The notes under the pieces: generated by a model
Databases searched by the model: none
What the model was told of the DNA's origin: nothing
Seen by the model: the letters and a program-made list of their open reading frames with translations, nothing else
NCBI GenBank assembly: GCA_977020255.1
Contig: CDROCS010005070.1
Location: forward strand, 186,001 to 250,000
Length of the DNA stretch: 64,000 bases
Direction of reading: 5' to 3'
From: Obrimoposthia wandeli
Taxonomy: Eukaryota
Shown here: piece after piece, positions 1 through 64,000 of the stretch
Numbering within the stretch: the stretch's first letter is position 1
Layout of the letters: each line of letters starts with the position of its first letter
Made by a program: the position numbers and the translations under genes

Positions 1-2634
1 GAATAGACGCATCAGCTGGAGAAGCATCGTCAACCCGCTAGCATTGCTGTCGTAGCCGTAACTGAGGCTCTATTGAAGTGGTTAAAGGTGGATATGTACA
101 TATGAATTCTTACCGGGATCATTCCCATTGAATCATAATGAGCCACGACCAGGATGGTTGGAAGCTGCTCCTCTATTCCATTGCCGGCCAGTTTACCCTG
201 TAGACAAGAATACAATCATATATTGTTCGATAAATGCTTCACAAAATTTTATATATTCAACATTTTGTCTTAATAATTCATAAAACGGAAATTAAATATT
301 GACAAATAATTTTGAATAAAGATTATAAATAAAAATCATTATTTTAACTTTGTCGCTCTACAGAAAATTTTGTGCATTTTATTTATATTATGGCAATAAA
401 TTTTAAAATGTATCATTGACAAAACTGAACTGCAAAATCTCTCCAATATATAGCACGATCTTAAACTTTGATCTTAACAATTTAAATACGGTGACCACTT
501 ATGTTTACACCTGTACACTAAAATGTTTAATCGACTAAGAAAATGTTATTATACTGTACTTACAGATCATAAGAACAATATAATCATATTATAATTATTC
601 ATGGGTTATTGGCAAAACAAAAACAGACTTTATTCATGTAAACAGGACCGTAAACCTTCTTAAAGTCAAAATAAAACTGTTTTCAGTGCATTTTTCAATT
701 ATTTCATAAATTGATTTTATCTTAGAAGAATTTAAGGAATATTAAACGTTGGTATTTATGAACAATAATTATCTAATTCATCAATGAAGCTTTCGAGAAT
801 ACTTTATAACTATTTAGAAAGTATTCATTTTAGGTTGATAAACTATTTAAATGGTCTTTTAAGGGTAGTCATTTTTCGGGTACTTTGTAAAGGTATCTCA
901 ATGTACACTTTGTTATAATAGCAAATCTTTGAAATAGGCTTATTTATTTAGCACTTGGAATAATGTTGATTTTTTTATATTAACCATTAACTTATATTGA
1001 TTGGGATTTAGGATTTAATTTTTAATGTCATTTTACTAAATTTCATATAAAATAATTTATTATGTAATAATATCTGTTTAATTGGAAATATTTCCTTAGT
1101 TTTGATCTTAAATAACGATTGTTAGTTAAAAATCAAACTTCTTGAATTTAACTTTTCGTCTGCAAAAAAATTTCTAGAAAATGATCGATATAATATATAC
1201 TTTCAACCCTTTGAGCCGTATTTTAACCCTCGTCATACACATAGTGAATTTGTAAATCAATCCTAAATTCAATAACCAGTTATGTTCTTTTAAAGGCCAA
1301 AATGTGACTTCCCGTATATTATGAATATAGAAGTAAGTTACAATAGCGAGATATTCGCCATATGCTAACTTCGCAATGATTCAACGGATATTTTCCTTTC
1401 CTGAGCCACGAATTTGATCGACCTACATACATGGGCATGTGAATTAAGCACATGTTAAACTATAAACAAGCATATACGGTCATTTAAGTGAAAATTTAAT
1501 AACTATCCCAAAAGTTCAATAAAAAATCCAAACCAATACTGTTTTTCTTCTTAAAAATTTGAAATGCGAATTTAATCATAGTAGAAAAATCATGCATAGT
1601 GTAGACCGTACAGCATATAAATGACTTAAGTTGAGAAATAGCGATGAAAACTTTTACAAATACAGGTATAAATTTGTGAAAGACGTTATCAACAGAATGT
1701 AAACATTTTCTCATTAGATGTTATCCTTAAATTACATCCGATACACAGTGTACCTATTTTACGAAAACTTTTATATTAAAGGTTATTTTTGTATATTGAA
1801 AGTATTTTTTATTATATGTAGAATTAATAACACTAGTTTGTTTCAATTAATTAAACAAATCATTTTATCCGTTAAGCATATAAATCTCTACAAAAGCATA
1901 TTAAATAATAAAAAATTACATATAGATTGATCAATGTAGCGTCGTTGATGGCCTTATTATCATGATACATCGTGTAGAGCTGATAACCGTGACTCCAGAT
2001 GTTGCTCGCAAGAACTGAAATCATATAAAATGAGACCACAAAACTCATATTTACCTTGAAATGCCGAAACCGATGAACCTCCATCACTTAATCGTTGTAC
2101 ATTGTCATAGATAGTTTTAACATTATCAGATTCATAAGTGAAATAAATGGGTATTATAAATTCCTCGGCCAACAATTCATTTTCCAAATTTAGTAAATAC
2201 TGCAAGGTTAACAAAATTCAATCATATCAATAATTACTTCACGAAACGTAGTGGACCATTCATTTTTTGGTGGCATTAAAACTATAATTGCTCCCACATT
2301 CTGAGATATAGCCAACTTTATGGAAGCAGCTGACGCTTCCATTATTTTCATCAAAAGACATTTGCGACCACCAACTTTACTATGCAAAACTTTTGCTTCA
2401 AGATTAATTACTGAGCTTCTGCTACCTTTAATTACAAATTAGGGTCAATAATTCTGTACTCATACCTAATCTAGCGCCTTGAATATCAAATTGTTGCAAT
2501 CTGTAAGCCGTAAAATCTTGGGCAGCTTTAATTGGATCAATTGGTGAAATTATTATGAATAATGATAATAAAATAGTTAGATAATAAGGAAAGAAATTGC
2601 GAAAACAATCGAAAACATCATCAAAAATGGACAT
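1..2634 (-). CDS. NCLN: Nicalin (nicastrin-like, M28-fold) 5' portion; exons 2634-2466, 2425-2238, 2199-2055, 2014-1920, 197-114, 69-<1; continues beyond window start
   Basis: Spliced translation gives signal/anchor then [32 protein letters not shown]...GAIIVLMP...GKLAGNGIEEQLPTILVVAHYDSMGMIP-SLSYGYDSNASGLTMLLQLMRLF, matching Nicalin motifs (AHEFTVYRMQQYD, LPTIVIVAHYD, GADSNGSG). All five introns are GT-AG and the frame is preserved. Confidence 0.9.
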
Positions 2635-4756
2635 TATCAAAATTATGAATTATTACGTTAAAAATTCTATGCAGAAAAACAAAAGAATTTTAAAATATTA
2701 TCGTTATCTAGACACGCAATATTTGAGTTATAAAACATATAAACAATAATCTCTTTAATGACGTTTATATTATGTAACTAAAATCTATCAGAATGAAAAT
2801 CTTAAAAATTCATATAAAATAGTTGTAGTTAAATGCATGAAATTAAAACTTTATTAAATTATATCTTTATATTTTAAATTATTTAAAACGTTTGATTTAG
2901 AAAAAATAACTAATTTTAATTTTACTTGAAATTAATTAATTAAGAAACCAATTATTTTATTATAATAAATTATTTCAATTAATAAGAATGTAAATGGGGT
3001 TAAGTCAATGAACCATCGTAAATTATTTTATTTTGAATTTTTACGCTTTTGTTGTCTAAATAATCAAAAATAACTCATTGAATTAAAGACAGAAAGATCA
3101 TTTTGAACCATTGTAGAAATGACAAACAAATTATATTTTAAAAATTATGAAGATAACTTAAAACTATCATTGAAGTAATTTTGAATTTTTCAAACTATTT
3201 TAAAGGCAGTTAAACCATTTGTAATTTATAAATATCTAGTAACTTTCATTACAAGTTCTAAAATGGTTTAAAAAATTCAGAATATAACAAAGACAAACAT
3301 TTATTATTTCATATATAACAAACAATTTTGAATTATTGATAAATTGCAAAATGATAATCACTATGTACATATTTTCATTAAATATGAAAATTAATTACCA
3401 GCACATCCATGAAATTGTTTTTTCATTTGTAATAAAAATCATATTAGATTAAATGTATTGTTGTAAATGTCATTCTTAATAAAATTCAAATTTTATAGAT
3501 TTTCTTAAAATAGTTTCTGAAAAATAGTATTGATGCTAAGAAATGATTCTAATATATTATTTTTGAATATTTGATTTTTTAAATTTTATCTTACCATTTA
3601 ATATTAAAAGTATTAATAATAATGTTATTTATTTATTTTTACTTGTTTATTAAAGAAATTAGGAAAATAGCGCCGTAATATAGATAAAAATGTTCAATCT
3701 GCAAAAAACAATCCGATAAGCCTTGCACTGATCCAAACAACTACCATAGCACAAAAAGTTCTACAATCTCCTAAAACAATAAAAATTAAATCAATCATTA
3801 CATCTTCACATCTTCCAATAAATTACCATCGTCTGACTTCATAGCCATTGATAAATCTAAAACAAATAAGTAATATATCCAATGAAATTCTCAACATTTG
3901 TATTGAAATTGGTTTTTACACATCACGCATCAAAAACTACACTATATAATACTACCCTTGACCCTTCAACTGTAACTTCCTCTTACTGTCTTCAAACATC
4001 ATCTTGTAATGTTCAGACTAGAGTTGTTACATTTCTTAAGAAATCATCTAGCTCGTCAATTCTTAAAGATATGGGACTTGTGTGTAAGGCCTACCTGTTT
4101 TTTTCCAATCTGGAGGCAAAAACGTACAATACAGACAATATATTATAACACCACGTAAATCGTAAAAAATAATTAAAATGTAACTCCAAACATATCTAAC
4201 ACACTATAATATATACAATATATACATATCCAGGACTATAAATATAACAATTATGCTTGCTTCATCTAAATAGCAATGTTATTATTCTTCAGACAAACAC
4301 TAAGCACATTTACATGGACAACACCAGCGTCGCTAGCATACATATTAGCCCTGAAGTAGACTCGCACTCACCACTAGTTGGTCATACAATGTGATTACCC
4401 TTTGAGCGGAGATATATGGAAAGGGTTGTAATAAAATAACGTTATATTGGCGCGAAAAAATACATCGCGAGAAATTGTTTTCACACCTTTAGGGTTCGAC
4501 AAAAAAAATCTGTGTAAGTATTTATATCTATACACTGTCAAAAATGTTATGTTTTTCGCCCCTCAAACACCAAATTACTACTGTTCTAACTATGCACACA
4601 CACAAACAAAGTCAAAAGCTTAACAAAGTACTTTGAGTTTTTGAATAAATTAATAGAATAGCACACTCTCATTGGACGATGAAAAATGGTTAGTATGATG
4701 GTAGTGTATATTAAAAAGCTGTTTAATTCATTTTTCATTAATTTTAAATCATAAAA

Positions 4757-7700
4757 ATGCTTCATTACAACAATGTCAATATAGATGTGAAGCTCGAAGA
4801 GAAGCTGTGCGGTGACTTCTTTCTAGTGCAGCGACAAATGCCCCCATCATCGCAGAACATTGACTTACTCAGACAATACTCGATGGTGGTGAATAAACAT
4901 CTCGCTACGACGAGACCAGAAGAAGCAGTAGCAAGACAGGTAAGATGAAAATCAACGCAGTACATCGACTTGATTAGTCAAGAGTCGATGGACCTGGGCC
5001 AACTTATCGTCAATTCGCCTCCAAGAGCAAGAGCAACAGAAGAATCAAGAGAAAGAGAAGCAACATGATGAGAAGAGGTATAAAGATCCTAATACATTGA
5101 CCTGATTAGTCAGGATTCGGTAGAAGATTGGGAATACTGTTCTCCTCAGCAAACCACGGTCAACATTGATCAGTCATCAAGTTTAGTGAAAATAACAAGA
5201 CTGTCGGTAACGCCGGCGAGGAAAATTACTAACCTTTTCGACACTTATGAGGCCAGCATCAAACGCCAATGTCCATGGCAATTGATGCCATTGTCTCAGC
5301 CGGACTTCGACAAGAACCTGCTCAGTGATAAGGAACCACCTCTCGATTCCACAACATTCAGGAACACAAGAGAAGGAGTATGAGGATTTGACTCCGTTCG
5401 TCAAGGATTGGGACGGTGTGACTCCGCATCTTCCATAAAATTCTCTTGCACGAGCATTCAGTGACAGCATCATGGTCAAGTTTGACGAGGATGAGGATTT
5501 AACTTCTTTCTTCAACGAATGAGATAGTGTCACACCAACTCTCCCGACAAGCAGTGAAGCTCCAGCCAGAAGTGATTCAGTCATCGCTGAGTTGGGTGAT
5601 GACGAATGGCCTCTTTCACTGATGAATGTGATGGTTTTACTCCATAATCTGGTACTCTAATCCCTACTGCAAACGACACGGTGATGCTGCCAGAGTCCAT
5701 GTTTCGAAGGCTGCAGACTCATGTGAGACTATTTAAATAATATGTTTTAAAATTTTTCTTTCTTCAGAAACTCTAACTGTATATGGCTCCATCATTGACT
5801 TTGGTGGAGAGGCTGCTATAATCATAGATTATCGCCAACCAATGCTGTAAAGAGTTACCAAGGACTCAGCTGCGAAACCTGACGCGCTACGATATTATAC
5901 AGATAAATTATTTAAATTAAGAAAAAATAATAATTTTTCTTTTATTCATTTAGGAACCCGATCCGGTGCAGCACGTGGAGGGGGTACTAGAAAAGAATGT
6001 TCCCATCATACCGACAGACCAAAAACAAACAGTGGTTTGGAAATCATGGAGGCATAAGGTGATGACTAAAACTGTCAGAAGCAAGAAGACAAAGTTGGCG
6101 AAGCAGTGAACACTTCCAAAAATAAAGGTAAATTATTTACATAATCTTTAAAGGTATTTATGTTTTAATGCAGGAACCCAATCAGATCAGTTGCTGGAAG
6201 ATGCTACTATTATCGCTTCAAAATGCTAACAGCGGGCGGGGTTGTACAAGCCGAAGAAGACGGTGATCATCAAAAGTCTCGCGACTTCAGAGGTGCCGAT
6301 AATAGAGCAAGAGAAACCGATTTATTATTTATAAAATTAAATTCCCCAAAATAAAGGAGCTAATGGCATGGATAGCAGAAAATATCAGCAATAATGTCAA
6401 GAAAGGAGACCAGCGGTAGATCTTAAACCAACAGCTACATGCTGCTGTCACGACATAATTGAACAAGAAGATGCAGTTACAGGATAAACGACAGATAGAA
6501 AGAAAAATGGTATATTTTAATGACTTTCTTCTCTGACTATTAATTTTCGTTAAAATTACTTAATATAAAAAATTCCGGATAGTTTCTTAATATTTGAAAT
6601 AACATTACTAAGTATAAACTAAGTAAACAATTCCATAAAATGGGCGATAAAATATAATGGAATAAATTAGTAACTAAATTGTCTCCAGATTTAATGGAAG
6701 TACACGATTTTTTAAATTGATTATTGATACTCCAAAAATTGTTGTAGATAAATTATGCAATTTACTTCCAAAATATTTAGGTAGGATTATAATTTATGTA
6801 CCTTTTATTATTATTAATATGAGATTTGAAATTATATACCAACATTAACGAGAAAAAAGAATGCTGTAAAATATAAAATATTTTAAAATTTTAATAATAT
6901 TTTGTTTTTATTATTTATTTTTATTTTTAATTGTTATAAACAAAGGCATTTATGATTAATTTTTGATAATTATGCATGAATATCTTATTGACTTTGAGGC
7001 TTTCATTAATAAAAATGTAGATTATATTATAAAATAATTGTGCAATCCTTCATGTAGATATTCCGTTTAAGTATTTAGATTATAAAAATAAATTTACTAA
7101 TTTGTATCTCATTAAATATTTCTCATTTATCTCATAAGACAAGGTTTTAATTGTAGGTATATTACGTCTGATGAAGATAAGGACAAGGAGTATCCTGTGT
7201 CCTTCGATGAACATGGGGCTCACCTGTACACCTTCACGACCAACAACAAGAAGAATGCCATCATTTATTTGGTGTATACAATTTTGAATGGTCCAGCCCC
7301 AGCACCAGCAGTTACCTTCAAGCCTGCTTTTTATCCGGAAATCGCCCCGTCTATCACCTCTCCGGTTACCATTCCTGCAACCGAGTCATCCACTCATCTT
7401 ACTAACATTGAGTGGATGGATGTCATCAGCCAAGAATATTTTGAGGCGGAGAACACTGTACCAGATCCATTAACTAAACTCTCGAACAATGACTGGATGG
7501 ATAAAATAACTCAGCCGAATCTCGAGATGTAGCAGAAATTAACTCAGTGGAGTGACAACAGCCATTTGGTGCACTCTACTTCAAAGGGTCCAACCCCAAC
7601 TCCAGCAGTAGCAGTTACCTTCGAGTCAACAACTGCCTTTTATCTTAAAATTGCCCCAAATGACGCCTATCCAGTTTCCGTGTCTGCATCTGAGTTATTC

Positions 7701-8270
7701 ACTCAACTTACCAACAATGAATGGATTGATAACATCAGTCAAGCATAATTTGAAGAGAAAATCACTGTGCAAAAGCTAGGAACTCAACTCTCAAACGACG
7801 GGATGGGTAAAATAACCCAGTCGGATTTTGTCATGAAGCAGCCTTCAACTCAGTGAAGCGATAACAGCTGGTTGAACGGAATCAGCGAATCTGATTTCCA
7901 GTTGACCGATGACAGATGGATGGATGCACCAGTAGTTTGATCTGCTTCATTGGGTTTCAGAAGTGATTATTAGTTATGATTTTAAAAAAAAAGAAGTCAT
8001 ATAAATTATTTTATATTATGTTTTTCTATCAAGAACATCTTCGACAATTATGCCAACACTGGTGACTTCCCCTACAATGGCTGCATTTCACCTTCCATAA
8101 ATGATACTTAGAACGATATATGCAGGATTTAGAGGCAAGGTTTAAAATAATTATAACTAATTTAATATATTTTATTCAGCAGGTGCATCATCTGCATCAT
8201 CGGCCTTAACAGTAGTCACCTACCGATGTTCAGCATTGTCAACTCCAATGCCTAAAGTCTAAATCCAGTA
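4757..8270 (+). pseudogene. Decayed, intron-containing coding region of unknown identity directly upstream of the Polinton integrase
   Basis: GC-richer coding-like stretches broken by stops, with AT-rich 45-46 nt GT-AG intron-like gaps (5723-5767, 6128-6173). No family recognised. Confidence 0.35.
7288..7870 (+). repeat. Diverged ~300-bp tandem duplication (7288-7563, 7584-7870) encoding a Pro/Thr-rich module
   Basis: Parallel peptides GPAPAPAVTF..AFYPEIAP..THLTNIEWMDVISQ and GPTPTPAVAVTF..AFYLKIAP..TQLTNNEWIDNISQ; both copies end AACTCAGTG.AG.GA.AACAGC. Confidence 0.8.
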
Positions 8271-8286
8271 TATATATATTTTAGAA

Positions 8287-8960
8287 GCAATGAAGCAATT
8301 CACTAAAGAAATAAAACCTACAAATTTTTAAACTGACAATGCAAAGGAATTTTATAATAAACATGTTAGTGCATTATTGAAGAAAAATTGTATAATTCAT
8401 TTTTCTGCATTTTCTCAATATAAAGCTACATTAGTTGAAATATTCAATTGAACATTGAGAAAATTATTTAAAACATGTTTTATTAAAATTTAGAAAAATT
8501 CTTGGGTTTCCATTTTACTTAAAATAACTCATGCATGTAATCACGGTGAGCACTCATCATTAAAGGGTAAGAGATCCGCAGACATTTCAGATGAAAATGC
8601 TACGAAAATATGACAAAGACGTAATCAGAGCGAGGTTGTAAGAAAACCAAATTACAAGATTGGAGATTATGTGCGAATTTCACAAATTGGTACTACTCCC
8701 TATAAAAAAGAATTTCAAAGAGAATTGGAGTGATGAGGAGTTTCGTATAACAACAACAAAAAAACATTTCCGTAATGCGCCGGTAATGTATTTCATTGAA
8801 GATAAAACCAATAATGAAATTGTTGAAAAGTTTTATCAGGAAGAATTACAAGTTTTATAGTCAAAGCCGAAAGTATAAGGAATTCTCGAAATCTAAGAGA
8901 CAAAGGGTCGGAGAAATCATAAACAATATCTAGTTAAGTGGCAAGGATAGTTGTGATACT
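8287..8960 (+). pseudogene. Polinton-type DDE integrase with C-terminal chromodomain (degenerate)
   Basis: TDNAKEFYNKHVSALL (TDxGxEFYN), KATLVEIFN*TL (VERFNRTL), PNYKIGDYVRIS, NWSDEEFRI, FYQEELQ, KQYLVKWQG. Confidence 0.8.
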
Positions 8961-9168
8961 TTTTGATGTTGCAAAATTGGATCAAAGGAAAATTTTAGAC
9001 GAAGATATTGAATTTCTTAATTGTCAAAAGCAAAACATCGGATATATGACAGTGCCATCAAAAGTTATAAATCCATACCAGAAACAATTTGTCAATAAAA
9101 TCATCAAAAGTCATATGCTAACAAAGATAGAAAAATAAAAAGATAAACAGCAAGGATGCTATAGCAAA

Positions 9169-12100
9169 ATGGATTATATTTATGAAACTGATGATACAAT
9201 ATTTAGTGATGGTTCAATATCTCAGTTATCGGATTTAAAGAAGATTTATAATAACAGAATCGTATCACTAAGAGCTGCATCTAACTTGTTAGATATGTCA
9301 CATAAAACATTGCCTCGGAAAATTATATATAAGATATAATATGAATATGACGAGTATACGAAAAAAGTGACGAAAATAAATAAAGTTGCCATATATTTTG
9401 ATGGGAAAAGGATAAATAATAAAGAAGACGTGAAACTTACATTTTATACGAAAAAAGAGCTGTATAACAAGATTCACAAACCACGATGTATTAATAGTTA
9501 TTATTTGAATTTGACTAGCGATAATATTATTGAATTAGATGTGCCGCAGCACTTTATCGACTCTTTAAGAGTAATAGTTGAAGAATTCGTTACCTGTAAG
9601 ATGCAATTTGACCTCCAGGTGGAGTTTGAGAATAAGAGTGGTGTGAAACAATGGAACAAGGCTACTTTCTTTTCACCTGAATTCATCGATCAGGGTATAG
9701 AGTCTCTCAATGCTAAGATTGAGAAGAACTCTCAGAATGCCAGTAATTGGCAACTCAATCGTGTCCTGGAGATAAATTTTATTATCATTAAGACCACGGA
9801 AATTAATTATCTCCAAGGAAGAGCATATATTGCTACGCCCAATGAACTTCACAATTCGGTTGTGAATGTTCAGAATACGGGTGCTTTGCGTTTTATTTAT
9901 AGCATACTTGCTATTCTGAAGTATGATATTATATCTCAGCATAGGTATAGAGTCTCACAATATGATCCATATGTAGGAGATTTGATATACTCTTTAAACG
10001 ATATGGCGATGAGATTAGCTGATATCCCTCGTTTCGAAAGAGAGAATTCATCCTTATCAATAAATGTATTCCCTTACAATCACCTTGACATCAATACTTC
10101 TCCGGATCAAGATATTAAAAAAATTCTTTTATTGATACATTATATTGAATCACCAATCCGTAAGGCAATCCAGTTAATCTAATTCTACTGGAAGAAGGTG
10201 ATGAATATCACTACGTTGAAGTTCCAAATCCTAATAGGCTTCTAAACTATCGAAACAAAGAAGAAGGATTTGCACAAATCCAAAGTATATGGTGTCATAA
10301 ATGTCTTTGTGGATTTAGACGCAAAATAAGTTTTGAGAAGCATAAACCTCTTTGTATGATGAATATGGAGCATAATACACTATACCAGATGCCGAAGGAC
10401 AAATATATTCAATTCACAGATTTTTCAAAGACGATTTCACCGGCATTTGTTGTTTACGGAGATTCTGAAGCTGTTCCCCACCCCATTGGATTCATCATCA
10501 AATTCATCTCCTGATAGTGGCCACTATGTTGATGTCTCCAATTTCTGCAACAGGATTCACCCAAGATTACTCATTTTTCACTGGTGAAACCTGTGTTTTT
10601 CAATTCCTCTCCAAGTTGGAGATGTTGCTAAAGACAGTTGTTTTGCCTTGGTATAAGAAACATGCAGTGAAAGTTATGTAAGCACTTACGATCGAGCAAG
10701 AAGCTAGTTTCAAATCGGCTACTAGTTGTTACCTCTGTAATAAGAAATGCATTAAAAAGGTACGAGACCATGATCATATGACGGGTAAGTACCCTGTAGC
10801 TGCTCACAGTAAGTGCAATTTATCCAGACGAGTGAATCGTACTCTCCCCGTGGTGTTTCATTACCCGAGAGGGTACGATCTCCATCACATTTTCAAACAT
10901 GCGCTGAGCAACTTTCCTGACTGGAATGTCTCTGTGATTCCACAGTCTACTGAAAAATTCCAAGCAATGATGGTGCGTATTGGAGGAGTCTGTATTCAAT
11001 TCATCGATTCATTGCAGTTTTTGAATAGTAGTCTTGAAAGACTTGTTAAAAATCTAGTTTCCATTCCATTGACAAATTCTGTTTTTCAACCTCATCTTGT
11101 GAATGGTAAAGGGATATTTTCATATGATATGGCGGTATCAGAGAGTGCTCTCCGATCAATAACAAGCCTTCCACCAAAATGGGATGAAAAGATCAAAAGT
11201 GATCAATATGAGTTGGTGGAGAAAGTTTGGTAAGAGATTGGGTGTGAATCTCTTTGGGACTATATGTTGGTATATCTCAAAATGGACGTATATCTACTTG
11301 CAGATGTGTTTACAACATTTTGAGAGAAGGCTATTGCTTATGACGGACTGGAACCTCTAATTTTTTTTCATTCCAGGTTAGATATTATTATTATTATTTT
11401 TAATTATTTTTTACATAGGTTTAACATTTTCAAGCGCTTTCAAGTAGGTACTGAGCTAACAGCAGAAAGACTGACTGGATCTAGTGTGGAATTGATTCAA
11501 GAACCTGAGATGTATCGACTGTATGAAGAAGGTATTCGTGGAGGAATAACCTTCGTCAATCAACATAAGATTACTAACTCTGAGGATGATACTATTTTGT
11601 ACATTGATGTTAACAATCTTTATGGATGGGCTGTGTCCCAATTTTTACTGGTTGGAGATTTTACCTGGGTAACTGATAGATTGGAATGAGAAGTAATAAT
11701 TCATGAGCTTTCATATAAGGATCTAAGCTGTAGTGATTATGCTCATTTAATGGAAGTAGATATAAGTATTCCGAATGAATTACATGATAAACTTGACGAT
11801 CTTCCATTAGCTCTACGTAAGGATTGCCCGTCTGGAAGTCTTACTTCTAAATTACTTTTAACTCATTATCCAAAGAAGCATTACATTTTCCATTCTCGTC
11901 TGCTTCAGATGTATCTCAGGCTTGGGGCTAAAATAGATTTTTTGCATAGAGCAATTCGGTTTGCACAATGTTATAAAGACAATTCAACAAAAATCGCTGC
12001 TGCCACTAATGATTTTGAACGAAAGAATTTGAAGTTAATTCGTTATTTGGGAAATTTATTGAGAATTTGTAAAACGAATTAATTTATGGATTCGTTATAC

Positions 12101-13490
12101 ATCTCAAAAATTGTTACTTATTGTAGTAAGGCACAATTTCAACGCATGATATAAATAGAATCTGATCTAATAGCTGTTTTAGTGAATAAAGACATGATTT
12201 GTTTGGATATGCCTATTTATATAGGTCAGGCAGTACTAGATATTAGCAAATTGCGAATGTATGAGCTCCAGTACGTGTGTTGGGGTTCTACTTGAAACTA
12301 GATCCTCATATGGAGGTCCCAACGTGAGTTCTGTAGCAATAGGGCTTACAGATGTATGTGGCCTTTTTAGGATTTCTTTTACTTAGTCTCAGTTCTGAAG
12401 GTTTTTTGCACTAATATGTTGCGGGTGTGTAAAGAGGTGTGTTCGCAATGAACCAAAGGGGTTTCCGCTAATGTGGTGTCGTGTGTAAGGGGATTCGTAT
12501 TGCTCTATTCCTATAAGAGATGAACCGAAATCACTTTACTTGATTTGTAGGAAACACTATATTAATTCACACTTAGCTAAAAAGGGTTCTATAGTTGACA
12601 ATAACTTGTCTTATTACACTCGTTTCAATACAGGGTAAACAAGGATGACCCTTACCTAACGTATTGATTTAATTATTTTACCTAGTAAATTGGACGTTCA
12701 ATTTGACGTAATATTTGCTGGTTGTCAAGTGCGTTTTCCTTATCCAGACAACTCTTATTTTAAAACACACTTTTAAATTATCCTCTATTGTAATTCACTC
12801 TCAAGTTATATATTTTCACAAAATATATACAAATTCTTTAAAGTTATGCTTTATCGTAATTCAATTTCAAGTTATGTCTTTCACGATAGATATACAAAAT
12901 TCTTTAAAGTCACTCTTTATCGTATTTTAATTTCAGGTTATGTATTTTCACGATAGATACACGAACTTACCAATCAATAAGGTTCTCCTATGCCGGTTCC
13001 GATCCGCTTGTTAGAATACCAATTAACTGGAAATTGATGAATAACTGGCAATTTGATAATGCTTTTCGCCTTCGCAATTTTCCAATAGTTCCAATAACAA
13101 ATCCCGCTTTTATATGACTACCTTGCACGCGAAGCGCTGAGAATGTCTCCTGTTGTTGGGATGCGACGTTCCTCGATCAAATCTTGCTCCAATCCTTCGA
13201 CTGCCCTGTACCGGCCCTAATGTATTCTTCTCTACTAATTATTGGCGGATGATTCTGGGCTGATTTGTTCCCACTGGTTCTATTAGCGAGTCAATTCACT
13301 AATTTCTTGCTTCTTTAATTACTGACTGTTCTTATTATTTTTCTGTGCCCTTTGTAATAAAATCATTTCTTATATATATCACACAACACACGACCTTTCA
13401 AGGTCTTAAACTTAAACTTATTTTGATTTGTCTTTTTGATATTAATAAAATGTTTCTAACATATGAATACATCTCACTCTGTGTGAAATA
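9169..13490 (+). pseudogene. Protein-primed DNA polymerase B (pPolB), degenerate; split by intron 11377-11418 and solo LTR 12276-13461
   Basis: NWQLNRVLEI..RAYIATP..VVNVQN..FIYSILA, CHKC..H zinc finger, VVYGDSEA, RDHDHMTGKY..AAHSKCNL, FIDSLQFLNSSL, KGIFSYD, YLKMDVYLLADVF, GIRGG, LYIDVNNLYGWA, PIYIGQAVLDISKLRMYELQY|EYI. Confidence 0.9.
12276..13461 (-). mobile_element. Solo LTR A (~1.19 kb) of the Gypsy family seen at 52759+
   Basis: TG...CA ends; 4-bp target duplication TACG (12272-12275) / TATG (13462-13465, one CpG-type transition). Removing it restores pPolB MYELQY-EYI. The left ~260 bp align with 37150-36890 and ~150 bp with 52759+. Confidence 0.75.
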
Positions 13491-13516
13491 GGGAGGGATG
13501 GAGTCATGCTATTCAA

Positions 13517-14170
13517 AAGATACACATCATCCTACTCATGTTTTTTATTATTTTTCTTAAAGTTTAGAACAAAATGTTGTTTACAAAAAATGTTACAACG
13601 GAATGTTTTTATCAAATATTTAACAAGAAAACAGTATTTAAAACAAAATGTTTACAACAACAACAAAAAATGTTGACAAAACATTTAATAACAAAAAGTA
13701 TTTAAAACAAAATGTTTACAACAAAAGATTTTACAAAACATTTTAAAATGAAAATTTTTACAAAACATTTTAAAATGTAAAGTTTTTACAAAAGATTTTA
13801 CAACAAAAGGTTTTTACAACAAAATGTTTACAATAAAAAGATTTTACAAAAGATACACCTCATCCTACTCATTTTTTTTAATATTTTTCTTAAAGTTTAG
13901 AATAAAATGTTGTTTACAAAAAATGTTACAACGGAATGTTTTTATCAAATATTTAACAAGAAAACAGTATTTAAAACAAAATGTTTACAACAACAACAAA
14001 AAATGTTGACAAAACATTTAATAACAAAAAGTATTTAAAACAAAATGTTTACAACAAAAGATTTTACAAAACATTTTAAAATGAAAAATTTTTACAAAAC
14101 ATTTTAAAATGAAAAGTTTTTACAAAAGATTTTACAACAAAATGTTTACAATAAAAAGATTTTACAAAAG
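13517..14170. repeat. ~333-bp tandem duplication of ACAAAA-rich low-complexity sequence
   Basis: AAGATACAC.TCATCCTACTCAT...ACAACGGAATG... starts at 13517 and again at 13850. Confidence 0.85.
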
Positions 14171-14414
14171 ATTAAGCAAAAAGATTTTACAATGAAAAGT
14201 TATTACAACAAAATATAGAACCAATTCTAAACAAAGGTTGTGGAAATTATATATCTTTGTGACAAAAATGGAATGGGTTAGAGTCACACAGTGGTTTCAC
14301 TTCATGATAAGGAATCAATAGATTGGAAATGAATAATTTTAAGTATACTAATGTAACCATATTTATTTACATCGTTCTCTTTGTATGTATTTTGTGTATC
14401 TATACATGTTGTTT

Positions 14415-14499
14415 ATTTATAATTTTATGTTGACGGTTTATTAAAATGGTAATATTATATATTTATAATTTTATGTTGACGGTTTATTAAAATGGTAAT
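14415..14499. repeat. Two 39-bp direct repeats (46-bp period)
   Basis: ATTTATAATTTTATGTTGACGGTTTATTAAAATGGTAAT at 14415 and 14461. Confidence 0.85.
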
Positions 14500-17180
14500 A
14501 ATATATATTTTTTATTTAGGGGTTTGGGATAAAATCACCCTATGTAGTCTCATAAAATATATAGCTTAACATGTTGAGAACCAGTGTTAATTCACAAACC
14601 AAGATATGTTTGTTTTCAGAAATAATATGATCTTTACTAAATATACATAATATGTGCAACTAACAGTTCGGATCACATCAAACCATATTAAAAAACGTAT
14701 TGATTTGTCTCGAATGAGTTGTATTTGTTGTCTTCCATTGTAGGGAATCTGACTTTTAAATCGAAATATGTTATTAAAGTTTCTGAATAGAGACTACAAA
14801 ATGTTATTATGATAATTAACTTCTGTTAGTTTTTTTGACATTCTACACAATTGATATCTTTATTATCTTTACACTACTTTCATCATCTGTTTTGTCACCT
14901 TCGATTTCAGCATGAAGTGGTTTGTTTTGCTAGTCTTTTTTATCACTGTTGCTTTTTTTAACTTTACTTAATTTGAACAGCTTTAAAGATTACACTGTTT
15001 TGATTTGTTTACAGTATTTGTTTAACCTATTTTCATTGTAGTTATTTATAAAAACTTTTATATTTTGGATATTTATATGCGATAAACCATATTTTAAATA
15101 TAAGTTATTTTTTAGAATGATTTATTACTCAATATTACTATGAGAATATGTACTCATTATCTCGAAATAAACAAATAATTATTATAATCCTCACATCCAA
15201 ATATCGGGTTTGAGTTCATCCACTATTCATGAGATTGATTCGCGCATCTCTATCACAACAACCTCTTAATCTAATTAGGCACAATTGCTCACAATCAGCC
15301 ACAACCAACATTCTGCAGCAGACCGCATAGCAGAAGCAGAAATTACGAGAAAAAACAGACCCCACTCCCTGACTGAACTACAGTGTGGTACCATCAGCAT
15401 CATAATCATCATAATCATCACCAACACCAGCATCAATACACTAAGAAGTTTCTCTCACATATAATAGAATTGCTAATCGAGAATATCCACAGCACAACAG
15501 GCTCAGTCCAGCAAGGAAAAAACAAGAAATTCCAAGATGTCCCTACCCAACATACACACAGAAACAGAAACAACAACACAGAAGCAGAAGCAACAACGAC
15601 AGAAAAAGGGGGTCCTCGATTAGTGCACGATTAGCAAGTTTACTTGCACTACTCTAATCGCTCCAGAGCTAATTACTCTAATGGTCTATGTGTAAAATAT
15701 TAATGAGGTCGGGAGAATGCTATCAAAAATCAACTGCGACTTGCCGCTAAGACATGTGTACACCGACTGGTCGGCCAACAGTGCCCAGTCTAGAGGGAAA
15801 TGTCACTAAAACCTCTGTCTTGATATTCTATTGAAAACACTGCTGTTTCTCCTCACTCTGGCTTATTTCCTATTCGTTTCTGGCTTTGCGATTGCGCGCG
15901 GCCTCAACAAGAAATATCGACAGTGTTTCTCCAGTTTTCGTCAGTTTCTTCTTCATCTTTCTCTTTCCCACTTCTTCTTCTTTTCTTCTTCTGCATCTTG
16001 TACCGGCCTCTTCTCCCTCTGTCCGGGAAAATTTTCTTCTTCGTTTTCTCCCTTGCCGTCTCTCACTTGTCTCAGCAGCAAACTTATTTATTTTTCATAT
16101 CCATTTGTATCAGTTTCTCCGATTAAATGTTTTTTTCTGCTTGAGACAGCCAGAATTATGTTGATTGAAACCCGGGATTAATTGCCGCTGGAATCGGTTG
16201 ACTGGTTATTAGCAGAGTGCTTCTATTTCACCTGTACCCCTGAAGTCCCAAAACAACAGCCGCTGGATCGCTAGTGATTTTCTGAATAATAAAATTTAGC
16301 TTCTTTTCCATTTATTATTAAAAACCTGAAATTTTATAGCAAAACTATGTCTGTTTTTATTCTTCAATTTATTGCCAACTAGATTCACATCTTAAATAAT
16401 CTAACAGAATTTCTAGTTAAATCAACAATTTTACATTTTAGATATATTTATTTTGTACGTGAATATCCAAAAATGTTTCGTTTACATTACTGAAACTAAT
16501 AACGCATGTGAACTATATATTAATGTTAAGATAATATCATACCTCTATACTAACTACAAGTTACCATAACATCCATCCCAATCAACTCTGAATTCAGATT
16601 CCCTCATTTTAGCCTATTGCAGTCATTATGCCTAAAACCATTGAATAATTTTAACTGATTTCCGAAATTAGTAAAACACTTTCCACGATTCATTTAATAA
16701 AATATCAATCAAATCTAGATGCAGTTAAACTATAAAAATTGTAACACAGAACACTCACTGAAAATCTAATAAGAATTCATTAAAATACTTTGACATACAA
16801 AGAAGCTACTTATCCAGTTAACCAAATCAAAGATGGTTGGCTTTCCAATAAAATCTTTCATCTTACCTTGTTTTTAATTGAAAGAAATATTCGTTTCAGC
16901 GTTCATCTATCGAAAACACTTGTTCAGCTTTTATTTTGCACGTTGTCTAGACAAATGAAGATTAAAACATACATTTTTCTCAATGTTAGAACTTTGACAT
17001 TATCGAAAATAGTAAATTATTTTTTTTAGTTAATTTTATTATGTTAAAAAATTTGAATTAAATTTAAAAAATATTGCCAAAATTTTAAATTATTTTATTG
17101 AAAATTCAATTCTAGATCTCGTTGAAGATCTCCCGAATTTTCCTTTGGCCTTTAATTATTATTATAACTATTGTAGGTTC

Positions 17181-17310
17181 AAGTTCTAGTGTATATAGAT
17201 AAGTATGTTTAACAAATAAAATCCTTATTAAATTAGCAAAAATATAAATTTTTGCTAATTTAATAAGGATTTCATTCGTTAAACATACTTATCTATATAC
17301 ACTAGAACTT
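17181..17310. repeat. Near-perfect palindrome: 63-bp arms, 4-nt loop, 2 mismatches
   Basis: 17181-17243 is the reverse complement of 17248-17310 apart from two A/G differences. Confidence 0.9.
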
Positions 17311-18353
17311 CGATTATCCAGATTCAAAAAATCTTAATATGAAAATTCTGTACTTCCTTATAAAGTAAAAATACAATGGAAATTTAAAACTAATTAAAAA
17401 AACTTTATCTGCTCTTTTGTTAAATAAATTTTGTTTAAAATTTATTATATTATTTAATTGTAGAATGTCTTTAAGTATTCAAAAGAACCAGAGAAAACGT
17501 AAGGATAAGCTAGAGATAATTAAAAAATCTGCTAAATCTGGAGCAGCAATGGTAATGGAATACGAAATTGGTATGTCTACAATTTCAAATATTAAGAAAA
17601 TTTCTGAGTTTATTCAGAAATTTAGCTACAAAATATTATTCGAGTGAAAAAAAGTTCTCTAGGGTCCTAAAAATTCATAAGTTGATGAAACATTCTATGT
17701 GGTTTATACAAATCTCTCTACTGTGCAGCCATCATCAGACCTTTATTTGTAAATAAAAAGTAAAAATATGTTTTAAATAAAAAAACCTATATAGAATTTG
17801 TTGAATATTATGGAATCATCAATGTTAATGAATACTTTCGATAAAATAATAAAAAAAAGTTGTGTAGTATCAAGTAGTGAATCAAATAGTACATTGACAG
17901 AAATTATTGAAATATTTTTATAATTTTCTATAAATTACGAATGCGACAAAGATGATATAATAATATGGTCAATTGCGAAATGTATGATATTGGATCTCAA
18001 ATTTTAAATAATAATGAAATAATCGATTCATTAAACTGTTCTGAAATAACAGAGGTTTCAGTCGCAATCGAAAATGAAAATATTAGTCCTAAACATTCAA
18101 GAGCTATTGAATGTTTAGATGTCGCTTTACAATGGTATGAATAACAACTCTGATGTAATGTTCAACAACGTTTATGCTTAAAAAATATCGGTAACTTGGT
18201 AGCAGAAAGTAAAATATAAAAATAAACAAGTTAAAACAATCTATTAATAAAAATTGATATAATTAATATGATTATTATTTGTGTGTAAATATTTGTTTTA
18301 ATTATTGATTATCTTGACATCTCCGTTTGATTGGGATAATGTAAGTTCTACTT
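17300..18353 (+). mobile_element. Internally deleted pogo/Tigger (CENP-B-like) DNA transposon
   Basis: TA+CACTAGAACTTCGATTATCC left TIR; GGATAATGTAAGTTCTACT right TIR; residual KDKLEIIKK..YEIGMSTISNIKK (HTH) and KHSRAIECLDVALQWYE..LCLKNI C-terminal motif. Confidence 0.7.
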
Positions 18354-21300
18354 TAAAATCAAATGCACCAAAAAATATTAACCTAATTACATGTAGATTT
18401 TGATTTAAATGTTCCTTCTGTTCTTTAATATTTATGAATAATTTGTTTACTTTTTTTCTTTTATTATCATTAAAAATCCTTATGACCGCAAAGTTAAGAA
18501 AAAGTGAAATTGAAGTTTTTATTTTATGATATTTAGAGTAATGAGATTCCTTTGTTTTAATGTTTAATTATAAAGCTCCGATGTTTCTACTAAAAATTAT
18601 ATATGATTTGCTACAAAATACAAACATTAAATTTTCAATCAATTTTTCCATGTGAATATTTTAAAAAATTAAATGGTATATTAATTTTAATATCTTTTTG
18701 AACATCTATTTTAGTTTATTAATTTTGTACAATTGAAATTCTAACATTTCTTTTTCATGGACATTTTTATCATTTTATTAAAATAAAAGCCTTCAAAATA
18801 AAATATGTTTTATGGATTTTCACTGTTAATTTGAATATTTTTTTTTCTGATGAAATTAGGAGAAATCTGTTTTACATTATTTTTCTCATATATTTATTTA
18901 TTAATTTTGTTTTTACAGAATAATGTTATTCAAATTCCTCCAACAGCATTAGGAAAGCAATGATAAATGTTATTATTAGAGAAATAACAATAGCATCAAG
19001 AACGATTTTCACAGATAGAAAATGGATGTGCTTTGAGCACAAACAGAAGCTGAAACTGAAGCAGAAATGCCTTAGCATGACTTCAAAAGACAGAAATTGT
19101 GAGTAAAAGGAGAAAAATTTCCGCCTCTCAGAAGAATCTATTCCTCAATATCCCTTCTTCTTACATGTCTATTTCCGTCGATTCACGATACATCTTTTGT
19201 GGGACTGATTGACGAACGACCGACTGGGATTGATTTTATGCGGCGACCAATATCTTGCTGTTCTATCAGCAGCAGCAGAAGTAGAATAAGCCTCTATGTT
19301 GATAACTTCAACCGAGATACAATTGAAGAAACGACTTACACCATCAAATATGTTTTCTCCCTCTCTTTCTTTACTACTATTTCTTTTCTGCACACATTTA
19401 TCCAGCTCTGTTTCGAAGCCCTAAATAGTTTTCCACAGCAGGAAAGTCTACACTTTTGATTTTTTTCCATTCTCTAGTTGCGACACAAAAGCGAAAAAGA
19501 AAATTCTTTCGAGAATCGAAGTGATTTCTTAAATACACGCTCACACAAGCTCTGCTCCAAGAACAAAGTACATTATTCTTTACCTTCTGTACTGCTGTTC
19601 AGGTGCGTTCTTTCCATTGCTTTCTAAAGTGTTTCTGCACAACTCGACAATATCCGAAACATAAAAATAATTTCATCGAGCATCTGTCATTTCCCCGCTT
19701 ACGGTGACCTTGTTGTCCCGGACAACAATTGCAGAAGCAGCAGTACTGTCCACTGTTAAGACTCAAACAAGCAAACCTCCCAATACGCACACATCTCATA
19801 TTCAGTTCTATTTTCCTTTCAAAACCCCTCCAGTGTTGGGTTTTCTGCTGATTGTTTTTCAGTTTTCAGTCAACAAAAACACAGAAGTTGACTTCAGAGA
19901 AAAGTTTAGTACAGAAATCACACTTTCCCTTGAAGCTGTTGTAGCTTCATTTGATGTGTCGCTAGATGCAATTAAGACATCCACACTCTCTCACACTCAC
20001 TATTTCCCCCTTGCGCGTGTGACTTATCAGCGTGCCTATATTAGCTACACAACTCGAGTTCGGCCCCATGAAATTGATGCTGCTTCTGTAGTTTCTTCTA
20101 CTTCTTGTGCTTCTTTTTCTTCTTCTTCTTCTACTTCTTCTTCTGTTGTTGTTGCTGTTTGTAGTTTCTGAAAGAGAGAGTGAGAGAGCTAATTGTTTCA
20201 GATTTGTCGAGGATGTGGTCAATCGTCTCGATTCATTATCTTTTCCTTTCTACTGCAGTAAATCTCCACTAACCACAAAGGTGCGATCTTTGCCCACATT
20301 TCCACATTCACAGAGCAGCATAATTAAAGTGCTGAAATTCATTGAATTGTTTCTTGATAAAATCTTGCCGAATAAGTCAATTACTTTCAGCTTTTAATTT
20401 CAGAAAATCTGAAATTTTTAATTTTGAAATAATAAATTTCTATAGAAGAATATAATTTACTTTAATGAATGTGTAAAGTTATAGGGAATACAAATCGTTT
20501 GGTTTTTCCTGAACATTTTGTCATTATTGTAATTAAGTTTTAAGTTTATATTTCGGAGGTTCGAAATTATCTTTTCAAAAAGTTCAACATACATTGTTGG
20601 AGATATGAGATTAAAAATTAAACTTTTACACAATTTGGTAAGTTTCTCCTTTTTTATTTTCGAGTTAATCATATTTTATTTAGAAAACAAACTGGAAGCG
20701 TAAAATTTTCGTAAATTTTCGCCTATTAAATACTGATTAATAACGAAAAAGTTATATGCAAAAAAAAATCAAAGCACATATTTGTTACAAATGGTTTTAA
20801 AATTCAACAAACTAACTTTAAATACCGAAAGTATTGATTAAAACTGACTAAAACTCGAAAATTTTCAAAATTATTAGATATTTATAAAGTATATTTTATT
20901 TACAAATATGCATTAAGAGTACATTAATATACATATGCGTAACAGTTTTATTTGCTTAATTGAAATATCCAGTCCGTATGGACACTTTCTTTCATTGAAG
21001 TCTAATTGTGTAACTAAATTGTAAAACGTCTTCTAATCTTGTGCAACTCGACAAAAAGCAAAACAATCAAAATTTTATCTAAATGACTTGGAATACAACC
21101 CACACAACCTACAAAAAATTAAAATCAAGTTGAAGGCAAATATCCATAAATAAAATAATCTGATAGTCATTTTGTGAATTTTAGCAATATCTTCATAAAG
21201 GTGGAAGAAGTAAATTTAAAAAATTCTGAATGATATATATATATTGAAAATAATGAGAAATATGGAATTTACACAAAATCGGATTCAAAAATACTTTTGT

Positions 21301-24300
21301 CTAAAGGCAGTCTTCGAGATAATTGTTAGATGATCTTGTTTGATATTTCCTTTTTTGGACTCAAATTTATCACAGGGAAATAATAGTAACTTTATTTAGA
21401 AAAGTTTAGAAAAATTAGAATAACAAGTTTTAGATATATTTAATTTAAGTAGGGGGTTTAATGGGTTAAGTTTATCTGTGTTTAAACTCATGTACTAATT
21501 AAGTTTTAGAGGAAATCGTTAAAGGTGTATTTTACAATTCATATAATTTGATTCAAGAGAAAAATAATGAATCACTAAAATAAGAACTCCCCAGATTTCA
21601 TAGACAACCTATCAATAGTCTGTATTCTCGTTGGTAAATATATGGTCTGTTAGTGGAATATCACGTGGCCCAAATTTGAAGGATACATGAGTGGAATACA
21701 GCCGGAATGTGAAAAAATGGACGACCTTCACCACAGACCTTCATGAGGAGATATTGTGAAGAAGTGTCAGCACAAGTGACTGTTCTGCCACCTATGTCCA
21801 CTGGATAGTAAGGTTATTTGAGTAACGACTTAGCTATCCAGGTTATCTAAAGAATATTTATTTCAAGTTAAATTTAAAATACAGCCGACAATATTTTAAA
21901 TTAAATTATATGTTATTATGTAATTATATACATTATTTAAGAAATCATTTCCAACACACAAAGTCTAAAATACCTTTTAAATTAAAAGTCTTACTGTAAG
22001 ACAAATAAAACTATCTAGCAGACACAAATTGTTTTTCAGAAATTGAATAAATTTCTGAATAGTTCCAACCTTTTCTTGCAGTGGGCTGTCTTTCAGACAT
22101 TTTGAAATTCAAAAGGGAGATTGTTATAAAGTTTTCACCTACATCTTCAAAAATTCCATTACTGTGATTGTTCTTGAGAAACAGTTTGGCCAATTTTAAG
22201 TTGTCATATTCGAAGATTCAAATAGTTTTTTCGTGTAATAGGTTTGAGCATATCATATAAATATCGTGATTTTCGAGGAAAAACGTTGAATATCTATTAT
22301 TTTTCATGTAATCTAAAATAACTTGAAGTCAACTTTTATGGTTTTCTACATGTATATGAATTGCTGGGATAAAGTTTGTGTGCATCATCAATAGCAAATT
22401 CAGCACACCTTGATTATGTACTATTTTGGAGCTTGTACTTCGGCATGTAAGTACAATGTTTAGGACCGAGTCAGTTAAAATATCCTATTTAATAATTGCT
22501 CATTTTTATTCAACTTAAAACTTAACTTAATTGGAATCGATCAAATTATAATTGATTATGATAATTGAAATATTTTGCAGATTTTTTTAACTTTAATTCA
22601 TAATCAAATAAATTAACAAAATTGGTATACGTATGAAATCATCATTAAGAGTTAATAATTCAAGTACTAGGCTTATTAAGTTTAATATCATTATCATCGT
22701 CATTCTTCTCAAATTTGACTTCTCTTCCCCAAAGAGCATGGATAGTTGGCTTGGAGAATAAAACAAAAGATGACATCTACTGTGACGGGCTCAACATTTC
22801 GGTAACTGTATCGATTTCGATGCCGAGAAAGTGACCTAATGACCCATCAAATATGGGAGGGGGGGCTGGCGTAGAATACAAAAAAAACTGCGCGCTGTTT
22901 CTCCAGGCCTTTGTAAGCCAAACATGTAACGAATTTCTATTCTCACCAGCAACAATAATAATAATACCGATATTAGAAACAATCAGCGACAGTACTGTTT
23001 TGTCTTTCCAGTTTTATCTATACCATTCTATATACTCTCCTATCAACACCGGCAGCAACAACAACATAAATACTGGTTGTAATAGTATTAGTAACAACAT
23101 TAGTAGTAGTAAAGGTAATGGTAATAGTAATAGTAGTACCAATAGAAAGGATAATGGGGCCGGTAGCACTTCGACACTAGCTGACGCCTCTACAGCAATC
23201 TACGCTAATTTCTCCATTGAAACAACGTCTAGCCACAAAGTAGTTCCATTTGCGGGAGAAGACATTTGGTTGACTGGCATTACTTATTCATTCTCCGATT
23301 CATAATAGGTTCCAACTCCCAGAAGACAGTGCACATCAGGGTTTTCTGGTGGCTTGTGTGTTGTCAGCTAAGTCAAGCTGATATCTGCCTTCAAACTTCG
23401 CTGGGTTTTGATGGATCTTGACTACTCAAATTTGATGCAATTTCTCCGCTAAACGCATTTGTAAAATGACGAAGCATACATTTTAGTTATTGGAATAGAA
23501 TGAACTAACAAAATACCAATTATAATTCAATTAACCCAGATCGAATAACGAATTCTATACAGGATCTGTGATTTACAGTATTTTTACTAGGCAAGAATTA
23601 TTTTAAAAACAAAACTTGTTTAAAAACCTCAAATTGTGCTTTATTCATCCGTGTGAATCAATCAAAATATTTGTCAAAAGTCGATCAATTTCGAGGACAA
23701 AATTGGATTTGTCAATACTCTAAAGAAAACCTATATGGTTTCCTAGCTTTTTTTAACAAACATGTTTTAATTCAAAGTGTTTTAACTCAAAGGTTGACCA
23801 AATTAATATACTTTTTAAAATATTCTAAAATTTGTTATTTGAATTAAGTTTAGCTTAATAAATCTTTACTCCAAAAAAACCCTTTGGTATATAAGATGTT
23901 TAATTAGTTATACAATAAAAATGTCTAAAAACAAAAAAAGTATATTATATTTTAATTTAATAATAAATTTTATATTAGAAAAAAATTGTTTCACTAATTT
24001 GAAATTCGGTAAAATGGTTATTTTATATAGTTTTATAATCTTAAGGGATGTTTTTGAAGTGATAAAAACTGTGATACATTTTCTTTCAAAACACTTTCCA
24101 TTTTTTTGTATAAAATAAATTCTTGTATAAATATATATTTTATGCTCAATATAAAAACAAAACATTATTTTATATTTTTGACAATTTTGAAAATGTTTGG
24201 TATTTAAAATTGAAAGATACTATTTATTTAAAAAAATTCAAATCAGATGGCTCGAAAATTCGTTTATGCCAGAAATCTTTTCCTTTTTTGTTAAAAATAT

Positions 24301-25422
24301 TCCAAAATATTTTACTCAATTTTTGGTCTTAGAGTTAATTCAAAAGTCTAACGACCCCATAGAGTTTACCATTTTAAATTTTAAATGCTTTATTGGATTA
24401 ACTTAAATTATGAGCTCCGTAGAAGAAAGGCTGCATTTATTGTTACAGCTGCTCGAATGCAGTAGCTAGAAATGGTATCAGATCAAATCTGTAAATTTCT
24501 GATTCATGTTGTGAGTCAGATTTCATTATTTTATGATATTGAGAACATGGAAAACGAAGAAGATTTTGAGCATCTTGATGTTCTAGCTAAGCGTGGTATA
24601 GTCTTAATGGGTATATAGTAACAATCCAGTAACAATATTGAACTTTTATTTTCAGGCTTCGTTTCTTTCATTCAAATCTCCGGGCATCAATAGAAGATTT
24701 GTATAAGGTCGTTTTTCTTAATAACAGATTCATTTTGATTCATGAAATTAAATGTCATTTTTATTGATCTTTTTTTATTTAAATTAATTGTTTTTATTTT
24801 TAACTACTATATCTTACAGTTTCAATTTTATAATATAAGTTAGCAAACGAGCTAATTTGGAACCAGAGCTAGTCCTAAACTAGCCCTAAAATCATTATAG
24901 GTTTGTTACACAACTATTAAATATATAGGAAAATAATAAAAAAACAAGAAATCTTATGATTTATTTAAACTGAAGATAATTAAAACTCATACACAGTTAC
25001 CAAATATACAGGAATTACAAAATTATAGATGAAAAATAGGAAAGAATTTCAATCAAAATAAATTAAACACTAAATATTTGTTATTTGTCGAAATCAATAC
25101 CAATTAACATCTAAACTTTAATTGAAATAAATTCTTATCATTCATTTCTTTCCTGTGAAACACAATCTCGTCAAGTAACTCATTAATGATTCGAGTTCGA
25201 ATTTAAGTGCATATAGTTGCAAATTAATAATTTATATGATTTATAGGTTAAATGTAGGTTAAACAAATGTAGTTATTTTTCATCAAAGTGAAATAAAAAT
25301 ATAGTATGAAACTGTTTTTCATTGGTATGGGGTACAAATAACATTTACATGAAATATATAATTAAATTTAAACTCACTCAAACATTGAGGAAGAGATAAA
25401 TCTTAAAATTCTAGAAATCTGA

Positions 25423-25636
25423 CCTAAATATTTTGTCCTTTTAACATACATGTAGTAATTTATTAATCTAAAATCTGTTATATCCTTCTTAAAAATAGTA
25501 GTCATATATTCATATAAAAGTATTATCTGAAATCTTCTCAATGATAATTTTACGGGGTCAATATGTATTCCTGTGGTCTTCTTTAATCACTTTTGAGATT
25601 GGCTGTAAAATTTCATTCCAAGTAACACATAAAATT
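25423..25636 (+). repeat. Dispersed repeat copy 1 (copy 2 at 37996-38223)
   Basis: Shared blocks ATTTTGTCCTT, TGTAGTAATTTATT, AAAATAGTAGTCATATATTCA, GTGGTCTTCTTTAAT.ACTTTTGAGAT, CCAAGTAACA. Confidence 0.75.
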
Positions 25637-28439
25637 TACTAGGGGGAAAATTTAAACTCACATTGAAGAAGCGTCAAATCTTAAAATTATTTAATGAAGA
25701 CGTATATAAAAAATCTGAAGAAGTTTGTTTGATAACACTTTAAAATACCAAGAGAATTTTGAAGCTACTTTGTAACAATAATAGACACCATTTACACCTT
25801 AAAACACAATGCAATTTTTATTTTGATCTAATTAATAAAACACCAATTCATGAGTGAACGATTTAATTAACACCATCATTCACACAATTGTATGAATAAT
25901 ATATTTAATATACTTTATGGTTTGATCTAATTTCATTTTTTAACAATTTGGAATGACATTAAAAACGGTATCTATTTTTAGACTATTTGAGAATGAACAA
26001 AAAATCGTTCTGTCATTAAGATACCTTACTGTAGCTTAATACCATTCAATTGTTTTGTATTTTTATAAAAATGAATTTTCATGTCAAAATTTAGATTTTA
26101 TTCTTCATTAGATTATATCATTTATTAAAGATAATTTTTAGATTCACCTGACATTTTATTTGTTAGGACTTTTAATTTAATTATTTGAACCAGATTTTTT
26201 CTGTGTTTTATAAGAATCTTATTTTTGTTTAATGGATATTTTTTGAATAGTACTTGTTGAAAGAATATGCTGAAGTTATAGCAAGAAAATTCTAAGACAA
26301 TAAACACATAAAAGAAGCTGAACTATGAGAATGCCTACTGCAAAACGTGTCTGGAGAGTTATAAAACTTCTAATAATCCCATGACATGCGATAACCTTGA
26401 GAAAGTCAATAAAGTTATGAGAAAGCTAATATCGTGTGCAAATTGAAACAAAGAAAACAATAAATTTTATCTTACTTTTCCACTTAAAACTAAAATGTCC
26501 ACTGAAGATAAATATAGTTTTCGTTAAGACCAAAGATTTTTCCAGTTGATAGTTATTTGTAGAGAAAAAACTGGTAAAAGAAACTGCAAATACCCAGCTA
26601 CACAGTGTTTCTGGACATGAATAAAAAACCCTTTGTGAACACGGCTTCCCGGGGGAATTTCTTCTCTTTTCCATTATATTGCTCCAGCTGGTACAATGAC
26701 TGTTGTGACTATAGAATAACTTGAAGAAACAGGCACTACTTATTGTTTCAACAGAATTTACTTACCCTAATTATTATTATAACTATTATTATTTATCGGT
26801 AACATTATCTTCTGTCCTGACCAGTCCAATTGAAACCTTCCACAAGCCACTGGATCTACTATAGCAAATTGTCCATGTACATATTCTACTGCAGGTTGTT
26901 TCTGTTTTCTTTAACAGATATCTTCCATTTGTGCAACAACACCGCTTTTCATTGTTCTATTAATTATACACGTTTTTTAATCTTTTTAAGAGCGGTGGGT
27001 TAACTTTGAAGATGAATGTATTACACATATAATCCTACTACTGTAATGACGTTTACTATTTCTTTACAGAAGCGGTTAACAAATTTCTGAAAGGAATTTC
27101 CTAGCGTAGTTTATATTTCAAATATACATTATGCAAATATGTCGTTTATTAATAATACATTGTAGAAAGACGGTTCCATTGTCTTCGTATTATTGGACAA
27201 TGACAATTTAATTTAATTAAAAACTAATTGTCCTGTAGACATATCAAATTATAATTAATGTATTTTAACAATGTATTCTATTAAGTAAATATATGGACAT
27301 TTTATTATAGTTTAAAATTTCCCATTTCATAGTTGAAACTTATTATACGATTTTATTTCTTTTTTAACAATTTTTTCAGGCTTCTTTATAAAATGTTAGT
27401 TAAAATTAATTCAAAATAAGTAGTTTATTTAAAAAAATTATCACAAACTTGTATTATTATTATATCAGTAACTTATTATGTCTGTTGCATAAATTTTTTA
27501 TTAAGTTTGGCTTCAAATATTAAAATATAATTTTGTATGAATAAATTACTTACTGAAATTAAAATAACATAAAAACTTTAACTAAAATAAAAACAAAAAT
27601 CAAACAGTCAACAATTTGGAGAGCTCATAGACATTTAAAATACTAAGAGATTAATACAAAAGTTTAACCACGATGATGATGATGTATGTGACTAAAATTA
27701 CCCATATCCTTTACCTGTTATCTTTTTCTCTTTGAGGGCCGGTTCAACTCAGAGTGAGAATTTTATCGAATCATATATCAAAATTTTGGTGATAAAATTT
27801 AGGGTTCCTATAGGATACCCGAGACTACATAACGGGACTTTGAAGAAAATTATGTTATCTAATATGCATTTAAGATTAATGGGCTACGAGGAAATAACTG
27901 TTAGATGTGCGTGCATGTTATTATTGTAAAGTTTTATGTACTTTTTATACGAAAAGACTTTTTGAACCAAAGCTTTTGACAAAATATTAAAAAAATATAT
28001 TTAAAATGGTGTTTGGTTTATTTATGTACTACTTATTATTGCATAGAGATTTATCTATAAAGTTAAATTAAATAACGTTTAATTAACAAAAATTATGTTT
28101 TTTTCAATTCTTTCTAATGCAGAATTTGAAGAACTTTCAATCAAAGATTATATAAAAAAGTATTTTATTTTGTAACTTGTTATAGTTTAGATTCTCAATA
28201 ATATCATTGTACAAAGTGCTATTCACAAAATAACGAATTGTACACTAAATACATTAATTCATTTACTGTCGGCTATTTTTGTAGATCAATCGATACAGTA
28301 TTTTATTATTTTTGTAAGGAATTGATTGTTAGTTTTTGCTTCGATTTTAGTTTTCTAGCTAATTTTTGTTTTGTTAAATATTTCATTTTTCTGTATTTTC
28401 TGTATTCTTATATATTGCTTACATGATTCTGTATGTCAG

Positions 28440-29200
28440 GAGCGCTTCTAAAATCTTGGCACTTTTTCCAAACTTGATAGCTGCGTTAGTCTGACATTAA
28501 AATTCACCTAAACACAAAAAGTGACTTTTTCCTGTATTACAGAAACTAGGTAGTACAGTAGACTTAAAATAGAAAGTATCATTATTGGAGGCCGTTTGGA
28601 ATTTTTGGTTCATGTAAATTATGATTTCATTTATTGAATTAAAATACATGTAACCTTCCCAATTCCATGATTGAGGGGGGGAAATTCTACATTTTCGGCA
28701 TGTCTAAACTTCAGATACTCATTGTTCGAGTTATTGTACAGATATAACACATTCTATTCAGATGCTACCATACATTTGGAACACTAACGTATGGGTCGCT
28801 TATCTGGGAGCCATACATTAATGAATGATGAGGTTCATTTCATCATACCTGATGATTTCCGTGATTCTTCGATCAGGTATTTGCTTCACCAAAGATTTAT
28901 CGATTTTGAACAAGATTTACCAAAGTGATAAAAGCTATTTAAAGTACAATGAGTTCTGTCAATGTGGACTTATTTTCATCTCTTCAGAGAATCCATCTGG
29001 ATTTCAGCTAATATAAACACATATGTCTAACAACCAAGCGAATATATAAAATTCATTCTACTTTTCAGGGAATGGTGTTGAAACTTTATGATACCTTTAG
29101 CAGTTATGTGTGTTGTGCCAATTATTTTTACGGTTTTTTATCAACTATAGGCAAGAGACCGACAATGCTATTAGCCTTGTAAGTTGCAAATAAGATTCCT
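28440..29200 (+). mobile_element. Possible highly degraded non-LTR (CR1/L2-like) fragment
   Basis: Only YGSLIWEPYINE (~28790-28825), resembling the post-RT EY.S.IW.PY motif, within GC-richer decayed sequence. Confidence 0.3.
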
Positions 29201-32200
29201 ACAAGAAAAATACAAGTAAAAAACAGAAATTATTGCTGACTATTGTTATTGCATTTATTGTTGAAAATATAATTTTTTTCGCTGAAAATGATTATTGCTG
29301 TTATTACTGAAGACATAAAGTGTTTTATATGAATTAGTTGAAAATAATTACCAATAAAAATATAACAATTCTAAACACTTCAGTAGATCTGTAATTAAAA
29401 GATCCACATTTTGCTTTTGTGAGATTCATGCACTTTTACATCAGTTTTTCTTAACTAACTAACTACTTACGATCATATTCTAAATATTCTTCAGATTTAC
29501 CTTAGTAGAGTTAAAAATCTATTAAAAAACAACTCGCTTTGTTCTCATCAAATTTATCAAAAGCTTCTTGGTGATTAACAAAAATTATATAATTATAAGT
29601 ATGACGAAAAAATTGAAATGGTAGATAACTGCAATGTTGTTTAAAATTTATATCAGGTGATTTTTTAATTAAAGTAGTTATTTTCTATGATAAAATTTTA
29701 TATGAAAATGAAACATATATTTAGGTAATTTTATGTAGGTGGGAGAGCATATTTCACCATCAGATTCCCATTTCTGTTAACTTGTGATATTAAATAATCA
29801 AATAAATTAAATAGTAATAATTAGGATGACGATGATGGGTGGAAAATGAAAGTAGCAAGGAAAGTTTATAAAAAGTTTTAATATGTTAAAAGAAAAAAGG
29901 AATTGTTTTAAATAATTAAAAAGAAAATAAATGACCTTAATGAAAGTGGTTGTTAATGCTTGGTTTAAAAGTTTGAATGAAAAAAGATTGATTAAAAGTT
30001 GTTAGGGAAAACGATTTAAAAAAAAATTAAAAGTTATGGTGATGAAGATATATTGATTTATGGATATGTTTTTTAGACTTTTGAAAGTTTTTACATCGTA
30101 TGTTATGGCTATACAGTAATTATTCACCTGTAAGGGTATTCATTAAAACATGTTTTTGAGAGAGACCGACACCGAATCACTTATAGATGCATTATTTAAA
30201 AGCTTGGAAAGGTACTATTATAGGTGAAACGTGAAATTTTCGGTGACCGGACACCCTTATAGGTGGGACCCCTTATAGGTGAATAATCACTGTAATCGAT
30301 GTTATGAAAATAAAGTTAAAGGTTTTTATGACTTATAATTCGTCTTATATTATGTATTACGGGAATTTAACAATGGTTATATAACAAAAAATTCAAACAA
30401 TTAATAATAATATAAAAAATAAATTATTACTTGAAAGTCTCTTTTGGTTGATCATGTAAAGCTAGTTGTACGGTGGTTGGATCAGAATTTATTGTTAAAG
30501 AATGTAGTTCATCAATATTGTTAAAGAAATATTTTGCTAAGGATTATTTAAAGGTTTAAAAGAAATAACTTGTTTCTTTTTTGTTCAGATGATGCAATAT
30601 TATTCATTCCAAGTAAAAAATTGTCAACAGTTGATGAATTCAAGCTTATTAAGATTTCATCATTTATAAAAGTTGAAGCATGTTGAGGGAAAATGGAGAT
30701 AAATTGTTGAAACTTTGGTTGCTTAGAATTTGATGTTACAATACAAATTTACACAGTAATTTTTCCAGGTGTTCCTGTGCATTGAATTAGGTTTACTTCT
30801 TAACATATGCAACGAAGAAATAGGAATTAAGTAACCAAAATGAAAGAATAAATTCTATTGATTTTTTCTTTGGTTGATGCTGAAAGTTAATAATTGAACA
30901 GCAATAATGTTCACCGAATTTATTTCAGATCTTGACTCTTGTGAGACCGTCTTAACTAACGGCCCTGATAACTAACACATTAAATATCTGTAATGTAAAG
31001 TTTTAGGACTAAATGTTAATAATACTACATTCAGTGGTTATTTTTTGTTTTTATTTCAATGAATATTTTAAATATATCAAATTAAATCAATTGTGCTGTT
31101 TATCATAACATTTTTAACACTATTTTAACAATCAAGGAAAGTAAATTGAGTTGCAGTCAAAATGTTATGGCTTAAGTTAATAAAATAAAATCATATTTCG
31201 TAATGTTAAAGAATTTTTTTATTCTCACATTAATTTTATTGAAAGTCTCATCTGAATTTTAGATTTTAGTCTAATGACATACTTTTGAAAGTGTTAAAAT
31301 GACTACAATTTAAAAGTAAAGTTTATCAATATAGTCTTTCATTAAGCTAGATTTTAGGTTTTAATTTCAGTTTTAATAAATCAATTGCCAATATAATACT
31401 GTTTTTGAATTCTATTCAGTCTTCACTTTTTTGTTAATGCCCTCAAGACAGTTGTTTGATTGTATAATACGCTGAGTCTATTGAGATTAAAGATTCGGTA
31501 AGATAAATTTTGTTTTACAAATAAATTGAAGTTAACTCATTCTAGTTGTTTCATAGTGTTATCATCTATTGCTAAATCCCATGAGTCCTGTGGCTACCTC
31601 ACGAGTGGGATGATATTGATAGTTACCCTCGATTGAGTCGGTTTTACAAATGGATGTAGAGTCTCATATTAATGTGCGCCTTTGTATTTCTTTTGTTGAA
31701 CTCCATTTTTATTTGTAAAAGATTTACCGATAATTCTTCGAAATAATTTTGGATTTATAAACAAACCATCGGCTAATCAATCTCTATTGTCATTAACACA
31801 AAATACAGTCTCAAGAGTCTATGTTATCGGGAAACATTCAAAATTTCATAAAATAAATAGCAAGATCAAACATCGTACTCAATTTTAGTTTAACTTAATT
31901 TGATTAAATATTGAGTTAATAAAAAATTAAATTTAGAAAATATATGTATAAAACTCTTTCATTTTCTAACACATAATTACAAATTTTAAAGAAATCTCTT
32001 CTCAAATTATATTTCAGCATGCTACAAAATGTTTGACACTGTGTATTCCAAAATGTCCTTGAAATACTAATGATATTCCTACAAGTCATTGAAAATATTA
32101 CAATTTTATTTGTATCTACAGAATAATCCGGTTTTAACAATATTGAATATATCAGATTTTTTTCCTTGAAACTGAGGTTGCCTTAAAATATTACCTAATT

Positions 32201-33599
32201 ACAGAATATTTTCTTTCACATATTCAAAAAATATCGTACAATTAAAATAAATAATATAAAATCTAGTTAAACGTTTAATTTTAAAAAAATCATAATTCAA
32301 TTATATTAATATCACAAAATAAGTCTGAAATCTCATTATGTTCAATTGCTGATATTACAGATATACTTAATTATAAGGGGAAATTATTTTATATAAACCT
32401 TACAAGGAAACGTTGCGCACGGTCATAAAAAGAACTCGGTGAAATTTTAGTATATGATAAACATAATATATTGCAATATTAAAAATGTAGTTTTAGCTGC
32501 TATTTATTAATAATAAAAAAGTTATATGTATTACATTTTTATAAAATAAATTTTATGATTTGGTTTAATTGAAATAATTTAAATCCAAAATTTAAGCGCA
32601 CTAGTTGAAATAGTGTTGCGAATTTTAAAATCCAATAGGAATTTGGTGAGGTTTTATTTTAAACCAATAACCATTTAATATATTTCATTAAATTACTTTT
32701 TATTTGGTATCTATTCATATAATCACATCAGTTTTTCTATAATTTAATATATTTAAACACATTTATAAATGTATTACATAATTATTTCTTTCGATAACTT
32801 TTTATATACCGAAAACTAGCAGATAATGAAATTACTTTTCTATGTAGAATTCATTTCATAATTTTTATACAAATTGCGAACTCCTAATTTTTATGACACC
32901 TAAAGTATGTTTCTTCGTTAGTTAATTTTAAAAAAGACTTGTTTTATAGAAATTACGGATATTTTTCTAAAAATACATGAAATTTTAGAAAGTATTTAAT
33001 TAATGTAAATGTAAAATTATATATATTTTTACAAAACTTGGAACTGGTATTCTGAATTACTGTATTATTATACATTACTAAATTAATAATTATTAATCTA
33101 TATACAATTTCAGGTTTATTGTATAAATTTAAAATGTCGAATTTAGAAAAATATAAATATTAGATTCGGAATTAGAAACAAAAATTATTTTACACGAAAT
33201 TATTGACGATATGGATGCACAAAGTGATACTTTTGAATTTATAACTGATATTTTAACAAATATTTCGAACAAAATGGCATAAAGACAATGACGAGTTATG
33301 AAATAGAAGAATTTATGGAAATAAATCATGACGTATACGAAAATTTGAACAATAATTTATGGAAACGTGAAAACATCCTAATATACATGACAAAGATTTG
33401 CTGCTAATGCTTTTGACATATTAAAAGCAAACTTAAATAAACACTAAATGCCAAATTATTATTAGACTTTGATATTGGAATTAGCAGTTGTAAAAATATA
33501 TTATGTTGACAATCAAAATAAAGATAATTAATAAAATTTGTATCTTTGTGCATTTCGTTCAGATAAATGTTTCATGTTTGTGATAATTTTATTGATTTC

Positions 33600-35232
33600 C
33601 GAACCAGTTTTGTCTGTGATGTTTCATAACCTTATGGGTTATGATATGAATCATATTCTAAAATATGCTGACTTAAAATATAAATCCTTTTCAATTATGC
33701 CTAAATCAAGTAAAAGTTCATGTCCCTCCGTATAGAGATGAAGAGGGGGACATTGAAATTCAATGATTCATACCTTTTTACAACGTCACGTCTTGGATCT
33801 TTAGTTTCATACTTGTCAAGTTGTCTTTATACTACACAATACCTAAACCCTAATATTGCAACAAGTAAGGCAGTATTTCCCTATAAATATATCAGTGGCG
33901 TTGATAGGCTCATGGAGAGTCAGTTACCAGCTAAATCTGAGTTTCAAACCCGAGTCCCTGATCAGCAATATAATGAAGCCCTATGGATGTGGACCGTATT
34001 AGGGTGTAATACTATTAAAGATTACATGCTCGAATATATGAAACTTGACGTATTTGTTGTGTGATGTTTTTGAGGCCTTTAGACAGAAAGTAAGGGATGA
34101 TGATAATTTAGAGGCGCTCAATTTCTTCAGTATTCCCGGTCTCAGTTGGGCTAGCGCATTAAAAACGTTAGAGTAGGACGTACATTTTTTTGCATGATCC
34201 CGAAATGTATAACATGTTTGAGGCAGAGATCCGGGTAGGGATGACTTTCATCAATAAACATTAAGTTAAAACAACAGATGAAACATTCCTCCTATACATT
34301 GACACCAATAACCTATATGACTGGGCCTTGAGTCAACCGTTAACACATACAGATTTTACATGGATATATGATGGTTTGAAGCGATAATTTACGGTAATAT
34401 GCAGGAGTAAAGTCTTAAAAAACATGGATACTTGATGGAGGTTGATTTACACATACATATCAGTATCCATGATAAACTTGATGAATTACCGATTGCTCCT
34501 AATAGAGAAATCCCTCCCGGCTCAAAAGCTTCAAAGCTGTTGATGACTAATGAGGATAAAAATAATTACATCATACACTCACAACTACTACAATTTTACT
34601 TTTTTATGCGAGCAGAAATTAAACAAGTACATAGAGCAATAAAGTTTCATCAAGCTCCGATATTTAAAACGTATATTGACATCAATAGCCGGAATATTGG
34701 TCAAGCTGTATTGAACTTTTCTAAAATACATATGTACCAACTACAATACAGTGATCTTGACCGGTATCGTAAGCAATATCATGGTGATATCAACATAGTT
34801 GCAATGGATACAGACTCGTTTTTCTTAGAGTGTAAGCAAGTAGATACAGATATTCTCTTAAAACAAATTATTAAAGATCAGATGTTAGATACCAGTAATT
34901 ACTCACTCACATACGAGTTAATTAACGATTCTCATCAAAATGTGATTGGAAGGTTTAAAGATGAAAGCAAGTGGACAGTGCTTTATGATGAATAGGTATT
35001 TCTGAAACTGAAATGCTACTCCTTGAAAACGAGTATGAGGGCTAAGGTTATCTCCTTTAAACAAACTGACATCAGGCATGAGCATTTCATCAAGAGTTAT
35101 ATAGATTATGAGATTATAACTGCCGGTCAGACGCGTATTTTATCGTGTTATCATCAATTATTTACAATGTTTAATGATAAAATTGCGTTAAAGTGTTATG
35201 ACGATGAAAGGGTTTGGATTGAGAAAATCTAA
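33600..35232 (+). pseudogene. Polinton/Maverick pPolB remnant 2 (degenerate, internally deleted)
   Basis: VMFHNLMGYD, LKFNDSYLF, KAVFPYKYI, DYMLEYMKLDV, NFFSIPGLSWASALK, LYIDTNNLY.WALSQPL, IGQAVLNFSK, AMDTDSFF, LDTSNY, IGRFKDE, CYDDER. Confidence 0.9.
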
Positions 35233-35600
35233 TTCGTCGCATATAGACACTATAGTCTAAGATAGATGTATAAAATCTGGGGTAACTTCTTGAAAGTATT
35301 GGCTAATATCCTTTTTCTTATTGTAATAAACAGTCATTGTATATATCTTTTTAAACGATAGTATGTATATATTTTTATTGATGTTTATTTTTAATATATT
35401 GTATGTATCATAACCTTGTCTTGACTTCCTACTAGCTCCTCATTTCATTGGATAATTTCAACAAATTCTCTATAAATATATACACCTTTCAACCAATTTC
35501 TCATTATTTCAAATGAAAGATAAATTGAAAGCTATCTATGATAACCTGAGCCCAACCTAGATGACTAAGTATTCTGAAACATACTTTCACCTATTTGTTG

Positions 35601-37150
35601 TGATAGGATTAGGATTTATAAAATTAATTAATTATATATATAGAAAATAGAACCCTGAAAGTAAGGTTAAAGAAAATAAAATAAATAAATGTTAAATGTT
35701 AAATGAAATAAAATTGGATAAATAATATTAGAATAATTTTAGGACCTTGAGGTCATGTTTGTTGTACAAGTATATAAGAAAGTTTAAATTATTAGAAAAG
35801 GCCCAAGAAGTTTAAAATCAAATTAGGAAAATTCATAGAAGCCTCTTACGCTGAGTTACGCTGAGAATCTGACAACTGTAAATTGTCTGGATAAGACAAT
35901 CTTGGAAAAATAGCTCAGAAATTCAATTAGCAGAAATTCCTAGAAGCTACTTACGCTGGGAATCTACCAGGTGCCGTTCGTCTGCACTTAATTCTGGTAA
36001 GTGCATATTTTCTTAAGTAACTGATTACTCTAAATTTTGTCAGTTGCTGAGAATAGATTAGCCCAATCGCAATTGGAATATCGTCAATTAACAGAAAGAA
36101 AATAAGTATTTAAACGAATTCTGAGACATTGAGGATTGATAAAACCGTCTCGCTTAAAAACAGAAAATCATCTTCACAACAGAGTAAGAAGAAAAAGAAA
36201 GGTATTAAGTTAATTTTGAGAAATAAAATCTCATTGCTAGATAGCAGAAGACGTCGAGCAACGGGAAGTCACCTCAAACCAGAAGGGTCGTAACTCGTCA
36301 CTCGAAACAACGGAAGGAAACGCCGAGACGGACAGAAACGGGAAACAACTCGGATCGTACAAATGTGAGGAGCCAAGACGGGAGACTCGAATCCGGATCC
36401 CGTGGACTTATCGCTGTATTAGGAATAGGTGAGAAGTAAATCGGAAATAAAGTCACATTAAATTTTGCATAAACTGTAACATAAAGTTATATTGACTTTC
36501 TAATTTTAACTAATAAATTAAAAAACTAAACCGAAAATTTGTCTGAATTCCATAACATTGGAATTTTATTAATCGTTATTTTCACACTAGTAAAATACGG
36601 AATTTGAAAATTTGCACTCCATCTTTATCAACTTTTACTGTACTGAGTAAAGTCAATTCAGGGAATAGAATCAAAGCAATGTCAAACCAAAAAGGAACTT
36701 GTGGAATTACTAAGTAGAGTTAAAATCAATACGTTAGGTCAGGGTCATCCTTGTTTAACCGTGTAGAGATGAGCGCAGCCGGACAAATTATTGTCGTTGT
36801 AGCACCTTTTTAGTTAAGTGCGAATTATTGTTATTGTCGTACTCTTTAGTCAAGCGTAAATAAATATATTATTTCCTACACAACAAGTTGAGTCAAACGT
36901 TCAACCCACATAAGATTAGAGCGATATGAATCCCTCCACACACCACACTACAATAAGGGAACCCTTTCAGTACCTTGTGCACACAACTCTGTAAACACCT
37001 CACACTACATTAGCATAAAACCTTCAGACTTGAGACTAAGTTAAGTAAGATAAAACTTAATTAGGCCACATCCATATGTAAGCCCTATTGCTACAGAACT
37101 CACGTTGAGGGCTTCCTTAAGAGGATCTAGTTTTGAATAGAAACCCAACA
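35601..37150 (+). mobile_element. Solo LTR B (1550 bp) of the same Gypsy LTR family
   Basis: TGATAGG...CCCAACA flanked by a perfect 4-bp TSD GTTG (35597-35600, 37151-37154). Contains GACC..GGTC hairpin, TATATAAG and G|GTAAGT; 3' end aligns with LTRs A and C. Confidence 0.8.
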
Positions 37151-37587
37151 GTTGCATTAGAACTTTTTATCTCAAGGATTGAAGATTATGATGATGATAA
37201 TGATATTGAATATAATTATGTATGAACATAGACTTTTTTACTAGCCTCCTAATATAAACAATAACCTTTGCAAGATTTAAACTGCGATAGCTGTCCAGTT
37301 ATGCGAGACAGTCTTACTCTTGGAATGGGGTCGCCGTACTAAGAAAATTAAATAGTTGTAAACAAAAACTTAGAGTGGTCAATTGTGCTTAATTTTAACT
37401 TTTAGTTTCAAATTTTAATTTTTAAATTATAATTTCAAAATTTTAATTTTTAATTTTCAAATTTTAACTTTTAATTTTCAAAATGAATCTACTGTAACAA
37501 ATTTTAATTTTAATTTTTCAAAATTTTGAATATTGTTAAGTGTCGGTTCAAAAGCAATAGCACACAAAGCACATACATACTCTCGCT

Positions 37588-37670
37588 CTAGAACAAGGAA
37601 CGAAGAACAAAGTACATATGTAAAGAAAAAACGCATCCAGATGTACTTTGTTCTTTGTTGATTGTTCTAG
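37588..37670. repeat. 83-nt hairpin (30-bp arms, 23-nt loop)
   Basis: CTAGAACAAGGAACGAAGAACAAAGTACAT / ATGTACTTTGTTCTTTGTTGATTGTTCTAG, with 3 non-Watson-Crick positions. Confidence 0.85.
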
Positions 37671-37995
37671 GGAAGGAAGGATATGTGCTTTGTTTGCTAT
37701 TGTTTCAGAACCGACACTTTACACTTCTTACCTGATTATGTATACGAAGGAAATTCTTTCCAGCTTGAAACTGATCCCAGCATGGCTTCTAGAGATGACC
37801 TAGGTTATTTGGTTGCACCAATTTTAGATGAAGAACTATGGAATATTTCAATACGTCTCAATGGATATTATACTGATGACTGGAAAATACAGTTTTTTTG
37901 GGCTTTGAGTGAAGCTAATATTGTGTTTTATGTTGATTTAATAAATGTTTTGAAAGGAATTTTGTCTTGTATTTTGTTTATTCTCCTATAACTAA

Positions 37996-38223
37996 CCTAT
38001 ATATTTTGTCCTTCTAATGTAGTAATTTATTCATCTAAAATATGTTATTAAATGTCCTTCTAAGTGGCATAAAATAGTAGTCATATATTCAGATAAGAAT
38101 ATTATCTGAAATCTCGCTTACGATTAGTCGATTGGCTCAATATGGATTCACGTGGTCTTCTTTAATGACTTTTGAGATCGGATGCATACATGCATGAACT
38201 TTCACTCCAAGTAACATAAAAAT
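37996..38223 (+). repeat. Dispersed repeat copy 2 (copy 1 at 25423-25636)
   Basis: Same shared blocks as 25423-25636. Confidence 0.75.
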
Positions 38224-38586
38224 GTAGTGTGGTATCTCTCCCATTCGGGGAGAGTGGATTAGACAGGACACATGCACAAAATTTCACTCCACACACATGC
38301 ACGGTTTTAAAGGACAGTGGTTCCCTCTCCCGTGAGAGGATTAGATAGGACATATTCACGTACTCGATTTTCTTTGAAAAATTCAGAAATTGAAATATAA
38401 TAATTACAAAAAGTTATAGAATTAATCTTTAAGGAATATTCCACAATTTAGACTTAGGCATATAATTTGTTTATCAAACGATATTCTTTGAGTTTGCTTG
38501 ATAAGTAATTGACTAACCTTTCCTTTTTTAAACCTTCGAAACCTTGGGTGACATTTTTGAATTTATAATTCTAACGTTTAAGGCAG

Positions 38587-39051
38587 GACTCGAGTTTTCA
38601 CTGGAAAAACCTGTTGTCTGAATGATAAACATGTAATTATATAAGTAAATTCAATATATATCCACAAATTGAACTCTACAAATAACAAGTACTAAAATAT
38701 AACGTACAAAACACTTAGAACCGGAATAAAGGATTCCAATAACATTAAATTGCGCTAATAATACAGAGAACCTAAATATATATTTTATTCTAACGAGGTA
38801 ACTACTATATTTTTTAATTAAAATTATTATTTCAAATTATGTTCTTTCTTTACTGGAAGTGAATATTTCTATAGGTTTACTGAGGTTCAAAAGGTTTAAT
38901 TACAATCCTCTGTTCTGGATTTATATAACCTTTGGATTTTATACCTTAGTACAGGTTATTTTCCGATAAAAGTAGATCTATATTGAATTTAGTTTTTTAG
39001 CTGTCTTTGTAATCTACACAGAAAATCTTTTTTCCAGTGAAAACTCGAGTC
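38587..39051. mobile_element. MITE-like element (465 bp) with 23-bp perfect inverted ends
   Basis: GACTCGAGTTTTCACTGGAAAAA at 38587-38609 and its reverse complement at 39029-39051; no TSD recognised. Confidence 0.5.
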
Positions 39052-39919
39052 TTGAATATTATTTGATTAAGTAAACAAATGCAAAGAAAAATAATAAATT
39101 TGTTGACTTTTTTATATTTACTATTAAAATTCATTGCTTATGCATTCTCAAATAAATATTATTTTCTTAATATTTTGAACATATAATTGCATTATAATTT
39201 TCAAAATTCAATATAAATAGTAAATATTCTATTTAGAATCCCAATATGCTGCAATCTAGGCCTGATTAAAGTTCATTTGGTATGGATTTTCAGGTTTTTC
39301 TTTCAGATGAGAATTTGGATAATACTTTATAAGCATCTGATTTCAATGATATTCTCTAGTAAATTTTAAATCAAAAATATGGAAGTGGAGCTACGTATTA
39401 AATATTTAACATTTAGAATTAAATTATTTCATTATTACATTTCATATTGATTTTAAATCAATCCTTATAAATGAAGCCATTAAGTTTCAGAGCAAATGCA
39501 GAGAGCATAGAATGTTAGAAATTCGGTTTTTTGTTTATCTTTGAAAACAAGTTTTTAAGCAATAAAATATTACTTTAAATGAAAGTTACAAATCTGTTTC
39601 CATTTTTTTCGGTTACAAATGAAGCTAGGTTTAGAGTTTGTGAGAACCGTATTGTGTTTTTCTTTCTCGTTCCGGAATTATTTTCGCATTTAAACATTAA
39701 ATAAACTTTTATCGACACTTTAGGTGGGAATTTTATTTCTCAGTGACAATAATTCGATACAGCCTGACTCATTTTTGGAAATATTAAAAGAAAAGCAAAT
39801 CAAAATGGATAAATCAACTTTGCACGAGTTAAAGTTTCCTGTAAAATGAGTTTCTTATTTTATATGTTTAGTTTCCTTGACAAAAAACCGTCACTACAAT
39901 ATTAGTAATTATCGATATA

Positions 39920-41218
39920 CAGGGTGTCCCATAACGAATTACCCATGTTAAAAAACATTATAAAACGATTATAAATTCGATCAAAATCTTCAAGATTTTT
40001 AACTTTGCATGGAGTATATATTTGCTACACATCCTTATTGTTTCGTTTTACTATATCAATTTTATCAATAAGATATGGCGCCAGAAACAAAACGTGCCCA
40101 AATTGTTGCATTAAAAAATGCTGGAATTTCTAACAGTGATATAGTAAAGCAGCTGGGTGTGTGTCGCAAAACTGTTTTCAACGTCTGGAAACGACATAAT
40201 GAGGAGGCTACAACATTTGAGAAACCTAATCTAGGACGAAAAAGGTCAATCCGTACAAAACGAGTTGCTGAAGCTGTGATGAAACGAATCAAGAGGGATC
40301 CCATAGGAGCATGAGAAAATCTGCAAAAGCTATGAATATCTCAAAATCCTCAATGCATATGATATTTAAAAAGGATTTACTGATGACTGCATACAAAAAG
40401 CAATCTAGGCAGTTAATTTCAGGTGCTTCCAAGAAGAAACGGCTCAACAGGGGCATAATTATGTTAGCAGAAATGAAGCGCGCCGGCGAAAAAAAATGTA
40501 TCTGGTCTGATGAGAAGATCTTTACCGTGGAGGCAGTTGCTAATAAGCAAAATGATAGAATTTACGCACGTCATTCTACAGATCTTCCCGAAGGTAGCAG
40601 AACACATTTCAAGCGACAGAAACCAGCTGGAGTCATGGTGTGGGCTGCAGTTGCTTCTGATGGGTCTAAGTCCCCTCTGATATTCGTCGATGAAGGTGTT
40701 AAGGTGAACACTAATGTATACATCAAAATTTTGGATGAAAACGTGTTACCCTGGATCACTAGCACATTTGGAGAGCATTATGTATTTACTCAAGATGGTG
40801 CACCGGCTCACACGTCTAATTTGATTCAAAAATGGTGTAAAGATCATTTTTCTGAATTCTGGGACAAGAACGTATGGCCTCCCTCAAGTCCAGACATTAA
40901 CCCAATGGACTTTTCTATTTGGTCTATCTTAGAGAGCAATGTTTCCTCTAAATCATACTCAAATGTAGCTGCTCTAAAATAAGCCCTTCTTAACACATGG
41001 TCCAAGTTTGATGAGGAGGTGGTGCGGCGATCTTGTCAATCAGTGACCACTCGTTTACAGGCTATGGTGAAAGCAAGAGGCGGCCATTTTGAGATTTGAC
41101 TATTTTAATATATTGGTAAAATATATGTAAACGTATGGTCCGAGTTTTATTATTCTATCTTAAGTTAACATTGAATAATTTAAAAAAAAACATGGGTAAG
41201 TCATTATGGGACACCCTG
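39920..41218 (+). mobile_element. Tc1/mariner superfamily, maT (DD37D) element, full length
   Basis: TA-flanked TIRs CAGGGTGTCCCATAA..TTACCCATG / CATGGGTAA..TTATGGGACACCCTG; transposase inside. Confidence 0.95.
40075..41099 (+). pseudogene. DD37D transposase with one frameshift (~40305) and one premature stop (40980-40982)
   Basis: HTH N-terminus; WSDEK, QDGAPAH, SPDINPMD with 37 residues between the 2nd and 3rd Asp. The frame continues past the TAA to ..ARGGHFEI*. Confidence 0.92.
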
Positions 41219-43039
41219 TATTATTGCATCTTCATGATATAGTAATGATATTAAATTTATTATGAAATGTCAAATACATTTGAGGATCAAAATATAAAAT
41301 GGGATAGATAATATCTTGCGGGCATCTAAAACTTAATAACTCTGTAATTTCTCCAATTCAAAATTAGAAACAAAAAATCAATAGTATAAAAAAAATTCAA
41401 GAACCTTGTTAAATCAAAGTATCCCAAATCTATTAGCTAACATGGTCTTAATACCTGTAAAAAACTATCCATTCTGTACCATAAAATTAAAACAACAACA
41501 AAATGTCTGAAAATATCATAGAAACAACAAAAGGTTTATAAGTAATTTGAACCCTTAAGCAATTAAATTAAAATCTTTTGAAATGTCTCTCTAAAATAAA
41601 ACAACATTTCAAAATTTTGTAACTTTTAAATCCAAATTATCCTCTAGACATTCTTATTAAACTGTACAACTACAGTAAGAAATCAATACTATTGAAATAA
41701 CGCTGTCGATTTTAAAGAAAATCATTCTGGAAATTATGAAATTTCTTGTAAATTTTTTTTTAGACAAATGGAAGAAAACTCCACTATCAATAAGTCGACA
41801 AACGACAAAGGGTTGAAATATTGCTTCCCTATGTTATTTTATATTGTTACTTTAGTTGTACAAATATCATAAATTTGGTGGTTTTTGTACATTTTGTACA
41901 TCACTACTGCTAATAATAATATTATTAATAATGTTAATGAGGATTATTATCGCAATGCTCATAAATTAGTTCTTCTTCATTTTCAAGAACAATTCAACCA
42001 TAGAATGACACATGAAATCCTGGTCGGGAAATTGGACTAACAAAAACCGGGCCTCAATGTAAATGCACGCATATTGTGAGTCAAGTTTTGTCGAATGTGT
42101 ACGCGGCACCGAGAACGTTACATTGAAGAGAGAAGTATGGCCAAGTAGTAGTAGGGTTAGTGGTAGCAGTATCAGCAGAAAATTCAGTAGTAGTAGAAAG
42201 AAGCTGAAAAAGATTTATTGTTATTTCGTACACTAGAAGAGAAGAATCCCATATTTTCTTGCTGTATACCCATGGATTTATGGGTAAATAGGAAAAACCA
42301 AGCCAGAAATCCAGATAAGAGGGAGTATGGAGCGTGAAAACGAAGCATACACGTGCATTGAATGCTGGGTTTTCTTAGCTTCCGAAATTGTCAAAGTGTA
42401 GCAGCCCAAAATCTGGGTCAAAACGTTGCGCAAGACTGCAGTTTTCAGAGCGCAGAAAGAAGCTTCAAATAATCGCTAGAAGAAAGTTTTAGTGACAATA
42501 AAATCGGCGGAGACCAAACATTATCATTAGGAATATTAATATTATCATTATACTGTCATTGTATTTGGAATCTTCCTCCCACACTCAGATCTCCAAATCG
42601 GATTGTCGATTTACTGCAGTGTGTCTTGTGGATCGGTCCCCTTCGTCTTGTCAGCTCGATTTGGGAACGGGAAACGACAGGCCCAGACCAAACGCTTCTC
42701 AGCCAATCAACTCAGCTGGGAGATTTCTCTAGCAGAGATCATTTGCGAATTAAATGACTTCTGCTGGCTTGTAGATGATGTTCTTCCTGCTTAGTTGCAT
42801 TTCTTCAGCAGCCTTGTGTTGTGTCGTACTGAAAAATGCAGCAGCAGTGCGGATAATAACTGTGAGTGTGTGTGTATGTGTGAGAGATTGCCTACTTGCT
42901 TATTTGACTGTTTAGAATATATCGACAGACGTGTGTGTCCGGCTGTGTATGGATGTAAACCGTCCAGCGCATTTCATGGAGCAGCCGATTATATAAAAGG
43001 TGCAAAAAGTTACTGTAACAAGCATTTTAGGTTTAAGCA

Positions 43040-46000
43040 ATGCAACAAAATTATGGCAGCGTTTCTCAGTTGGTCGCTGACAATTGTGTAACTGCCAATA
43101 ACTACTCGGTATTGTCTCTTCTCGACCAGGATCATCCACTCGACCTTTCTAAATGTGTCCGGAAATCTCTGGACGTAAACAACAATAGTAACATCGGTGC
43201 TGCTAGCGTCTCCCAGAATGCCAACATCAGCAATCCACTTCTGGAAGCGCCATTCGTCATGCAAAAACTCTTCGAAGAGCTCCTGAAACGCCGCACGGAC
43301 TGGCCCTCTCCCTACCCCGGGTCCAGCAACAGTGGCTTCTTCCCACCACTTCCACCGCCACCTCCGCTCGACCCGCGTCTCCAATGGACCTCTTTGTGGC
43401 ATCGACTGATGAACAGTGTCGCCCAGCAGCACTCGACACCGAACAGCAGCGGCAAACTACAGAACCCACAATTGGAGACTCGCCGTAGACCGACTTTGTC
43501 ACCGCGCTCCCTCACAAAACAGCGTCACAAGCGAACCAAGGTAACCGACTCGAGACTCTTGAAACGTGCTACAATCGGGGGTGAGGATCCTAGCATCGAT
43601 TTCAGCAGTTCGGCGCTGATCAACGAGGATGAAGACTACGAAAATCGGTCCATCCTGTCTCGGTCACCTTCGGTTAACGACTCCGAACTGGATGATGAAC
43701 CCAACAACCTCAACCATAATTCCAACATAAGCCAATCATCTTTGACTGCCGCCAGTTTGTGCTGTAATGATCCTAAGAAATATACATTAACTCCGGTACA
43801 TTTGCGCAAAGCCAAACTCATGTTCCTTTATACTCGTTATCCCAACTCCCAAATGCTGAAGAGCTTCTTTCCCGACATACTGTTTTACAAACAAAATACG
43901 GCTCAGTTAGTCAAATGGTTTAGTAATTTTAGGTAATTTTTACGTTTTATTAATTTGGAAATATTTTCAGTTCACGTAACCAATCAGAATTTGATTTAAA
44001 GGTTTTTTACTTTTTCAGAGAATTCTACTACAGTGAAATGGAAAAGGCTGTTCAAAGGTACTTATCCGGCGGTATCAAGTTCTCAACTGAACTCATTGTT
44101 ACTGAAGACAGTGAACTATTCAAAAATCTGATGACACACTTTAACAAAAATAGCCAAATTGAGGTCAGTACTGCAAAATTGCTTCAATTTTGTATCTTCT
44201 TGAGAATTTCAACCATTAAAATAGTCGAAAAATAACAGATCAGATAAAAATTTATGAAAATCCAATTTGATCTAAACAAATAAGAATTCATTTCAATTCA
44301 TTTTAATAATTCTGGCGAATGAGAGAATGTAAAATTTAGAAAATTAGCTGAAGAAATTAAAGAAATTTTTCAAAAGTTTTATTAAAATATACTATCACTA
44401 TTTTTTTAGAAATATAAAATTCAAAAAATTGATCAATTTTAACTTTTTCAAAATTTATGAATTTATAATGGCAGATATCAAGGTTTAGACGTTTTTTTAA
44501 ATAAACCGTATTTAAATATTTTAAAAAATCTGTAGTTGTCTATTTGATTTATTTTTAAATTTTGATTATCTTATAATTATTGTGGCCATTGAGAAGAAAT
44601 TTTATAGACTAAATAAAGTATAGTAAAAATCATTGTAAAAACAGGAAAAATATTGTCTTTATAACTTACATAATCCATGTTAGCAGCATGTACCATGTAG
44701 CAATGATATTCGGAATTATTTAAATAACGAACTTTAGCTTGATTTTACTTTTTTTTCAAACTTTACAATTGTGAATAAAAGTCTTAATAAAAATTAATTT
44801 AATTGAAATTGGTCATATAGATTGATCAATTTTATAAAATCAAATTTTAAACTGAAAAACTGGATATTGGGACTCTACTAGTATGCATTGTGCTAAGAAA
44901 TCGGATTATAAAGAAATGGTTACAAAGGTCTTTTGGGAATATTCTAAGAAATTTCTGATTGACATACTTCAAGTAAACAATACAATTATTTTCATTTCAA
45001 TGGTCGAAGAAAACAGTTCTGGACAATATTTTATTGTGTTTTCTCACGCTAAATTGTAGGAAATTATGTTGGTTTTCAAAGTTAATATTGTAACAAATTT
45101 CTATCCAACATTGAAAATAGTTTGAATACAGAAGATTAAATCTTAAATATAAAAAAGACTCTGTTTATTTGTTTTATATATGTCTTTGGATGTATTATGC
45201 AATGAATTTTCATATTAAACTTATAACTTATTTCAATGATTTTATTTTAAAAAATTAAACATTTATAAGAGAATAATCTGAAGTTTCATTTAATCTAACT
45301 CATATTAATTTTATAGGTTAATGATATTAAATTAGCGAATTTATGCTTAAAATTTGCTAAATACATCTATTAAAATAGAAAATCCGTAACAGAAAACGAT
45401 AAAAGGTCTAGTTTTAAGAATGATATAATTTAATTTTTTAGCTTATTTAAATATATGATTTTAAATAAGTCAAATATAATTTTTCTATTTGAAAATAAAA
45501 TTAACTATATTAAAAGTTATATTATTTGTTAAATAATAATAAAATAAATTTGAACTTTAAAATAAATAAAATGTAATTATATTATTAACTTTAGTTTTTT
45601 TATATGAAACAATTAGTATAACCTACACGAATAATAGTAGAAAATAATCTTTTCAAAATCATTTTCGTTTAAAGGTATGACAATTTAAGGACATTTAAAC
45701 AAAGATATTTTAATCTTTAAGTTTAAAATTTCTCATTTTTGCAAGTGTATAGAAATTATGAATGAAAAAATTATGCCAGCATTAATATTTAGGGGTATAA
45801 TATTTAAACTGTTAATAGATAAATTAAATTGTATCAACAAAGTTTTTTTACAACTCAACATAAACAGAATATACAGGGTATTTCTGAATAGCCACATACT
45901 TTTGTTTTAACATTATTTTAGATTTTTGTAAATAATGCTTTCTTTAATAATTTTAAGATAAATAAGTGATATATCTTATAGTATGTAGATTAATAAATAA

Positions 46001-47198
46001 AAATTAAACAATGTATTATCAATTTTCATAGTTAATTAATAATATGTAATTGGAAGCAATAAAGTAAATTATAAAAATTCATTGTAAAATACAACATTCA
46101 CTGAAAGAATAGATCAAACAATACATATAAGAAAAGGTTTGAATAAATTCGATTGTAACAAATGTATTTTCTGTCAAAAATAAAATATATTTATGGAATA
46201 AACTCAAGCTATGAGGTTGATAAAACATATAAAAACATTCTAAATCGTAACAATGTTTATTTGAACAAAATTAAGGAAAAATAATTGTATTTATTTAGCA
46301 TAAATTTTGTATTTATCTAAAAATATTGTCAATCAATTTATAATAAAATATAATTAACTTTTGTAAATGCTTTATATAATTAGAATTGATAAATGACTAA
46401 ATATATAAAAGAAGTTTTATCGTATTGAAAACTATATTATAGATAATAAAATTATATTTTTTCAAATTAAAGTTGTTATCAACACCCTTATTATAGATTA
46501 AAACAAAACTATGACATTTGCAAGATGATTTATAATTATATTTTTAAAATAAATTTCCAGGCTCAATAATTTTATATTTTACATACTTTGTGTATAAGTT
46601 TGATTTATTTGATCTGTCTTCGATTTATTTAATAGTTCATTTTTATCTTTTAATTGCAAATTAGGTACAAATTAAATATAAAATAGCAATAATCAAGATT
46701 TAATTGTTAAAATGTAATTCAAATTATTATAATTTTTATAATTAATAATAACATATTTTATTTAAAGCCTAAAATGTATAAAAACATTATAACCTTAATT
46801 TGTATTTCTGAATCCAGGTCCCAAAGGAGTTTATGATGTGTGTTCAAGTGACCCTACGTGAGTTCTATGAGGCCATTTCTGTGGGCAAGAATCTTCACCA
46901 ATCCTGGAAAAAACCTATCTACAAGAATATCGCCAAACTCGATCAACCTCTACCGGAGTTCTTTCGAGATCTGTCCTGGATGTTAGAGCTAGCTCGTGAT
47001 GACTCTAATAGTGGTAGCAACAACGGGAACAGCAACAACGGGAACAGCAACAACGGCAGTAATAACAACACCAACAACAACAATGTTTTGCTTATGGCCA
47101 GTCACCCGCATCATCATCACCACCACCAGCAACAGCAGCAGCATCAACTGCATGCTCCAGCTATGCATCCTTCCATCCTTCATCATCAGAGCTGCTAG
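43040..47198 (+). CDS. pros: Prospero/Prox homeo-prospero transcription factor; exons 43040-43932, 44019-44163, 46818-47198 (472 aa if 43040 is the start)
   Basis: [31 protein letters not shown]|[25 protein letters not shown]|[32 protein letters not shown]; GT-AG introns preserve frame (1419 nt). Upstream exons cannot be excluded. Confidence 0.95.
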
Positions 47199-48379
47199 CC
47201 ACTTCTTTCACACATCCATCAGATCTTCTAACTCCTTATTGCCACCATAATGTTATGCTTATGACAGTCGTGATTATCTTCTCCTTTTCGCTTTTGAAGC
47301 CCATTTATTATCTACTGATAAAGTGTACAATTAATAAATCCTATACTTATTGAAGGCCTTACAAAATGAATATTATTTCTTTAATGAAAACAAGTCTTTA
47401 AGGGTATGTTTGCAACCTGATTACGACAAAAAATCATTATTCTATGTCTAAAATGTATTTTATATGCATAAAATTATTAAAATTATTGCTTTTGAATAAA
47501 ATTAAATATTTATATGACTATTATTTTTAGCGATATAATTGAATTTGATAAATATAAAATTACATGGAATGTAATTTGTTTAGCATTAAATTTCAATAAT
47601 AAATCGTAAATGCAGGAACACTCCAAACGTTTTCGTTTTGTAAATGGATCATTTATAATTATATAAGAAATGAATAATATTAGCCCATTAATAAGAGGGT
47701 TCAATTAATGTTAAAAAATAAAATAGTGTTTTTTTGTACGAATAAAACATAATTAATGATCCATATTTCTTATAAAATCTTTACAATGAAAACAGATTTT
47801 GTTTTTTATTTGACAACTAAAATTTTGAACGGAATTAGTTTAAATTTAAAATATATTTTTACGAATAATTAAAGGTTAAGAAATTATGCAACAACAAAAA
47901 CGTTTAAAATTTTCATATAAACATTAAAAAAATCATGATTTTAATTAAAATGTACGTACATTATAAGATGATTAATATGACCTACTTACGTTATGGGCAG
48001 CAAGACAATATAAATTAGTGTATATGGGGTATATGGTGTAACCAGAAAGAAACAAGAACACGACAAAGGAGCATACATAACTCTAAGTTTATTTGTGAAT
48101 CATGTCTGTAAAAATCGTCAAATAGCTTTGGACATATTTTTGACAATTTAAATGTAAGTGTAAATAAACTGTATTTCACAGGAAATAATATTATTTTTTA
48201 ATTAAGTTATTATAAAAATAGCTTAAAACCAGAACTAATTTTATATAAAGATTTAAAGATAGTTTAATTTTCCTGTCTAAACAAAGAAGAAGTCAAAACT
48301 TGAATTATTTTAAAATTTTAAAGTCTTCAGAATTTGCTATTTAGTTGAGACTCCGATTCCAAGCAGTTATCCGGCTCTG

Positions 48380-48640
48380 TGGTTGCAAATTGGCGGTTGC
48401 CATAAATTTCTGCCACCCAACTTCGGTAACGCCCTACGAGTTGCATATTTGCTCGAAGCTCGCGTGACCGAATTTGACAGTAATTATCCGCCATTGACAC
48501 TCCTATCCTTCAACCTACTTCGTTTTCTTTTCTTCCTCACTTCTTGGATGCTTCTTCCACGCTGCAATGCTGCAACGCTGACGAGTACTGCAAGCAGCAA
48601 TGTAATCCACTGGGTTTCTGACATTTGCATCAACTTCTAC
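48380..48640 (-). mobile_element. Possible PIF/Harbinger transposase N-terminal fragment
   Basis: Hydrophobic N-terminus, RKKRKRSR, then SFEQIC-like motif; weak resemblance only. Confidence 0.25.
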
Positions 48641-48929
48641 TATTTCTCTACACTGATTAGCTAAACTTCTCTGCGTCTTCTTTCATTTCCCGTCAGGAAC
48701 TTATCCTTGAATTTCTCAGTTATTTTAATTTAAATGTTTTTTTCTTTGTTTTATAGAATCAACTGGTTAAATACTGTAAATATTAGTTAAAGAAAATCAT
48801 AAACAAAACATATTTTATATTTTCATCAACCATCCTCATTATTTATGACAGTAGTATATTATTTGTAAAAATATTTATATCATACATCTTAATGATTATT
48901 CGTAGCTGCCAAATAAAGAAGCTCATTAT

Positions 48930-50790
48930 CTTTTAATCGTTATGCAAGTATACTTCTCGATCCTTTTCGCTTTTAGAGACCCAATTTATCAGATGTACCG
49001 TATAGTGTATATATAGGTATATTTATCTGAAATACCACGAACTTGCTCAAATCTGGAAGATATTTCTTCGATCGCCTGTCTAACAAAGAAAACATTTCTC
49101 TCCTTATTACATAGTTGTTCTTTATTGTTGTATCGCCCAATTTTATTTCTTTTCTTTTTTTATAACTCGACCGTTAATGCTTATTTTCAGCTCAGAACAA
49201 CAACCTTTGGATTAGGTTATTACGCCATCTCAATAATCCAACTCGTTTAATAATTTGATAGTTTTCGCAATCAATAGATTCCACCAATGGGTCGAGGTAG
49301 AAAAGAATGAAAATAAACGGTCTAATGTTCGAAGATGTAACGGAATTAAATGGCCATTGAAGCTGCATGTACATCAGCCAAATATAGTGAGTGATTGGTG
49401 CATTCCACAAGTACAGCCTTTGGGTTAACCTCCATAATGCGCATTCGAACAGCAGATCGATGACTTGCCATGAAGGCCGCCTTATAAAGGATTGTCAACG
49501 ATAATTTTTAATATGAATATCATTCTTTTCCATGTTCACCAAAATTATTGCTGCAATTTGCTTAGCATTTTTCATTTCGTCTCAATGAAACGAAGAAATG
49601 ATTCTTCAACTTTCACTTCATCGTAAGATCTGACTTATTTGGTCCGTGTGAGAAATGTCGGGAGTTCTGTCGAATGAAATGCAAAGGGTTTTTGTTCTGT
49701 TTCACTTGATCAATGACTTTCTTTCTAACTTGATTTCCTGAAATATAAATGAATTCATTCTCGATTTTTGGTAAAAGATAAGAAGTCGAGAATTTCCCCA
49801 AGCCTTACTCTTACCAGATGTTCACGTAATACTGGGTTCTACTTTACCATCAAAGGAACTAGCTCTAATTCCCATTACTTTCGATTCCTTCAGATCTATC
49901 GCATCATCATTTATATCTTCTCAATGATCCCGTAGAGCCAGATTATGATTAGCAAAGAACCTAATGATGTCAAGGAATCTGATCAGGATTTGTCGTCAAG
50001 TTTTGGCTTCGTTCTCAGCAATGTCTTGCTATTGTCTGTCAACTTTTGTTTCTTGAGTAAGACGGATCTCCAACTTGTTCTATTGAATGTACGCTCCGAC
50101 ATGCTTAGGACTCGATTTATGTTCATGTATCTTTGGATTTAACTTCCAGCAGCTTTTAAAATCTACAACTGAAGCAAACTTTCCATTTGAAAACAGGCGG
50201 CAACAAAATCGCAACGAAACCTCCTTGAAAGAGGAGTACATCATCAACGTTCTCAAGCTTTTCTCTCCGTTCTGTAAAGTTCGAAAAAGCAGTTTCACGA
50301 CATTCTTCTAGTTTCTCCTTTCCTTTCCATTTCTGGACGTCAACTTTCTTGAATTCCCAATCTATATGCTGAATAAAACTGGATCCTTGGCCCGAGTGTC
50401 GTGATCAATCTTGACAGGTCATAGTCCAACATCTTTCAAATCAATTTCTATTCACGTTCTTCAACAATTTGATGCAAAACTTCAATTCTTTAAACAACTT
50501 TACATTCAGTTTCAAAAAGTATAGCGTCATTGTCATCAGCAACTTCCCGTACAGATTCAGCCATAAGAGGAACGAGAACTTCAGCAGCATGTTCATTTTC
50601 TTCTCTTCTTAACAATTTCTCTTCTCTCATTATCCTTTTTCAGAATGCAACACCGATCTTCTTCGCTGTATTCATTCTTAGAAGGAATTATAAAATATTT
50701 ATCAATATAAGACTGGTGCCACAGGGGCAGCTTATACACGTCTGGTCGACGAATAGGTCGATTTCTGTTTCCCACATTAGTACGCTACAC
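48930..50790 (-). mobile_element. Decayed hAT transposase (ZMYM1/THAP12-like clade)
   Basis: TSYLLPKIENEFI (YLSPxIQNELI), TPDISHTDQ, VEESFLRFIET, NPKAVLVECTNHSL (C..HSLNL), FSTSTHWW; many stops and frameshifts; TIRs not found. Confidence 0.75.
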
Positions 50791-52649
50791 TTATCCACAA
50801 TTTCAATTTGCGACCAAAAATACGAGAGGAGAAACACGAGACGACGAAAAGACTGAGATGAGAAACACAAGACACATGGTAGCAAGAATGGAATTGTTCA
50901 GCGATGATCGAATTTATGATTAAGTGTCTCCTGAACGCTGTGTAAACCTTTCATATACAAGTTGATGTGAAGAAATCAACACATTATTTCCAAAACACCT
51001 ATTTTGTTAGTTTATTTAAACTCTTTTAATAATTTGTAGAAAATGGGACGAAATCAGTTTCTTTTAGCAGCTACTAAATGACTGAGTAAGGTTTTCTGCG
51101 AAAAGAATTCAAATCTAAATAATTTAGATTTACTATACTATAAGTCGCTGATCAAAACGTAGATAGTGTGACATCGTAAACTCTTATCAATGTATATTTT
51201 TATTTTCGAACTGCATTGTCTATATCCGCTATGAGCAGTTACTTTTCCCAAGCTCAATCTTGCTATTTCCTAATAAAACTCATAAACATGCCGCAATTTA
51301 ATTATACAACCACGCTCCATAATTGAAATTATTGCATCTGCCAAAAACATAGTTAAACTTCTTCAAAAATAATTTATGTTTCATCAGATTTTTGATAAAC
51401 TATAATTCAAATATGGGATACAAAGATGGGCTGAAGTCGGACCTAGCCATCAATAAAACAGCTGTTAAATTCAGTTAATTTCACTTATTTTACTAACCTA
51501 TATGTTTATAAATTTTATTCTTTCAAAATATAAACTTTTGAGTATTGAGTATTTGTAAGTAAACTATTGTATTAAATATTATTTTTATTATATTTTATTT
51601 TATCTTTAATTTATCTTCTGCAGGTTTTTTCCTTATGAATAAACTCTAAATTGTTATATTTGATAAATTAAAATATTAAAAAATACCATATTTTTGTAGC
51701 TCTTCGCATGTTTTTATATTATTCTTTTTAAATATGTCGTAATTAAACATAATGAGCTCCATAACAAAAAATTACGATATATTTCAATTTTTAATAATTA
51801 AGGATTTTATTAGTCAAGGATTTTCAAAGTTCATAATGCTAAAATTTCATATAATAAATTTGTAAATTATTAAAATTATGCTATTATTTTATAAGTTAAT
51901 AAACATTTTTATATTGTTATTATTTTGTCCTTTTTGTTATTTTTAAATATTATAATAATATTTCTATATATTTCTTATCTAATAATTAGGATTAAAATTT
52001 TTATATTTAGAAATGAAAAAAAAACAGCTTTAATCGGCATTTTTTGCTAATGGCGATTTTTTTAATGTTTACAAGGGCAATGTCCGACTAATGCCCAAAT
52101 ATGGATAATTTTGTTTGTTTAAGGCCAGAAACGAAATAATTTTTAAAATAAACTGAGCATACCCAATAATTCAACATAATAAAAATAGAGCCAAATAAGC
52201 ACATTTTAACTCTTATTTGACGAGTTTGTTGACAGTGTGTATAATCTTTTCATATATATTTATAATTGTCTTATGGAAGACTCTAGTTCGTAAGTTATTA
52301 GTGGTGTAGGTATTATATGTGGTCTCAAAATATGAAGACTAGATATTTTGAGTGTTCATCTGTTCGTCTTATAAAGACACAAAATTTAATTTGTTAATTA
52401 TATTTTAGGAATTTCAAAAATACAAGATTGATTTGAATAATTGTATGTGAAGTGAGCGCTCTTTCAATGTTGTATTTTCTAGCTTATTGTAACTTGTGTG
52501 GCTTTCCTTGTTAAAATATCGTTAAATGAAACTCTGCTTGTGGATAGTTGACAAATTGGCTTCTGTCGTTAATTCCAAACTCTACAACTCTGAGAATTTG
52601 CTGTCTCTCCTTTTGTTTCGCTGACAGAAATTTGCTTTAAATTATTACA

Positions 52650-52758
52650 GAAAACTATCTAGATCACGCAGTATCAGCAAAAGGAATACAACCAGACGAG
52701 AGTAACGTAGAAAAAATAAAGAATGTTCCGATTATTAAAACTGTGAAAAATATACAAT
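52650..52758 (+). pseudogene. Fragment of an older Gypsy RT, cut by the LTR insertion
   Basis: ENYLDHAVSAKGIQPDESNVEKIKNVPIIKTVKNIQ parallels FLGHIVSKEGIRPDPAKIEKVKAHLAPKTVKEIQ at the window end. Confidence 0.75.
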
Positions 52759-53275
52759 TGTTGGGGTTTCTATACGAAACTTGGTATAGATCCTCTTGAG
52801 TGCGGAGGGCCCCAACGTGAGTTCGATTAGAAGCAGGTCTTAAAGTTGGTCGTGGCCTACTTAGTGTTATTATTGCCTATCTCTTGTACTATCTGAAGGT
52901 ATTTGATTAGATGTCTCTTAGTCTGAAGGGTGCAAAAACAACTTGTTCTAATGTAGGAAATTGTTTATTTGAAATTCACGTAACTAACACAACGATACGT
53001 TTATGTACGTATTTCTAAAAAGTATGATAAAATTCCTAAAGGACTTCTGTAAGTCTCTACAAGAAGTGGGGATGAACCACGTATCGATTTTACGTTCAGG
53101 TGATTAAGCTTTTAGGTTTATTCTTCTTACTTAGGTTGGTTAATCTATAACGCAACTCTCTTAAAATTCTTCGCTCCTACTTCTGATCTTTAGATAAAGT
53201 TTCTTGATCCCTTAACTCTATCTGTTGTGTGTTTGACCCCAAATTGTCCACTGTGAACAATGGGTCTCCTAAAAC

Positions 53276-53674
53276 CTAATTGTCAAGATGACAATGAAAA
53301 ACTTACTCCTAATTGTCAACTATGGACAATGAACGAGCCGAATTGTCAGCTAGGGACAATGAGTCTTACCGAATTGTCAACTAGGGACAATGAGTATTTA
53401 TCCGAATTGTCAACTAGGGACAATGAATGAACCTAATTGTCAGCTAGGGACAATGAATCTTACGGGCAAAAAGTCTGGGTATGATTCCTAATTGTCGCTG
53501 GGGACAATGAATAAATGGCTGATCTTAATTACCAACTAGGGGCAATGATTTTGTTAAAGAGTCGGAAATCCTAATTGCCAGCTAGGGGCAATGAATATGT
53601 TTAAAATATGTTAAACAACCTAATTGCCAACAAGGGGCAATGAATTTATCCTAATTGCCAACTAGGGGCAATGA
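53276..53674 (-). repeat. Array of ~11 short palindromic units (ATTGTC-N7-GACAAT / ATTGCC-N7-GGCAAT) with variable spacers, inside the LTR
   Basis: Units begin near 53276, 53309, 53339, 53370, 53403, 53432, 53487, 53525, 53571, 53619, 53651. Confidence 0.9.
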
Positions 53675-53798
53675 ACGGTTTTAGTTGGTGTTCTTACCAG
53701 TTACTGCGACTAGTGGGACGTCCGATGCAGGATCCGTAGGTCTTTCGGAATCTTCTTCGAAGCAGCGATTATTACTTGTGAGAGGTTTGAGTACACGC

Positions 53799-54220
53799 TT
53801 GAATACACTTTGACTTTGACTTTTTGGACACTTGAATACACTTTGACTTTGACTTTTTGGATACTAAACAATTATTTTTATTCACAGCAATTATTTTTAT
53901 TCACCTTGAATACACTTTGACTTTGACTTTTTGGATATTAAACAATTATTTTTATTCACAGCAATTATTTTTATTCACCTTGAATACACTTTGACTTTGA
54001 CTTTTTGGACACTAAACAATTATTTTTATTCACCTTGAATACACTTTGACTTTGACTTTTTGGACACTAAAACAATTATTTTTATTCACAGCAATTATTT
54101 TTATTCACCTTGAATACACTTTGACTTTGACTTTTTGGACACTAAACAATTATTTTTATTCACCTTGAATACACTTTGACTTTGACTTTTTGGACACTAA
54201 AACAATTATTTTTATTCACC
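53799..54220 (-). repeat. Tandem array (7 cores; units 33-75 bp) inside the LTR
   Basis: TTGAATACACTTTGACTTTGACTTTTTGGA core repeated 7 times with variable CAATTATTTTTATTCAC sub-repeats. Confidence 0.9.
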
Positions 54221-54230
54221 TGAAATCACT

Positions 54231-54331
54231 ACTTACCGAGAACTCAATTGTTCGATTTGTGGTCCAGTCGACTCTGGCTGTTGAATCCCGTATTTGTGTT
54301 TTTGAATTGAATGAACCTATCTCCTTATATA
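54231..54331 (-). promoter_or_regulatory. LTR promoter TATA box (54331-54324) and downstream 5' splice donor G|GTAAGT (54237|54236)
   Basis: TATATAAG then G|GTAAGT occur in the same order in LTR A (13376-13369; 12970) and LTR B (35771-35778; 35997). Confidence 0.65.
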
Positions 54332-55001
54332 AAGGCAGTCTTGTCAATCAAATGACAGCTGATTCGTATCGCTGGAAATTTCTTCTTACTTAAGATCTAA
54401 AAATCAATAAATCCTATTGCACTTAAAATGTGCTTACCTTGACGTCTCTTGATTGACGTGACTAATTGATTTCCTAATTTAATGGCTTCTCCTTAATTAA
54501 TCTTAACAATTGTCCTTTTTGGGTTAATTAATTTAACTTTTATACATTTTCACATTATACACGACCTTCGTGGTCCTCCTAATTTTTACCCTAAATTCCA
54601 CTAATTTTAATTCTAACTAAAATTAATATTTTAATTTAATTTTCAACCTTGTTTTCAAGGATTTTTATTTTAGTATTTAATCGACTAAATATTTAAATTT
54701 CTTAATTCTCAAACCTAACATACCTCGGGGGTTCCAAAAAAGTTACGTCCCCGGAACGTATCGATTTTACTTAATAAGCCTTTGGCTGTTGATTTTAGGT
54801 TCATCCCTACAAAATCAATCATTCAACTTCAACAAACATGCCCAAAAAATTTTCCTCAAAATCCCGGTTTTTAGTGGGAGACATAATATATAATTTGGAG
54901 CAAGTCTCAAACCATACATTATTACTTATACACAACTAAAAATTTACACACAAAATTACATGCATAACTAAGGGTTAGGAAGGAAAGAAGGGAGGAAAGG
55001 A

Positions 55002-55532
55002 TCAATTGTCATATGTCAGGTCAATTGTAATTGTCGGCTGGTTCCGACTGGCCAGGTAGCGCAGAACCTGCTCCAGGGGTAGGTCGGGAAAGGACGGACT
55101 GTCCCCGTTGTACAGGTGTAGTTGTTGGCTCCGGGTTAGGTGTGGACTCTCGATGAACAGGTCGAAATGCTGCCCGTTTATGGCGTGATTTTCTATCCAG
55201 TGCCGTCTGGCCTGGAACCACGAGTGGCAGTCTCGACTAGACCGCCATCTCTCGCGGATGCCCAGTTGTGTGTCGCGCCGGCGTGCGAGACACACGTAGC
55301 ATTGGCAATGTATGCCACCAATGCAGCTGGCAGGCGATCGGGTGCCCTTGTGCCTTCCACGGCTCTGGAGCGTCCATTTGGCAAAGGGTGTCCGGCACAG
55401 TGGACATGTGATATGGCCGGGGGGTCGAGCCTTGGTCCACAAATAGAGGCACTCCTCGTGGAATTTGTGACGGCAGCCGACAGGGGATGCTGATACCGCC
55501 CAAATCTTCTCCATGCATACAGAACACTTCAT
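55002..55532 (-). CDS. RING-H2 protein 3 with extra Cys motif and C-terminal extension (176 aa from MKCSVC)
   Basis: CSVC..CRHKFHEEC..W..CPLC, then CIGGIHCQCYVC; acceptor TTTTCTTATGCAG directly before the ATG. Confidence 0.85.
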   Translation of the reverse strand: MKCSVCMEKIWAVSASPVGCRHKFHEECLYLWTKARPPGHITCPLCRTPFAKWTLQSRGRHKGTRSPASCIGGIHCQCYVCLARRRDTQLGIRERWRSSRDCHSWFQARRHWIENHAINGQHFDLFIESPHLTRSQQLHLYNGDSPSFPDLPLEQVLRYLASRNQPTITIDLTYDN

Positions 55533-55872
55533 CTGCATAAGAAAACAACTCCTTTCAATTTGGGGTTCACTGTTCTCATTGTTAATTTAAATTTTATTTC
55601 AAAACGAATCCTTAGTTATCTAATCCTACCGAGTTTTGTTTCGATTTTAGGCATGTTTACGCATTCACACTAAGCATAAAAATTGTCTTTTTTAGAAATT
55701 CAGTATAATAATTACAATTTCAGTTAAACATCATACATAAAAATGGTAATGGTCAATTTACAGTTCACAAGATTATATAATTATGATTACAATTATGGTA
55801 GCTAATTTATCGCGGTATGCGATACACAGGGTAGTTCATGATATCACGTTCAAGTCAGAAAGTTACCTTCGA

Positions 55873-56178
55873 TTATTGTTGGGGATTGGGCTGGCCTGTG
55901 CTTCGCTCCTCCACGCAGAACGAGCACCAGCAATCGCAGATGGTTTTCCAGCAGTGTACGATGGGTACCACTGCTTGGAGGCTGTCCTGGTTGTACACGT
56001 AGTGTACTGAGAAGGTCGCTCTGCACATCGGGCAGGTTGGGAAGTCGAGGGGATTGTTGCTGTTTGCGATGGGGATCCACGTCTCGAGGCATTCGACGTG
56101 GAAAAGGTGGTCGCAGTTGTTGGGCTTGGTGTAGAAGTCCACGATGCTCTCGTAGCAGATGGAACATTCTCCAGACAT
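55873..56178 (-). CDS. RING-H2 protein 2 (101 aa)
   Basis: CSIC..CDHLFHVEC..W..CPMC, then CWKTICDCWCSFC. Confidence 0.9.
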   Translation of the reverse strand: MSGECSICYESIVDFYTKPNNCDHLFHVECLETWIPIANSNNPLDFPTCPMCRATFSVHYVYNQDSLQAVVPIVHCWKTICDCWCSFCVEERSTGQPNPQQ

Positions 56179-56238
56179 TACTGTGGGAGGGTTGATGTTG
56201 AATTTGGGCTCGATTGAGGACTGGTGGTTGTGTGATGT

Positions 56239-56538
56239 TTACACAAAAGTGGTCTGATTTTGTCGATCTGACAAACAGTAATAACACCAACACTCTCCGA
56301 AATTCTTCCAACAGAATACCACCTGTACATATACATCCTCTTGGTTGGGTTCTAACATGATGAATCTTGCGAATTGTCTTCTGCATACAGGGCAACAAGG
56401 GTATGTTGGATGTCCGAACTGTCCATAAGTTCTGATCCATGTCGATAAACATTCCTCGTGGTGTAAATGGCTGCAGGTTTCGGGTCTTGTTCTTCGTTCG
56501 GTTAGATCTTCCAAACATATTGGGCATTCTTCGGACAT
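56239..56538 (-). CDS. RING-H2 protein 1 (99 aa from MSEECPIC)
   Basis: CPIC..CSHLHHEEC..W..CPVC, then CWKNFGECWCYYC. Confidence 0.9.
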   Translation of the reverse strand: MSEECPICLEDLTERRTRPETCSHLHHEECLSTWIRTYGQFGHPTYPCCPVCRRQFARFIMLEPNQEDVYVQVVFCWKNFGECWCYYCLSDRQNQTTFV

Positions 56539-56661
56539 TCTAAATACATGATGATGATTAATTTCTACATGAGTTTTATATATTTCTACTATTTGTACAA
56601 TCACTTCTAGATATTTCTAAACATTTCACACACTAATTTATCTACAACCTCCTCTGACTCA

Positions 56662-57711
56662 TCATATCTTGATGGGAGGCGGAGGTAAGGGTCGCAATTC
56701 CACTTCCTCCATGATGGGTGTGTCACAGCATCGCAATCTTTCGCATTTTCGTCGTATTCCTGGGCATACTTGACTGCCTTTTACGCACACGATTGTCAAT
56801 AGAACCACTGCTGTTGACACTACGGCCATTCCAATTAGGGCATTGACCGCTGTTATTCCGCTGTCTGATGATTTATAATCATACTTCATTTTGTTGTTTG
56901 TCGGTTCGAATGACATTTCCATGGGTTTTGATCGGTTTCCATGTATTATGTCCGATTTTCTAAAAATTCGGGGATTTGGGTGTTTTGTTTCTGATGGAAC
57001 AGGTATTATTATTTTGGATTGGAAATGATGTTTGGGATCTAGTGGGATCGTTCCCCTCACTCTTGTCCTCTTAATAATTGTACTTTGGTTTCTGGGATTG
57101 AGCTCTTTTTCTTTCGCTTCTGTCTTTGTTCTGATCACTGTCGGTTTTTTGGAATGTCGTTTACTTTCGTTTACTTTTGCCTTCTTTCTGACTAGGATTG
57201 GCCTTTTGGGAATGATTTTCCTGGGTTTGATACTTATACCGGATCTACGAAATCGACGGTTCTGGTATCTTAGAGTTATGTAGAATATTTCACCTGTTAT
57301 TATCATGATTATGGTCGAGGTCTCTGTAGTATTACTGGAAATTCGATTACACAGACATTCTGTGTTAAAATGTGGTACTAACATTTGGCTTTGGATTTCG
57401 AATCTGATTCCGCCATCTGGGTTGGGACACATTACTGTTACTCTGTCGGTCTCTAGCAATCTGAAAAATATCCTAACGGAATTCCATACGGCTTTACGTC
57501 GTCTACCTGTGATCATAATCCTGTCGACAATTTTCCAGATGCGTTCATCTCTAGGCAATATTAATGACTTTGTTCGGATACTTTGGATAATCCGCTTCCT
57601 CTTCGATATTGTTATCCGTAGGTATAACACTTTTTCATGATACAATAATATTAAATTGTAATCGGGTGTATTTTGGTCGATTTTTATTCTGACCTGTCGG
57701 ATGACATACAA
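56662..57711 (-). CDS. Basic ectodomain + C-terminal TM + Cys/Pro-rich tail; probably the C-terminal part of the preceding ORF
   Basis: 349-aa open frame, open upstream to ~57780; sequons NTT/NES/NQS/NRS; RFRR; TM ITAVNALIGMAVVSTAVVLLTIVCV; tail CC..PLPPPP. Confidence 0.75.
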   Translation of the reverse strand: MYVIRQVRIKIDQNTPDYNLILLYHEKVLYLRITISKRKRIIQSIRTKSLILPRDERIWKIVDRIMITGRRRKAVWNSVRIFFRLLETDRVTVMCPNPDGGIRFEIQSQMLVPHFNTECLCNRISSNTTETSTIIMIITGEIFYITLRYQNRRFRRSGISIKPRKIIPKRPILVRKKAKVNESKRHSKKPTVIRTKTEAKEKELNPRNQSTIIKRTRVRGTIPLDPKHHFQSKIIIPVPSETKHPNPRIFRKSDIIHGNRSKPMEMSFEPTNNKMKYDYKSSDSGITAVNALIGMAVVSTAVVLLTIVCVKGSQVCPGIRRKCERLRCCDTPIMEEVELRPLPPPPIKI

Positions 57712-57772
57712 TTTCTGATCGATATTGTCGGTTGCTGACGTCTGTAGATGAATGTCTACTACGTGATTTGTT

Positions 57773-60700
57773 TTAGAAGGGGGTTTCTATGTATACTGCC
57801 CGTATTACGTCTTGTCTCCATTTACTGATCATGATCTCATAACTAGCCTTGGTAGTGGTGATTTGTATGATCAGCATGATTCCTATGATCGTTCGATTCC
57901 TAAACTCAGGAACTTCAATGAAACAAGTCAAATTACTCATATAGTACGGTCTTTCCTCGATATGTTCATATATCGTTGGCTGGTACTCTGGTGCTGGTTC
58001 ATCTAGAAATGGTGGTCTTGGTATAATTGTGTTGAATTTTTGTAAGTTCATTTGACCTGTTCGTCTTGCGAGATCATGACGTTTCTTTTTTGATCTCGAC
58101 TCTATCTTTGTACAACAAAACAAGATGAGTAATATTAATATTATAAATCCAATGATCAGTGCGAGTATTGGATTAATCAATTCTAGAATACCGTAACGTA
58201 CTGCTGGTATTCCTTTACTCTTGATGGTTAATATTTTAAATTTGTGTGCACTTTGGTTGGATATGTCACTGAGAAGTACTATTTTAGTTTGTCCAAATGT
58301 GTAGTCTTCACATGTGACAACATCAATTCCATAATGTCTATTAAGTGTTTTCATTTCGGTCGCTGGAACTATACATATCCGTCCTGGGCATCCTTTTACA
58401 CACATGATCATTACAGCTTTACTGTAGGATGTCTTGATTATTTCTAGGGTGTTGTCTAGATTTCTCAAATGTAAATTATATTCGGATAGTGTCATCAATT
58501 CGGCTTTACTGGTTGGCATGGCTTGCAGTACCAATCCAATTACTACTCCATAAATCAATCCTTGTGCAACGGTGCACAGGGCCTTGACTGACCTTTTGCA
58601 AAGGGTTTTAATTATCAATCGTTTAAGAGATATCTGTTTCTGATTGGATCGTTTTGTTGTCTGTCGTTGTTTTGACATCTCCTCGATTCCATCTCTTCCG
58701 ATAATCAACTGTACCGGTTTACCTTGTATCGTCAACTTTCCCAATCCATTTTTGGCGGACAAGCATGTTTTATGTCCTTCCATCGTTTCAATTATTACTC
58801 TCTTACTTCCATACTCACGTGTTTTGATGACATCGCCGTCGAATATATACGTTGGTCCTTTTGTATCAGCATCTTTTTGTATTTCCTTTACAACTCGTTT
58901 TCTTCGCTTGCATCCGGCGAATGTTGTTGATATTCGGTCAAGTGTGCGCTGTCGGTCAGCTTCGTAATCTATTCGAAATTGATTCAGTATTCTGTTTTGT
59001 GGGTAAAATATCGCTTCATTTACTATGTTGTCCTCGATCCTTTCGTCTAGATACACAAGCACTTTGTTCGTTGGTCCATTTGGTCTTTTCATCTTTACAA
59101 ACTGAAATCTTTTACTGTCGGTTCTCATAGATCGAAGACATTTTCGGATGATCCACACATCAATTAGTCCTAACAACACTAATAGCATCATCAGTGCCGG
59201 CGTATGGTACTGTATGGTGTAGTTGTGGATATCGATGAACCAGGAACTATTTCCGTGGTTGGAGCCTATCTCCTGTGCTCCCGTTATCGGCATTAAACAA
59301 CTTAACAAGCCTATCGCTAGCAATCTTTGGTATTGAAAGCTGGGCACTGTTGTTGTAGCTTCATTTGTTTCTCGTTGTTGTTTCCTCTTTTCGGTGTATT
59401 TCTCTATTTCTCGAACGAGTAACGGTTTGAATTCCGTATTCGGTCTATTCTGTTTGATGTAGACCATCGCTTCTTCTGGCGTGTGACCATGGTACTCTAC
59501 CAACAAGGATACACCTATGGTAGGCGCTAACATTGTACCTTTTTTCTGATATATCAGAACGCCGTTTCCTTCTGTGACTTCAGCTTGGATGGTTTGAGTC
59601 AATTTCGTCAGATGTTGTTGTGCATCGTTTATTTCTCGATTGGAAGCATGTATGTATCGAGTGGTGTCGTCTTCAGTATTTTGACACAGACTAATTATCT
59701 CGTTTCCGACTTCAACAATGTTGATTACTCGGTTGATACTGTGGAACTTTAATCCAGCAGTATCTATATCTCCTGGATGACATAAAAATACTTTTGGCAT
59801 TATCTGTGTAATTTTGTCGACTCCGGCTAAGAATAACCCGGTCAACGATAATGCTTGGAGGAAATTCTTTTCCTTTGGGTCCTCAGGAATGTCGTCCATC
59901 CGTCTTTGTTCTTGCAACAGAAGTTGGTAATTTGCCAACTGTCCCAAAAAATTAAGATTTGGGTTTGCAATACTTCTTCTCTCCTGTAGGTATTTTAGCG
60001 CTTCTAGTACCTGCATTCGTCTAGTCTTTATTAGGTATGCTAATACTAGAGTTGCTGATCGAGAAATTCCTTTCTGACAATGTACCAACACTTTTCCTTG
60101 GTTCCGGAGTTCTCTGTGAAGTATTTCGTTTGTTTCTACGAACCATTCGAGAAGATTAGCGTCCATTGAGTCTTTTACTCTTAATGTCATAGCTCTGATC
60201 GTCTGATATTGTGATTTGTGATTCATTGTAACGTTGATCACGTATGTTATCCCTTGTTCCAACAGTTTCTTTTCATCTGTTGCATCCTCCACATTTCCGA
60301 GGTATAACTTACCTGGAATGATCTCACTCATTGGTGGCATTAATTCTGACTCTTCAAGTTTTAGTCTTTCTAATCTCTTCTCTATTTGTTCGTCGATGTT
60401 GGATAGTTTCGCCAGTTTCTTTCCTCTCAGCATTCGTATTGCTGGAGAGATATTCATCTTTGTCTCTGATGTCTGTTCCTTTGTTGAGTCTTCTTCCGAC
60501 TCGGTCTCCTCTGCAGATTTAATTCGTCTTTCTTGTATATTCTGTTTCACGAATTCTATGTTTTGTCTTTTTCTGCTCTCTTTAGCGAATTCAATCTCCA
60601 TGGTTCTTCCGAATCGCTCTATTATGTTATCTTCGGATTCTGTTGATTCTGTATCGTTACTCTCCGGTTCGCTGTCTTCACTAGACTCGCTCGAAGGGTA

Positions 60701-61687
60701 TTCTGGTATGTCTGTCTGGACTGAAATTAATGAAGGGGTTAGAATAATTGGATTGATTTCCCCTTCGTATTTGTGAATCGGATACGGTATTACACTATCT
60801 TTAAGTATTTCAACTTGGAACTGTGCTCCATAGCACATGACAATTGTTTCTAATTTACCCATGATGGACAATCCATCAAAATAGGTAACATTCAGCTTAG
60901 ATATCGGTGTCTTCGCATAATTAATTAAGTTTACTCGTATCTCAGTTGATGACGGCCATCGATTTTTTAGTAAAATTATAATTTCGTCGTTTATCGATGT
61001 GATCACACTTGGCGCGGATGATACTATTTCAGCATGATATTTTGGCTGGATTGAGTTGGTCACTTGTTCTCGGATCATATTGATTCTTAGTGGTTTTTTA
61101 TTTTTAGCTTCCCACTTCCGGTATCCGCTGTCAATGCGTAACTCTGCCGTTGCTTTGATGATTTTATTGTTAGCCACTTCCGGTTGGGTCGGCGAATGAA
61201 ATCCTTCTATTACGCTCAACCTTACAGATACTTCCGTTTGATCTGTATCTAACCGGTGAGATTCTGGTATACAACATACAATTGTCTTTCCGTCAAAGTA
61301 TTTGGTGTCCATCTGACAAATTATCTTTTCAGTGTCAGCGTCGATTAAATGGACTCTCATGATATCTCTTTTCCCATGTGAATTACGTAATACCATTATT
61401 ACATCGTGGTATTCTTGTTTGAGTCTTTTTGGTGTACCATGCAGTATGTGACCACCGGCCGGTTCCTTCTCTTCCTGACTGGCTAGTCCTGCTTCAGTAC
61501 TGTCATAGTTCTGCCATGCAACTATGTTTGGTGTCAATGTGATTTCGATTATCACTTTCTCAGTCGTAAACACATTGGAATTTTGATAAAGTGCTGCGAC
61601 TAATGTATTTCCGTCGTAGTATGACACTCTAAGTTCGCACAGAAATTCGTTTGTCAGTGCATCTTTCACAATGACTTCTTTAGCCAC
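57773..61687 (-). CDS. 1304-aa cargo ORF: Ig/IPT-like repeats, dual-specificity phosphatase, pseudophosphatase, multiple signal/TM segments
   Basis: YFDG/YYDG repeats; SEIIPGKLYLGN..D..VLVHCQKGISRSATLVLAYLI..NPNLNFLGQL (DSP); second DSP-like fold with VLIYQKKGTMLA. The called start is a GTG, and the frame overlaps the integrase end. Confidence 0.88.
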   Translation of the reverse strand: MAKEVIVKDALTNEFLCELRVSYYDGNTLVAALYQNSNVFTTEKVIIEITLTPNIVAWQNYDSTEAGLASQEEKEPAGGHILHGTPKRLKQEYHDVIMVLRNSHGKRDIMRVHLIDADTEKIICQMDTKYFDGKTIVCCIPESHRLDTDQTEVSVRLSVIEGFHSPTQPEVANNKIIKATAELRIDSGYRKWEAKNKKPLRINMIREQVTNSIQPKYHAEIVSSAPSVITSINDEIIILLKNRWPSSTEIRVNLINYAKTPISKLNVTYFDGLSIMGKLETIVMCYGAQFQVEILKDSVIPYPIHKYEGEINPIILTPSLISVQTDIPEYPSSESSEDSEPESNDTESTESEDNIIERFGRTMEIEFAKESRKRQNIEFVKQNIQERRIKSAEETESEEDSTKEQTSETKMNISPAIRMLRGKKLAKLSNIDEQIEKRLERLKLEESELMPPMSEIIPGKLYLGNVEDATDEKKLLEQGITYVINVTMNHKSQYQTIRAMTLRVKDSMDANLLEWFVETNEILHRELRNQGKVLVHCQKGISRSATLVLAYLIKTRRMQVLEALKYLQERRSIANPNLNFLGQLANYQLLLQEQRRMDDIPEDPKEKNFLQALSLTGLFLAGVDKITQIMPKVFLCHPGDIDTAGLKFHSINRVINIVEVGNEIISLCQNTEDDTTRYIHASNREINDAQQHLTKLTQTIQAEVTEGNGVLIYQKKGTMLAPTIGVSLLVEYHGHTPEEAMVYIKQNRPNTEFKPLLVREIEKYTEKRKQQRETNEATTTVPSFQYQRLLAIGLLSCLMPITGAQEIGSNHGNSSWFIDIHNYTIQYHTPALMMLLVLLGLIDVWIIRKCLRSMRTDSKRFQFVKMKRPNGPTNKVLVYLDERIEDNIVNEAIFYPQNRILNQFRIDYEADRQRTLDRISTTFAGCKRRKRVVKEIQKDADTKGPTYIFDGDVIKTREYGSKRVIIETMEGHKTCLSAKNGLGKLTIQGKPVQLIIGRDGIEEMSKQRQTTKRSNQKQISLKRLIIKTLCKRSVKALCTVAQGLIYGVVIGLVLQAMPTSKAELMTLSEYNLHLRNLDNTLEIIKTSYSKAVMIMCVKGCPGRICIVPATEMKTLNRHYGIDVVTCEDYTFGQTKIVLLSDISNQSAHKFKILTIKSKGIPAVRYGILELINPILALIIGFIILILLILFCCTKIESRSKKKRHDLARRTGQMNLQKFNTIIPRPPFLDEPAPEYQPTIYEHIEERPYYMSNLTCFIEVPEFRNRTIIGIMLIIQITTTKASYEIMISKWRQDVIRAVYIETPF

Positions 61688-63057
61688 ATCTGTCGGTTGT
61701 GTTTTTCGAAAACAACTATTATCTCTTCGTCTTCTTCTAATATCTCTTGTGGTGCGATGTGTCGGATTACTTCCTTTTCCTCTTGGTACTTCATTCTGAG
61801 CATACCAATTCTCGCTGGTTTTTCCTTGCTACCACTCGTCATCATGTTTATGTAGTTCCGATCACTTACCATTCGTGTAAGTTTAATGGTATTGGTATTC
61901 GATTTCGATTTCTGTGATCTTAACTCATATCGTGACGCATTATCTTTATTTGGTACTAATTTGCATCGATTTGCATGTACAATCATCGGTTCCTTGTTCC
62001 GATTCTCTTCGTTGATTACTTTCAAATTTGTTGAGGTTGTCTGGATCACCTTGTATGGTCCTTTGTATGGTCTATGAAGTTTAAACGATAGACCTGGTTC
62101 GATGACTGGATAAAATATCATCACTTGATCTCCGACTCTAAATTCATGTGGTTTTGCTTTTTTGTCGTATTGTTCCTTGTAACCTTCTTGATTGAATTTC
62201 AACTTCAATCCGGCTTTGGTCCAAGCATCTTGTAACCTTTCCTTCATAACGACAATGTATTGTTCAGTTTCTAGATACTGAGATGTTGGCTCGGTCCACT
62301 CCAGATCCATTGGCATATTGTTCTGTCTGAGATACATCAGATAGAATGGTGTGTGACCCGTCGCCTCTCGAACTGAATTCCTGTAAGCATATAAACATGA
62401 AGGTAAATATTTATCCCAATCCTCTTGCTTGTCGGAGCAATAGGATTGTACCATCATACATAAAGTTTTATTAAACCTTTCTACCAGACCATCTGTCTGT
62501 GGGTGATATGGTGAAGTTTGCAACTTCATGATTCCGAATATCTTCGATACTGCTTTTATGACTTCTCCAGTGAAGTTCTTACCTTGATCTGTTAACAACT
62601 TTCTAGGCACTCCGTATCGAAATATTATCTCTTCCACTAAGATTTGCGCTATTGTTTCAGCTTTCTGGTTCTGCATGGGATATGCTTCTACCCATCTCGT
62701 CATGTAGTCCGTAAATACTATGACGTACTTGTTTCCTTTACTTGATTCTCTCAATGGTCCCAATATATCCATCGCTGTGAATTCCATTGGTGCCAAGGGA
62801 ACTGGCATTGGTTTCAGTGGAACTTTAGTACGAGTTCCGGTGTCTTTTCTGGTTAAACATACTTTACATTGTTTACACCATTGTTTTATGTCGTCTTCCA
62901 TACCATCCCAATGGTACTTCTCTTTGATTCTGGCTATTGTCTTTCGCCCTGACAGATGTCCTCCTAGTGTTCCGTCGTGATACTGGATCATCACTGCTGT
63001 TTTCAATGACTTCGGAATTACTACTACTATCTTTCCGACATTATTGACAATATACAA
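61666..63057 (-). CDS. Gypsy integrase (HHCC, DDE, GPY/F) with a C-terminal extension; frameshifted from RNase H
   Basis: HDGTLGGH..CKQC, AMDILG, LTDQG, DGLVERFNKTL, PYKGPYKV. Confidence 0.95.
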   Translation of the reverse strand: MYIVNNVGKIVVVIPKSLKTAVMIQYHDGTLGGHLSGRKTIARIKEKYHWDGMEDDIKQWCKQCKVCLTRKDTGTRTKVPLKPMPVPLAPMEFTAMDILGPLRESSKGNKYVIVFTDYMTRWVEAYPMQNQKAETIAQILVEEIIFRYGVPRKLLTDQGKNFTGEVIKAVSKIFGIMKLQTSPYHPQTDGLVERFNKTLCMMVQSYCSDKQEDWDKYLPSCLYAYRNSVREATGHTPFYLMYLRQNNMPMDLEWTEPTSQYLETEQYIVVMKERLQDAWTKAGLKLKFNQEGYKEQYDKKAKPHEFRVGDQVMIFYPVIEPGLSFKLHRPYKGPYKVIQTTSTNLKVINEENRNKEPMIVHANRCKLVPNKDNASRYELRSQKSKSNTNTIKLTRMVSDRNYINMMTSGSKEKPARIGMLRMKYQEEKEVIRHIAPQEILEEDEEIIVVFEKHNRQMWLKKSL

Positions 63058-63068
63058 GATTCCTTCTT

Positions 63069-64000
63069 TTATCGAGTATTTTTCGTCATTTCATCGTTTA
63101 GATCTCCTTTCACCAACAATTCTTTGATTAGACTCAGTTCTTCATCTTCTGTCTGTTCTTTGATGATTTCTTTGTCTATTTTACCCGTCTTTAGCAAAAT
63201 CGTCAGTAGATTTGCTTCTCCTTTTTGGTCATTGGCTCCATCTTCTTCTGGAATTATGTTTCCTTTTTCATCTACATTTGTCAATCTCGATAAACAATCT
63301 GCGTTGCCATTCGACTTTCCGGTTCTATAACGGATTTCTAGATCGAATTCGGCCAATTTTAGAAACCATCTGTTTAATCTACTCATCTCATCTCTATGTT
63401 TATATAAGAACTGTAGTGGTTTGTGATCTGTATACAGGAATACTTTTTGTCCTAGCAAATAGTGTCTGTACTGTCTACATGAATACACTATGGCTAGACA
63501 TTCCTTTTCGATAACAGAGTATCCTCTTTCGGCTCTGTTTAATCCTCTACTTGCATACTCAATGACGTGTTCTCTTCCTTCGTCATCCTCTTGTCCCAAT
63601 ACTGCTCCTACAGCATAGTTACTTGCATCTGTCATGAGTATGAACTGTCGGTTTATATCTGGAAACGCTAATATCGGTGTTTTTATCAATCTTTCTTTTA
63701 AATGCTCGAACGCTTGTTGGGCTTCTTCTCCCCATATGAACTTCTCATCTTTTCTCGTCAACTTTCTCAATGGTGTTGCTATATCTGAAAAATGTTCAAC
63801 AAATCGTCTATAATAATTCGCAAGACCTAAAAAACTCTGTATCTCCTTAACAGTCTTTGGTGCTAAATGCGCTTTTACTTTCTCGATCTTTGCCGGATCA
63901 GGTCGAATGCCTTCTTTCGATACTATATGTCCTAAAAATGTTACTCGCTCTTTAGCCCATTCGCATTTTGTAGGTTTAACTTTTAATTTAGCGTTTTCCA
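63069..64000 (-). CDS. Gypsy Pol: RT C-terminus/connection and RNase H (5' truncated by window)
   Basis: Open frame from the window end: KCEWAKERVTFLGHIVSKEGIRPDP..SFLGLANYYRRFV..TDASNYAVGAVL..EKECLAIV..YTDHKPL..NADCLSR. Confidence 0.96.
   Translation of the reverse strand, partial: ENAKLKVKPTKCEWAKERVTFLGHIVSKEGIRPDPAKIEKVKAHLAPKTVKEIQSFLGLANYYRRFVEHFSDIATPLRKLTRKDEKFIWGEEAQQAFEHLKERLIKTPILAFPDINRQFILMTDASNYAVGAVLGQEDDEGREHVIEYASRGLNRAERGYSVIEKECLAIVYSCRQYRHYLLGQKVFLYTDHKPLQFLYKHRDEMSRLNRWFLKLAEFDLEIRYRTGKSNGNADCLSRLTNVDEKGNIIPEEDGANDQKGEANLLTILLKTGKIDKEIIKEQTEDEELSLIKELLVKGDLNDEMTKNTR

Follow-up and report, generated by a model that had tools for sequence, protein, structure and literature searches.

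A probable spliceosomal intron preserved as a fossil in a Maverick/Polinton DNA polymerase gene of Obrimoposthia wandeli

Mavericks/Polintons are described as having core genes that lack introns, which is a virus-like trait, and a study on vertebrates reports that intact Mavericks are intron-free (PMC8097293). The same study presents a polymerase gene (pPolB) adjoining an rve integrase, and decay of most copies through stops, frameshifts and insertions. We find this neighborhood and this kind of decay in a 64,000-nucleotide stretch from Obrimoposthia wandeli (contig CDROCS010005070.1, positions 186,001 to 250,000 of the forward strand; hereafter the window). Unlike the vertebrate elements as portrayed there, the copy found here bears a candidate intron, and stop-free pPolB genes of three relatives (L024, L050 and L080) carry short predicted GT-AG introns. 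In nematode Mavericks with wasp/krma cargo, Maverick DNA is likewise reported to carry spliceosomal introns, but they lie in the cargo and the core genes are called intronless (10.1101/2022.07.12.499685), whereas here the core polymerase is split. Dinoflagellate introners, as the retrieved sections of two reports describe them, are likewise spliceosomal-type inserts in Polinton-like elements, mostly acquired after integration; they form multi-copy mobile families in protists, whereas the segment discussed here is a 42-nt low-complexity animal sequence without known siblings (PMC11957031, PMC12166617). Group I introns are present in protist PLVs, according to the part of PMC12220804 that was available. 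The portions at hand of five further sources (PMC10748475, PMC8502044, PMC11296320, 10.64898/2026.07.28.741278 and 10.1101/2022.07.28.501842) contain nothing on spliceosomal introns in pPolB. We found no literature report of such introns in animal elements, in a search whose scope excluded most subscription papers and Repbase reports and to which supplement annotations may add some.

The insert occupies positions 11377-11418 of the plus strand, within the first of two pPolB copies in the window (copy 1). It is 42 nt long, begins with GT, ends with AG, and interrupts the Gly codon of the I-P-G motif past its first base (phase 1). The earlier note had described an AT-rich GT-AG insert splitting the Gly of a PGL motif, and its coordinates, ends and composition (9.5% GC) are borne out. 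This Pro and this Gly occur in every one of the 17 aligned relatives, and the flanking codons are colinear with theirs, I-P on the left and, on the right, a 25-nt coding piece (11419-11443, +) corresponding to the relatives' L-S-W-x-S-A-x-K motif. The donor matches U1 at 7 of 9 positions, as in host introns (7 and 7), and a stop codon in the polymerase frame follows directly 3' of it. The acceptor ends in TAG (YAG type), with pyrimidines at 7 of the 8 positions from -12 to -5. The insert is of low complexity, with an (ATT)n run, and its only three G residues are at +1, at +5 and at the last base. Both junctions read AG|GT within a 5-nt direct repeat, AGGTT, whose left copy (11375-11379, +) comprises exon end and donor and whose right copy (11417-11421, +) comprises acceptor and exon start, so that six registers are equivalent. 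We regard the insert as probably a U2-type minimal intron, gained by a Maverick/Polinton lineage while it was active and now a fossil in a dead copy; we put the probability of this reading at roughly 0.65.

Copy 1 (9541-12274, +) was delimited by a Pfam match to PF03175 (E 4.8e-11), a tblastn map and a splice-blind alignment to two relatives. It is dead, with stop codons at 10679, 11231, 11321, 11687 and 12152 and five further frame breaks against either relative. About 180 aa of the C-terminal part are lacking, the gene being cut at ~12277 by a repeat (12278-12670) that has an inverted relative at 36723-37150. The members of this inverted pair start with TG and are very deeply covered, and they are LTR-like by their end letters only. 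Among 8000 scored candidates, 4121 were homologues, the best at 45-46%; the 120 proteins listed from these all measure at least 817 aa, a set that cannot reveal split genes.

Upstream lies a broken integrase remnant (8278-8950, +) consisting of a core and a chromodomain-like end. It gave no direct Pfam rve match and a weak Chromo match (E 0.007), and it aligned by tblastn (E 7e-14 to 7e-12) with ORFs adjoining pPolB in three other loci (L110, L111 and L113), which do match rve. On these sequence features, a PF03175 polymerase with a retroviral-type integrase as its neighbor, copy 1 is classed as Maverick/Polinton. No inverted-repeat pair framing it was present among the longest 25 of 44 pairs, and the copy is a truncated remnant. 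A search for capsid, ATPase and protease genes gave no Pfam match among 128 ORFs of at least 70 aa, a screen that decayed genes could escape. Two further features lie upstream: a broken Ser/Thr/Pro-rich ORF with internal repeats and no Pfam or Atlas match (7116-7900, +), and a 40-nt AT-rich GT-AG stretch near a repeated-DNA edge (8140-8179, +). Homologues of the latter were sought, and none could be tied to the 40-nt stretch itself.

The strongest evidence for introns in pPolB comes from intact relatives, the window case being a fossil. We screened 100 pPolB loci, and 7 of the 61 rows with extra DNA were AT-rich GT-AG segments, first picked by eye and checked afterwards. L024 (718-760 and 1133-1176, +), L080 (153-195 and 571-614, +) and L050 (291-333 and 706-753, counted on the minus strand) each hold two of 43-48 nt, in phase 1 and at shared positions; the seventh, of 79 nt, lies in the stop-free pPolB of L044 (1664-1742, counted on the minus strand), a different lineage. 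No stop interrupts the middle and last exons of L024, L050 and L080, and the lengths of five of the six segments are not divisible by three. Both positions are common to L024 and L080, the proteins of which are only 50-57% identical, and the second segment measures 44 nt in L080 against 48 nt in L050 with exon frames intact. Judged by their sequences, the segments in all four loci are best taken as introns in intact polymerase genes.

These loci also bear on the lineage of copy 1. In a quick tree that included L024, L080 and L044 (L050 was not among its rows), L024 grouped with P0023 and P0265, and L080 with P0016 and P0018; these four proteins belong to the 35-row clade in which the window copy falls. 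L044 fell outside it. Introns appear patchy within the clade, because the closest full-length relatives of L024 each consist of one long ORF, and the window copy has neither of the two introns of L024 and L080. The insert resembles the introns of L024, L050 and L080 in length (42 against 43-48 nt), GC content (10 against 11-17%), excess of T over A, donor match (7 against 6-7 of 9) and phase 1. In sequence it is not significantly similar to any of the six clade introns (shuffle fractions 0.13-0.74).

The splice signals exceed chance. GT-AG ends alone are weak evidence, arising in 3404 of 200,000 (1.7%) random AT-rich insertions with a 5-nt duplication. Given the site and the AGGTT duplication, random AT-rich filler derived from the window had +4A and +5G in 2.9% of 200,000 trials, an acceptor equal to that of the insert in 2.2%, and the donor and acceptor signals jointly in 0.07%. 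At random polymerase sites, GT-AG ends with an equal donor and acceptor appeared in 14 of 200,000 insertions with a 5-nt duplication and in 2 of 200,000 without one. The criteria are standard but were set post hoc, and the insert was chosen for its intron-like look, so that all these chance figures overstate the case. The AG|GT at both ends, which the earlier note took to be as expected for gain at a proto-splice site, does read so at both junctions; it is no independent evidence for such gain, because any insertion that duplicates AGGT yields AG|GT twice.

We then looked for the insert in other copies. A survey of 108 pattern loci, comprising 73 with a readable motif, 3 that were too short and 32 unmatched by the motif rule, gave no insert at the Pro-Gly site in any of the 73 readable loci, none by eye in the 32, and none in 14 further DNA loci. 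Two proteins offer a lead. P0188, a member of the same 35-row clade (100/98), stops short directly after Pro-Gly; its brief tail, made up of AT-rich codons, starts G-K-Y and resembles read-through into a GTAAGT donor. P0250 starts directly after the same motif. The two may point to a shared intron site, or both may be merely decayed. Searches for more ORFs ending at Pro-Gly returned 3 matches among 22 candidates and 30 among 242, none of them new. An intron-specific DNA pattern scan gave one false match, in viral contigs, and a single-protein scan and a second-motif scan gave no result. P0144 was considered as a similar case and dropped, as it comes from a 906-nt contig and a full-length cluster member exists. 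Separately, the N-termini of P0144, P0281, P0005 and P0019 are abrupt or preceded by non-homologous leaders of AT-rich codons, as in exon-bounded ORFs.

The second pPolB copy (copy 2, 33604-35262, +), also dead, had been offered as an uninterrupted comparison. It is indeed uninterrupted at the Pro-Gly motif, but it belongs to a distant lineage and is no pre-insertion sister; its long branch lies outside the copy 1 clade, so the time of the gain cannot be read from it. Contig depth was available from four runs on one sample in one study, perhaps the very sample from which the window derives, with 11377-11413 masked as repeat and with 4 joint rows and 11 loose-end rows at masked repeats left out. 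Over the polymerase, the summed depth exceeds that of the single-copy flank by a factor of about a thousand or more, a figure that gives no copy number, and the bins neighboring the masked interval are compatible with presence or absence of the insert in sister copies. A contig end 34 letters from 11448 was set aside, as it coincides with the mask edge. A joint between 11445 and 10359 occurs in all four runs at ~20 to 50 times single-copy depth and perhaps represents a rearranged derivative family.

The host is an AT-rich animal, and its prospero gene (43037-47195, +), which has a low-complexity N/H/Q tail, supplies the two definable introns of the window. At 86 and 2654 nt, these two give no support to the earlier statement that the size of the insert matches host introns. 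Elsewhere the window contains a near-perfect hairpin with 63-nt arms (17181-17310), a Tc1/mariner-type element (39917-41221) whose transposase is frameshifted and whose terminal inverted repeats measure 33 nt, and a cargo-rich LTR element (55005-64000, minus strand) in which Gypsy-type RNase H and integrase genes precede a 1351-aa ORF bearing a dual-specificity phosphatase domain and three RING-finger ORFs. The idea that this cargo retrotransposon is of the planarian Burro kind did not establish a host lineage.

The main alternative is that the insert arose by break repair in an already dead copy, with AGGTT duplicated around an AT-rich, partly slipped fill, producing an intron mimic that was never spliced in a working gene. 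The 5-nt direct repeat and the (ATT)n run fit this account, as do the five stops of a heavily decayed gene, the GT-AG ends that arise in 1.7% of random insertions with a 5-nt duplication, and the absence of the insert from all DNA relatives read (73/73 and 14/14). Degraded vertebrate Mavericks, in the available text on them, bear large insertions that gene predictors call introns (PMC8097293). The surroundings of the insert also bear on it. The segment running from DxxLLxDxF to xRGG takes up 87 codons in the window copy. Of the 262 relatives surveyed, 221 were anchored and 41 were not; among the anchored ones this segment measures 65 residues in 190 and 66-75 in 31. The excess of 66 nt is made up of three changes: a frame-breaking T-run of 10 nt in place of the relatives' four codons (11360-11369, +), 7-16 nt upstream of the insert; the 42-nt insert itself; and, overlooked in the earlier note, another 26 nt of extra sequence (11444-11469, +) beginning 25 nt past the insert. 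Three length changes cluster, the two other frame-breaking ones within ~60 nt of the insert, a pattern that a single untidy repair would produce. The splice-blind alignment labels the first event as 'extra 40 nt'. As the three changes total +66 nt, the unspliced strand stays in the upstream frame, but it encodes an unrelated peptide.

Against repair in a dead copy stand the joint frequency of 0.07% for signals in letters that a duplication does not supply, the presence of real introns of this size in the clade, and a 5-nt boundary repeat at a host intron in the window as well. Nor is derivation from the upstream flank supported: as a templated copy or local tandem duplication of that flank the insert was not significant (11-18% of 2000 shuffles), and its likeness to the flank was equalled by 8.6% of 6080 window stretches. 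We consider such a repair unlikely, although it retains appreciable weight because the three length changes cluster and no second carrier has been seen.

The 26-nt stretch raises the question of two introns, of 42 and 26 nt, flanking a 25-nt micro-exon. In one placement the stretch can be read as GT..AG and contains a CTAAC-like word, and colinearity of the motif holds to both sides of it. But it has 46% GC and is A-rich, with pyrimidines at 2 of 8 positions and an A preceding the final AG; it is shorter than all introns seen, and its +5 base differs in other copies. Its position, at a loop of variable length in relatives (7-16 residues), better fits a coding loop with later loss of frame, or repair filler. 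A source for it was sought within the window and none was found; contigs cover it at 0.2-0.5% of the summed depth at 11503. The stretch was judged not intron-like and is not taken as an intron, and a pair of introns here seems very improbable.

About equally improbable is an origin from a mobile intron (introner) or a host intron copied into the element, whether the element was then alive or already dead. Introners are known inside dinoflagellate Maverick-like elements (PMC11957031, PMC12166617), and such an arrival would account for ready-made splice signals. The insert, though, is not closely matched elsewhere in the window, inspection by eye showed no terminal inverted repeat, and the comparison with the six clade introns gave no significant likeness. 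Weakest of all is host domestication of the polymerase with the intron gained in a cellular gene, which the earlier note had allowed: intron gain often follows domestication, but five stops, five further frame breaks, truncation by a repeat, an integrase remnant still next to the polymerase and membership in a repeat family of very high summed contig depth, about a thousand times that of the single-copy flank or more, where an intact low-copy frame would be expected, contradict it at this locus and leave it barely credible.

Intron gain at the level of the element, the other possibility raised in that note, is our best reading, given intact intron-bearing relatives and signals beyond chance, though no second copy with the insert was seen. 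We infer that an element lineage, still active, gained a minimal intron at the proto-splice site CAG|GT within the Pro-Gly codons before the death of this copy. Host RNA polymerase II would have transcribed the element and the host spliceosome would have excised the 42 nt, whereas unspliced RNA would have hit a stop directly past the Gly codon. Element copying being DNA-based, the intron would have been inherited with no RNA step to erase it, and copy 1 would have died later, keeping the intron as a fossil.

The gain may have come about by repair of a staggered break with duplication of AGGTT, which would fit the junctions. A review of AGGT proto-splice gain by duplication or break repair describes junctions of the kind seen here, with AG|GT on either side and a short direct repeat; unlike there, no duplication of a whole segment is seen here (PMC3443670). 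In Drosophila, that review reports, repeats of at least 5 bp flank old and new introns equally often (26% vs 25%), and the flanking repeat therefore cannot fix the mechanism of gain (PMC3443670).

Tentatively, and with more doubt than confidence, we extend this reading to a clade of animal Mavericks that would repeatedly gain phase-1 pPolB introns of 42-48 nt at no fewer than three sites, including the Pro-Gly site, which would be shared with the element of P0188. Such elements would depend on host splicing, and intron size could record or limit their hosts; if so, an intron of only 42 nt would be left over from horizontal transfer wherever the minimal introns of the host itself are longer.

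An intron-bearing pPolB departs from the description of Maverick/Polinton core genes as intronless. Spliceosomal introns in this gene imply nuclear transcription by Pol II and splicing by the host, and they provide datable presence/absence markers of intron gain in a fast-copying DNA element. Gene callers would also break such elements apart and count too few of them, and copies classed as degraded by insertions may in some cases be intact.

Follow-up and report, generated by a model that had tools for sequence, protein, structure and literature searches.

The window, the whole 64,000-nucleotide stretch of Obrimoposthia wandeli DNA analysed here, holds at 52759-64000 on the minus strand the 3' half of an LTR element, with RNase H, integrase, dual-specificity phosphatase, three RING ORFs and an LTR. 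The rest of this copy occupies the next 10.5 kb of the contig, whose end falls inside the 5' LTR. Read in the direction of the element, its features are the following:

56662-64000, minus strand: 3' part of the giant polyprotein frame (RNase H, integrase, two DUSP domains, C-terminal tail; Pfam)
56540-56541, minus strand: acceptor-like AG 1, TTTAG|A-ATG (in longer form TATTTAG|A-ATG), before the ATG at 56538 (sequence, conservation)
56239-56538, minus strand: RING1, 99 aa, RING-H2 plus a C-terminal C-x6-C-x-C-x2-C motif (Pfam zf-RING_2)
56181-56182, minus strand: acceptor-like AG 2, CCTCCCACAG|TA-ATG (CACAG|TA-ATG), before the ATG at 56178; the spacer is CA in subfamily B (sequence, conservation)
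55873-56178, minus strand: RING2, 101 aa, C-ending codons 58 of 102 (Pfam zf-RING_2)
55593-55598, minus strand: AATAAA 66 nt before the RING3 ATG, a possible but weak internal poly(A) signal
55533-55534, minus strand: acceptor-like AG 3, TTTTCTTATGCAG|ATG (GCAG|ATG), before the ATG at 55532; the best supported of the three (sequence, conservation)
55002-55532, minus strand: RING3, 176 aa from the second ATG, with types of 165-170 aa in other copies (Pfam zf-RING_2)
52759-54720, minus strand: 3' LTR, TG...CA, 1962 nt, the interior differing strongly between copies after about 200-300 nt
54324-54331, minus strand: TATA box TATATAAG; an ATG-free zone starts just downstream
54231-54239, minus strand: donor-like TCG|GTAAGT in R, GT at 54236-54235, +95 from the TATA start; a putative splice donor
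52964-52969, minus strand: AATAAA, likely the poly(A) signal, about 215 nt before the primer-binding site in family A

Six full copies measure about 23.3 kb, with LTRs of 2.0-2.6 kb (94-99.7% identity within pairs), a primer-binding site and a single frame of about 16 kb; the LTRs end in TG...CA and five of the six copies have 4-bp target duplications. The primer-binding site TGGTGCCCCGAGTGAGG lies 7-8 nt past the LTR in 12/12 5' ends, and a polypurine tract was looked for in the 30 nt preceding the 3' LTR, where no classical purine run was found. The giant frame spans about 5,350 codons, with natural open pieces several thousand codons long, in the order Gag-Env-BIR-RING-Pol-phosphatase, and three paralogous RING-H2 genes follow it. 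Its domains are a zinc knuckle, a mononegavirus-type fusion protein, two proteases, BIR, RING, RT, RNase H, integrase and two DUSP. Env sits in-frame between gag and pol, and both Env (PF24664, E 4e-94) and BIR (PF00653, E 4e-10) are in the RT frame. In the window copy the polyprotein is split into several frames and the RING genes are intact. A first look for the RING region across the 1.35-Gb assembly gave 2737 candidates, of which the 40 scored are 99% identical. An env-family search returned relatives at 90-97% only and no distant Burro-like family. We also found an older subfamily B, 65-75% identical to what we call family A, for which 29 copies were used after one of 30, with an unrelated 5' part, was dropped. 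The PR-RT-RNase H-integrase order is that of Ty3/gypsy (Metaviridae) and, judged from its structure, the element is a young, high-copy, ~23-kb Burro-like member of that group.

The three RING proteins all score above the Pfam cut-off for zf-RING_2, are paralogues with 32-38% identity and have the C-terminal cysteine motif in common. Given the RING-H2 match, they are putative E3 ubiquitin ligases. The AlphaFold model of RING1 reached a pLDDT of 45 and was left unused, and a homologue search with RING2 as query gave no candidate. RING2 (55873-56178) and RING3 (55002-55532) use C/G-ending codons (GC 55-57%) against an A-rich polyprotein. Look-alikes in the ESM Atlas are small RING proteins, mostly from large DNA viruses (0.90-0.94), which is a lead only to the origin of RING2 and RING3. 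A drop in depth over RING3 had been read as cargo swapping at acceptor 3, a reading that was rejected as the fetched copies carry diverged RING3 types. Additionally, a 225-aa frame (56527-55850, minus strand) overlaps RING1, the spacer and RING2. Synonymous shuffling leaves it open in just 1% of cases over RING1 and 10% over RING2, subfamily B shows no shared stop in it, and it lies in a region of low fourfold-site divergence (6/48 vs 23/89 in the polyprotein), with no Pfam match above the cut-off; it may be a by-product of the C-ending codons or a real overprinted gene.

Other features of the window and the assembly were recorded as well. The element lies 5.5 kb downstream of a host prospero gene, on the opposite strand (43037-47198, plus strand; two homeo-prospero exons about 2.9 kb apart). 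Related older-family LTR ends, fragments resembling Polinton-type DNA polymerase B and, by eye, a mariner-like transposase piece were noted at 12278-12700 and 36650-37150, 9340-12079, 34411-34992 and 40272-40979. One copy (L305) has, in the region matching 56000-57500, a sense-strand A-to-G patch (232 vs 85-91 in three controls) that fits ADAR hyper-editing of the RNA intermediate. The assembly also encodes a large family of single-exon N-terminal RING ORFs of about 300-330 aa in tandem clusters.

Promoter, leader and donor-like sites of the LTR

The original prediction placed a G|GTAAGT donor-like site about 90 nt past the LTR TATA box, and such a site is present at +95, with another donor-like sequence, CAG|GTGAAT, 17 nt after it. 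Its duplication in the 5' LTR was borne out in five of the six full copies, which have a donor-like site there, while that of the window copy is not visible because the contig end cuts its 5' LTR. Forty 3' LTRs were then surveyed, picked on RING similarity, of which 38 could be located. A donor-like GT occurs at +45 to +125 from TATA in 32 of the 38, or 12 of 16 unrelated contexts, compared with 9/64 downstream and 3/16 antisense control windows (combined shuffle P 0.003), figures to be read knowing that the TATA pattern, the search interval and the donor weights were set after inspection and that the weights are generic textbook values. The surveyed GTs fall 64-112 nt beyond the TATA box, in contexts that include TCG|GTAAGT, CAG|GTGAAG, TTG|GTAAGG, GAG|GTGAGC and AAG|GTAAGA, and no TATA-to-donor leader contains an ATG; in six of the 38 LTRs, that interval lacks a donor-like site. 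A conserved U3 motif, AGGTAAGCACATTT (54440-54425, minus strand), found upstream of TATA in many LTR variants, is donor-like and probably a factor-binding site. This motif scores equally (8/16 contexts), so that donor-likeness is no proof of a donor.

The LTR interiors (window 54500-53100; loci L227-L258) show 16 donor contexts among 38 copies and differing tandem repeats, with a coding region that is 99% identical, and the LTR promoter modules appear to have been swapped by recombination. From TATA+25 to the LTR end, 27 LTRs contain 3 ATGs in 47,056 nt where about 700 are expected, and 846 on the other strand. In five full copies, 0-1 ATG occurs across the 2.6-3.5 kb ahead of the Gag start. 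This leader (window 54305-52759 and the 5' UTRs of the six full copies) is nearly free of ATG despite long tandem repeats, and would be unusually long if scanned. Such a leader supports the TATA assignment and suggests first-AUG scanning on the unspliced RNA; it also means that the donor is not needed for reaching Gag. The RING genes lie about 19 kb downstream, after hundreds of ATGs, and the 340-nt RING3 spacer has 9 more. Under first-AUG scanning, separate mRNAs are therefore likely needed for the RING genes.

Acceptor-like sites at the RING start codons

An acceptor AG at most 2 nt before every RING ATG had been predicted, and all three lie exactly where they were placed on the minus strand. 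A YAG 0-2 nt before ATG is found at 22/207 ATGs of the element strand in the window and at 47/457 in a full copy (10%), and any AG in that position has a background of 26-29%. If independent, YAG-ATG at 3/3 RING genes would have a probability of about 0.001; as the genes are paralogues, the sites may descend from one ancestral site and the count is weaker. Other N-terminal RING ORFs of the assembly, many of them near-identical, have YAG in 0/28 and AAG in 3/28 cases (28 of the best 30 with a Met before the RING). Ranked by pyrimidine content and AG-free run among the 675 YAGs of one copy, RING1 is in the top 3%, RING2 in the top 1.5% and RING3 in the top 14%. A loose acceptor filter passes 60 of these 675, five of them within R/U5, which gives the LTR donor nearer candidate partners. 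A YTNAY branch motif occurs at -19 of site 1 in the window copy and at about -20 of site 3 in subfamily B, and was absent at site 2 and at site 3 of the window copy.

Conservation was examined in three sets of copies. In family A (54 loci), YAG precedes 46/46 RING1 starts and 49/51 RING2 starts found, and also all 46 pattern matches for RING3, one of which is probably a RING1 start. Subfamily B keeps the AG of site 1 in 28, of site 2 in 27 and of site 3 in 25 of its 29 copies. Twenty stretches were also fetched by env, five of them without the RING region and two ending before RING3; here site 1 is kept in 14/15, site 2 has YAG in 14/15, and RING3 has GCAG|ATG in 13/13, the upstream ATG being missing from all. 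In the RING1 and RING2 spacers, 7/13 and 2/3 AGs are kept in B, in surrounding DNA that is about 80% conserved, and retention of these two sites says little because neighbouring AGs are kept too. RING3 behaves differently: of the 11 AGs from 55803 to 55534, the last alone survives in 80% or more of the B copies. Many lineages have lost the in-frame ATG that lies 6 nt before RING3, or have it in another frame, and the spacer (0 or 1 nt) and codon 2 vary, while GCAG is constant. CAG provides a poor Kozak -3 base, so that its retention at RING3 is unexplained by translation context; the AGA and GTA at RING1 and RING2 do place a purine at -3, a point against the splicing reading there.

In the same genome, the start of the 3' exonuclease ORF reads YAG|ATG in 28/30 copies of a distant gypsy family, family C, which shows no clear donor past its TATA. 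This family (L146 and L181-L210) is high-copy, has similar LTR ends and encodes a 375-aa RNase T-type exonuclease ORF after CCCTACAG|ATG. On comparative grounds, selection of the YAGs as 3' splice sites is supported, and taking all splicing readings together, we consider their use in splicing quite probable.

Genomic copies of spliced junctions were also searched for. The patterns gave 7 matches for RING1 and 9 for RING3, and 0/16 were junctions, all being point variants with normal upstream DNA. Runs X1-X4, from one sample, have flat depth and hundreds of variants and are DNA-like, which makes them uninformative on splicing; in their contig sets, no joint falls at the acceptor sites among the 15 joints listed of 125.

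Alternative readings of the RING acceptors

In the reading that we favour, transcription would start from the LTR TATA box and the unspliced RNA would be scanned to the first AUG, giving Gag. The 40-90-nt ATG-free leader of the 5' LTR would be cis-spliced from the R donor, over about 19 kb, to one of the three acceptors, yielding one subgenomic mRNA per RING gene, three in all, with 3' ends presumably at the LTR AATAAA. Lacking U5 and the primer-binding site, the spliced RNAs would escape reverse transcription, which fits the missing junction copies and proves nothing. As E3 ubiquitin ligases, the RING proteins may counter host defence or cell death, alongside the BIR-RING and DUSP domains of the polyprotein.

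Other explanations deserve attention. The acceptors may be real and take a host spliced leader (SL) in trans, the RING genes then behaving like an operon of flatworms in the last part of the element RNA, which we regard as unlikely. The host is likely a free-living flatworm, since multi-copy COX1 reads best under code 9 with best matches to triclads (69-71%), although the assembly also contains bacterial and mollusc-like contigs (many of its COX1 genes are bacterial and one is mollusc-like, indicating other organisms), which makes this likely and not certain. Passages of two reports describe SL trans-splicing and operons with about 100-nt spacing in free-living flatworms (PMC8629364, PMC12582326). 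The spacers here are of 123 nt (RING1), 60 nt (RING2) and 340 nt (RING3), and a poly(A)-like signal lies 50-70 nt before RING3 (AATAAA in 40/46 family-A copies, AATAAA or ATTAAA at -50 to -63 in 22/29 of B), but no AATAAA precedes RING1 or RING2. Flatworm SLs are reported to terminate in ATG (a passage of PMC12582326). This ATG would be out of frame at RING1, would meet an immediate stop at RING2 and would have a frame at RING3 that depends on the subfamily, so that the SL reading is disfavoured, and it would add an upstream ATG to an element that otherwise purges them. A cis donor is also said, in part of one report, to out-compete the SL (PMC4558846, citing Hastings 2005). A low probability is likewise given to cis-splicing from some other donor, either the post-PBS CAG|GTAAAT, about 90 nt past the primer-binding site (PBS), or one within the polyprotein, the R site then blocking 5'-LTR polyadenylation via U1 or joining R/U5 acceptors. 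In this sense, foamy viruses offer a precedent, as their R-region donor suppresses 5' polyadenylation independently of splicing (PMC3694450), and acceptor-like sites are indeed present in R/U5. The post-PBS site, as CAG|GT(A/G)AAT, occurs in 8/8 family-A 5' ends, one copy without an R donor included, but is missing there in 4/4 subfamily-B 5' ends, and B keeps all three acceptors. Splicing from it would give RNAs that retain the primer-binding site, and DNA copies of such junctions might then exist; none was found, a weak argument, since for RING1 and RING3 the patterns detect a post-PBS joint only where base -4 is A or C.

Two further readings dispense with splicing. Expression of the RING genes from internal promoters or by reinitiation, the AG being Kozak context or a relic of gene capture, is in our view quite unlikely. 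TATATAAAA stands 44 nt before RING1 in the window copy and CATATAAG about 52 nt before RING3 in most B copies, and the 20 nt ahead of the ATGs are A/C-rich and look like 5' UTRs of the other RING ORFs of the assembly. Nevertheless, the RING1 TATA-like motif occurs in 1/29 B copies only, that of RING3 is missing from family A and the RING2 spacer has none; the 9 ATGs ahead of RING3 would stand in the way of reinitiation, and the invariant CAG|ATG at RING3 would be left unexplained. A functionless ancestral YAG-ATG, duplicated with the gene, is compatible with one such site at 10% of ATGs and with upstream sequences of RING1-3 that look alike by eye. We judge this chance origin highly unlikely, considering that the sites were retained through 62-68% protein divergence between the paralogues, and that of RING3 while 10/11 neighbouring AGs were lost.

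With moderate confidence, then, we propose that three RING mRNAs are cis-spliced from the LTR leader. The RING-specific subgenomic mRNAs remain a prediction, which acceptor conservation and the ATG-free leader support. The LTR donor as partner gains indirect support from the donor-like sites in 32/38 3' LTRs and 5/6 5' LTRs, and is weakened by the 6/38 without one, the post-PBS site and the SL trans-splicing known in the host lineage.

Comparison with known elements and implications

The element is a member of Ty3/gypsy and no retrovirus, and it is Burro-like, a likeness drawn from descriptions. Planarian Burro / GYPSM1 are giant gypsy-like elements of >30 kb, described as holding all functions in one polyprotein (review section in PMC6431247). 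As in Burro, the element exceeds 20 kb, is present in thousands of copies, has one polyprotein of about 5,000 aa and a likely flatworm host, and carries a Gag zinc knuckle, an in-frame mononegavirus-type Env between gag and pol, a BIR, a weak ubiquitin-like match and tandem repeats (same section). In contrast to Burro as described there, it measures 23 kb, has two protease domains, BIR-RING and two DUSP after integrase, gives no Pfam match at E 0.05 to BCL2, MATH or ankyrin in four scanned pieces covering the giant frame, and has three RING-H2 genes ahead of the 3' LTR. The Burro section of that review describes neither splicing nor a 3' RING cassette.

By sequence and conservation, the element has a group of accessory genes 3' of pol/env with one acceptor-like site apiece, and it likely works like a complex retrovirus. 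In HTLV-1, the accessory genes of pX are made by alternative splicing and, as here, several small accessory genes lie between the structural genes and the 3' LTR (passages of PMC12088518). HTLV-1 belongs to Retroviridae and its pX has overlapping de novo frames and doubly spliced RNAs (same passages), whereas the present element has three duplicated non-overlapping genes with the ATG after the acceptor, their splicing being a prediction. The major splice donor of foamy viruses likewise follows soon after the start site, precedes both the primer-binding site and the poly(A) signal, and is present in the two LTRs (PMC3694450). Unlike that donor, the one described here varies in sequence between LTR variants. 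Foamy accessory genes are expressed mainly from an internal promoter.

Among LTR retrotransposons, a spliced 3' extra ORF has been called typical (passage of PMC5408684). A single spliced ORF3/env is reported for bdelloid Vesta/Juno (PMC5408684), Cer1 CERV (PMC10309623) and BARE (PMC3735527). An exonuclease ORF3 among such elements matches the family-C ORF. As described in those parts of the reports, they have one extra gene and one main spliced form, and no row of three genes with three acceptors. Searches of open-access literature text yielded no gypsy cassette with three acceptors served by a donor in R. We give about an even chance to the broader proposal that an invertebrate gypsy element independently arrived at the organisation of a complex retrovirus, with three duplicated E3-ligase genes in a pX-like row, each switched on through its own acceptor from a short R leader, and a dozen or more unrelated LTR promoter-leader modules that are interchangeable and have their own donors.

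The reading predicts three exact junctions. If true, Burro-type elements would also run a regulated, HTLV-1-like accessory region beyond their single polyprotein, and this region would be composed of ubiquitin-ligase genes, likely directed against host defence or apoptosis. Furthermore, LTR promoters would be freely swappable provided that the TATA, the ATG-free leader and the donor are retained.

Follow-up and report, generated by a model that had tools for sequence, protein, structure and literature searches.

Three small RING-H2 genes in the window, by which we mean the whole stretch of 64,000 nucleotides of Obrimoposthia wandeli DNA that was analysed, are cargo of a retroelement and not host genes. 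The trio lies downstream of the polyprotein stop and ahead of the 3' LTR in an env-bearing Ty3/Gypsy element; all full copies that were mapped show this arrangement, and the frames have no introns. That they are element cargo under selection we regard as virtually certain. Our preferred reading, to which we assign a probability of about 0.6, is that R1, R2 and R3 form a viral-like accessory E3 ligase kit, likely made from spliced subgenomic RNAs, which would mark host restriction or silencing proteins, with R3 aimed at those tagged with SUMO. An earlier note on this DNA had proposed three paralogous genes kept by selection; both the paralogy and the selection stand, but it does not mention what matters most here, namely that an LTR retroelement of high copy number carries them as accessory genes.

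All three proteins carry the C3H2C3 ligands at RING-H2 spacing, as the earlier note had described, and score above the Pfam zf-RING_2 cut-off of 27.3 bits (37.4 for R1, 36.7 for R2 and 31.5 for R3). A RING-H2 regular expression found no match in positions 1-52000 of the window in any of the six frames. The proposed paralogy is supported; sequence identity is 38% between R1 and R2 and 30% between R1 and R3. The R2 frame is the same as that of R1 and begins 60 nt past the R1 stop. The longer open reading frame of R3 runs from its first Met (55538-55002, minus strand, 178 residues), but the start is probably the second Met, at 55532, because the first ATG is not retained across copies (A at position -6 in 18 of 48). 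The additional cluster C-x5/6-C-x-C-x2-C reported downstream of each RING is present with the sequences quoted; in each protein it begins exactly 23 residues past the final RING Cys.

Table 1. Positions in the window of the RING genes, the features within and around them, and the neighbouring parts of the carrier element.
Feature	Positions	Strand	Description
R1	56239..56538	-	RING-H2, predicted β-hairpin and Cys cluster; 99 residues
R1 Cys cluster	56275..56313	-	C-x6-C-x-C-x2-C
R2	55873..56178	-	RING-H2, predicted β-hairpin and Cys cluster; 101 residues
R2 Cys cluster	55915..55953	-	C-x6-C-x-C-x2-C, plus conserved H75 and C81
R3	55002..55532	-	RING-H2, Cys cluster and variable helical tail; 176 residues, from the conserved ATG
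R3 Cys cluster	55290..55325	-	C-x5-C-x-C-x2-C
TIDLT	55014..55028	-	Candidate SUMO-interacting motif, R3 C-terminus
Frame X	55850..56527	-	225-codon -1 frame over R1, spacer and R2; stop-free
Frame Y	55237..55533	-	-1 frame over the first ~98 R3 codons; stop-free
Acceptor-like site, R1	56540..56545	-	Ends 1 nt before the R1 ATG
Acceptor-like site, R2	56181..56186	-	Ends 2 nt before the R2 ATG
Acceptor-like site, R3	55533..55538	-	Directly before the R3 ATG; conserved amid variable DNA
Polyprotein, 3' part	56662..64000	-	RNase H, integrase, dual-specificity phosphatase, hydrophobic tail; broken in the window copy
3' LTR	52759..54720	-	TG...CA, ~1.96 kb, tandem repeats

The carrier is a giant, recently amplified, env-bearing element. 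It is assigned to Ty3/Gypsy on its paired TG..CA LTRs, target-site duplication, PBS and domain order PR-RT-RH-IN. Of six other copies examined, the four with clean ends are 23.4-24.5 kb long and have LTRs of 1.9-2.4 kb; a target-site duplication of 4 bp was present in four of the four copies checked. The LTR pairs of two copies are 99.4% and 99.7% identical, and their insertion is therefore recent. The copy in the window runs on past the window to the end of the contig, where its partner LTR is found; its polyprotein is broken near 57770-57783, among other sites. Across ~16 kb, the polyprotein matches Pfam families for a CCHC Gag, a mononegavirus-type fusion protein, a protease, a BIR, a C3HC4 RING, a second protease, RT, RNase H, integrase and a dual-specificity phosphatase. 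The fusion protein match (PF24664, E = 1e-95) lies together with protease, BIR and RING in a single open frame; Gag lies upstream of env in the same register, but with breaks in every copy inspected. The DNA pattern of the R1/R2 cluster (C-W-x4/5-C-x-C-x2-C, two matches per element) occurs 13,558 times in the genome against 201 for a reversed control, that of the R3 cluster 5,702 times against none and that of the PBS 5,408 times against none, counts that haplotype duplicates may inflate up to twofold, as a SUMO exon was found twice with identical protein sequence. At 5,408 × 23.5 kb, which is an upper estimate, the element may account for as much as ~9% of the assembly.

Several further features of the element were observed. 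The dual-specificity phosphatase (window 59500-60350, minus strand) has an intact VHCxxGxSR motif and is followed by a second phosphatase-like stretch; its closest database match is an uncharacterized prawn protein at 27%. The IAP-like BIR and C3HC4 RING unit lies between two aspartic protease domains (copy L033:2509-4600, plus strand), which could free it from the polyprotein. The PBS stands 8 nt behind the LTR (copy L032:5366-5395) and resembles, we assume, elongator tRNA-Met. The 3' LTR is preceded not by a typical polypurine tract but by 40 conserved nucleotides (window 54721-54760), and the central part of the LTR, where the tandem repeats lie, varies strongly among copies that are near-identical elsewhere (window 53115-54500 against L032:3640-5020), making it another exchangeable module. 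The 123-nt gap from the polyprotein stop to R1 (window 56661-56539, minus strand) has a p-distance of 0.05-0.09 and is more conserved than nearby synonymous sites, which suggests a cis-acting element. In copy L051 (minus strand), a deletion has created an in-frame fusion of R1 with the latter half of R2.

Selection was assessed on the window copy and 66 others, 60 of them picked for divergence through motif matches and so not a random sample. R1 is intact in 30 of these 67 copies, R2 in 36 and R3 in 26, and 27, 35 and 26 distinct intact sequences, respectively, were compared. The broken copies in this divergence-enriched sample are part decay and part assembly noise, and error-rich copies are present in the assembly. 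The earlier note had named decay in other copies as one of the observations that would count against it; what we found is that R1, R2 and R3 are all intact in six of six young copies (chosen by R1 protein score) and that changes common to several copies are purifying. Overall ω is 0.47 for R1, 0.14 for R2 and 0.21 for R3. In place of a branch-specific dN/dS, we counted changes shared by two or more copies, taken as having arisen in active elements, against singletons. The pN/pS of shared and singleton changes is 0.19 and 0.75 for R2 (p = 1e-6) and 0.29 and 0.97 for R3 (p = 7e-15), compared with 0.54 and 0.55 for R1, where the departure from neutrality is weak (p = 0.015). Purifying selection is therefore clear-cut for R2 and R3, and R1 is a weak case.

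The selection on intact ligands that had been proposed extends to the additional cluster, clearly so for R2 and R3. Its pN/pS is 0.10 in R2 and 0.23 in R3 (p = 3e-4 each); for R1 the constraint has p = 0.12. Among copies not chosen on the motif of the gene concerned, each cluster Cys is retained in 23-26 of 26 (R1 and R2) or 25-28 of 28 (R3), with codons that alternate between TGT and TGC from copy to copy. An I/V, a W, a P and the Arg that follows the last CxxC are retained in all three genes, in 25-35 of 26-35 intact sequences; we take these to be the E2-contact positions. Positive selection on R3 was considered and is not supported, as its extra divergence is equally synonymous (mean dS 1.10, dN/dS 0.23).

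The predicted structure of R2 (AlphaFold, mean pLDDT 84) consists of the RING, a β-hairpin (residues 58-72), a loop bearing the cluster (pLDDT 70-75) and, beginning at residue 86, a helix; that of R3 has the same order with a low-confidence helical tail. With the R2 model, Foldseek returned viral E3 proteins as the best matches (PE38, IE2, CG30, ICP0 and giant-virus RINGs), ten of them at E = 0.001 or better, baculovirus PE38 among the matches with E = 1.8e-4 and TMq = 0.61. No match reached E = 0.001 in the PDB, or for the R3 model against viral structures, and the best Z in a VIA fold search was 7.2, covering the RING only; these Foldseek and VIA nulls do not make the fold new. Matches in the PDB cover the RING only, and those of the fold searches span residues 1-68 and 1-61. 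Pfam has no match over residues 70-95, which hold the cluster, and the combination of RING and cluster was found in none of the best 150 outside profile matches (135 of which carry the RING-H2 pattern) and in none of 24 viral and metagenome loci. Atlas look-alikes of R1 are mostly viral RING clusters, which we treat as a lead only. Within the searches covered here, the module of RING, hairpin and Cys4 cluster is without a database counterpart. A second zinc site at the hairpin and cluster is proposed because the cluster is conserved and suitably spaced, the AlphaFold models themselves holding no zinc, and we consider such a site probable.

R3 differs from its two neighbours in its history. Identity between the window copy and one other (L083) is 98-99% over the polyprotein tail, R1 and R2, 69% over R3 and 94% behind it, the drop being limited to the R3 gene. 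Both regions are present in 49 copies, and the largest R1-R2 cluster among them, of 28 copies, contains seven R3 clusters. For 26 copies, the R1-R2 and R3 trees each reject the topology of the other (AU p = 5e-83 and 4e-4, from 2,000 replicates, which is below the program's advice), and the R3 tree is 5.5 times longer. Since the dS of R3 is high alongside this divergence, the variants are old alleles shuffled by recombination. The pattern fits balancing selection against a variable host target, and we infer that R1 and R2 are stable paralogues and R3 the variable, host-facing one. The distinct, allele-swapped R3 tail is also compatible with different substrates for the paralogues, as the earlier note had suggested.

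The C-terminus of R3 carries a candidate SUMO-interacting motif (SIM). A sequence of the form [VILT][VI]DLT, mostly followed by acidic residues and written in many synonymous codon states, ends 15 of the 26 intact R3 sequences, which thereby combine RING and SIM-type motif; a looser search finds a SIM-like motif in 23 of 66 copies, two of the oldest among them. No DLT-type motif occurs in R1 or R2. The chance of the motif in a shuffled R3 tail is 0.003, a figure computed after the motif had been noticed. The motif is lacking in 11 of the 26 intact sequences, including a large young allele group, and is therefore dispensable in successful lineages; some of these keep remnants at or behind the stop. 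The SIM core of PIAS1 is given as VIDLT and that of RNF4 as VDLT (PMC3901395), and EVIDLT of adenovirus E1A is reported to bind Ubc9, not SUMO (PMC3685863). A model of the R3 tail in complex with host SUMO scored 0.43 against 0.07 for the best of three controls, a score rated as weak and obtained with SUMO supplied as two exon pieces, which is outside the calibration of the tool; the band up to 0.60 holds 5 of 78 solved complexes and also all four passing mismatches of 180. Contact agreement between runs was at least 69% and the partner pLDDT at least 54, and the score may reflect memory of solved SIM-SUMO structures. We put binding of SUMO by the modelled tail at a shade under even odds, and R3 is, as tentatively, a candidate SUMO-targeted ligase.

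Three small frames behind a 16-kb frame need separate access to ribosomes. A pyrimidine-rich YAG stands 0-2 nt before each of the three ATGs. The CAG before R3 is kept (C in 48 of 48 copies, A in 48 of 48, G in 44 of 48), compared with 8 of 42 to 17 of 48 for the four nearest upstream AGs. The surroundings of the R1 site are conserved throughout, so the conservation of that site does not discriminate. Flatworm spliced leaders (SLs) that end in ATG and resolve polycistrons have been described (PMC12582326), and cis-splicing and SL trans-splicing are therefore both candidate routes; judged from the sites, expression by one or the other is somewhat favoured. Retro-copy patterns, which would miss junctions resembling genomic bases, gave no spliced or SL-capped retro-copy among 28 matches, all of them noisy unspliced copies, and the direct ATG-junction pattern gave two matches, both repeats of these. 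Four unlabelled read runs from one sample showed near-even cover and, among the joints shown, none at the acceptor-like sites; depth fell over R3, but contig depth is no basis for ranking parts and we draw nothing from it. Other routes were considered. An internal TATA promoter before R1 was rejected, as 20 of 45 younger copies have it but none of 17 old ones, an AATAAA before R3 (24 of 38 copies) is unconvincing, and slippery heptamers are lacking within R1, R2 and R3.

The accessory E3 ligase kit would work as follows. The RING of each protein would recruit a host E2, with the hairpin and Cys4 cluster as a second zinc-stabilized module beside it for substrate or partner binding. The small E3s would be translated from spliced subgenomic RNAs and would direct the destruction of host proteins that serve restriction or silencing. 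R3 would reach SUMO-tagged proteins through its C-terminal motif, possibly in the way of herpesvirus ICP0. We consider it likely that R1, R2 and R3 are active ligases; that the silencing machinery is the target is a conjecture that we would back at clearly less than even odds.

The RING proteins might instead serve the life cycle of the element or the survival of the cell, through ubiquitination of Gag or Env for budding or trafficking, or through a block of apoptosis and stress signalling together with the BIR-RING unit and the phosphatase. The same element encodes an env, an IAP-like BIR with a C3HC4 RING and a phosphatase with an intact catalytic motif, and the cargo of the planarian element Burro is described as apoptosis- and ubiquitination-related (PMC6431247). 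This explanation leaves the SIM-like tail unaccounted for, likewise the many deep, swapped alleles in R3 only, and we judge it unlikely.

A further alternative is that the three lack ligase activity and are zinc-finger proteins that serve as adaptors or as regulators binding RNA or DNA, in the manner of Tat or Rev, with the overprinted frames X and Y sharing the work. The conserved additional cluster and the basic R3 tail would suit such a role, and the -1 frames do avoid stops. Frame X is open in 19 of 24 copies with intact R1 and R2, in all 24 of which the spacer is 60 nt; across 46 younger copies it has 18 stops in 10,251 codons, a level similar to that of the RING frames, whereas the +1 frame has 280 in 10,253, and the 21 oldest copies have 49 in 3,707, with one stop common to seven copies. 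Frame Y has 14 stops in 4,050 codons, against 78 in 3,197 behind it. At dinucleotide-matched columns, the stop-forming T is present in 4 of 51 compared with 31 of 72 (p = 1.4e-5); the R3 tail, as a control, shows no stop avoidance (7 of 21 and 5 of 14, p = 1). However, X and Y have a pN/pS of 1.1-1.5, that is, no constraint at the level of amino acids, and no Pfam family, and all three RING proteins conserve the E2-contact positions as well as the Arg that follows the last CxxC. Frame Y has no conserved Met near its start; frame X opens exactly at the acceptor-like AG of R1, where a leader-supplied AUG would be in frame. We consider regulators of this kind improbable. It is very improbable, and already largely refuted by the selection results, that the trio are captured host RING genes carried passively, or host genes merely inside a repeat: many single copies are broken, but the frames have no introns and keep their place after the polyprotein and before the 3' LTR in all full copies mapped, and shared changes are purifying over deep divergence with singletons near neutral in R2 and R3.

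A bolder form of the preferred reading, in which the element encodes an ICP0-like counter-defence kit of three RING ligases with an undescribed second zinc module, one ligase being SUMO-targeted, undoing SUMO-dependent piRNA or heterochromatin silencing and passing between elements as an allelic cassette, with the polycistron resolved by SL trans-splicing and the leader AUG opening the overprinted -1 frame, appears distinctly unlikely as a whole.

The surroundings of the element hold other genes and repeats. The window contains a host Prospero/Prox1 gene (homeo-prospero domain, 43040-47198, plus strand), from whose last coding exon seen the 3' LTR of the element is ~5.5 kb distant. It is 51% identical over 143 residues to Schmidtea PROX-1, the best match over a continuous stretch, which points to a flatworm of planarian type; the top score, however, belongs to a nematode-labelled protein with a duplicated homeodomain stretch. 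Fragments that we take to resemble Polinton-type DNA polymerase genes lie at 9601-12082 and 33720-34995 (plus strand, no Pfam match above cut-off), and a DDE_3 transposase fragment at 40311-40982 (plus strand). Elsewhere, L144:121-1557 consists of tandem 270-nt units, each encoding a ubiquitin-like domain and closing with a stop; the opposite strand holds an open frame of 450 codons, and similarly spaced matches occur on several contigs. Ubiquitin-like domains also lie within long open frames at L143:79-1101 and L142:224-826 (both plus strand), the downstream part of which looks to us like retroelement Gag; this suggests a second element family with ubiquitin cargo.

How transposons counter-attack piRNA and heterochromatin silencing in animals is largely an open question. 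SUMO is required for piRNA-guided silencing in Drosophila (10.1101/533091), and Burro elements are repressed by planarian PIWI (PMC8532177). The present element supplies three candidate antagonists that are tiny and expressible, and its natural R3 alleles include some that carry the SIM-like motif and some that lack it, so that Burro-type interference with host ubiquitination becomes directly testable.

The closest likeness is to Burro (GYPSM1), a giant Ty3/Gypsy element of planarians, which the present element resembles in its layout. Shared with the Burro account (PMC6431247) are thousands of copies, a BIR, accessory frames, cargo related to ubiquitin and apoptosis, and a single polyprotein, of ~5,000 residues in Burro, with a mononegavirus-like env between gag and pol; Burro exceeds 30 kb, whereas the present element has 23-24.5 kb. 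Ubiquitin-related cargo in Burro is thus already known, but section 7 of that account (PMC6431247) makes no mention of a phosphatase after the integrase or of a 3' RING-H2 triplet, both of which are found here. The Burro domains MATH, BCL2, ankyrin, SUMO-like and dUTPase had no Pfam match in the present element (E = 0.01, five frames), the published calls having used profile-profile searches. Our literature search, whose reach ended short of the original Burro paper and its supplements with possible similar 3' frames, found no description of such a 3' RING cassette. The viral RING E3s (ICP0, VZV ORF61, baculovirus PE38, IE2 and CG30, and the small giant-virus RINGs) share the predicted order of RING and β-hairpin. 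Herpes RING E3s are of the C3HC4 type, and most of the listed matches are larger, whereas the present proteins are retroelement-encoded, have 99-176 residues and combine RING-H2 with an additional Cys4 cluster. ICP0 and ORF61 combine a RING with SIMs against intrinsic defence (PMC3685863). The cellular STUbLs RNF4 and Arkadia share with R3 a RING and a [VI]DLT-type SIM, but RNF4 has several SIMs for avidity (PMC3901395), whereas R3 has one, at its C-terminus. The small 3' frames behind acceptor-like sites, the overlapping frames and the likely anti-host role recall the complex retroviruses. These carry small 3' accessory genes, and proteins of the Vif/Vpx type borrow host cullin ligases, whereas the present element brings RING domains of its own.

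What the first reader, a model, noticed from the sequence alone, without database searches (positions are those of the whole stretch)
55002..64000. Gypsy retrotransposon carrying a virus-like host-modulation cassette
Between integrase and the 3' LTR lie ~6.7 kb of co-oriented ORFs: Ig/IPT-like repeats, a phosphatase, a pseudophosphatase, three membrane proteins and three RING-H2 ligase-like genes. From memory, extra ORFs in LTR elements are known (env; exonuclease or esterase ORFs in bdelloid rotifers; giant planarian elements), but I do not recall this combination. Phosphatases and RING E3s are classic immune/signalling effectors of large DNA viruses (e.g. vaccinia VH1, herpesviral RING proteins). 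The inference is an invertebrate complex-retrovirus-like element that manipulates host signalling and ubiquitination.
Basis: partly seen in the sequence, partly recalled or inferred. Interest (0 to 1): 0.95.

Follow-up and report, generated by a model that had tools for sequence, protein, structure and literature searches.

The report
Gypsy retroelement with phosphatase and RING cargo
The window ends in the 3' half of a Gypsy-type retrovirus-like element whose polymerase gene runs on into a MAP-kinase-phosphatase-like enzyme and is followed by three small RING ubiquitin-ligase-like genes. This is a new cargo set, but giant flatworm Gypsy elements with host-meddling domains are already a known kind.

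Summary
The features are real. On the minus strand, RNase H and integrase of a Ty3/Gypsy element are followed by about 6.7 kb of co-oriented coding sequence. This holds three internal all-beta repeats, a DUSP10/MKP-like phosphatase with an intact active site, a dead phosphatase-like domain, hydrophobic segments, a basic membrane-anchored ORF and three paralogous RING-H2 genes.

The long cargo ORF belongs to the element. It overlaps the integrase frame, its first repeat unit appears to begin in that frame, and it shares the element's A-rich composition.

Not shown: a 3' LTR, a second copy, the fold of the repeats, or any activity. RING2 and RING3 have host-like codon composition and an intron-like spacer between them, so their place inside the mobile unit is less sure. 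The pol-plus-extension frame has two frame changes in the visible part.

Cargo outside the phosphatase and RING domains has no detectable relative. Two related metagenome elements also carry multi-gene post-integrase cargo with a RING gene. The closest relative seen 5' of pol has the in-frame env-protease fusion described for planarian Burro/GYPSM1 elements. These already carry RING, BIR, BCL2 and MATH domains and were proposed to meddle with host ubiquitination and apoptosis.

Verdict: a new variant of a known kind, of moderate interest.

The parts
57773..64000 (-). pol (end of RT, RNase H, integrase) together with its roughly 1300-codon extension, given as one broken gene that runs off the window at 64000. 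It has two frame changes and no internal stop in the visible part.
   Evidence: Relatives L002 and L005 have RNase H and integrase in one frame.
63345..63734 (-). RNase H domain of pol
   Evidence: Pfam RT_RNaseH 4e-39 and RT_RNaseH_2 8e-37. It is 50-56% identical to L001, L002, L003 and L005.
61960..63018 (-). Integrase: H2C2 zinc-binding domain, catalytic core and C-terminal SH3-like part
   Evidence: Pfam Integrase_H2C2 7e-19, rve 7e-13, Integrase_p58_C 3e-3. Nearest relatives are 47-58% identical.
60713..61687 (-). Three internal repeats of about 90-140 residues, predicted all-beta, fold unknown, with an acidic serine-rich linker after them
   Evidence: Shuffle tests z = 10.4, 7.2 and 2.9. 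No Pfam family. AlphaFold pLDDT 33.
59924..60307 (-). Dual-specificity phosphatase domain, MKP/DUSP10-like, with catalytic Asp and HCxxGxxRS present
   Evidence: Pfam DSPc 3e-35 on the segment. PDB DUSP10 2e-23. Alignment. Named relatives.
59405..59788 (-). Second, degenerate phosphatase-like domain without catalytic Cys or Arg (pseudophosphatase)
   Evidence: Pfam DSPc 1.5e-6, 28.5 bits, below the 33.5-bit cut-off. Alignment.
58112..59203 (-). Part of the long ORF with three strongly hydrophobic 19-residue segments (membrane-spanning by hydropathy), Cys-rich loop between the last two, and a cytoplasmic-type tail after them
   Evidence: Hydropathy scan. No Pfam family and no relative.
56662..57711 (-). 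ORF-B: very basic protein with one C-terminal hydrophobic anchor and no relatives
   Evidence: Same A-rich composition as pol.
56239..56538 (-). RING1, a 99-residue RING-H2 protein with a second four-Cys motif and element-like composition
55873..56178 (-). RING2, a 101-residue RING-H2 paralogue with host-like GC3 of 0.75. A splice-acceptor-like site lies 2 nt before its ATG.
55533..55867 (-). AT-rich (GC 0.29) spacer with GT..AG ends, intron-like
55002..55538 (-). RING3, a 178-residue RING-H2 paralogue with a C-terminal extension and GC3 of 0.63
52900..55001 (-). Non-coding tail, a candidate 3' UTR plus LTR; the far end is uncertain. It holds a TATA-like box near 54335, tandem 55/75/130-nt repeats that each carry AATAAA (53798-54254), and about twelve copies of a 30-nt palindromic motif (53240-53700).
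   Evidence: Unique within the window. Its LTR status is not demonstrable.

Best explanation
This is the 3' half of an endogenous Ty3/Gypsy (Metaviridae) retrovirus-like element lying on the minus strand. It belongs to a lineage whose nearest relatives fuse a mononegavirus-type fusion glycoprotein in frame to the protease, which is the Burro-like or GAG-ENV-POL type.

Shown:
- The pol reading frame does not end with integrase. It continues, across one frame change in this copy, into about 1300 codons. These encode three beta-rich repeats, an acidic coiled linker, a catalytically intact MKP-type dual-specificity phosphatase derived from a cellular DUSP10-like gene, a dead phosphatase-like domain, and a multi-pass membrane part.
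- A basic tail-anchored ORF and three small paralogous RING-H2 genes follow.

Inferred:
- The phosphatase is made as part of the Gag-Pol-type polyprotein, released by the element's protease, and present in particles or at the site of reverse transcription and integration.
- There it dephosphorylates host stress and immune MAP kinases of the JNK/p38 type, which blunts the apoptotic or antiviral signalling that replication would trigger. The dead domain serves as a substrate-docking or regulatory partner.
- The RING-H2 proteins are made from spliced sub-genomic messages. They recruit host E2 enzymes to ubiquitinate host restriction or signalling factors.
- RING1 is an old resident, and RING2 and RING3 are later acquisitions from host genes.
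For: - Domain identities and intact catalytic or ligand residues.
- Physical continuity with pol: the cargo frame opens 160 nt before the integrase stop and has no ATG in its first 144 codons. The integrase-frame tail matches the head of repeat units 2 and 3 (combined shuffle p = 0.008), while the overlapping cargo-frame stretch does not (p = 0.24-0.44).
- Composition: RT/RNase H, integrase, all three thirds of the cargo ORF, ORF-B and RING1 share A = 0.34-0.40, GC3 = 0.30-0.40 and A3 = 0.39-0.47. Together with only 44-48% identity to the nearest cellular phosphatases, this indicates long residence in the element.
- Long-term selection on the RINGs: the paralogues are only 30-38% identical, yet all 8 zinc ligands, a Trp and four extra Cys are invariant.
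- Recurrence in relatives. In L006 (integrase 58% identical) the integrase ORF continues into a signal-peptide-plus-membrane-anchor protein, followed by a 445-residue RING ORF and a 717-residue orphan ORF. L010 (35% identical) has a 660-residue post-integrase extension, two deoxynucleoside-kinase ORFs and a RING-H2 ORF. The cargo in both has pol-like composition. A RING pattern occurs in no other ORF of the 85 loci held at that point (L001-L085).
- L001 (48-55% identical) has fusion glycoprotein, protease, RT and RNase H in one ORF, the Burro hallmark (PMC6431247).
- Acceptor-like sites in the top 5% of 893 AG sites sit 0-2 nt before the RING2 and RING3 start codons.
Against: - There is one partial copy only. 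No LTR pair, target-site duplication, gag, protease or env is visible, and no second copy lies in the window.
- The pol-plus-extension frame has two frame changes, with no slippery heptamer at either. This copy is therefore defective or mis-assembled.
- RING2 and RING3 have host-like GC3 and an intron-like spacer. They could be host genes next to a truncated element.
- The cargo outside the phosphatase and RING domains has no relative among 1.84 billion representative proteins (top 150 listed), in the 5.8-billion word index, or in IMG/VR and JGI contigs. The family cannot be shown to be multi-copy or conserved.
- The MKP-type kinase-binding (rhodanese) domain is absent.
- Membrane segments inside a pol extension are hard to reconcile with a simple cytosolic polyprotein.
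- Every functional step is inference.
Confidence: 0.55

Rival explanations
1. Chimeric locus. The element proper ends after ORF-B or RING1 and is 3'-truncated. RING2, the intron-like spacer, RING3 and the tail are ordinary host genomic DNA, a small host RING-H2 gene pair, so only part of the 'cassette' is mobile.
For: - GC3 is 0.75 and 0.63 for RING2 and RING3, against 0.30-0.40 for everything upstream and 0.56-0.57 for the host prospero exons.
- A 335-nt AT-rich GT..AG spacer gives an exon/intron contrast like host genes.
- The AT skew of the element fades near 56.6 kb.
- No LTR can be shown.
Against: - RING1, with element-like composition, is the closest paralogue of RING2 (38%). It lies only 60 nt upstream in the same frame, with no LTR or other boundary between them. 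A chance landing of a RING-carrying element directly beside a paralogous host RING gene is very unlikely.
- Relatives L006 and L010 also end their cargo with a RING gene.
Confidence: 0.2
2. Passenger junk. The post-integrase sequence is host-derived material picked up by template switching, as in many plant LTR elements. It is carried passively by a dead copy and does nothing for the element.
For: - Only a single copy is seen.
- The pol frame is broken twice.
- No relatives of the cargo were found.
Against: - Captured fragments are usually partial and decay. Here a 1351-codon frame has no stop, and the catalytic loop is intact.
- The composition is fully adjusted to that of pol.
- The RING ligands are conserved across deep paralogy.
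- Analogous cargo occurs in two relatives.
Confidence: 0.12
3. Domesticated gene. A host gene derived from a Gypsy pol, fused to a phosphatase, is now used by the host like other integrase-derived genes. It is not a mobile element.
For: - It is single-copy as far as can be seen.
- The ORFs are long and open.
Against: - RT/RNase H is still attached.
- There are two frame changes.
- The strong A-rich retroelement composition is unlike the host exons.
- The tail carries tandem repeats typical of element ends.
Confidence: 0.05
4. Endogenous fragment of a large DNA virus (phosphatase plus RING genes) that happens to abut a Gypsy remnant.
For: Phosphatases and RING proteins are common in baculoviruses, iridoviruses, poxviruses and herpesviruses (established knowledge). 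Fold matches of the RING model to such proteins exist, but all are weaker than E = 0.001.
Against: - No DNA-virus hallmark gene is present.
- The phosphatase is nearest to cellular DUSP10.
- The cargo frame overlaps and continues the integrase frame.
- The composition is identical to that of pol.
Confidence: 0.02

Closest known systems
Burro / GYPSM1 giant Gypsy-like elements of planarians (Jurka 2007; Grohme et al. 2018; reviewed in PMC6431247)
   Same: Both are Gypsy-type pol with a polyprotein swollen by host-derived regulatory domains that bear on ubiquitination and cell death. In Burro these are AIR1/RING, MATH-TRAF, SUMO-like, BIR and BCL2-like, plus accessory ORFs and tandem repeats. 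The same host-meddling hypothesis has already been voiced for Burro. The window element's relative L001 has env fused in frame to protease, as in Burro. The AT-rich host (31.6% GC) is compatible with a flatworm.
   Different: In Burro the extra domains lie between gag and env, upstream of pol. Here they lie downstream of integrase. No phosphatase is reported for Burro. The three RINGs here are separate small genes. No sequence comparison with Burro was possible, because no Burro sequence was at hand, and the host is unidentified.
Bdelloid rotifer Vesta/Juno LTR elements with enzymatic ORF3 (PMC5408684)
   Same: These animal Gypsy-like elements carry a post-pol ORF3 encoding captured enzymes (GDSL esterase, DEDDy exonuclease) or small membrane or coiled-coil proteins, expressed from spliced messages.
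   Different: They carry one ORF3 rather than a multi-gene block, with different enzymes and no phosphatase or RING (zero mentions).
Env-carrying Gypsy elements (errantiviruses, including GAG-ENV-POL forms in Nematoda, Bryozoa and Platyhelminthes; PMC13524379)
   Same: The pol relatives L001 and L086 carry the Monjiviricetes-type fusion glycoprotein. The GAG-ENV-POL order leaves the post-integrase region free.
   Different: No env-family domain is detectable in the visible part of this element. The cargo is signalling and ubiquitin enzymes, not an entry protein.
Complex retroviruses with accessory genes expressed from spliced mRNAs (established knowledge)
   Same: Several small ORFs lie 3' of pol, acceptor-like sites sit directly before two of them, and codon composition differs between structural and accessory genes.
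   Different: This is not Retroviridae by pol type, splicing is unproven, and the accessory proteins are unrelated.
Virus-encoded dual-specificity phosphatases (vaccinia VH1, baculovirus PTP) and viral RING E3s
   Same: The general logic is the same: a mobile genome carries a host-signalling phosphatase and E3-like proteins.
   Different: No specific relationship was found. The best phosphatase matches are cellular DUSP10, DUSP4, DUSP1 and DUSP2, and no viral phosphatase is among the best 60 of 75 PDB matches. RING matches are generic, at E of 3e-3 or weaker in the viral fold library.
Orchid Ty3/Gypsy elements with an acquired m6A demethylase domain (PMC9289625, seen)
   Same: A host enzyme domain became fixed inside a Ty3/Gypsy element.
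   Different: The host is a plant, there is a single domain, and the enzyme is different. Only the abstract was read.

Membership tests
Ty3/Gypsy (Metaviridae) LTR retroelement | pol with RT, RNase H and integrase in that order, of the Gypsy type | tested here: met
   RT_RNaseH and then Integrase_H2C2 plus rve lie in that order on the minus strand. Only the last residues of RT are inside the window. Relatives L001 and L005 show protease, RT, RNase H and integrase in order.
Ty3/Gypsy (Metaviridae) LTR retroelement | Two long terminal repeats flanked by a target-site duplication, with a primer-binding site and a polypurine tract | tested here: inconclusive
   The 5' half lies outside the window. 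No repeat of the tail occurs in the window, and no convincing polypurine tract is seen after the last ORF.
Ty3/Gypsy (Metaviridae) LTR retroelement | gag and protease | not testable with these tools
   They would lie beyond base 64000.
Burro-like giant Gypsy elements | env in frame between gag and pol | not testable with these tools
   This region is outside the window. The feature is met in relative L001 (Monjiviricetes_fusion 1e-76, directly followed by protease).
Burro-like giant Gypsy elements | Polyprotein enlarged by host-derived regulatory domains | tested here: met
   The pol frame continues into repeats, a phosphatase and a pseudophosphatase.
Burro-like giant Gypsy elements | pol sequence clusters with Burro/GYPSM1, and the host is a dugesiid planarian | not tested
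   No Burro sequence or host identification was available. Only the AT-richness (31.6% GC) is compatible.
MAP kinase phosphatases (MKP subgroup of dual-specificity phosphatases) | Catalytic HCx5R loop and general-acid Asp | tested here: met
   Alignment with DUSP10 orthologues. DSPc 9e-40.
MAP kinase phosphatases (MKP subgroup of dual-specificity phosphatases) | N-terminal rhodanese-like MAP-kinase-binding domain | tested here: not met
   No rhodanese domain was found in Pfam scans of the ORF. It therefore works like, and derives from, an MKP catalytic domain but is not a canonical MKP.
MAP kinase phosphatases (MKP subgroup of dual-specificity phosphatases) | Closest relatives are MKPs | tested here: met
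   Best PDB hits are DUSP10, DUSP4, DUSP1, DUSP2 and DUSP16. Best named database hits are DUSP10 of Lingula, sharks and fishes.
RING-H2 E3 ubiquitin ligases | C3H2C3 zinc-ligand pattern with correct spacing | tested here: met
   The ligands are invariant in all three paralogues. zf-RING_2 scores above its cut-off in all three. The RING core of the model has pLDDT 70-86.
RING-H2 E3 ubiquitin ligases | E2 binding and ligase activity | not testable with these tools
   Only the conserved Trp and Pro of the E2-facing surface can be noted.
Env-carrying Gypsy elements (errantivirus-like) | A recognisable fusion glycoprotein gene | tested here: not met
   No env family was found in any visible ORF, even at E = 10. 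One could still lie upstream of pol, outside the window.
Complex retrovirus-like expression | Accessory ORFs served by splice acceptors joined to a leader donor | tested here: inconclusive
   Acceptor-like sites ranked 21 and 40 of 893 lie 0-2 nt before the RING2 and RING3 ATGs, and a weaker one lies before RING1. The score is heuristic and there are no transcript data.

The most novel reading that the evidence does not exclude
This would be a lineage of invertebrate (possibly flatworm) Gypsy-type endogenous retroviruses that behaves like a complex retrovirus. It delivers a Pol-linked, particle-borne MAP-kinase phosphatase into the cell. It also expresses a changing set of small RING E3 ligases, partly renewed from host genes, from spliced messages. 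Sister elements would carry other enzyme cargo such as deoxynucleoside kinases.
Probability: 0.2. Interest if true: 0.8.

Novelty: new variant of a known kind. Interest (0 to 1): 0.55.

Why it matters
Retroelements of animals are usually thought of as gag-pol(-env) machines. Elements that carry working host-signalling enzymes blur the line between transposon and complex virus.

A phosphatase fused to integrase and a small family of RING genes would be the first such cargo reported for an LTR element in the literature I could search. Together with L006 and L010, it suggests that post-integrase 'accessory gene' blocks with a RING gene are a recurring and still undescribed feature of one branch of Gypsy elements.

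If confirmed in multiple copies, this would give a tractable comparative system for how retroelements acquire and renew counter-defence genes. The concept itself, Gypsy elements tinkering with ubiquitination and apoptosis, was already proposed for planarian Burro elements. The gain is therefore in breadth and detail, not in kind.

Tried and rejected
Searches that found nothing:
- Word-index protein search with the whole cargo ORF: no hit.
- Exact look-up of ten window ORFs: none is in the collection, so the host genome is not held.
- Exhaustive HMMER search with cargo residues 1-1200: 19,104 hits, but all of the top 150 match through the phosphatase domain. Weaker relatives of the other parts could be hidden below them.
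- Profile search with the three RINGs: nothing.
- IMG/VR and JGI contig scans with the cargo: nothing.
- Rfam and tRNA scans of the window: nothing.
They did surface the Burro review.

Models and local tests that did not help:
- AlphaFold on the N-terminal repeats as a single sequence: unusable.
- The RING model with three sequences: only the core is confident, and its matches in the viral fold library are generic.
- Canonical -1 slippery sites at the two pol frame junctions: none. Programmed frameshifting is therefore not supported, and mutation or homopolymer assembly error cannot be told apart.
- The reading of the C-terminal membrane part as a class I Env (hydrophobic peptide, helical stretch, Cys loop, anchor): left as speculation. 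The putative surface part is basic, poor in Cys and nearly without glycosylation sites.

Other dead ends:
- TARA scaffolds L087 and L088 and most JGI loci showed only ordinary or tandem elements.
- Host identification failed, because no protein search was left for the prospero gene.

2. From these, the places of the frame changes can be narrowed. My reasoning also mentioned an approximate place once.
I stopped doing both. This report gives counts only, and nothing was deleted.

Full report
**What is there**

The window is 31.6% GC. It carries a metazoan prospero homeobox gene on the plus strand: Homeo-prospero domain 5e-22 and 3e-13 in two exons, 43040-43936 and 46833-47198. The finding lies tail to tail with this gene, on the minus strand.

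Reading 5' to 3' on that strand:
- The end of RT and an RNase H domain (Pfam RT_RNaseH 4e-39).
- An integrase (Integrase_H2C2 7e-19, rve 7e-13, weak Integrase_p58_C).
- A 1351-codon open frame whose first 160 nt overlap the end of the integrase frame.
- A 374-codon open frame, ORF-B.
- Three small ORFs that each give zf-RING_2 above its cut-off.

After the last stop codon at 55002, no ORF with any family match occurs for more than 7 kb. GC falls from 0.47 to 0.30. The element runs off the window at 64000, so gag, protease, most of RT and the 5' LTR are not available.

**The long ORF**

It begins with three internal repeats of roughly 90-140 residues. Pairwise local alignments exceed shuffles by z = 10.4, 7.2 and 2.9. 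No Pfam family matches them even at E = 10. A single-sequence AlphaFold model is unusable (pLDDT 33), though predicted all-beta. 'Ig/IPT-like' therefore remains a guess.

After an acidic Ser/Glu-rich linker comes a dual-specificity phosphatase domain (DSPc 3e-35 on the segment).
- Its best solved relatives are the catalytic domains of DUSP10/MKP-5, DUSP4, DUSP1, DUSP2 and DUSP16 (E = 2e-23 and weaker).
- Its best named database relatives are DUSP10 orthologues of a brachiopod, sharks and fishes at 44-46% identity, and an unnamed Logan protein at 48%.
- The general-acid Asp and the HCxxGxxRS loop are present.

A second domain, 18% identical to the first, still matches DSPc weakly (1.5e-6, below the cut-off). 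It has lost the catalytic Cys and Arg, so it is a pseudophosphatase. The MKP-type rhodanese docking domain is absent.

The last 500 residues contain a signal-peptide-like stretch and three strongly hydrophobic segments. They have no detectable relative.

**ORF-B and the RINGs**

ORF-B is extremely basic, ends in one hydrophobic anchor and matches nothing. An open frame of that length in this composition is not a chance event: about 5e-11 from the base frequencies.

RING1 (99 residues), RING2 (101) and RING3 (178) are paralogues, 38%, 30% and 33% identical over about 95 residues. All eight RING-H2 ligands, a Trp and a Pro of the E2-facing surface, and four further Cys in a second motif are invariant. 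That is the signature of long purifying selection.

A profile of the three finds only generic cellular RING-H2 domains in the PDB: EL5, RNF126, AMFR, RNF38 and synoviolin, at E = 2e-5 and weaker. It finds nothing in the word-indexed protein collection. A model of RING2 has a confident core (pLDDT 70-86). Against predicted viral structures it gives only generic RING matches, none at E of 0.001 or better.

**Is the cargo part of the element?**

For the long ORF the answer is yes, on three independent grounds.
1. The cargo frame opens inside the integrase ORF and has no ATG for its first 144 codons.
2. The first repeat unit is incomplete in the cargo frame. The missing head is matched by the tail of the integrase-frame translation (combined shuffle p = 0.008). 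The overlapping stretch of the cargo frame itself does not match (p = 0.24 and 0.44). The pieces were compared apart and never joined. Integrase and cargo are, or were, one reading frame.
3. RT/RNase H, integrase, each third of the cargo ORF, ORF-B and RING1 share one unusual composition: A = 0.34-0.40, GC3 = 0.30-0.40, A at third positions 0.39-0.47. This is unlike the host exons, which have GC3 of 0.56-0.57.

A phosphatase only 44-48% identical to any cellular one, and fully adjusted to the element's composition, has lived in this lineage for a long time.

**The weak point: RING2 and RING3**

Their GC3 is 0.75 and 0.63, which is host-like. Between them lies a 335-nt stretch with 0.29 GC. It starts with a donor-like AG|GTAAC six bases after the RING2 stop and ends in a pyrimidine tract plus CAG exactly at an ATG of RING3. 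That is how host genes in this genome look.

Against the idea that they are simply host DNA, RING1 is RING2's closest paralogue. It lies 60 nt upstream in the same frame, with no boundary between them. I read RING2 and RING3 as later acquisitions from host genes, but I put one chance in five on the chimeric-locus alternative.

Acceptor-like sites ranked 21 and 40 among 893 AG sites lie 0-2 nt before the RING2 and RING3 start codons. By my rough estimate, about 5e-4 by chance for two of three. This would fit expression from spliced sub-genomic messages, but equally fits host exons.

**State of this copy**

In the visible part, the pol-plus-extension reading frame is interrupted by two frame changes and by no stop codon. 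In relatives the corresponding parts of pol are continuous. A third frame change may separate the long ORF from ORF-B, but whether those were ever joined cannot be told.

Neither of the two sure junctions has a canonical -1 slippery heptamer, and homopolymer runs occur in each overlap. Mutation and long-read assembly error cannot be distinguished.

No LTR can be shown. The tail (about 52.9-55.0 kb) is non-coding and unique in the window. It contains a TATA-like box, tandem 55/75/130-nt repeats that each carry AATAAA, and about twelve copies of a 30-nt palindromic motif. This is compatible with, but no proof of, a long LTR.

**Relatives**

None of the window's ORFs is in the 15-billion-protein collection. 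The cargo has no relative outside its phosphatase domain in an exhaustive HMMER search of 1.84 billion representatives; the top 150 were listed, all through the phosphatase. It has none in IMG/VR or JGI contigs either.

The integrase does have relatives, at 47-58% identity on short metagenome contigs.

- **L001.** It encodes a Monjiviricetes-type fusion glycoprotein (1e-76) fused in frame to protease, RT and RNase H.
- **L006.** Its integrase is 58% identical. The integrase ORF continues into a protein with a signal peptide and a membrane anchor. A 445-residue RING-finger ORF (zf-RING_UBOX 3.5e-7) and a 717-residue orphan ORF follow.
- **L010.** Its integrase is 35% identical. A gag-pol ORF carries a 660-residue post-integrase extension, followed by two deoxynucleoside-kinase ORFs (6e-41 and 1e-20) and a RING-H2 ORF (5e-7).

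In both L006 and L010 the cargo has pol-like composition. A RING ligand pattern occurs in no other ORF of the 85 loci held at that point (L001-L085). Apart from weak RING similarity, the cargos share no sequence. Most other loci show ordinary elements, tandem elements or a downstream env.

A variable multi-gene block after integrase that includes a RING gene is therefore a recurring trait of this part of the Gypsy tree. This supports the view that the window's cassette belongs to the element.

**Comparison with what is known**

The review by Arkhipova and Yushenova (PMC6431247) describes the giant Gypsy-like Burro/GYPSM1 elements of planarians. Their polyprotein holds gag, AIR1 (RING), Smc, MATH-TRAF, SUMO-like, BCL2-like, BIR and ankyrin motifs. 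It also holds an env with hits to mononegavirus fusion glycoproteins, lying in frame between gag and pol, 'the first case' of that arrangement, together with accessory ORFs. The authors already suggest that Burro meddles with host apoptosis and ubiquitination.

A 2026 survey finds GAG-ENV-POL Gypsy elements in Nematoda, Bryozoa and Platyhelminthes (PMC13524379). L001 shows just this in-frame env-protease arrangement. The window element therefore most likely belongs to a Burro-like or GAG-ENV-POL lineage, and the AT-rich host is compatible with a flatworm. Neither point could be tested directly.

Rotifer Gypsy-like elements carry enzymatic ORF3s (esterase, exonuclease) expressed from spliced messages (PMC5408684). 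Neither these papers nor nine full-text searches mention a phosphatase, a set of RING-H2 genes or a deoxynucleoside kinase in an LTR element. The comparison with vaccinia VH1 or herpesviral RING proteins is one of logic only, because no specific relationship came back from any search.

**How it most likely works**

Shown: the domain identities, the intact catalytic and zinc-binding residues, the linkage to pol, the compositional history and the recurrence in relatives.

Inferred:
- The phosphatase is produced as the C-terminal part of the Pol polyprotein, so it accompanies the replication machinery.
- As a derivative of a JNK/p38-directed MKP, it lowers stress-kinase signalling that would otherwise lead to apoptosis or antiviral responses.
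- The dead domain serves docking or regulation, as pseudophosphatases often do.
- The RING-H2 proteins bind host E2 enzymes and direct ubiquitination of host factors, and they are renewed from host genes over time.

I give this 0.55. The main rivals are a chimeric locus for RING2 and RING3 (0.2), passive junk (0.12), a domesticated gene (0.05) and a DNA-virus fragment (0.02).

**Verdict**

The element is a new variant of a known kind: Gypsy-type endogenous retroviruses with host-derived regulatory cargo. It is documented here by one partial and probably defective copy. Interest is 0.55.

From these, the places of the frame changes can be narrowed, and my reasoning once mentioned an approximate place.

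Noticed in passing
L010:2324-11410: A JGI metagenome contig (Ga0209372_1000657) holds a Gypsy gag-pol ORF with a 660-residue post-integrase extension. Two deoxynucleoside-kinase ORFs (Pfam dNK 6e-41 and 1e-20) and a RING-H2 ORF follow, all in pol-like composition. I found no description of kinase cargo in LTR elements in the literature held.
   Followed up: partly
L006:2-5873: The closest relative with downstream sequence (integrase 58% identical; Ga0073919_1000310). Its integrase ORF continues into a protein with a signal peptide and a membrane anchor, followed by a 445-residue C3HC4 RING ORF and a 717-residue ORF with no family or PDB match.
   Followed up: partly
L001:40-3795: A Monjiviricetes-type fusion glycoprotein domain (1e-76) is fused in frame directly to protease, RT and RNase H. 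This is the arrangement reported as a hallmark of planarian Burro elements. An in-frame stop separates RNase H from integrase.
   Followed up: partly
L003:984-2636: In this relative (integrase 53% identical) a retropepsin-like domain lies after integrase in the same ORF. It is unexplained and could be a tandem element, a rearrangement or a captured second protease.
   Followed up: no
L014:5456-5995: An ankyrin-repeat ORF lies 3.6 kb downstream of a Gypsy integrase (35% identical), at the contig end. It could be cargo (Burro carries ankyrin repeats) or a host gene.
   Followed up: no
window 53240-54254: Downstream of RING3 lie about twelve copies of a 30-nt palindromic motif (period 30-49 nt) and a nested 55/75/130-nt tandem array at 97-98% identity in which each unit carries AATAAA. 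These are possible LTR enhancer or polyadenylation modules.
   Followed up: partly
window 43040-47198 (+): A host prospero-type homeobox gene, with Homeo-prospero domain split over two exons and long Asn, His and Gln runs. It lies tail to tail with the element and is the only host marker seen. The species was not identified.
   Followed up: partly
window 9367-12082 and 33720-34995 (+): Two sets of ORF fragments match organellar/viral type-B DNA polymerase (PF03175, weak). These are probably decayed Maverick/Polinton-like elements. Short repeats link the two regions (25492-25616/38071-38195 and 12320-12385/37042-37107).
   Followed up: no
window 40311-40982 (+): A Tc1/mariner-type DDE transposase remnant (DDE_3, 1.5e-6).
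   Followed up: no
window 17181-17310 and 13514-14222: A near-perfect palindrome with 63-nt arms 4 nt apart, and an A-rich tandem array (274-nt units plus shorter sub-repeats).
   Followed up: no
window 56239-56538 / 55873-56178 / 55002-55538: After removal of the intron-like spacer, all three RING ORFs would lie in one reading frame separated only by single stop codons. The same stop-separated, same-frame layout is seen between pol and the first kinase ORF in L010. It is unexplained and could be a relic of duplication or readthrough.
   Followed up: no

Follow-up and report, generated by a model that had tools for sequence, protein, structure and literature searches.

What does a retrotransposon encode between its integrase and its 3′ long terminal repeat (LTR) when that stretch alternates regularly between hydrophobic and soluble segments? 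In the window, the whole 64,000-nucleotide stretch of DNA that was analyzed, such a region had been read as three tandem units of signal peptide, ectodomain and transmembrane (TM) segment, processed by signal peptidase in the manner of flavivirus or bunyavirus polyproteins and distinct from a single retroviral Env. All six hydrophobic segments lie where they had been placed, their coordinates and residues agreeing with the minus-strand translation (Table 1). Our analysis suggests, with a probability of about 0.6, that the host's signal peptidase would free three type I membrane proteins from this region, in a style similar to that of flaviviruses and of influenza C CM2.

The element that carries this region is a giant, high-copy Burro-like Ty3/gypsy retrotransposon, present in at least 150 copies nearly identical to one another, and it is recently active. 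All four copies measured are about 23 kb long, none being longer than 30 kb. The element has TG...CA LTRs, protease, reverse transcriptase (RT), RNase H and integrase in this order and gag upstream, as expected of Ty3/gypsy, and a class III env with signal and TM segment between gag and pol in a single frame, as expected of GAG-ENV-POL elements. One natural copy contains an open frame of 5,497 codons from gag to TM3, corresponding to a polyprotein of about 5,500 residues that runs through gag, class III env, BIR, RING, protease, RT, RNase H, integrase, phosphatase, pseudo-phosphatase and the three units, the last of these forming the final 890 residues of the gag-env-pol polyprotein. Beyond the window, the element continues with gag, env, BIR, RING, proteases and RT. 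The three units are indeed not Env, yet a separate and ordinary class III Env is present upstream of pol (PF24664, E = 1.8e-94), opening with an internal signal ahead of its ectodomain, so that the units are extras; env and the three units place four signal/TM pairs inside one chain of 5,500 residues. The polyprotein also includes a BIR domain (PF00653, E = 1.8e-10), and two aspartic protease domains encoded in the giant ORF flank BIR-RING. Ahead of env, a ubiquitin-like match is weak (E = 0.05-0.06), and a BCL2-like domain gave no match in Pfam or PDB sequences, a BH2-like motif being recognized by eye only. Pieces spanning nearly the whole ORF gave no match to ankyrin repeats, for which the relative P0006 gives clear matches. 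The nearest solved relatives of the phosphatase are the MAP-kinase phosphatases DUSP10, 4 and 1 (PDB, E = 2.5e-24).

Table 1. Features of the element within the window, in the order in which they are read on the minus strand.
Feature	Positions	Strand	Remarks
RT connection/RNase H part of pol	63069..63998	-	PF17917, E = 7.5e-39
Integrase	61666..63090	-	PF17921, PF00665
Dual-specificity phosphatase domain	59924..60307	-	CX5R intact; PF00782, E = 8.8e-40; omega 0.09
Pseudo-phosphatase, second DSPc stretch	59384..59815	-	Approximate limits; catalytic motif absent by eye; omega 0.06
SP1, predicted internal signal	59276..59326	-	c-region same in 49/50 copies; borderline by heuristic
Ectodomain 1, 24 aa	59204..59275	-	Conserved sequon at residue 9, 46/46 copies
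TM1	59147..59203	-	Net +5 in next 15 residues
Predicted cytosolic domain 1, 188 aa	58583..59146	-	Net +19, no sequon; omega 0.15
SP2, predicted internal signal	58502..58582	-	Length sufficient for TM; omega 0.04
Ectodomain 2, 109 aa	58175..58501	-	4 Cys, one sequon; omega 0.18
TM2	58112..58174	-	Then Cys-Cys and basic cluster; shared changes: 0 non-synonymous, 8 synonymous
Predicted cytosolic tail 2, 70 aa	57902..58111	-	YEHI, presumably a YxxPhi-type sorting motif, in 49/49 copies
SP3, predicted internal signal	57845..57901	-	Basic RNR from 57901; 57892-57845 as first placed; -1/-3 conservation
Ectodomain 3	56860..57844	-	Beta-rich head and very basic stalk; omega 0.22 head, 0.41 stalk
Frame break of the window copy	57773..57786	-	Upstream frame stop, downstream frame start; gap there in 2/52 copies
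TM3	56782..56859	-	
Tail and giant ORF stop	56662..56781	-	39 aa, Cys-rich, basic, Pro-rich; omega 0.46
Accessory RING-H2 ORF a	56239..56538	-	PF13639, E = 5.6e-09; omega 0.43
Accessory RING-H2 ORF b	55873..56178	-	PF13639, E = 7.7e-09; omega 0.11
Accessory RING-H2 ORF c	55002..55538	-	PF13639, E = 2.5e-07; omega 0.15
3′ LTR	52759..54720	-	TG...CA, tandem repeats inside

The continuity of the three units holds in the family and fails in the window copy, the frame of which, as assembled, is broken just after SP3. The window ORF at 57773-61828 holds SP1 to SP3 and stops 23 codons past SP3, and most of ectodomain 3 together with TM3 lies in a different frame (ORF 56662-57786). Among the 20 copies that match best, 13 have SP1 to TM3 in a single frame. 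The integrase of the window copy is not in frame with the part that follows it, whereas in most copies it is: this junction is unbroken in 20 of 23 copies and broken in 3, in a sample biased to long frames. Many copies have breaks, most of which occur in one copy only. Since 50 of 52 copies show no gap at the window's break, a programmed frameshift at this place was rejected; a stop after integrase at the level of the family was also discarded, given the unbroken junctions and matches that, in most loci selected by env, cross the junction without interruption. Reads from four runs of one sample give very deep cover, with no row at the window's break.

Purifying selection acts on the three-unit region, with omega between 0 and 0.46 by segment. 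Calculated on variants shared among 55 copies, omega is 0.00-0.26 in the signals, the TMs and ectodomain 1 and 0.15-0.22 in the other domains; the stalk has 0.41 and the tail 0.46, and an overlapping frame, taken as comparison, has 1.06. The calculation does not take transition bias into account, and long frames or best scores decided the choice of many copies. Subfamilies as distant as about 81-87% amino-acid identity retain the layout. Within the 1,722-aa post-integrase frame of the natural copy P0001, all seven hydrophobic 11-residue windows (KD ≥ 2.3) fall within the six segments, and the first 834 aa of that frame contain none. At least three signal-like plus at least three TM-like segments arose in 2 of 1,000 shuffles of the region, a result that shows clustered hydrophobicity and not signal function.

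Internal signals and an alternating topology are supported by the residues fixed at -3 and -1, the basic residues past the TMs, the internal signal of env and the comparable unit in the relatives described below. A small residue at -3 and Ala at -1, as originally noted, are found in 49 of 50 copies for SP1, 50 of 50 for SP2 and 52 of 52 for SP3, where Thr at -3 and Ala at -1 are fixed while -2 and +1 vary. Net charges of +4 to +5 follow each TM. Sequons occupy 7 of the 27 Asn predicted to be lumenal and 31 of the 269 predicted to be cytosolic (Fisher p = 0.04). Of the two sequons highlighted in ectodomain 1, all 46 copies keep the first and 34 of them NYT. Several signs point the other way: three lumenal sequons are frequently lost (kept in 34/46, 41/52 and 30/44 copies), the env ectodomain has a single sequon in 529 aa, and a predicted-cytosolic sequon just ahead of SP3 is retained in 49 of 50 copies. 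Signals were called by a heuristic rule of our own rather than by a trained predictor. SP2, SP3 (3.44) and the env signal pass this rule, and SP1 misses it, with a by-hand value of 2.38 for a threshold of 2.4; the rule also fires at TM ends and at two sites within integrase and phosphatase. Hydrophobic 11-mers resembling the SP3 core also occur inside soluble-looking domains of the relatives P0005, P0011 and P0016. Ectodomain 3, about 330 aa long in unbroken copies, is unusually basic (net charge +38), the ectodomain of relative P0003 reaching +20.

Could some of these segments be anchors that signal peptidase leaves uncut? If at least one of them, SP1 or SP2 being the likeliest, were not cleaved, the region would form a multi-pass protein of the same topology, freed only by the element's own proteases, for which the ORF offers its two aspartic domains. 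SP2 scores as a full 19-residue TM (KD 2.13), SP1 is below the heuristic threshold, and loop 1, at just 24 aa, has the usual length of a hairpin. However, fixed -3 and -1 positions next to free -2 and +1 positions are the pattern of a peptidase site and not of a plain TM end, and the segments combine short cores with polar c-regions containing Pro or Thr, as do the signals of env and the post-integrase signals of the relatives; we consider uncleaved anchors unlikely. The same conservation, 52 copies out of 52, bears on a reading in which SP3 is unused and the basic "ectodomain 3" is a cytosolic, tail-anchored part that binds nucleic acid or membranes, which would leave two lumenal units only. 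The Ile-rich, Leu-poor core of 11 residues, the charge of the next 330 aa and the conserved sequon directly before SP3 all fit this arrangement. SP3 nonetheless passes the heuristic, the tail past TM3, basic and Cys-rich, resembles a cytosolic one, the signal of P0016 is similar and its ectodomain Ile/Lys-rich (pairwise z = 3.3), and part of ectodomain 3 weakly matches the relatives' repeat, so disuse of SP3 appears very unlikely.

The route by which the units are expressed also has to be weighed. They could be made mostly from subgenomic RNAs, through splicing or an internal start, each with its own Met and an ordinary N-terminal signal, the pol frame being incidental. A Met in tail 2 lies 16 codons ahead of the SP3 core and others lie 30-45 codons before SP1 and SP2, the three downstream RING ORFs need some such route, and env genes of other gypsy elements are spliced. 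Against this, a stop between the integrase and the membrane unit is absent in 17 of the 18 relatives as well as from most copies here, and the fact that 5,500 codons are kept open favors read-through as one chain, which makes this alternative quite unlikely; a signal peptidase cut would occur regardless. A passive, decaying host-derived sequence with hydrophobic runs arising by chance would agree with the zero homologues among 1.84 billion representatives and with the many broken copies, but the strong excess of synonymous changes among shared ones largely refutes it, and the private nature of most breaks and the layout kept across subfamilies also make it extremely improbable.

In flavivirus and bunyavirus glycoprotein precursors, internal signals are cut by signal peptidase, and the likeness initially proposed holds for this processing logic; no sequence homology was found in Pfam, PDB or database searches. 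Compared with 5,223 candidates 30-946 aa long, the membrane region gave no match at E ≤ 0.001, and its matches to PDB sequences were all at E ≥ 0.18. No Pfam match to the ectodomains was obtained, cytosolic domain 1 had no family match and ectodomain 2 no profile match. ESM Atlas placed unit 2 near phlebovirus-Gc-like clusters (0.76-0.79) and unit 3 near rhabdovirus G (0.86); all values being below 0.9 and probably echoing the signal/TM layout, these likenesses were set aside as evidence. AlphaFold2 gave no confident fold for ectodomains 2 and 3 (15 close rows; pLDDT 34.7, unusable).

The element was compared with 18 other giant env-bearing gypsy polyproteins (P0002-P0019, P0001 being the natural copy of the present family). 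Their integrases are 43-61% identical, and 12 of the 18 records contain a PF24664 env. After the integrase, 17 of 18 end in a single unit of signal-like segment, ectodomain, TM and tail; none of the 18 has three units or a phosphatase. The ectodomains are FN3-like in 13, small and Cys-rich in 3 and of another type in 1. A two-Cys repeat of about 90 aa, found in 13 of the 18, is predicted to form tandem FN3-like sandwiches (pLDDT 60), and a fold search with the repeat model gave VIA at Z 9.0-7.1, FN3 domains making up most of the top 50; against BFVD, the model found FN3/tail proteins only, at low TM score. This predicted FN3-like fold is of extracellular type. In a test of five regions, the repeat matches 57223-57456, within ectodomain 3, weakly (E = 0.003; 9 of 997 shuffles), and the comparison lends no support to a link with ectodomain 2, for which 487 of 992 shuffles were as good. 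A first repeat profile (14 units) and hhalign gave no link to the ectodomains, the real score being reached by 15, 34 and 5 of 100 shuffles. In a 16-row RT-integrase tree, which skips three relatives, the present family sits on a long branch (0.84) whose position is uncertain.

We propose that the env signal would already have brought the ribosome to the ER, and that SP1, SP2 and SP3 would each restart a translocation that TM1, TM2 and TM3 stop. The expected products would be (a) the phosphatase pair, tail-anchored by leftover SP1; (b) unit 1, with a glycosylated 24-aa ectodomain of CM2/M2 size, a TM and a cytosolic loop of 188 aa closed by SP2; (c) unit 2, with a 109-aa ectodomain, a TM, the tail with the presumed sorting motif and SP3 as its end; and (d) unit 3, with a 330-aa ectodomain, a TM and a Cys-rich tail, which the window copy would produce as a short stub only. 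Internal signal cleavage of influenza C P42 frees CM2, whose glycosylated 23-aa ectodomain, single TM and cytosolic tail resemble predicted unit 1, as far as the available part of that source describes them (PMC3617168). Unit 1 differs by the lack of Cys in its ectodomain and by a far longer cytosolic part, and no sequence homology with CM2 was found.

Predicted unit 3 corresponds by position to the one membrane protein that the relatives have after integrase, and the near-universal presence of such a protein among them makes a core role likelier than chance cargo. For unit 3 we favor a role in attachment, on the particle or the cell surface, as a partner that works beside the class III fusogen and would be made one-to-one with Env; units 1 and 2 would then be lineage-specific additions, beside host-control cargo (BIR, RING, phosphatase). 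The three units, predicted to come in addition to the fusion protein that the element already has, may aid passage from cell to cell. A broader and more tentative scheme, which we regard as possible though doubtful, is that the whole clade has, after integrase, a second envelope-type protein that signal peptidase releases from the pol polyprotein and that binds the receptor in partnership with the class III fusogen; here it would have been expanded to a set of three proteins, one of them small and CM2/M2-like, i.e. a multi-component envelope, with leftover signals anchoring phosphatase and BCL2-like cargo at the ER.

In the textbook view, LTR retroelements encode a single Env in a separate ORF, and the protease of the element cuts the pol polyprotein. 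If the region is cleaved as predicted, retrotransposons would have reached flavivirus-style ER polyprotein processing independently, and their cell-to-cell movement may need more than a fusogen. Transmission of env-bearing elements outside Drosophila, an open question in the part of PMC13524379 available to us, becomes testable on defined proteins.

The element is classed as Burro-like and not as a member of Burro, beside which it is set by its description only. In the available sections of that description, Burro/GYPSM1 are planarian Ty3/gypsy elements of over 30 kb with a single ORF of 4,873-5,140 aa (PMC6431247). Both they and the present element have a huge single ORF, a CCHC gag, an in-frame, mononegavirus-like env that lies between gag and pol, a BIR domain, accessory ORFs and a very high copy number. 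Burro/GYPSM1 also have ubiquitin/SUMO-like and BCL2-like domains ahead of env, and the weak ubiquitin-like match in the present element may be a further likeness. Unlike Burro/GYPSM1, the present element is about 23 kb long, gives no ankyrin or MATH match, and has one CCHC and two proteases flanking BIR-RING; its post-integrase phosphatase pair, three membrane units and three RING ORFs go unmentioned for Burro in those sections (PMC6431247). In the portions of the literature searched, no description of the post-integrase membrane protein of these elements was found, and the main text of PMC13524379, as far as it was available, is silent on phosphatase, fibronectin, accessory and Burro and describes no second post-integrase membrane protein. 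With the errantivirus-type GAG-ENV-POL elements carrying a gB/class III env that are treated in the same part of that paper, the present element shares the gene order, an env flanked by signal and TM, and many copies at more than 98% identity (PMC13524379).

The three-unit region, predicted signals SP1 to SP3 alternating with anchors TM1 to TM3, is genuine, under selection and shared across a family of giant retrotransposons, beyond the one broken copy. All 40 scored matches of the region in its own genome lie at 96-100%, and all 150 scored matches of unit 2 at ≥95% (10,963 candidates). Four copies in neighbouring stretches give an LTR element of ~23 kb with LTR pairs 98-100% alike, therefore recent insertions. 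Pfam matches comprise gag CCHC, a weak ubiquitin-like match and a class III fusion glycoprotein of the Monjiviricetes type (E 1.8e-94), then two aspartic proteases flanking BIR and RING, RT, RNase H and integrase, and, post-integrase, a dual-specificity phosphatase, with three RING-H2 ORFs downstream. The units are distinct from Env, as originally predicted, but a conventional Env is present as well; the three-unit proteins come in addition to it. One copy (C180) has a second gag immediately after it, as tandem elements, and another (C2061) has a further copy inserted downstream in opposite orientation.

The coordinates originally proposed for SP1, TM1, SP2, TM2 and SP3 match one minus-strand ORF of the window, and TM3 lies in another. 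The proposed three-unit chain holds in the family's single frame but not in the window copy, where a stop 23 codons past SP3 had gone unmentioned. A gap at this site occurs in 2 of 52 copies, and 3 of 23 (16 of the 23 picked for long frames) are interrupted past integrase. Of the 20 best matches, 13 keep SP1-TM3 together in a single frame. In one natural copy a frame of 5,497 codons carries gag, env, BIR, RT, IN, phosphatase, SP1, TM1, SP2, TM2 and TM3 anchors, and SP3 with one substitution. Because gaps are rare and this long frame exists, the family encodes one continuous polyprotein; the break in the window copy is either a mutation or an assembly error.

Location of the features discussed
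Feature	Position	Strand	Remark
ORF with SP1, TM1, SP2, TM2, SP3	window 57773-61828	-	1,351 aa
ORF with TM3	window 56662-57786	-	374 aa; different frame
R-R-F-R motif	window ~57210-57230	-	ectodomain 3, head/stalk boundary
Integrase-phosphatase interval	window ~60780-61700	-	~300 aa; three Y(Y/F)DG-like motifs by eye
Three small RING-H2 ORFs	window 55002-56538	-	between giant ORF and 3' LTR
Overlapping frame	window 55850-56539	-	229 codons; overlaps RING ORFs a and b; open in many copies
3' LTR	window 54720-52759	-	
Host exon, homeo-prospero domain	window 43037-43936	+	PF05044, E 5.3e-22; ~9 kb from 3' LTR; indicates an animal host
DDE transposase fragment (PF13358) and decayed Polinton-like-looking pieces	window 40272-40982, 9340-11233, 34411-34995	+	
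Helical domain, BH2-like motif by eye	L040 (outside window) 5069-5518	-	runs straight into env signal

In P0001, the 1,722-aa post-integrase frame of an unbroken copy, all seven 11-residue windows at KD hydropathy ≥2.3 sit within SP1-SP3 and TM1-TM3, and the first 834 aa are free of them. The env TM supplies the single such window of an env-pol piece of 2,659 aa, and a gag piece of 1,498 aa lacks any. When residues 826-1722 were shuffled 1,000 times, a test that speaks to clustering of hydrophobicity only, at least three signal-like plus at least three TM-like segments arose in 2 cases. In the real sequence the heuristic makes four signal-like calls, two of them at SP2 and SP3 and two at the ends of TM2 and of TM3, SP1 falling just below threshold. 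Env, here and in relatives, has an internal signal immediately before its Pfam ectodomain, so the chain would engage the ER translocon mid-translation. Past the env TM, the enzymes and phosphatase would lie on the cytosolic side. The six further segments alternate short and long, with net +4 to +5 after every long one, and fit three successive signal-stop pairs. Signal peptidase would then release three free type I proteins, each signal staying on the preceding piece and SP1 leaving the phosphatase pair tail-anchored. We give this processing a probability of 0.6, and the original idea is likely correct for the predicted units.

Omega, counted over 55 copies (including subfamilies reached via the env profile) from variants in at least two copies, ignoring transition bias and with few events in small segments (SP1 and tail p 0.12), is 0.09 for the phosphatase, 0.06 for the pseudo-phosphatase, 0.24, 0.04 and 0.20 for SP1-SP3, 0.20, 0.00 and 0.21 for TM1-TM3, 0.26 and 0.18 for ectodomains 1 and 2, 0.22 and 0.41 for the head and stalk of ectodomain 3, and 0.15, 0.21 and 0.46 for the cytosolic parts. 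The overlapping frame, for comparison, has 1.06 and is therefore probably a by-product. That the region is mere decay is scarcely credible. Uncleaved anchors in place of cleaved signals are unlikely; the -1 Ala and small -3 residue are retained in 49/50 (SP1), 50/50 (SP2) and 52/52 (SP3) copies. Residues -2 and +1 of SP3 vary among copies. It is very unlikely that SP3 goes unused. Production of the units from separate RNAs, set beside the single long frame, seems slightly less probable than uncleaved anchors. Of the ectodomain-1 sequons the first is retained in 46/46 and the second in 34/46 copies; the ectodomain-2 sequon and two stalk sequons are mostly retained, two others are often lost, and one on the predicted cytosolic side persists in 49/50. 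Sequons per Asn favour the predicted lumenal side (7/27 versus 31/269, p 0.04), weak evidence since the env ectodomain has a single sequon in 529 aa. The R-R-F-R motif, a candidate minimal furin-type site, is retained in at least 49 copies.

Sequence searches detected no homologue of the membrane region. An integrase query retrieved 18 related polyproteins (6 of 3,700-4,057 aa, 12 of 1,349-3,181 aa), 17 of which end, in frame past integrase, in one signal-like segment, ectodomain, TM and tail; the assignment was by eye for the TM in P0008 and for signal-like segment and TM alike in P0017 and P0018. P0012 ends without such a unit. Neither a phosphatase nor three units appeared in their annotations or layouts. 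Several (among P0002-P0019) have a third protease-like domain past integrase. A ~90-aa two-Cys repeat occurs in 1-3 copies each in 13 of the 18 (25 units); three other ectodomains are small and Cys-rich, with a tail of PPxY type, and one is of a different kind. AlphaFold2 models of six repeat-bearing ectodomains show two beta-sandwiches (pLDDT 59.7, first domain ~75) with mostly fibronectin type III best matches (top Z 9.0; single domain Z 8.3, rmsd 4.1 over 88 residues), values that can reflect common arrangement. The 25-unit profile matches P0001 best at residues 1459-1536 in ectodomain 3, where both Cys are aligned (E 0.003; equalled by 9/997 shuffles, five regions tested), and does not match ectodomain 2; a 14-unit profile and hhalign gave no link between this family's ectodomains and the repeat, and the model of these ectodomains was unusable. 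In a 16-row RT-IN tree (P0008, P0009 and P0016 left out) the family forms a long branch of unsure place.

The near-universal post-integrase protein, one-to-one with Env, most plausibly acts at the particle or cell surface beside the fusogen; alternatively, it may modulate the host alongside the BIR, RING and phosphatase cargo. Predicted unit 1 resembles influenza C CM2 in layout, a protein described in PMC3617168 as released from its precursor by cleavage at an internal signal, with a 23-aa glycosylated ectodomain and one TM. The element is similar in workings and build to Burro/GYPSM1 as described in PMC6431247, but is shorter and without ankyrin matches, so we class it, by description rather than sequence, as Burro-like. 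PMC8532177 shows transcription and PIWI silencing of BURRO1, a different element, in a planarian, and GAG-ENV-POL elements with gB-type env are reported in flatworms, nematodes and bryozoans (PMC13524379). The literature listings and the papers named here, Grohme et al. 2018 lying outside them, report no post-integrase membrane protein, FN3-like repeats or phosphatase in such elements.

The integrase-phosphatase interval is strongly conserved (omega 0.05, codons 45-490), with no Pfam match and no self-match by blastp. RING-H2 ORFs a, b and c are under purifying selection (omega 0.43, 0.11, 0.15); a and b share a frame, separated by one stop, and c has two variants among copies. The helical domain of L040 had no database match; the env signal could serve as tail anchor of a putative BCL2-like domain. 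The Polinton-like-looking pieces gave one weak DNA polymerase B match (E 5e-4).

Follow-up and report, generated by a model that had tools for sequence, protein, structure and literature searches.

The minus-strand Ty3/gypsy element analysed here very probably contains one long reading frame, which runs from Pol through a cytosolic cargo into three membrane units and is interrupted by three single-base slips rather than by programmed shifts. The DNA came from Obrimoposthia wandeli (GCA_977020255.1, contig CDROCS010005070.1, positions 186,001-250,000 of the forward strand), and this whole stretch of 64,000 nt is called the window below; the 5' part of the element lay beyond it, past position 64000. 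All features located in the following are on the minus strand. The element contained four long consecutive frames, which changed at three 5-base runs. Frame A (63069-63998, 309 aa stop-to-stop) consisted of the end of the RT region and RNase H (Pfam RT_RNaseH, E 7.5e-39, residues 114-218). Frame B (61666-63090, 474 aa stop-to-stop) contained the integrase (Pfam Integrase_H2C2 7.4e-19 and rve 7.6e-13), a linker, and the first half of beta repeat 1, and was followed by frame C (61828-57773, 1351 aa stop-to-stop) and frame D (56662-57786, 374 aa stop-to-stop). The sizes of 1304 and 349 aa in the first-pass annotation were, by our hand count, those of frames C and D from a GTG and a TTG. The order of RNase H and then integrase (RT-RH-IN), as well as the HHCC finger, DDE core, and GPY/F-type C-terminal module of the integrase, seen by Pfam, motifs, and invariant columns, agreed with those of Ty3/gypsy LTR retrotransposons.

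The coding length from 63998 to 56665 was 2,444.7 codons without a premature stop. This is a minimum, and the product of >2,400 aa claimed earlier was therefore reached already within the window. The order found was RNase H, integrase, three beta repeats, a DUSP phosphatase, its dead copy, and three signal-peptide/ectodomain/TM units. The first-pass annotation had proposed RT-RH-IN-(IPT)3-DSP-pseudoDSP-(SP-ecto-TM)3, which held for RH, IN, DSP, pseudoDSP, and the three SP-ecto-TM layouts. The RT was represented in the window by only the last ~90 residues upstream of RNase H, with no Pfam match of RVT_1 in the window, and the IPT label was not confirmed. Frame A was open at the window end, which puts RT, protease, and any gag or env outside the window. 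Overall, the results supported the four frames as one gene encoding a single polyprotein.

The three runs were found exactly where the first-pass annotation had placed them, at 63079-63083, 61702-61706, and 57779-57783. Adjacent frames were offset by one base, the direction not being the same at all breaks, and the stop-free overlaps between them were 19, 160, and 11 nt. Break 1, an A5 run in the RNase H-integrase linker, was the only run of at least 4 in the 19-nt A/B overlap, and break 3, a C5 run, was the only one in the 11-nt C/D overlap and the sole C5 in the 7.3-kb coding region. The second overlap contained four runs of at least 4, two of them A5. A 3-periodic Markov model of coding periodicity, trained at least 250 nt away from the breaks, assigned 90% of the probability of a frame change to 63090-63070, 61717-61680, and 57786-57773, and the second of these intervals singled out the A5 run at 61702-61706, inside beta repeat 1, as break 2. 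The joint chance of a run of at least 5 in 19-, 38-, and 11-nt windows of the element was 0.061 x 0.137 x 0.030 = 2.5e-4.

Each of the three joins proposed earlier was supported. At break 1, the spacing from the RNase H motif to the integrase His was 108.67 codons, compared with 91-110 aa in relatives, both motifs being detected in 8 of 11, and the relatives read through there. At break 2, the halves of repeat 1 sat in different frames. The half in frame B matched repeats 2 and 3 in that frame only (z 3.3 and 3.1), and when the break was read through with an X the score of repeat 1 rose from 64 to 85 against repeat 2 and from 37 to 55 against repeat 3. At break 3, the signal-peptide-like segment 3 (57845-57925) was followed by only 23 residues in frame C, and the next frame was a leaderless ectodomain-stalk-TM protein; the relatives have the signal-ectodomain-stalk-TM layout in one frame. 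For breaks 2 and 3 the support consisted of analogy and internal evidence, with no read-through twin, since no copy of exactly this family was found among the proteins searched.

The cytosolic cargo began with three all-beta repeats of ~95 aa, defined by repeat comparison (60743-61773; ~61773-61460, 61453-61145, and 61033-60743), of which repeats 2 and 3 matched each other with z 7.0. In the Atlas the repeats reached 0.90 to TIG clusters, with 155 of 256 features shared and a low recognition of 1703. Their structure model had seven strands at a low pLDDT of 57, and its best fold match (Z 6.3) was to unrelated beta barrels. TIG gave no match to the repeats in Pfam at E 10, and there was no PDB profile match either, so that an IPT/TIG-like nature is only a lead. 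No homologue of the repeat region was present among 7,435 candidates of near length or in 1.84 billion representative proteins, and none of the membrane region among 6,392 candidates of shorter length; the length-limited searches for cargo homologues covered proteins up to 2,365 aa. The repeats were followed by a dual-specificity phosphatase domain (59924-60307, Pfam DSPc E 8.8e-40), which is active-looking by sequence, with an intact HCxxGxxRS loop at 60082 and DUSP10 as its nearest solved relative (E 2.6e-24). The second, degenerate DSP domain (59405-59788) matched DSPc with E 1.4e-6, below the cut-off, and was 21% identical to the first across 136 aa (E 2e-4). Its loop region was without the catalytic Cys and Arg, by which it is a predicted pseudo-phosphatase.

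The membrane units had a common layout, with signal peptides called from hydropathy and from cleavage sites by eye only, but no sequence repeat was found among them. In unit 1 (59147-59356) a signal-peptide-like segment (59356-59276) preceded an ectodomain of only ~24 residues, a TM (59203-59147), and a cytosolic stretch of ~190 aa without an Atlas match. By eye this stretch looked RRM-like, which neither Pfam nor Atlas supported. Unit 2 (58112-58582) consisted of a signal-peptide-like segment (58582-58502), a Cys-containing ectodomain of ~110 aa, a TM (58168-58112), and a Pro/Tyr-rich tail; it did not match the FN3 profile of the clade described below, 50 of 100 shuffles being equally good. 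Frame D contained a beta-rich ectodomain, a basic Ser/Thr/Pro-rich stalk resembling those of the relatives in composition, a TM (56838-56782), and a Pro-rich tail. Its coding was favoured by all 14 held-out windows. When 509 six-frame pieces were searched with the clade FN3 profile by hmmsearch, neither frame C nor frame D was matched, and enlarging the profile to 19 repeats did not change this. In hhalign against FN3, frame D was first of 47 windows but at only 1.9-3.6% probability, with equally good shuffles in 1 of 150 and 2 of 200, and it had no PDB profile match at E 10. An FN3-like character of this last ectodomain is only suggestive.

Phylogenetic analysis of the integrase, using 41 of 121 sequences, placed the element in a supported clade of 11 (support 99/94). 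Of the 120 matches listed, its ten relatives were set apart by 48-59% identity compared with at most 44%. In all ten, RNase H sequence, integrase, and a tail of 200-1,147 aa were present in one protein, in a search that covered proteins of 831-2,370 aa and hence favoured fused forms; outside the clade, 11 of the other 110 matches listed had tails >200 aa. Protease and RT were present in relatives. A TM lay near the end in eight of the ten, and most tails contained a signal peptide, FN3 repeats, a stalk, and a TM. A repeat of ~90 aa was common to seven of the ten. Its model is a tandem FN3 fold (pLDDT 84.5), matched to fibronectin by Foldseek at E 7.7e-7; Z scores were 10.1 (rmsd 7.8 for 167 residues) and 9.3 (rmsd 2.7 for 81 residues), and 10 of its 11 weak PDB profile matches were to proteins that we take to be FN3-bearing. 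In relative P0009 the FN3-repeat unit preceded the protease in frame (iE 6.5e-7 for the held-out match), and therefore such units do occur inside polyproteins. Relative P0005 had ankyrin repeats after the integrase, and in the clade sister P0011 the protease was preceded, in the same reading frame, by an F-type fusion protein (PF24664, E 8.7e-75). In a DNA scan without length bias, 2 of 24 loci belonged to the clade, each with a single frame spanning the RNase H end, the integrase, and the tail, and the remaining 22 showed 24-41% identity. Both clade loci came from records of bacterial MAGs, where they are presumably contamination from animals.

As for the origin of the breaks, we lean towards consensus errors of the assembly. 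The presence of three single-base offsets, all at runs, with no premature stop and with intact catalytic motifs, was counted for this cause. The absence of stops is weak evidence, because the probability of finding none was 0.04-0.61 when 20 to 3 substitutions were assumed for each indel, and there was no independent sign of poor assembly, since long runs in the 52.7-kb host part showed no deficit (P 0.15). The same polyprotein with real slips, in a young dead or non-autonomous copy, is a serious though less favoured possibility. Slippage in reverse transcription or DNA replication likewise prefers homopolymer runs, which were not truncated in the host part, and the host Prospero homeo-domain exons were unbroken. 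Nevertheless, three indels without a stop or larger gap in 7.3 kb would be an odd decay spectrum, and the one decayed relative at the DNA level (n=1) showed the opposite pattern, with two in-frame stops and no frameshift in 4.65 kb.

Programmed recoding at one or more of the runs, by ribosomal frameshifting or polymerase slippage that would tune the ratio of Pol, cargo, and membrane protein, is very unlikely. CG preceded only 2 of 22 A-runs of at least 5, the two A-run breaks (raw p 0.004), but p was ~0.09 by hand count for any shared dinucleotide, the observation was post hoc, and a systematic base-calling error would explain the shared context just as well. The modest hairpin after break 3 (z -2.49, 2 of 200 shuffles) came from one of three tests with pseudoknot-free folding, and the folds after breaks 1 and 2 were unremarkable (z -1.67 and +0.97). 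Recoding would need shifts in both directions, no canonical slippery heptamer (X XXY YYZ, zero frame) occurred within 45 nt of any break, and the relatives read through the RNase H-integrase and signal-ectodomain junctions; the earlier ranking of error or mutation over recoding thus stands. It is at least as improbable that frames B, C, and D are separate genes with their own starts or spliced sub-genomic RNAs, like the env of insect gypsy. The three RING ORFs downstream are indeed separate, each with its own ATG, and a loose scan without chance control gave 2, 3, and 9 frame-compatible GT-AG pairs near the breaks. However, the first ATG was internal to a domain in each case, at residue 34 of B (zinc finger), 145 of C (repeat 2), and 91 of D (ectodomain), and a splice at break 2 would remove or truncate a half repeat that was coding by two tests. 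Moreover, D would be leaderless, and signal peptide 3 would lead 23 residues only.

The single polyprotein was compared with known systems from partial texts of the sources. Burro/GYPSM1 are giant planarian gypsy elements of >30 kb, with a polyprotein of 4,873-5,140 aa, accessory ORFs, env in frame between Gag and protease, and cargo named as BIR, MATH, BCL2, SUMO-like, Smc, ankyrin, and env (PMC6431247). By these descriptions, Burro shares with our element the Ty3/gypsy type, host-like regulatory cargo within one huge polyprotein, and accessory ORFs, and is a precedent for cargo inside a gypsy polyprotein. The fusion of cargo with Pol was inferred for the window element and direct in 10 of 10 relatives. 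RING-type, ubiquitin-related, and ankyrin motifs are a further similarity, ankyrin repeats being those of P0005, and the env layout of P0011 resembles that described for Burro. Section 7 of PMC6431247 mentions no phosphatase, FN3, or signal-peptide/TM array, and Pfam found no BIR, MATH, BCL2, or ankyrin in the part of the element inside the window. Errantiviruses also have a Ty3/gypsy Pol beside a membrane protein with signal peptide, ectodomain, and TM, which is an F- or gB-type fusogen in its own ORF (PMC13524379), whereas the post-integrase proteins here are Pol-fused, small, and FN3-like in the relatives. The main text of PMC13524379 does not contain 'Fibronectin', 'phosphatase', or 'Burro', and no Pfam family of F- or gB-type env was found in C or D at E 10 or 0.1, while PF24664 did detect P0011. 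Downstream of pol, the bdelloid rotifer elements Juno, Vesta, and TelKA encode small TM proteins and non-env cargo that differ from family to family, but the cargo is a separate ORF3 (GDSL esterase, DEDDy nuclease, or env-like), and the words 'RING', 'fused', and 'in-frame' are absent from the available text of PMC5408684. The first phosphatase resembles MAP-kinase phosphatases, its best solved matches (DUSP10, DUSP1, and DUSP4), in its intact P-loop, but it stands in tandem with a dead copy within a retroelement polyprotein, and Pfam found no rhodanese/KIM domain. No description of post-integrase receptor-like cargo was found in the literature searched, which was mostly outside subscription journals. 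The group to which the element belongs, in which cell-surface proteins are fused to the replication enzymes, has been little described.

In the proposed mechanism, Pol would run past the integrase into the three beta repeats, the active-looking DUSP phosphatase, and the pseudo-phosphatase, and then into the three internal signal-peptide/ectodomain/TM units. The element's own protease would free RT, RNase H, integrase, and cytosolic cargo. In flavivirus-type polyproteins, an internal signal sequence brings the chain to the ER, signal peptidase cuts it, and a TM returns it to the cytosol. Here, each internal signal sequence may similarly target the chain to the ER for cleavage by signal peptidase, which would release a membrane protein of type I, and the TM would put the chain back in the cytosol. 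The phosphatase, separate RING ligases, and receptor-like proteins might, more speculatively, dampen host kinase signalling or aid cell-to-cell spread. Our boldest proposal, which is tentative and rather unlikely to hold in full, is an undescribed animal Ty3/gypsy clade in which flavivirus-like internal signal peptides release FN3 receptor mimics, many of them PDZ-tailed, the window family adding a MAP-kinase phosphatase, a pseudo-phosphatase decoy, and three RING ligases. If true, a retrotransposon would carry a kit in the style of large viruses, with which it could remodel the surface of the cell and silence its stress or immune signalling, and which possibly serves a spread from cell to cell by contact that needs no classical fusogen. 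As such, the three slips are probably mundane, but annotation would break the gene into four orphans and miss the clade-wide fusion of FN3 type I membrane proteins to Pol. If the proteins are made, retrotransposons would have a second route, besides env capture, to the cell surface and host signalling, and the 'tinkerer' idea proposed for Burro would become testable with single domains, namely the phosphatase, RING ligases, and receptor-like proteins.

Downstream of frame D were the RING-H2 ORFs of 99 aa (56239-56538, Pfam zf-RING_2 5.6e-9), 101 aa (55873-56178, in the frame of the first, 7.7e-9, GC3 0.77), and 178 aa (55002-55538, 2.5e-7, GC3 0.66). They were followed by a probable 3' LTR (52759-54720) that contained two tandem arrays, its 3' end being ...CA at 52759 and its 5' edge tentative. 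The 5' LTR lies outside the window, no clear PPT was seen in the window, and blastn at E 1e-3 found no second copy of the whole probable LTR there. Its last ~150 nt aligned with two other fragments sharing the terminus, with scores of 93 and 80 compared with a best shuffle score of 36 among 300.

At its right end the window contains the 3' part of a minus-strand Ty3/gypsy retroelement, the coding strand of which is A-rich and the GC content of which is above that of its surroundings. Four consecutive minus-strand frames, delimited stop to stop, were distinguished: A (63998-63069), open at the window end and containing RNase H; B (63090-61666), containing the integrase; C (61828-57773), containing a DSPc domain; and D (57786-56662), which matched no Pfam family, the other assignments being from Pfam. 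Each adjoining pair is offset by one base, in directions that differ among the pairs, and the stop-free overlaps A/B, B/C and C/D span 19, 160 and 11 bases. The homopolymer runs named in the first-pass annotation were present at 63083-63079 (A5, break 1), 61706-61702 (A5, break 2) and 57783-57779 (C5, break 3); they were the sole runs of at least four bases in overlaps 1 and 3, and overlap 2 contained four such runs, including a pair of A5 runs. A three-periodic Markov model, trained on sequence at least 250 nt away from the breaks, placed the frame switches at 63090-63070, 61717-61680 and 57786-57773, intervals that cover the three runs. Hold-out tests on A-C gave the correct frame for 35 of 36 windows, and for D its frame was chosen in 14 of 14 overlapping windows. 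The chance of finding a run of at least five in each of three windows of switch-interval size was 2.5e-4. Together, the frames form one coding path of ~2,445 codons with three one-base offsets and no stop. A consensus-like splice donor lies at 61869 (minus), directly after the integrase C-terminal domain.

Three ~95-aa repeats stand before the first dual-specificity phosphatase (DSP), and repeats 2 and 3 align with a z of 7.0. Repeat 1 is divided between frames, its initial half being found only in B and the remainder only in C; reading through with X raised its score from 64 to 85 against repeat 2 and from 37 to 55 against repeat 3, as expected if joining at break 2 completes a split repeat. 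Their earlier label as IPT domains drew one weak lead, and Pfam, a PDB profile and a low-confidence model gave it no support. The first DSP has an intact catalytic loop, with DUSP10 nearest among solved structures, and the second, also in frame C, is degenerate and lacks the catalytic Cys and Arg. Hydropathy predicted three signal-like segments alternating with three transmembrane segments (TMs). Signal 3 leads only 23 residues before a stop and D begins without a leader, so that joining C and D would give the signal its ectodomain. Protein searches with the repeats and the membrane region recovered no cargo homologues.

The integrase, searched against long proteins only, gave 939 matches, and among the 120 listed, ten were set apart at 48-59% identity. 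In a midpoint-rooted tree, with 41 rows comprising the window, the 30 best matches and 10 others picked by hand (leaving out 80 listed matches and with no named references), these ten and the window formed one group (support 99/94), next to which stood P0011 (100/98), a protein with an F-type fusion protein in frame upstream of its protease. This clade may coincide with a MolGy/PolGy or Repbase group that was named from RT alone. In each of the ten relatives a single protein combines RNase H sequence and integrase with a tail of 200-1,147 aa; tails of >200 aa occurred in 11 of the 110 other listed matches, several of them long because RT comes after integrase there. In the eight relatives with both motifs recognised, the RNase H-to-integrase spacing is 91-110 aa, a range that includes the 108.67 codons of the window. 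Since the protein search favoured long proteins, DNA was also scanned; 2 of 24 loci were assigned to the clade on their identity (59% and 56%), and in both a single frame runs from the RNase H end through integrase to the tail. Gypsy integrase loci L001 (1-4655), L002 (1-1891) and L003-L021 were located within bacterial MAG records, presumably as contaminating animal DNA.

The relatives' tails consist of a signal peptide, repeats, a basic Ser/Thr/Pro stalk, a TM (in 8 of 10; P0006 has none and P0002 stops at an in-frame stop) and a short tail, so that Pol is fused in frame to membrane proteins in this clade. A common ~90-aa repeat, with 16 copies across seven of the ten, is predicted by modelling to fold as tandem FN3. 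P0009 has the same type of signal peptide/FN3/TM unit upstream of its protease too. Protease-like domains follow the integrase in P0003, P0005 and P0006, together with ankyrin repeats in P0005, and these differences indicate that cargo is swapped freely at that position. The protease-like domains, of which each of these three has one or more after integrase, are of the aspartic type, and P0001 has two such domains before RT. A [ST]-x-[VIL] C-terminus, which we take to be a class I PDZ-binding motif, ended six relatives (P0001, P0003, P0005, P0007, P0008 and P0009, including two pairs of close kin) versus 6 of 110 others; frame D ends without it. The clade FN3 profile did not match frame D by hmmsearch, which counts against reading D like the relatives' tails. 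By hhalign the match was weak, yet in both rounds none of the 47 windows ranked above frame D, and its stalk resembles the relatives' stalks in composition.

The runs and frame offsets of the first-pass annotation are thus confirmed, and Pol and cargo very probably constitute, as it proposed, a single polyprotein with non-programmed breaks, a reading supported by periodicity, the halves of repeat 1, signal 3 and the relatives that read through; that frames B, C and D are separate genes is the least probable alternative. The breaks are somewhat more likely than not to be assembly consensus errors, as three indels all fall at runs in a path free of stops and a decayed relative shows stops, not shifts. 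However, the probability of no stop was 0.04-0.61 under assumed ratios, which makes that argument weak, and host sequence has no deficit of runs. Real lesions in this copy are a plausible but less favoured cause. Programmed recoding, already judged less likely in the first-pass annotation, is improbable: no slippery heptamer is present at the breaks, three tests gave one modest hairpin, shifts would be needed in both directions and the relatives read through. Among the 22 A-runs of at least five bases, CG stands directly before those at breaks 1 and 2 and before no other, but p was about 0.09 by hand count once any dinucleotide was allowed, and this context fits context-specific base-calling error equally. 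These weightings are judgements, not calculations.

From established knowledge, the element protease would free the enzymes and cytosolic cargo, and signal peptidase would free three type I membrane proteins. More speculatively, the cargo might disturb kinase and ubiquitin signalling of the host and act at the cell surface. Burro, a giant planarian gypsy element, is described as a possible provirus with a gypsy polyprotein of 4,873 aa that includes both cargo and env (PMC6431247, which cites Grohme 2018 and Jurka 2007); going by this description, the window element would be similar in carrying cargo inside the polyprotein. Excerpts of other papers treat F- and gB-type env elements (PMC13524379) and separate ORF3 cargo (PMC5408684), and those of PMC11410931, PMC8532177 and PMC8556966 contain nothing on a Pol-fused cargo architecture. 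Among the papers listed by literature searches, none was seen to report FN3 membrane proteins fused to Pol or an LTR element with a DUSP. The significance of the element rests on the clade and its cargo, not on the three slips.

Three RING-H2 ORFs (Pfam) come after frame D. ORFs 1 and 2 (56616-55873, minus) share a frame, with a single TAA and 60 nt between them. GC3 is 0.77 in ORF 2 and 0.66 in ORF 3, versus 0.30-0.40 in the rest of the element, a composition that suggests later capture or a different expression mode. The probable 3' LTR ends at 52759 and contains tandem arrays of ~30-nt units (53239-53679) and 55/75/130-nt units (53798-54254). Two fragments, at 12278-12688 (minus) and 36707-37150 (plus), are 70% identical over 454 nt, share their last ~150 nt and terminus with the probable LTR, and adjoin decayed sequence resembling protein-primed DNA polymerase B. 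The polymerase pieces (9340-12082 and 33714-34995, plus), which we take to be Polinton/Maverick-like, matched Pfam DNA_pol_B_2 under the cut-off (E 5e-4 and 1.6e-3).

The host is an animal, since a spliced Prospero/Prox-like gene lies at 43037-47198 (plus), its homeo-prospero domain divided over three exons. A Tc1/mariner-like transposase piece (40272-40982, plus; DDE_3, E 1.7e-6) is flanked by 33-nt inverted repeats (39917-39949 and 41189-41221) 1,239 nt apart, and a 63-nt inverted repeat at 17181-17310 is 97% complementary with a 4-nt loop.

Follow-up and report, generated by a model that had tools for sequence, protein, structure and literature searches.

Retrotransposons are usually taken to counter their hosts through chromatin and small RNA. 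The polyproteins of the planarian Burro elements contain BIR, BCL2-like, ankyrin, MATH and RING-related domains, and the available text on this family describes the cargo as thought to meddle with apoptosis and ubiquitination; the words 'phosphatase' and 'DUSP' had no match in that text (PMC6431247). LTR elements with extra ORFs in bdelloid rotifers and orchids carry captured enzymes downstream of pol, according to the excerpts available (PMC5408684, PMC9289625). No retrotransposon-encoded protein phosphatase was seen among the literature matches listed, with Repbase/Dfam and supplements outside the scope of the search. One literature match to a 'phosphatase domain' in a retroelement was a LINE endonuclease and was rejected.

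Dual-specificity phosphatases (DUSPs) are defined by the P-loop H-C-x-x-G-x-x-R-S/T, in which Arg anchors the phosphate (PMC13577060, available portion). MKPs are further defined by an N-terminal non-catalytic (rhodanese) domain with a kinase interaction motif, KIM (PMC6227380). The loop of each of the three STYX proteins retains G-I-S-R, as stated in the excerpt of PMC8269279. Among viral enzymes, baculovirus PTP2 has been proposed as a MAPK phosphatase (PMC5923475, in part).

Here we describe a stretch of 64,000 nucleotides from Obrimoposthia wandeli (the window) containing part of a Ty3/Gypsy element for which an initial annotation had proposed a tandem of an active DUSP and a STYX-type substrate trap. 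The tandem of active-looking and dead DUSP-fold domains inside a retrotransposon was upheld; the reading of the dead domain as a STYX-type trap was not.

Element context and layout

Immediately upstream of the phosphatase pair, on the same strand, are the ORFs for RNase H and integrase, and an LTR-type end lies downstream, in agreement with the retrotransposon context given in the initial annotation (Table 1). The element shows the Ty3/Gypsy domain order RT-RNase H-integrase (PR-RT-RH-IN in its relatives), followed by three IPT/TIG-like repeats, the phosphatase pair, signal-peptide/TM units, three RING-H2 genes and a 3' LTR. The pol ORF crosses the right edge of the window, and gag, protease and the 5' LTR lie beyond it.

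Table 1. Positions of the element's features within the window.
Feature	Position	Strand	Evidence
RT end and RNase H of Ty3/Gypsy pol	63069..63998	-	Pfam RT_RNaseH E 7.5e-39
Integrase ORF (H2C2 zinc finger, rve core)	61666..63090	-	Pfam Integrase_H2C2 E 7.4e-19, rve E 7.6e-13
1351-codon open frame: accessory polyprotein part with repeats, phosphatase pair and membrane units	57773..61828	-	
Three ~100-aa repeats, IPT/TIG(Ig)-like (weak lead)	60725..61800	-	repeat-repeat z 10.5, 7.6, 2.2
Acidic/charged linker, ending in a helix ahead of domain 1	60335..60724	-	sequence; helix H2-20 in model
Domain 1, dual-specificity phosphatase	59912..60334	-	Pfam DSPc, PDB sequence match, fold match
Domain 2, DUSP-fold pseudophosphatase	59393..59815	-	Pfam, structure model
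Signal-peptide-like stretch, short segment and TM helix	59147..59323	-	hydropathy
Second signal-peptide/ectodomain/TM unit	57776..58582	-	hydropathy, inferred
374-codon ORF, ectodomain and C-terminal TM (56838-56782)	56662..57786	-	
RING-H2 gene 1	56239..56538	-	Pfam zf-RING_2 E 5.6e-9
RING-H2 gene 2	55873..56178	-	Pfam zf-RING_2 E 7.7e-9; paralogue of gene 1, alignment score 216
RING-H2 gene 3	55002..55541	-	Pfam zf-RING_2 E 2.5e-7
Putative 3' LTR, TGTT...AACA, 1962 bp, two tandem arrays inside	52759..54720	-	

The LTR check covered the 3' LTR, the sole LTR of the element inside the window. Its end at 52759 was supported; 54720 is no more than a candidate for its start. The polypurine tract has an atypical form. 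Two related ends in the window (12278 and 37150) were ~72% identical over the last 57-113 bp and stopped at the same AACA as 52759, with diverging sequences beyond. An Rfam scan of 52000-64000 gave no matches.

This copy contains three frame changes, near 63080 (RNase H/integrase), near 61700 (within repeat 1) and near 57780, and the full chain therefore cannot be made as sequenced. The first Met of the 1351-codon frame is at 61396, within repeat 2, and the last ~45 codons of the integrase ORF form the beginning of repeat 1 (z 3.5 and 3.0 against the starts of repeats 2 and 3). The repeats had no match in Pfam or PDB, and Atlas placed them with TIG clusters at scores of 0.89-0.90 and with low recognition.

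Downstream of the pair, the first membrane unit comprises a signal-like stretch (59323-59267) and a TM helix (59203-59147), with two N-glycosylation sequons (aa 860 and 869). This unit is likely the membrane anchor of the phosphatase pair, with a topology judged from hydropathy. The second unit comprises a predicted signal (58582-58526), a predicted TM helix (58168-58112) and a proline/tyrosine-rich tail, with a third signal-like stretch at the end of the ORF. The 374-codon ORF, which is in a different frame and overlaps the end of the long ORF at the third frame change, had no Pfam or Atlas match. In sequence searches of Pfam and Atlas, none of the membrane units matched an F-type or gB-type fusogen.

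A single copy and frame changes between segments, which could be assembly errors, would also be expected of a host phosphatase gene lying beside the retrotransposon or mis-assembled into it. We consider such an artefact highly improbable: both domains are intronless and share one 1351-codon frame, repeat 1 begins in the integrase frame, and the pair is flanked by integrase and the LTR end, in a slot architecture shared with relatives. The composition of the pair is also that of pol (A content 0.39 and 0.38 in domains 1 and 2, 0.38-0.40 in pol, 0.27-0.29 in host prospero exons). This element-like, A-rich make-up suggests long residence of both domains in the element.

Domain 1 as a predicted active phosphatase

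The motifs proposed for domain 1 were all found in place on the minus strand: the P-loop HCQKGISRS at 60082-60056, the general-acid Asp in VKDS (from 60178, Asp codon 60172-60170) and the NPN motif at 59965-59957. The general-acid Asp was an invariant column in two alignments. A Pfam search, suggested as a check in the initial annotation, returned DSPc at 122 bits (E 2e-35, cut-off 33.5). Domain 1 thus has the P-loop, the general-acid Asp and the DSPc score and fold that together mark a DUSP. From this complete catalytic set we infer that it is a working Cys-based protein phosphatase, a prediction from sequence. The loop also carries Lys at position 4, as does that of domain 2; only 2 of 58 loops in the comparison set have Lys there. 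This position is Ala or Val in 20 of 26 human DUSPs, and DUSP28 is less active with a bulky residue at this site (PMC13577060, available portion). Domain 1 may for this reason be a weak enzyme.

The closest sequence and fold neighbours of domain 1 were MKP catalytic domains. The top PDB sequence matches were the MKPs DUSP10, 4, 1 and 2, with DUSP10 best at E 6e-25, and the model aligned with MKP-2 over 143 aa (Z 24.5, rmsd 1.2 A). The fold search did not separate MKP-2 from Slingshot and STYX, all of which lay within 1 Z unit. Viral enzymes were more distant, with Z 18.0 for orf-virus OH1 and 18.6 for baculovirus PTP2 against 24.5 for cellular DUSPs. These comparisons also bear on whether domain 1 could be an RNA 5'-triphosphatase of the DUSP11/BVP type, hiding element RNA from 5'-triphosphate sensors. 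Such piracy is known in avipoxviruses (PMC12058148, in excerpt) and would be plausible for an RNA-based parasite, but baculovirus RNA phosphatase (Z 14.4) and PIR1/DUSP11 (13.1) scored ~10 below MKP-2 in the fold comparison, and no RNA triphosphatase appeared among the best 60 of 77 PDB sequence matches. We regard this function as scarcely credible.

Kinship with MKPs was less clear from other features. Pfam found no rhodanese/KIM domain in the 1351-aa ORF or the part upstream, and MAPK docking-like motifs before domain 1 occurred at chance level (3 in the ORF against 5.2 in shuffles). With DUSP8/16 as the only named references, domain 1 fell outside the MKP group without support, and a constraint placing it with the MKPs was not rejected (p-AU 0.55). 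The initial annotation had named both MAPK and STAT signalling as targets; nothing in the sequence or fold neighbours or the tree indicated STAT. By analogy, MAPK would be the likeliest target of domain 1 in host kinase signalling.

Domain 2 and its relation to domain 1

Domain 2 retained the fold pattern at the sites proposed on the minus strand (ITQIMPKVFL from 59812, INRVINI from 59737 and PEEAMVYIKQNRP from 59479), and the loop YQKKGTML at 59551-59528 replaces HCxxGxxR. Its DSPc score of 29.3 bits (E 8.7e-7, profile positions 2-120 of 133) was just below the cut-off of 33.5. The fold check gave a full DUSP fold, with the model (pLDDT 82) aligning to DUSP5 at Z 17.8 over 134 aa (rmsd 2.3 A); this model was built from a DUSP alignment. 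A possible third DSP trace in the long ORF (aa 1102-1156) scored 0.5 bit, which is chance.

Catalytic loss in domain 2 extended further than first described. The initial annotation had noted the replaced loop; alignments showed that, besides Cys, Arg, His, Ser and the general-acid Asp are gone. The loop YQKKGTMLA (59551-59525) contains no His, Cys, Arg or Ser, with Gln at the Cys position and Leu at the Arg position, and Asp is replaced by Asn at 59641-59639. The initial annotation had likened this domain to STYX-type traps, in which a dead active site binds phosphorylated substrates. The domain still has a DUSP fold, with STYX (Z 17.6) in the group of tied best fold matches, and the two loop lysines might hold phosphate; but the ties include many active DUSPs and are uninformative on function. 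The loop is rewritten, reading G-T-M-L where STYX proteins have G-I-S-R, and the phosphate-binding Arg that all three keep is Leu here, so that the trap reading is unsupported. We judge it very unlikely. The sequence of domain 2 is more in keeping with a non-catalytic companion. This domain probably arose by an old duplication, lost its whole phosphate pocket and was retained for docking, dimerisation or regulation.

The two domains shared 30 identities over 153 columns (~20%), with an alignment score of 50 against a shuffle mean of -15 (n=500, SD 10.7, maximum 20.5). No DNA similarity between them exceeded that of shuffles, and domain 1 came no higher than 27th of 43 when sequences were ranked by their match to domain 2. 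A tree constrained to make them sisters was 21 log-likelihood units above the free quick tree (p-AU 0.77), which is consistent with, and not proof of, sisterhood. The two-domain model (pTM 0.58) defines no fixed packing between them.

It is distinctly unlikely, in our view, that the pair is a passenger, a host DUSP captured and duplicated by template switching without benefit and now decaying with this copy. The branch of domain 2 is very long (6.15), the copy has its three frame changes, and a single element is known with the pair. A 141-codon copy diverged to 25% identity was nevertheless free of stops in none of 2000 neutral simulations, so that domain 2, open despite its low identity to domain 1, appears to have diverged under selection. 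Domain 1 also retains all catalytic residues, both domains are still predicted to fold, and their base composition is fully element-like.

Relatives of the element

An integrase search identified a distinct clade of 10 relatives (nine proteins and locus L002), which with the window element was supported at SH-aLRT 100 in a quick integrase tree of 54 of 122 possible rows. The relatives were 56-61% identical to the window element in integrase and thus represent other families rather than copies of it. An end motif was shared by all nine relative proteins, L002 and the window, and by none of 111 other matches. In the relatives, one frame runs from pol through a variable slot to a protein with signal peptide, ectodomain and TM segment, and the slot after integrase holds nothing, one or more extra proteases, or ankyrin repeats (P0209). 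Alignments of the window ectodomains with their counterparts in the relatives were not significant (best -0.7 and -0.4 bits, with 4.2 and 5.6 reached by shuffles), so that layout alone is common to them. The relatives thereby bring to light an apparently undescribed clade in which the slot cargo is exchangeable and the membrane proteins are of no known type.

No DSP domain was found in any of the 10 relatives, as covered by their proteins and, for GTDB loci, six-frame DNA. Absence from sister elements, which the initial annotation had named as counting against its reading, is therefore the case for these 10, all of them other families by integrase identity. It indicates that the pair is private cargo of the window lineage and dispensable for the clade. 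GTDB contigs contained 24 loci, two in the clade (L001, which is P0206, and L002), and a DSP domain was found in none of the 24 six-frame translations. Among proteins of 626-2000 aa, 53 of 6116 candidates had the pair, none with retroelement Pfam domains; among those of 2366-5000 aa, none of 837 did. No close second copy of the pair was seen in the best 150 of 21,445 matches (E<=0.001, 1.84 billion representatives), where the highest single-domain identity was 46%, and a phage collection gave no match.

These results also weigh on a role within the element, in which domain 1 would act on the element's own Gag, integrase or export factor during particle assembly, in the manner of poxvirus VH1 on virion proteins, with domain 2 as spacer or scaffold. 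The phosphatase is made in cis with pol and adjoins integrase, a Cer1 retrotransposon protein is controlled by phosphorylation (PMC10309623, in part), and VH1 targets include viral as well as host proteins (bioRxiv 10.1101/2020.05.26.100743, in part). Against this, the ten relatives replicate without a phosphatase, the other slot and downstream cargo (ankyrin, RING, IPT-like) points to host signalling, and the fold of domain 1 is nearer to cellular DUSPs than to OH1 or PTP2. We consider a role in particle assembly unlikely.

Proposed role of the phosphatase pair

We favor, at about even chances, a captured, membrane-tethered cytosolic phosphatase with a non-catalytic companion, carried in a complex Ty3/Gypsy polyprotein and damping host kinase signalling. 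Pol and the accessory region would be translated as one chain, as shown for relatives; for the window element this is suggested because repeat 1 straddles a frame change. Judging from hydropathy, the repeats and both phosphatase domains would stay cytosolic, and the hydrophobic signal sequence right after domain 2 would anchor them in the ER membrane, with release of the downstream membrane proteins following later. Viral DUSPs and Burro cargo suggest by analogy that domain 1 may dephosphorylate kinases of host signalling, with stress MAP kinases as the likeliest substrates, and so blunt stress, apoptotic or defence responses during element replication. Like receptor-PTP D2 domains, domain 2 could act in docking, dimerisation or regulation, perhaps substituting for the KIM absent from domain 1, and the same host-interference kit would gain ubiquitin ligases from the three RING-H2 genes. 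(The 'ring' of Cer1 CERV is a ring-shaped multimer and not a RING finger in the available text.)

A bolder version is possible, and we hold it only tentatively: in an undescribed lineage of Ty3/Gypsy elements, integrase and a type I membrane protein would flank a plug-in slot that is filled with signalling-interference domains, as in complex viruses. The window element would then encode the first protein phosphatase of a retrotransposon. The dead twin of this ER-tethered DUSP would have become a new substrate-docking domain replacing the KIM, and the pair, together with three RING E3 ligases and IPT-like decoys, would silence host stress or immune signalling.

The evidence for a retrotransposon phosphatase pair comes from one broken copy. 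As read from sequence, an intact-looking phosphatase with a dead copy suggests that this element is able, as large viruses are, to disturb phosphorylation signalling in its host. A phosphatase under selection in a Gypsy polyprotein would show a retrotransposon interfering directly with kinase signalling, a strategy known to date from large DNA viruses. The 'meddling' ascribed to cargo-laden elements such as Burro would also become testable with one small soluble enzyme.

Comparison with known systems

Like the catalytic domains of the MKPs DUSP10, 4, 1 and 5, domain 1 has a complete HCxxGxxRS loop and a general-acid Asp; it differs in lacking rhodanese/KIM, in its Lys at loop position 4 and in its place inside a retroelement polyprotein. 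Domain 2 resembles STYX, MK-STYX and STYXL2 in having a DUSP fold without the catalytic Cys, but its losses extend to Arg, Ser, His and Asp, and an active-looking domain precedes it in the same open frame.

The active-plus-dead architecture is itself already known from cellular proteins. In the Cdc14 A-B tandem, a cellular protein of the Cdc14 subfamily, active and inactive phosphatase domains are joined with the dead one first, and the dead one has non-catalytic roles. Cellular DUSP tandems with the active domain first were found in P0064, P0089, P0098, P0115, P0155, P0102 and P0069, with a 30-40 residue linker as in the window; their dead domains form a clade of their own (support 100) apart from the window domains, with no specific kinship. 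By eye, five of the cellular tandem DUSP proteins resemble fungal proteins. Receptor-PTP D1-D2 tandems likewise pair an active domain with an inactive one that has non-catalytic roles, and are membrane-tethered (PMC8269279, in excerpt), but they are cellular genes of the classical PTP subfamily, whereas the window pair is DUSP-fold and lies in a retroelement.

In the viral DUSPs (poxvirus VH1, baculovirus PTP2, giant-virus enzymes), as here, a phosphatase was captured by a genetic parasite. Matches of giant-virus DUSPs to domain 1 reached E 2.4e-13 and 30% identity, and the best 50 matches of that search included no retroelement. The viral enzymes are stand-alone single domains of large DNA viruses, with a dead partner in none of the matches. 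Among LTR elements, those of rotifers and orchids encode an esterase, exonuclease or demethylase in separate ORFs, and the available text mentions no protein phosphatase (PMC5408684, PMC9289625). The giant Gypsy elements Burro/GYPSM1 are among the nearest parallels in kind by their published description, in the text available: they too have Gypsy-type LTRs and a single polyprotein with host-derived regulatory domains, but Burro has env between gag and pol, whereas the window element carries its cargo and membrane proteins after integrase.

Domain content and catalytic residues

The initial annotation had described an active dual-specificity phosphatase (DUSP) followed by a STYX-type pseudophosphatase trap in a retrotransposon, and inspection of the minus strand found all of its named motifs in place. 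Domain 1 was recovered as a DUSP in a Pfam DSPc search (122 bits, E 2e-35), and has the general-acid Asp and the complete loop HCQKGISRS. A model of domain 1 superposed on MKP-2 with a Z of 24.5 and an rmsd of 1.2 Å over 143 residues. Loop position 4 is Lys; according to the available text of PMC13577060, 20 of 26 human DUSPs have Ala or Val at this position, and the activity of DUSP28, where the residue is bulky, is reduced. By analogy with these enzymes, domain 1 may be weak or selective.

Domain 2 also matched DSPc (29.3 bits, slightly below the curated cut-off of 33.5; E 8.7e-7; profile positions 2-120 of 133), and shares 30 identities with domain 1 in 153 columns, about six SD over shuffles. 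Modelled alone (pLDDT 82), it superposed on DUSP5 with a Z of 17.8 and an rmsd of 2.3 Å over 134 residues; the two-domain model had a mean pLDDT of 84.7 and a pTM of 0.58. Because DUSP alignments underlay both models, they show fold compatibility only and do not count as evidence separate from the sequence. A candidate third DSP loop (aa 1102-1156 of the long frame, ~58525-58360, minus strand) scored 0.5 bit, which is chance level, and was rejected.

The alignments give YQKKGTMLA as the domain 2 loop and Asn in place of the general-acid Asp, so that none of His, Cys, Arg, Ser and Asp remains. Judged by these residues, domain 2 is a predicted pseudophosphatase without a recognisable phosphate pocket. 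In the text available, all three STYX proteins retain Gly-Ile-Ser-Arg (PMC8269279) and the loop Arg anchors phosphate (PMC13577060). Because that Arg is gone, domain 2 falls outside the STYX group. The tandem of catalytically complete and dead DUSP-fold domains was thus upheld while its STYX-type label was not, and a STYX-like trapping role is very unlikely. None of 2000 copies in a neutral simulation stayed open at 25% identity, so domain 2 is not a product of drift within an unconstrained frame. That the pair is an artefact is extremely unlikely.

Organization of the element

Features of the Ty3/Gypsy element and its surroundings (window positions)
Feature	Position	Strand	Remarks
RT end and RNase H	63998-63069	-	from right edge of window
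Integrase	63090-61666	-
1351-codon (long) frame	61828-57773	-
Three ~100-aa repeats	61800-60725	-	YxDG motif
Domain 1	60334-59912	-
Domain 2	59815-59393	-
374-codon frame	57786-56662	-
Three RING-H2 genes	56538-55002	-	common C-terminal Cys cluster
Candidate 3' LTR	54720-52759	-
Putative LTR tandem array	53798-54254		55/75-nt units; rich in AATAAA
Putative LTR tandem array	53239-53684		~30-nt units
prospero gene	43037-47198	+	Pfam HPD in exons, E 5e-22 and 3e-16
Tc1/mariner-like transposon	39917-41221		33-nt terminal inverted repeats, DDE_3 ORF
LTR 3' end, related family	36700-37150	+
Decayed Polinton-like protein-primed DNA polymerase B remnant	33714-34995	+	by eye only
LTR 3' end, related family	12278-12750	-
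Decayed Polinton-like protein-primed DNA polymerase B remnant	9340-12082	+	DNA_pol_B_2 E 5e-4, weak

In the long frame, the three repeats are followed by an acidic linker and the pair, after which signal-like and transmembrane stretches alternate. The repeats are predicted to lie on the cytosolic side and are weakly IPT/TIG-like (an Atlas lead). The start of repeat 1 lies in the integrase frame, where it resembles the starts of repeats 2 and 3 (z 3.5 and 3.0, respectively); the head of the long frame showed no such resemblance, and the first Met of that frame comes only at 61396. These observations suggest that integrase and cargo were once one chain, and the cargo was probably translated together with pol. 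Frame changes near 63080, 61700 and 57780 in this copy are compatible with decay, sequencing error or recoding, among which a single sequence cannot tell.

Two related ends within the window stop at an identical AACA and then diverge. They support the LTR end, which places all the listed element genes inside the element. Compared across 454 columns, these two 3' ends from a related LTR family show ~70% mutual identity; identity to the end of the window element is likewise ~70%. The window comes from an animal genome and is AT-rich, and prospero presumably marks the animal host; the element ends ~5.5 kb downstream of prospero on the opposite strand.

The pair has long been resident in the element: its two domains match pol in A content (0.38-0.40, against 0.27-0.29 in host exons). 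C is frequent at third positions in RING genes 2 and 3 (0.57 and 0.37), which sets them apart from the remainder of the element and suggests a separate or later origin.

Integrase relatives and the cargo slot

No close relative of the pair was found in the libraries searched. The integrase has nine relatives at 57-61% identity (proteins P0205-P0213; the other 111 of 120 listed matches reach at most 43%) and a tenth on GTDB contig L002 (56%); L001 is the contig of P0206. Relatives and window element formed one clade (SH-aLRT 100; quick tree, 54 rows) with a common integrase-end motif absent from the 111 other listed matches, apparently an undescribed Ty3/Gypsy clade. The Ty3/Gypsy integrase loci L001-L021 lie in contigs of bacterial MAGs, most likely as eukaryotic contamination.

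In the relatives, RNase H and integrase share one frame that runs into a cargo slot, followed by a signal peptide, an ectodomain with cysteines and a TM helix. The ectodomains of the window element have a similar layout but no significant sequence similarity to theirs. The slot is nearly empty in seven of the ten; P0207 has an extra protease, P0209 proteases and ankyrin repeats, and P0210 two protease domains, its sequence ending before any signal peptide. These extra protease domains sit after integrase. P0213 has a further membrane unit before its protease, and the relatives' type I membrane protein has repeated two-cysteine, FN3-looking units.

The initial annotation had named absence from sister elements as evidence against its claim, and absence was observed: none of the ten relatives, covered mostly over their polyproteins, has a DSP domain. 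The pair thus appears to be private cargo of the window lineage, in a slot whose content varies across the clade. That it is a mere passenger is quite unlikely.

Origin of the pair

The closest sequence matches to domain 1 were catalytic domains of MKPs (DUSP10, E 6e-25; DUSP4, DUSP1, DUSP2), but domain 1 lacks the rhodanese/KIM domain that defines MKPs in the text available (PMC6227380). Giant-virus DUSPs matched about as well by fold, and trees placed domain 1 firmly neither among MKPs nor elsewhere. An RNA triphosphatase identity for domain 1 is highly improbable.

Domain 2 formed a very long branch. Constraining it as sister to domain 1 raised the log-likelihood by 21 units relative to the unconstrained quick tree, and the AU test did not reject this arrangement (p-AU 0.77). 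Both domains have Lys at loop position 4, found in 2 of 58 loops; yet among 43 matches to domain 2, domain 1 came only 27th. Duplication within the element is likelier than other routes but unproven.

Cellular proteins, too, have tandems of an active and then a dead DUSP: these were seen in at least 7 of the 43 multi-match representatives inspected. In the tree their dead domains showed no kinship with the window pair, so the arrangement arose repeatedly. One such cellular family (P0064, P0089, P0098, P0115, P0155) consists of fungal-looking proteins, and the tree unites their dead domains in a supported clade. Cdc14 is a further comparison for an active/dead phosphatase tandem.

Proposed function and comparison with known elements

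After translation, the pair would be released by proteolysis and lie in the cytosol, tethered to the membrane via the hydrophobic stretch after domain 2. Domain 1 would act on host kinases, MAPK likeliest, and domain 2 may dock or regulate, as receptor-PTP D2 domains do in the text available (PMC8269279); the RING genes may supply E3 activity. We consider the chances of host kinases as domain 1 targets, with domain 2 as companion, to be about even; action of domain 1 on the element's own proteins is unlikely.

The weight of the finding is limited by the single broken copy, the lack of a relative with the pair, the common tandem architecture and the unsupported trap model. Among the papers listed by our literature searches, none was on a retrotransposon-encoded protein phosphatase, and the available text of PMC6431247, PMC5408684, PMC9289625, PMC6338049 and PMC13524379 mentions no element-encoded one. 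In the parts available, the cargo described for rotifer and orchid elements is an esterase, exonuclease or demethylase (PMC5408684, PMC9289625), and the Gypsy element Burro has host-regulatory cargo, with BIR, BCL2-like, ankyrin, MATH and RING-related domains (PMC6431247). Beside these, the phosphatase pair is a real and unusual finding: the cargo is of a new kind, the element of a known one.
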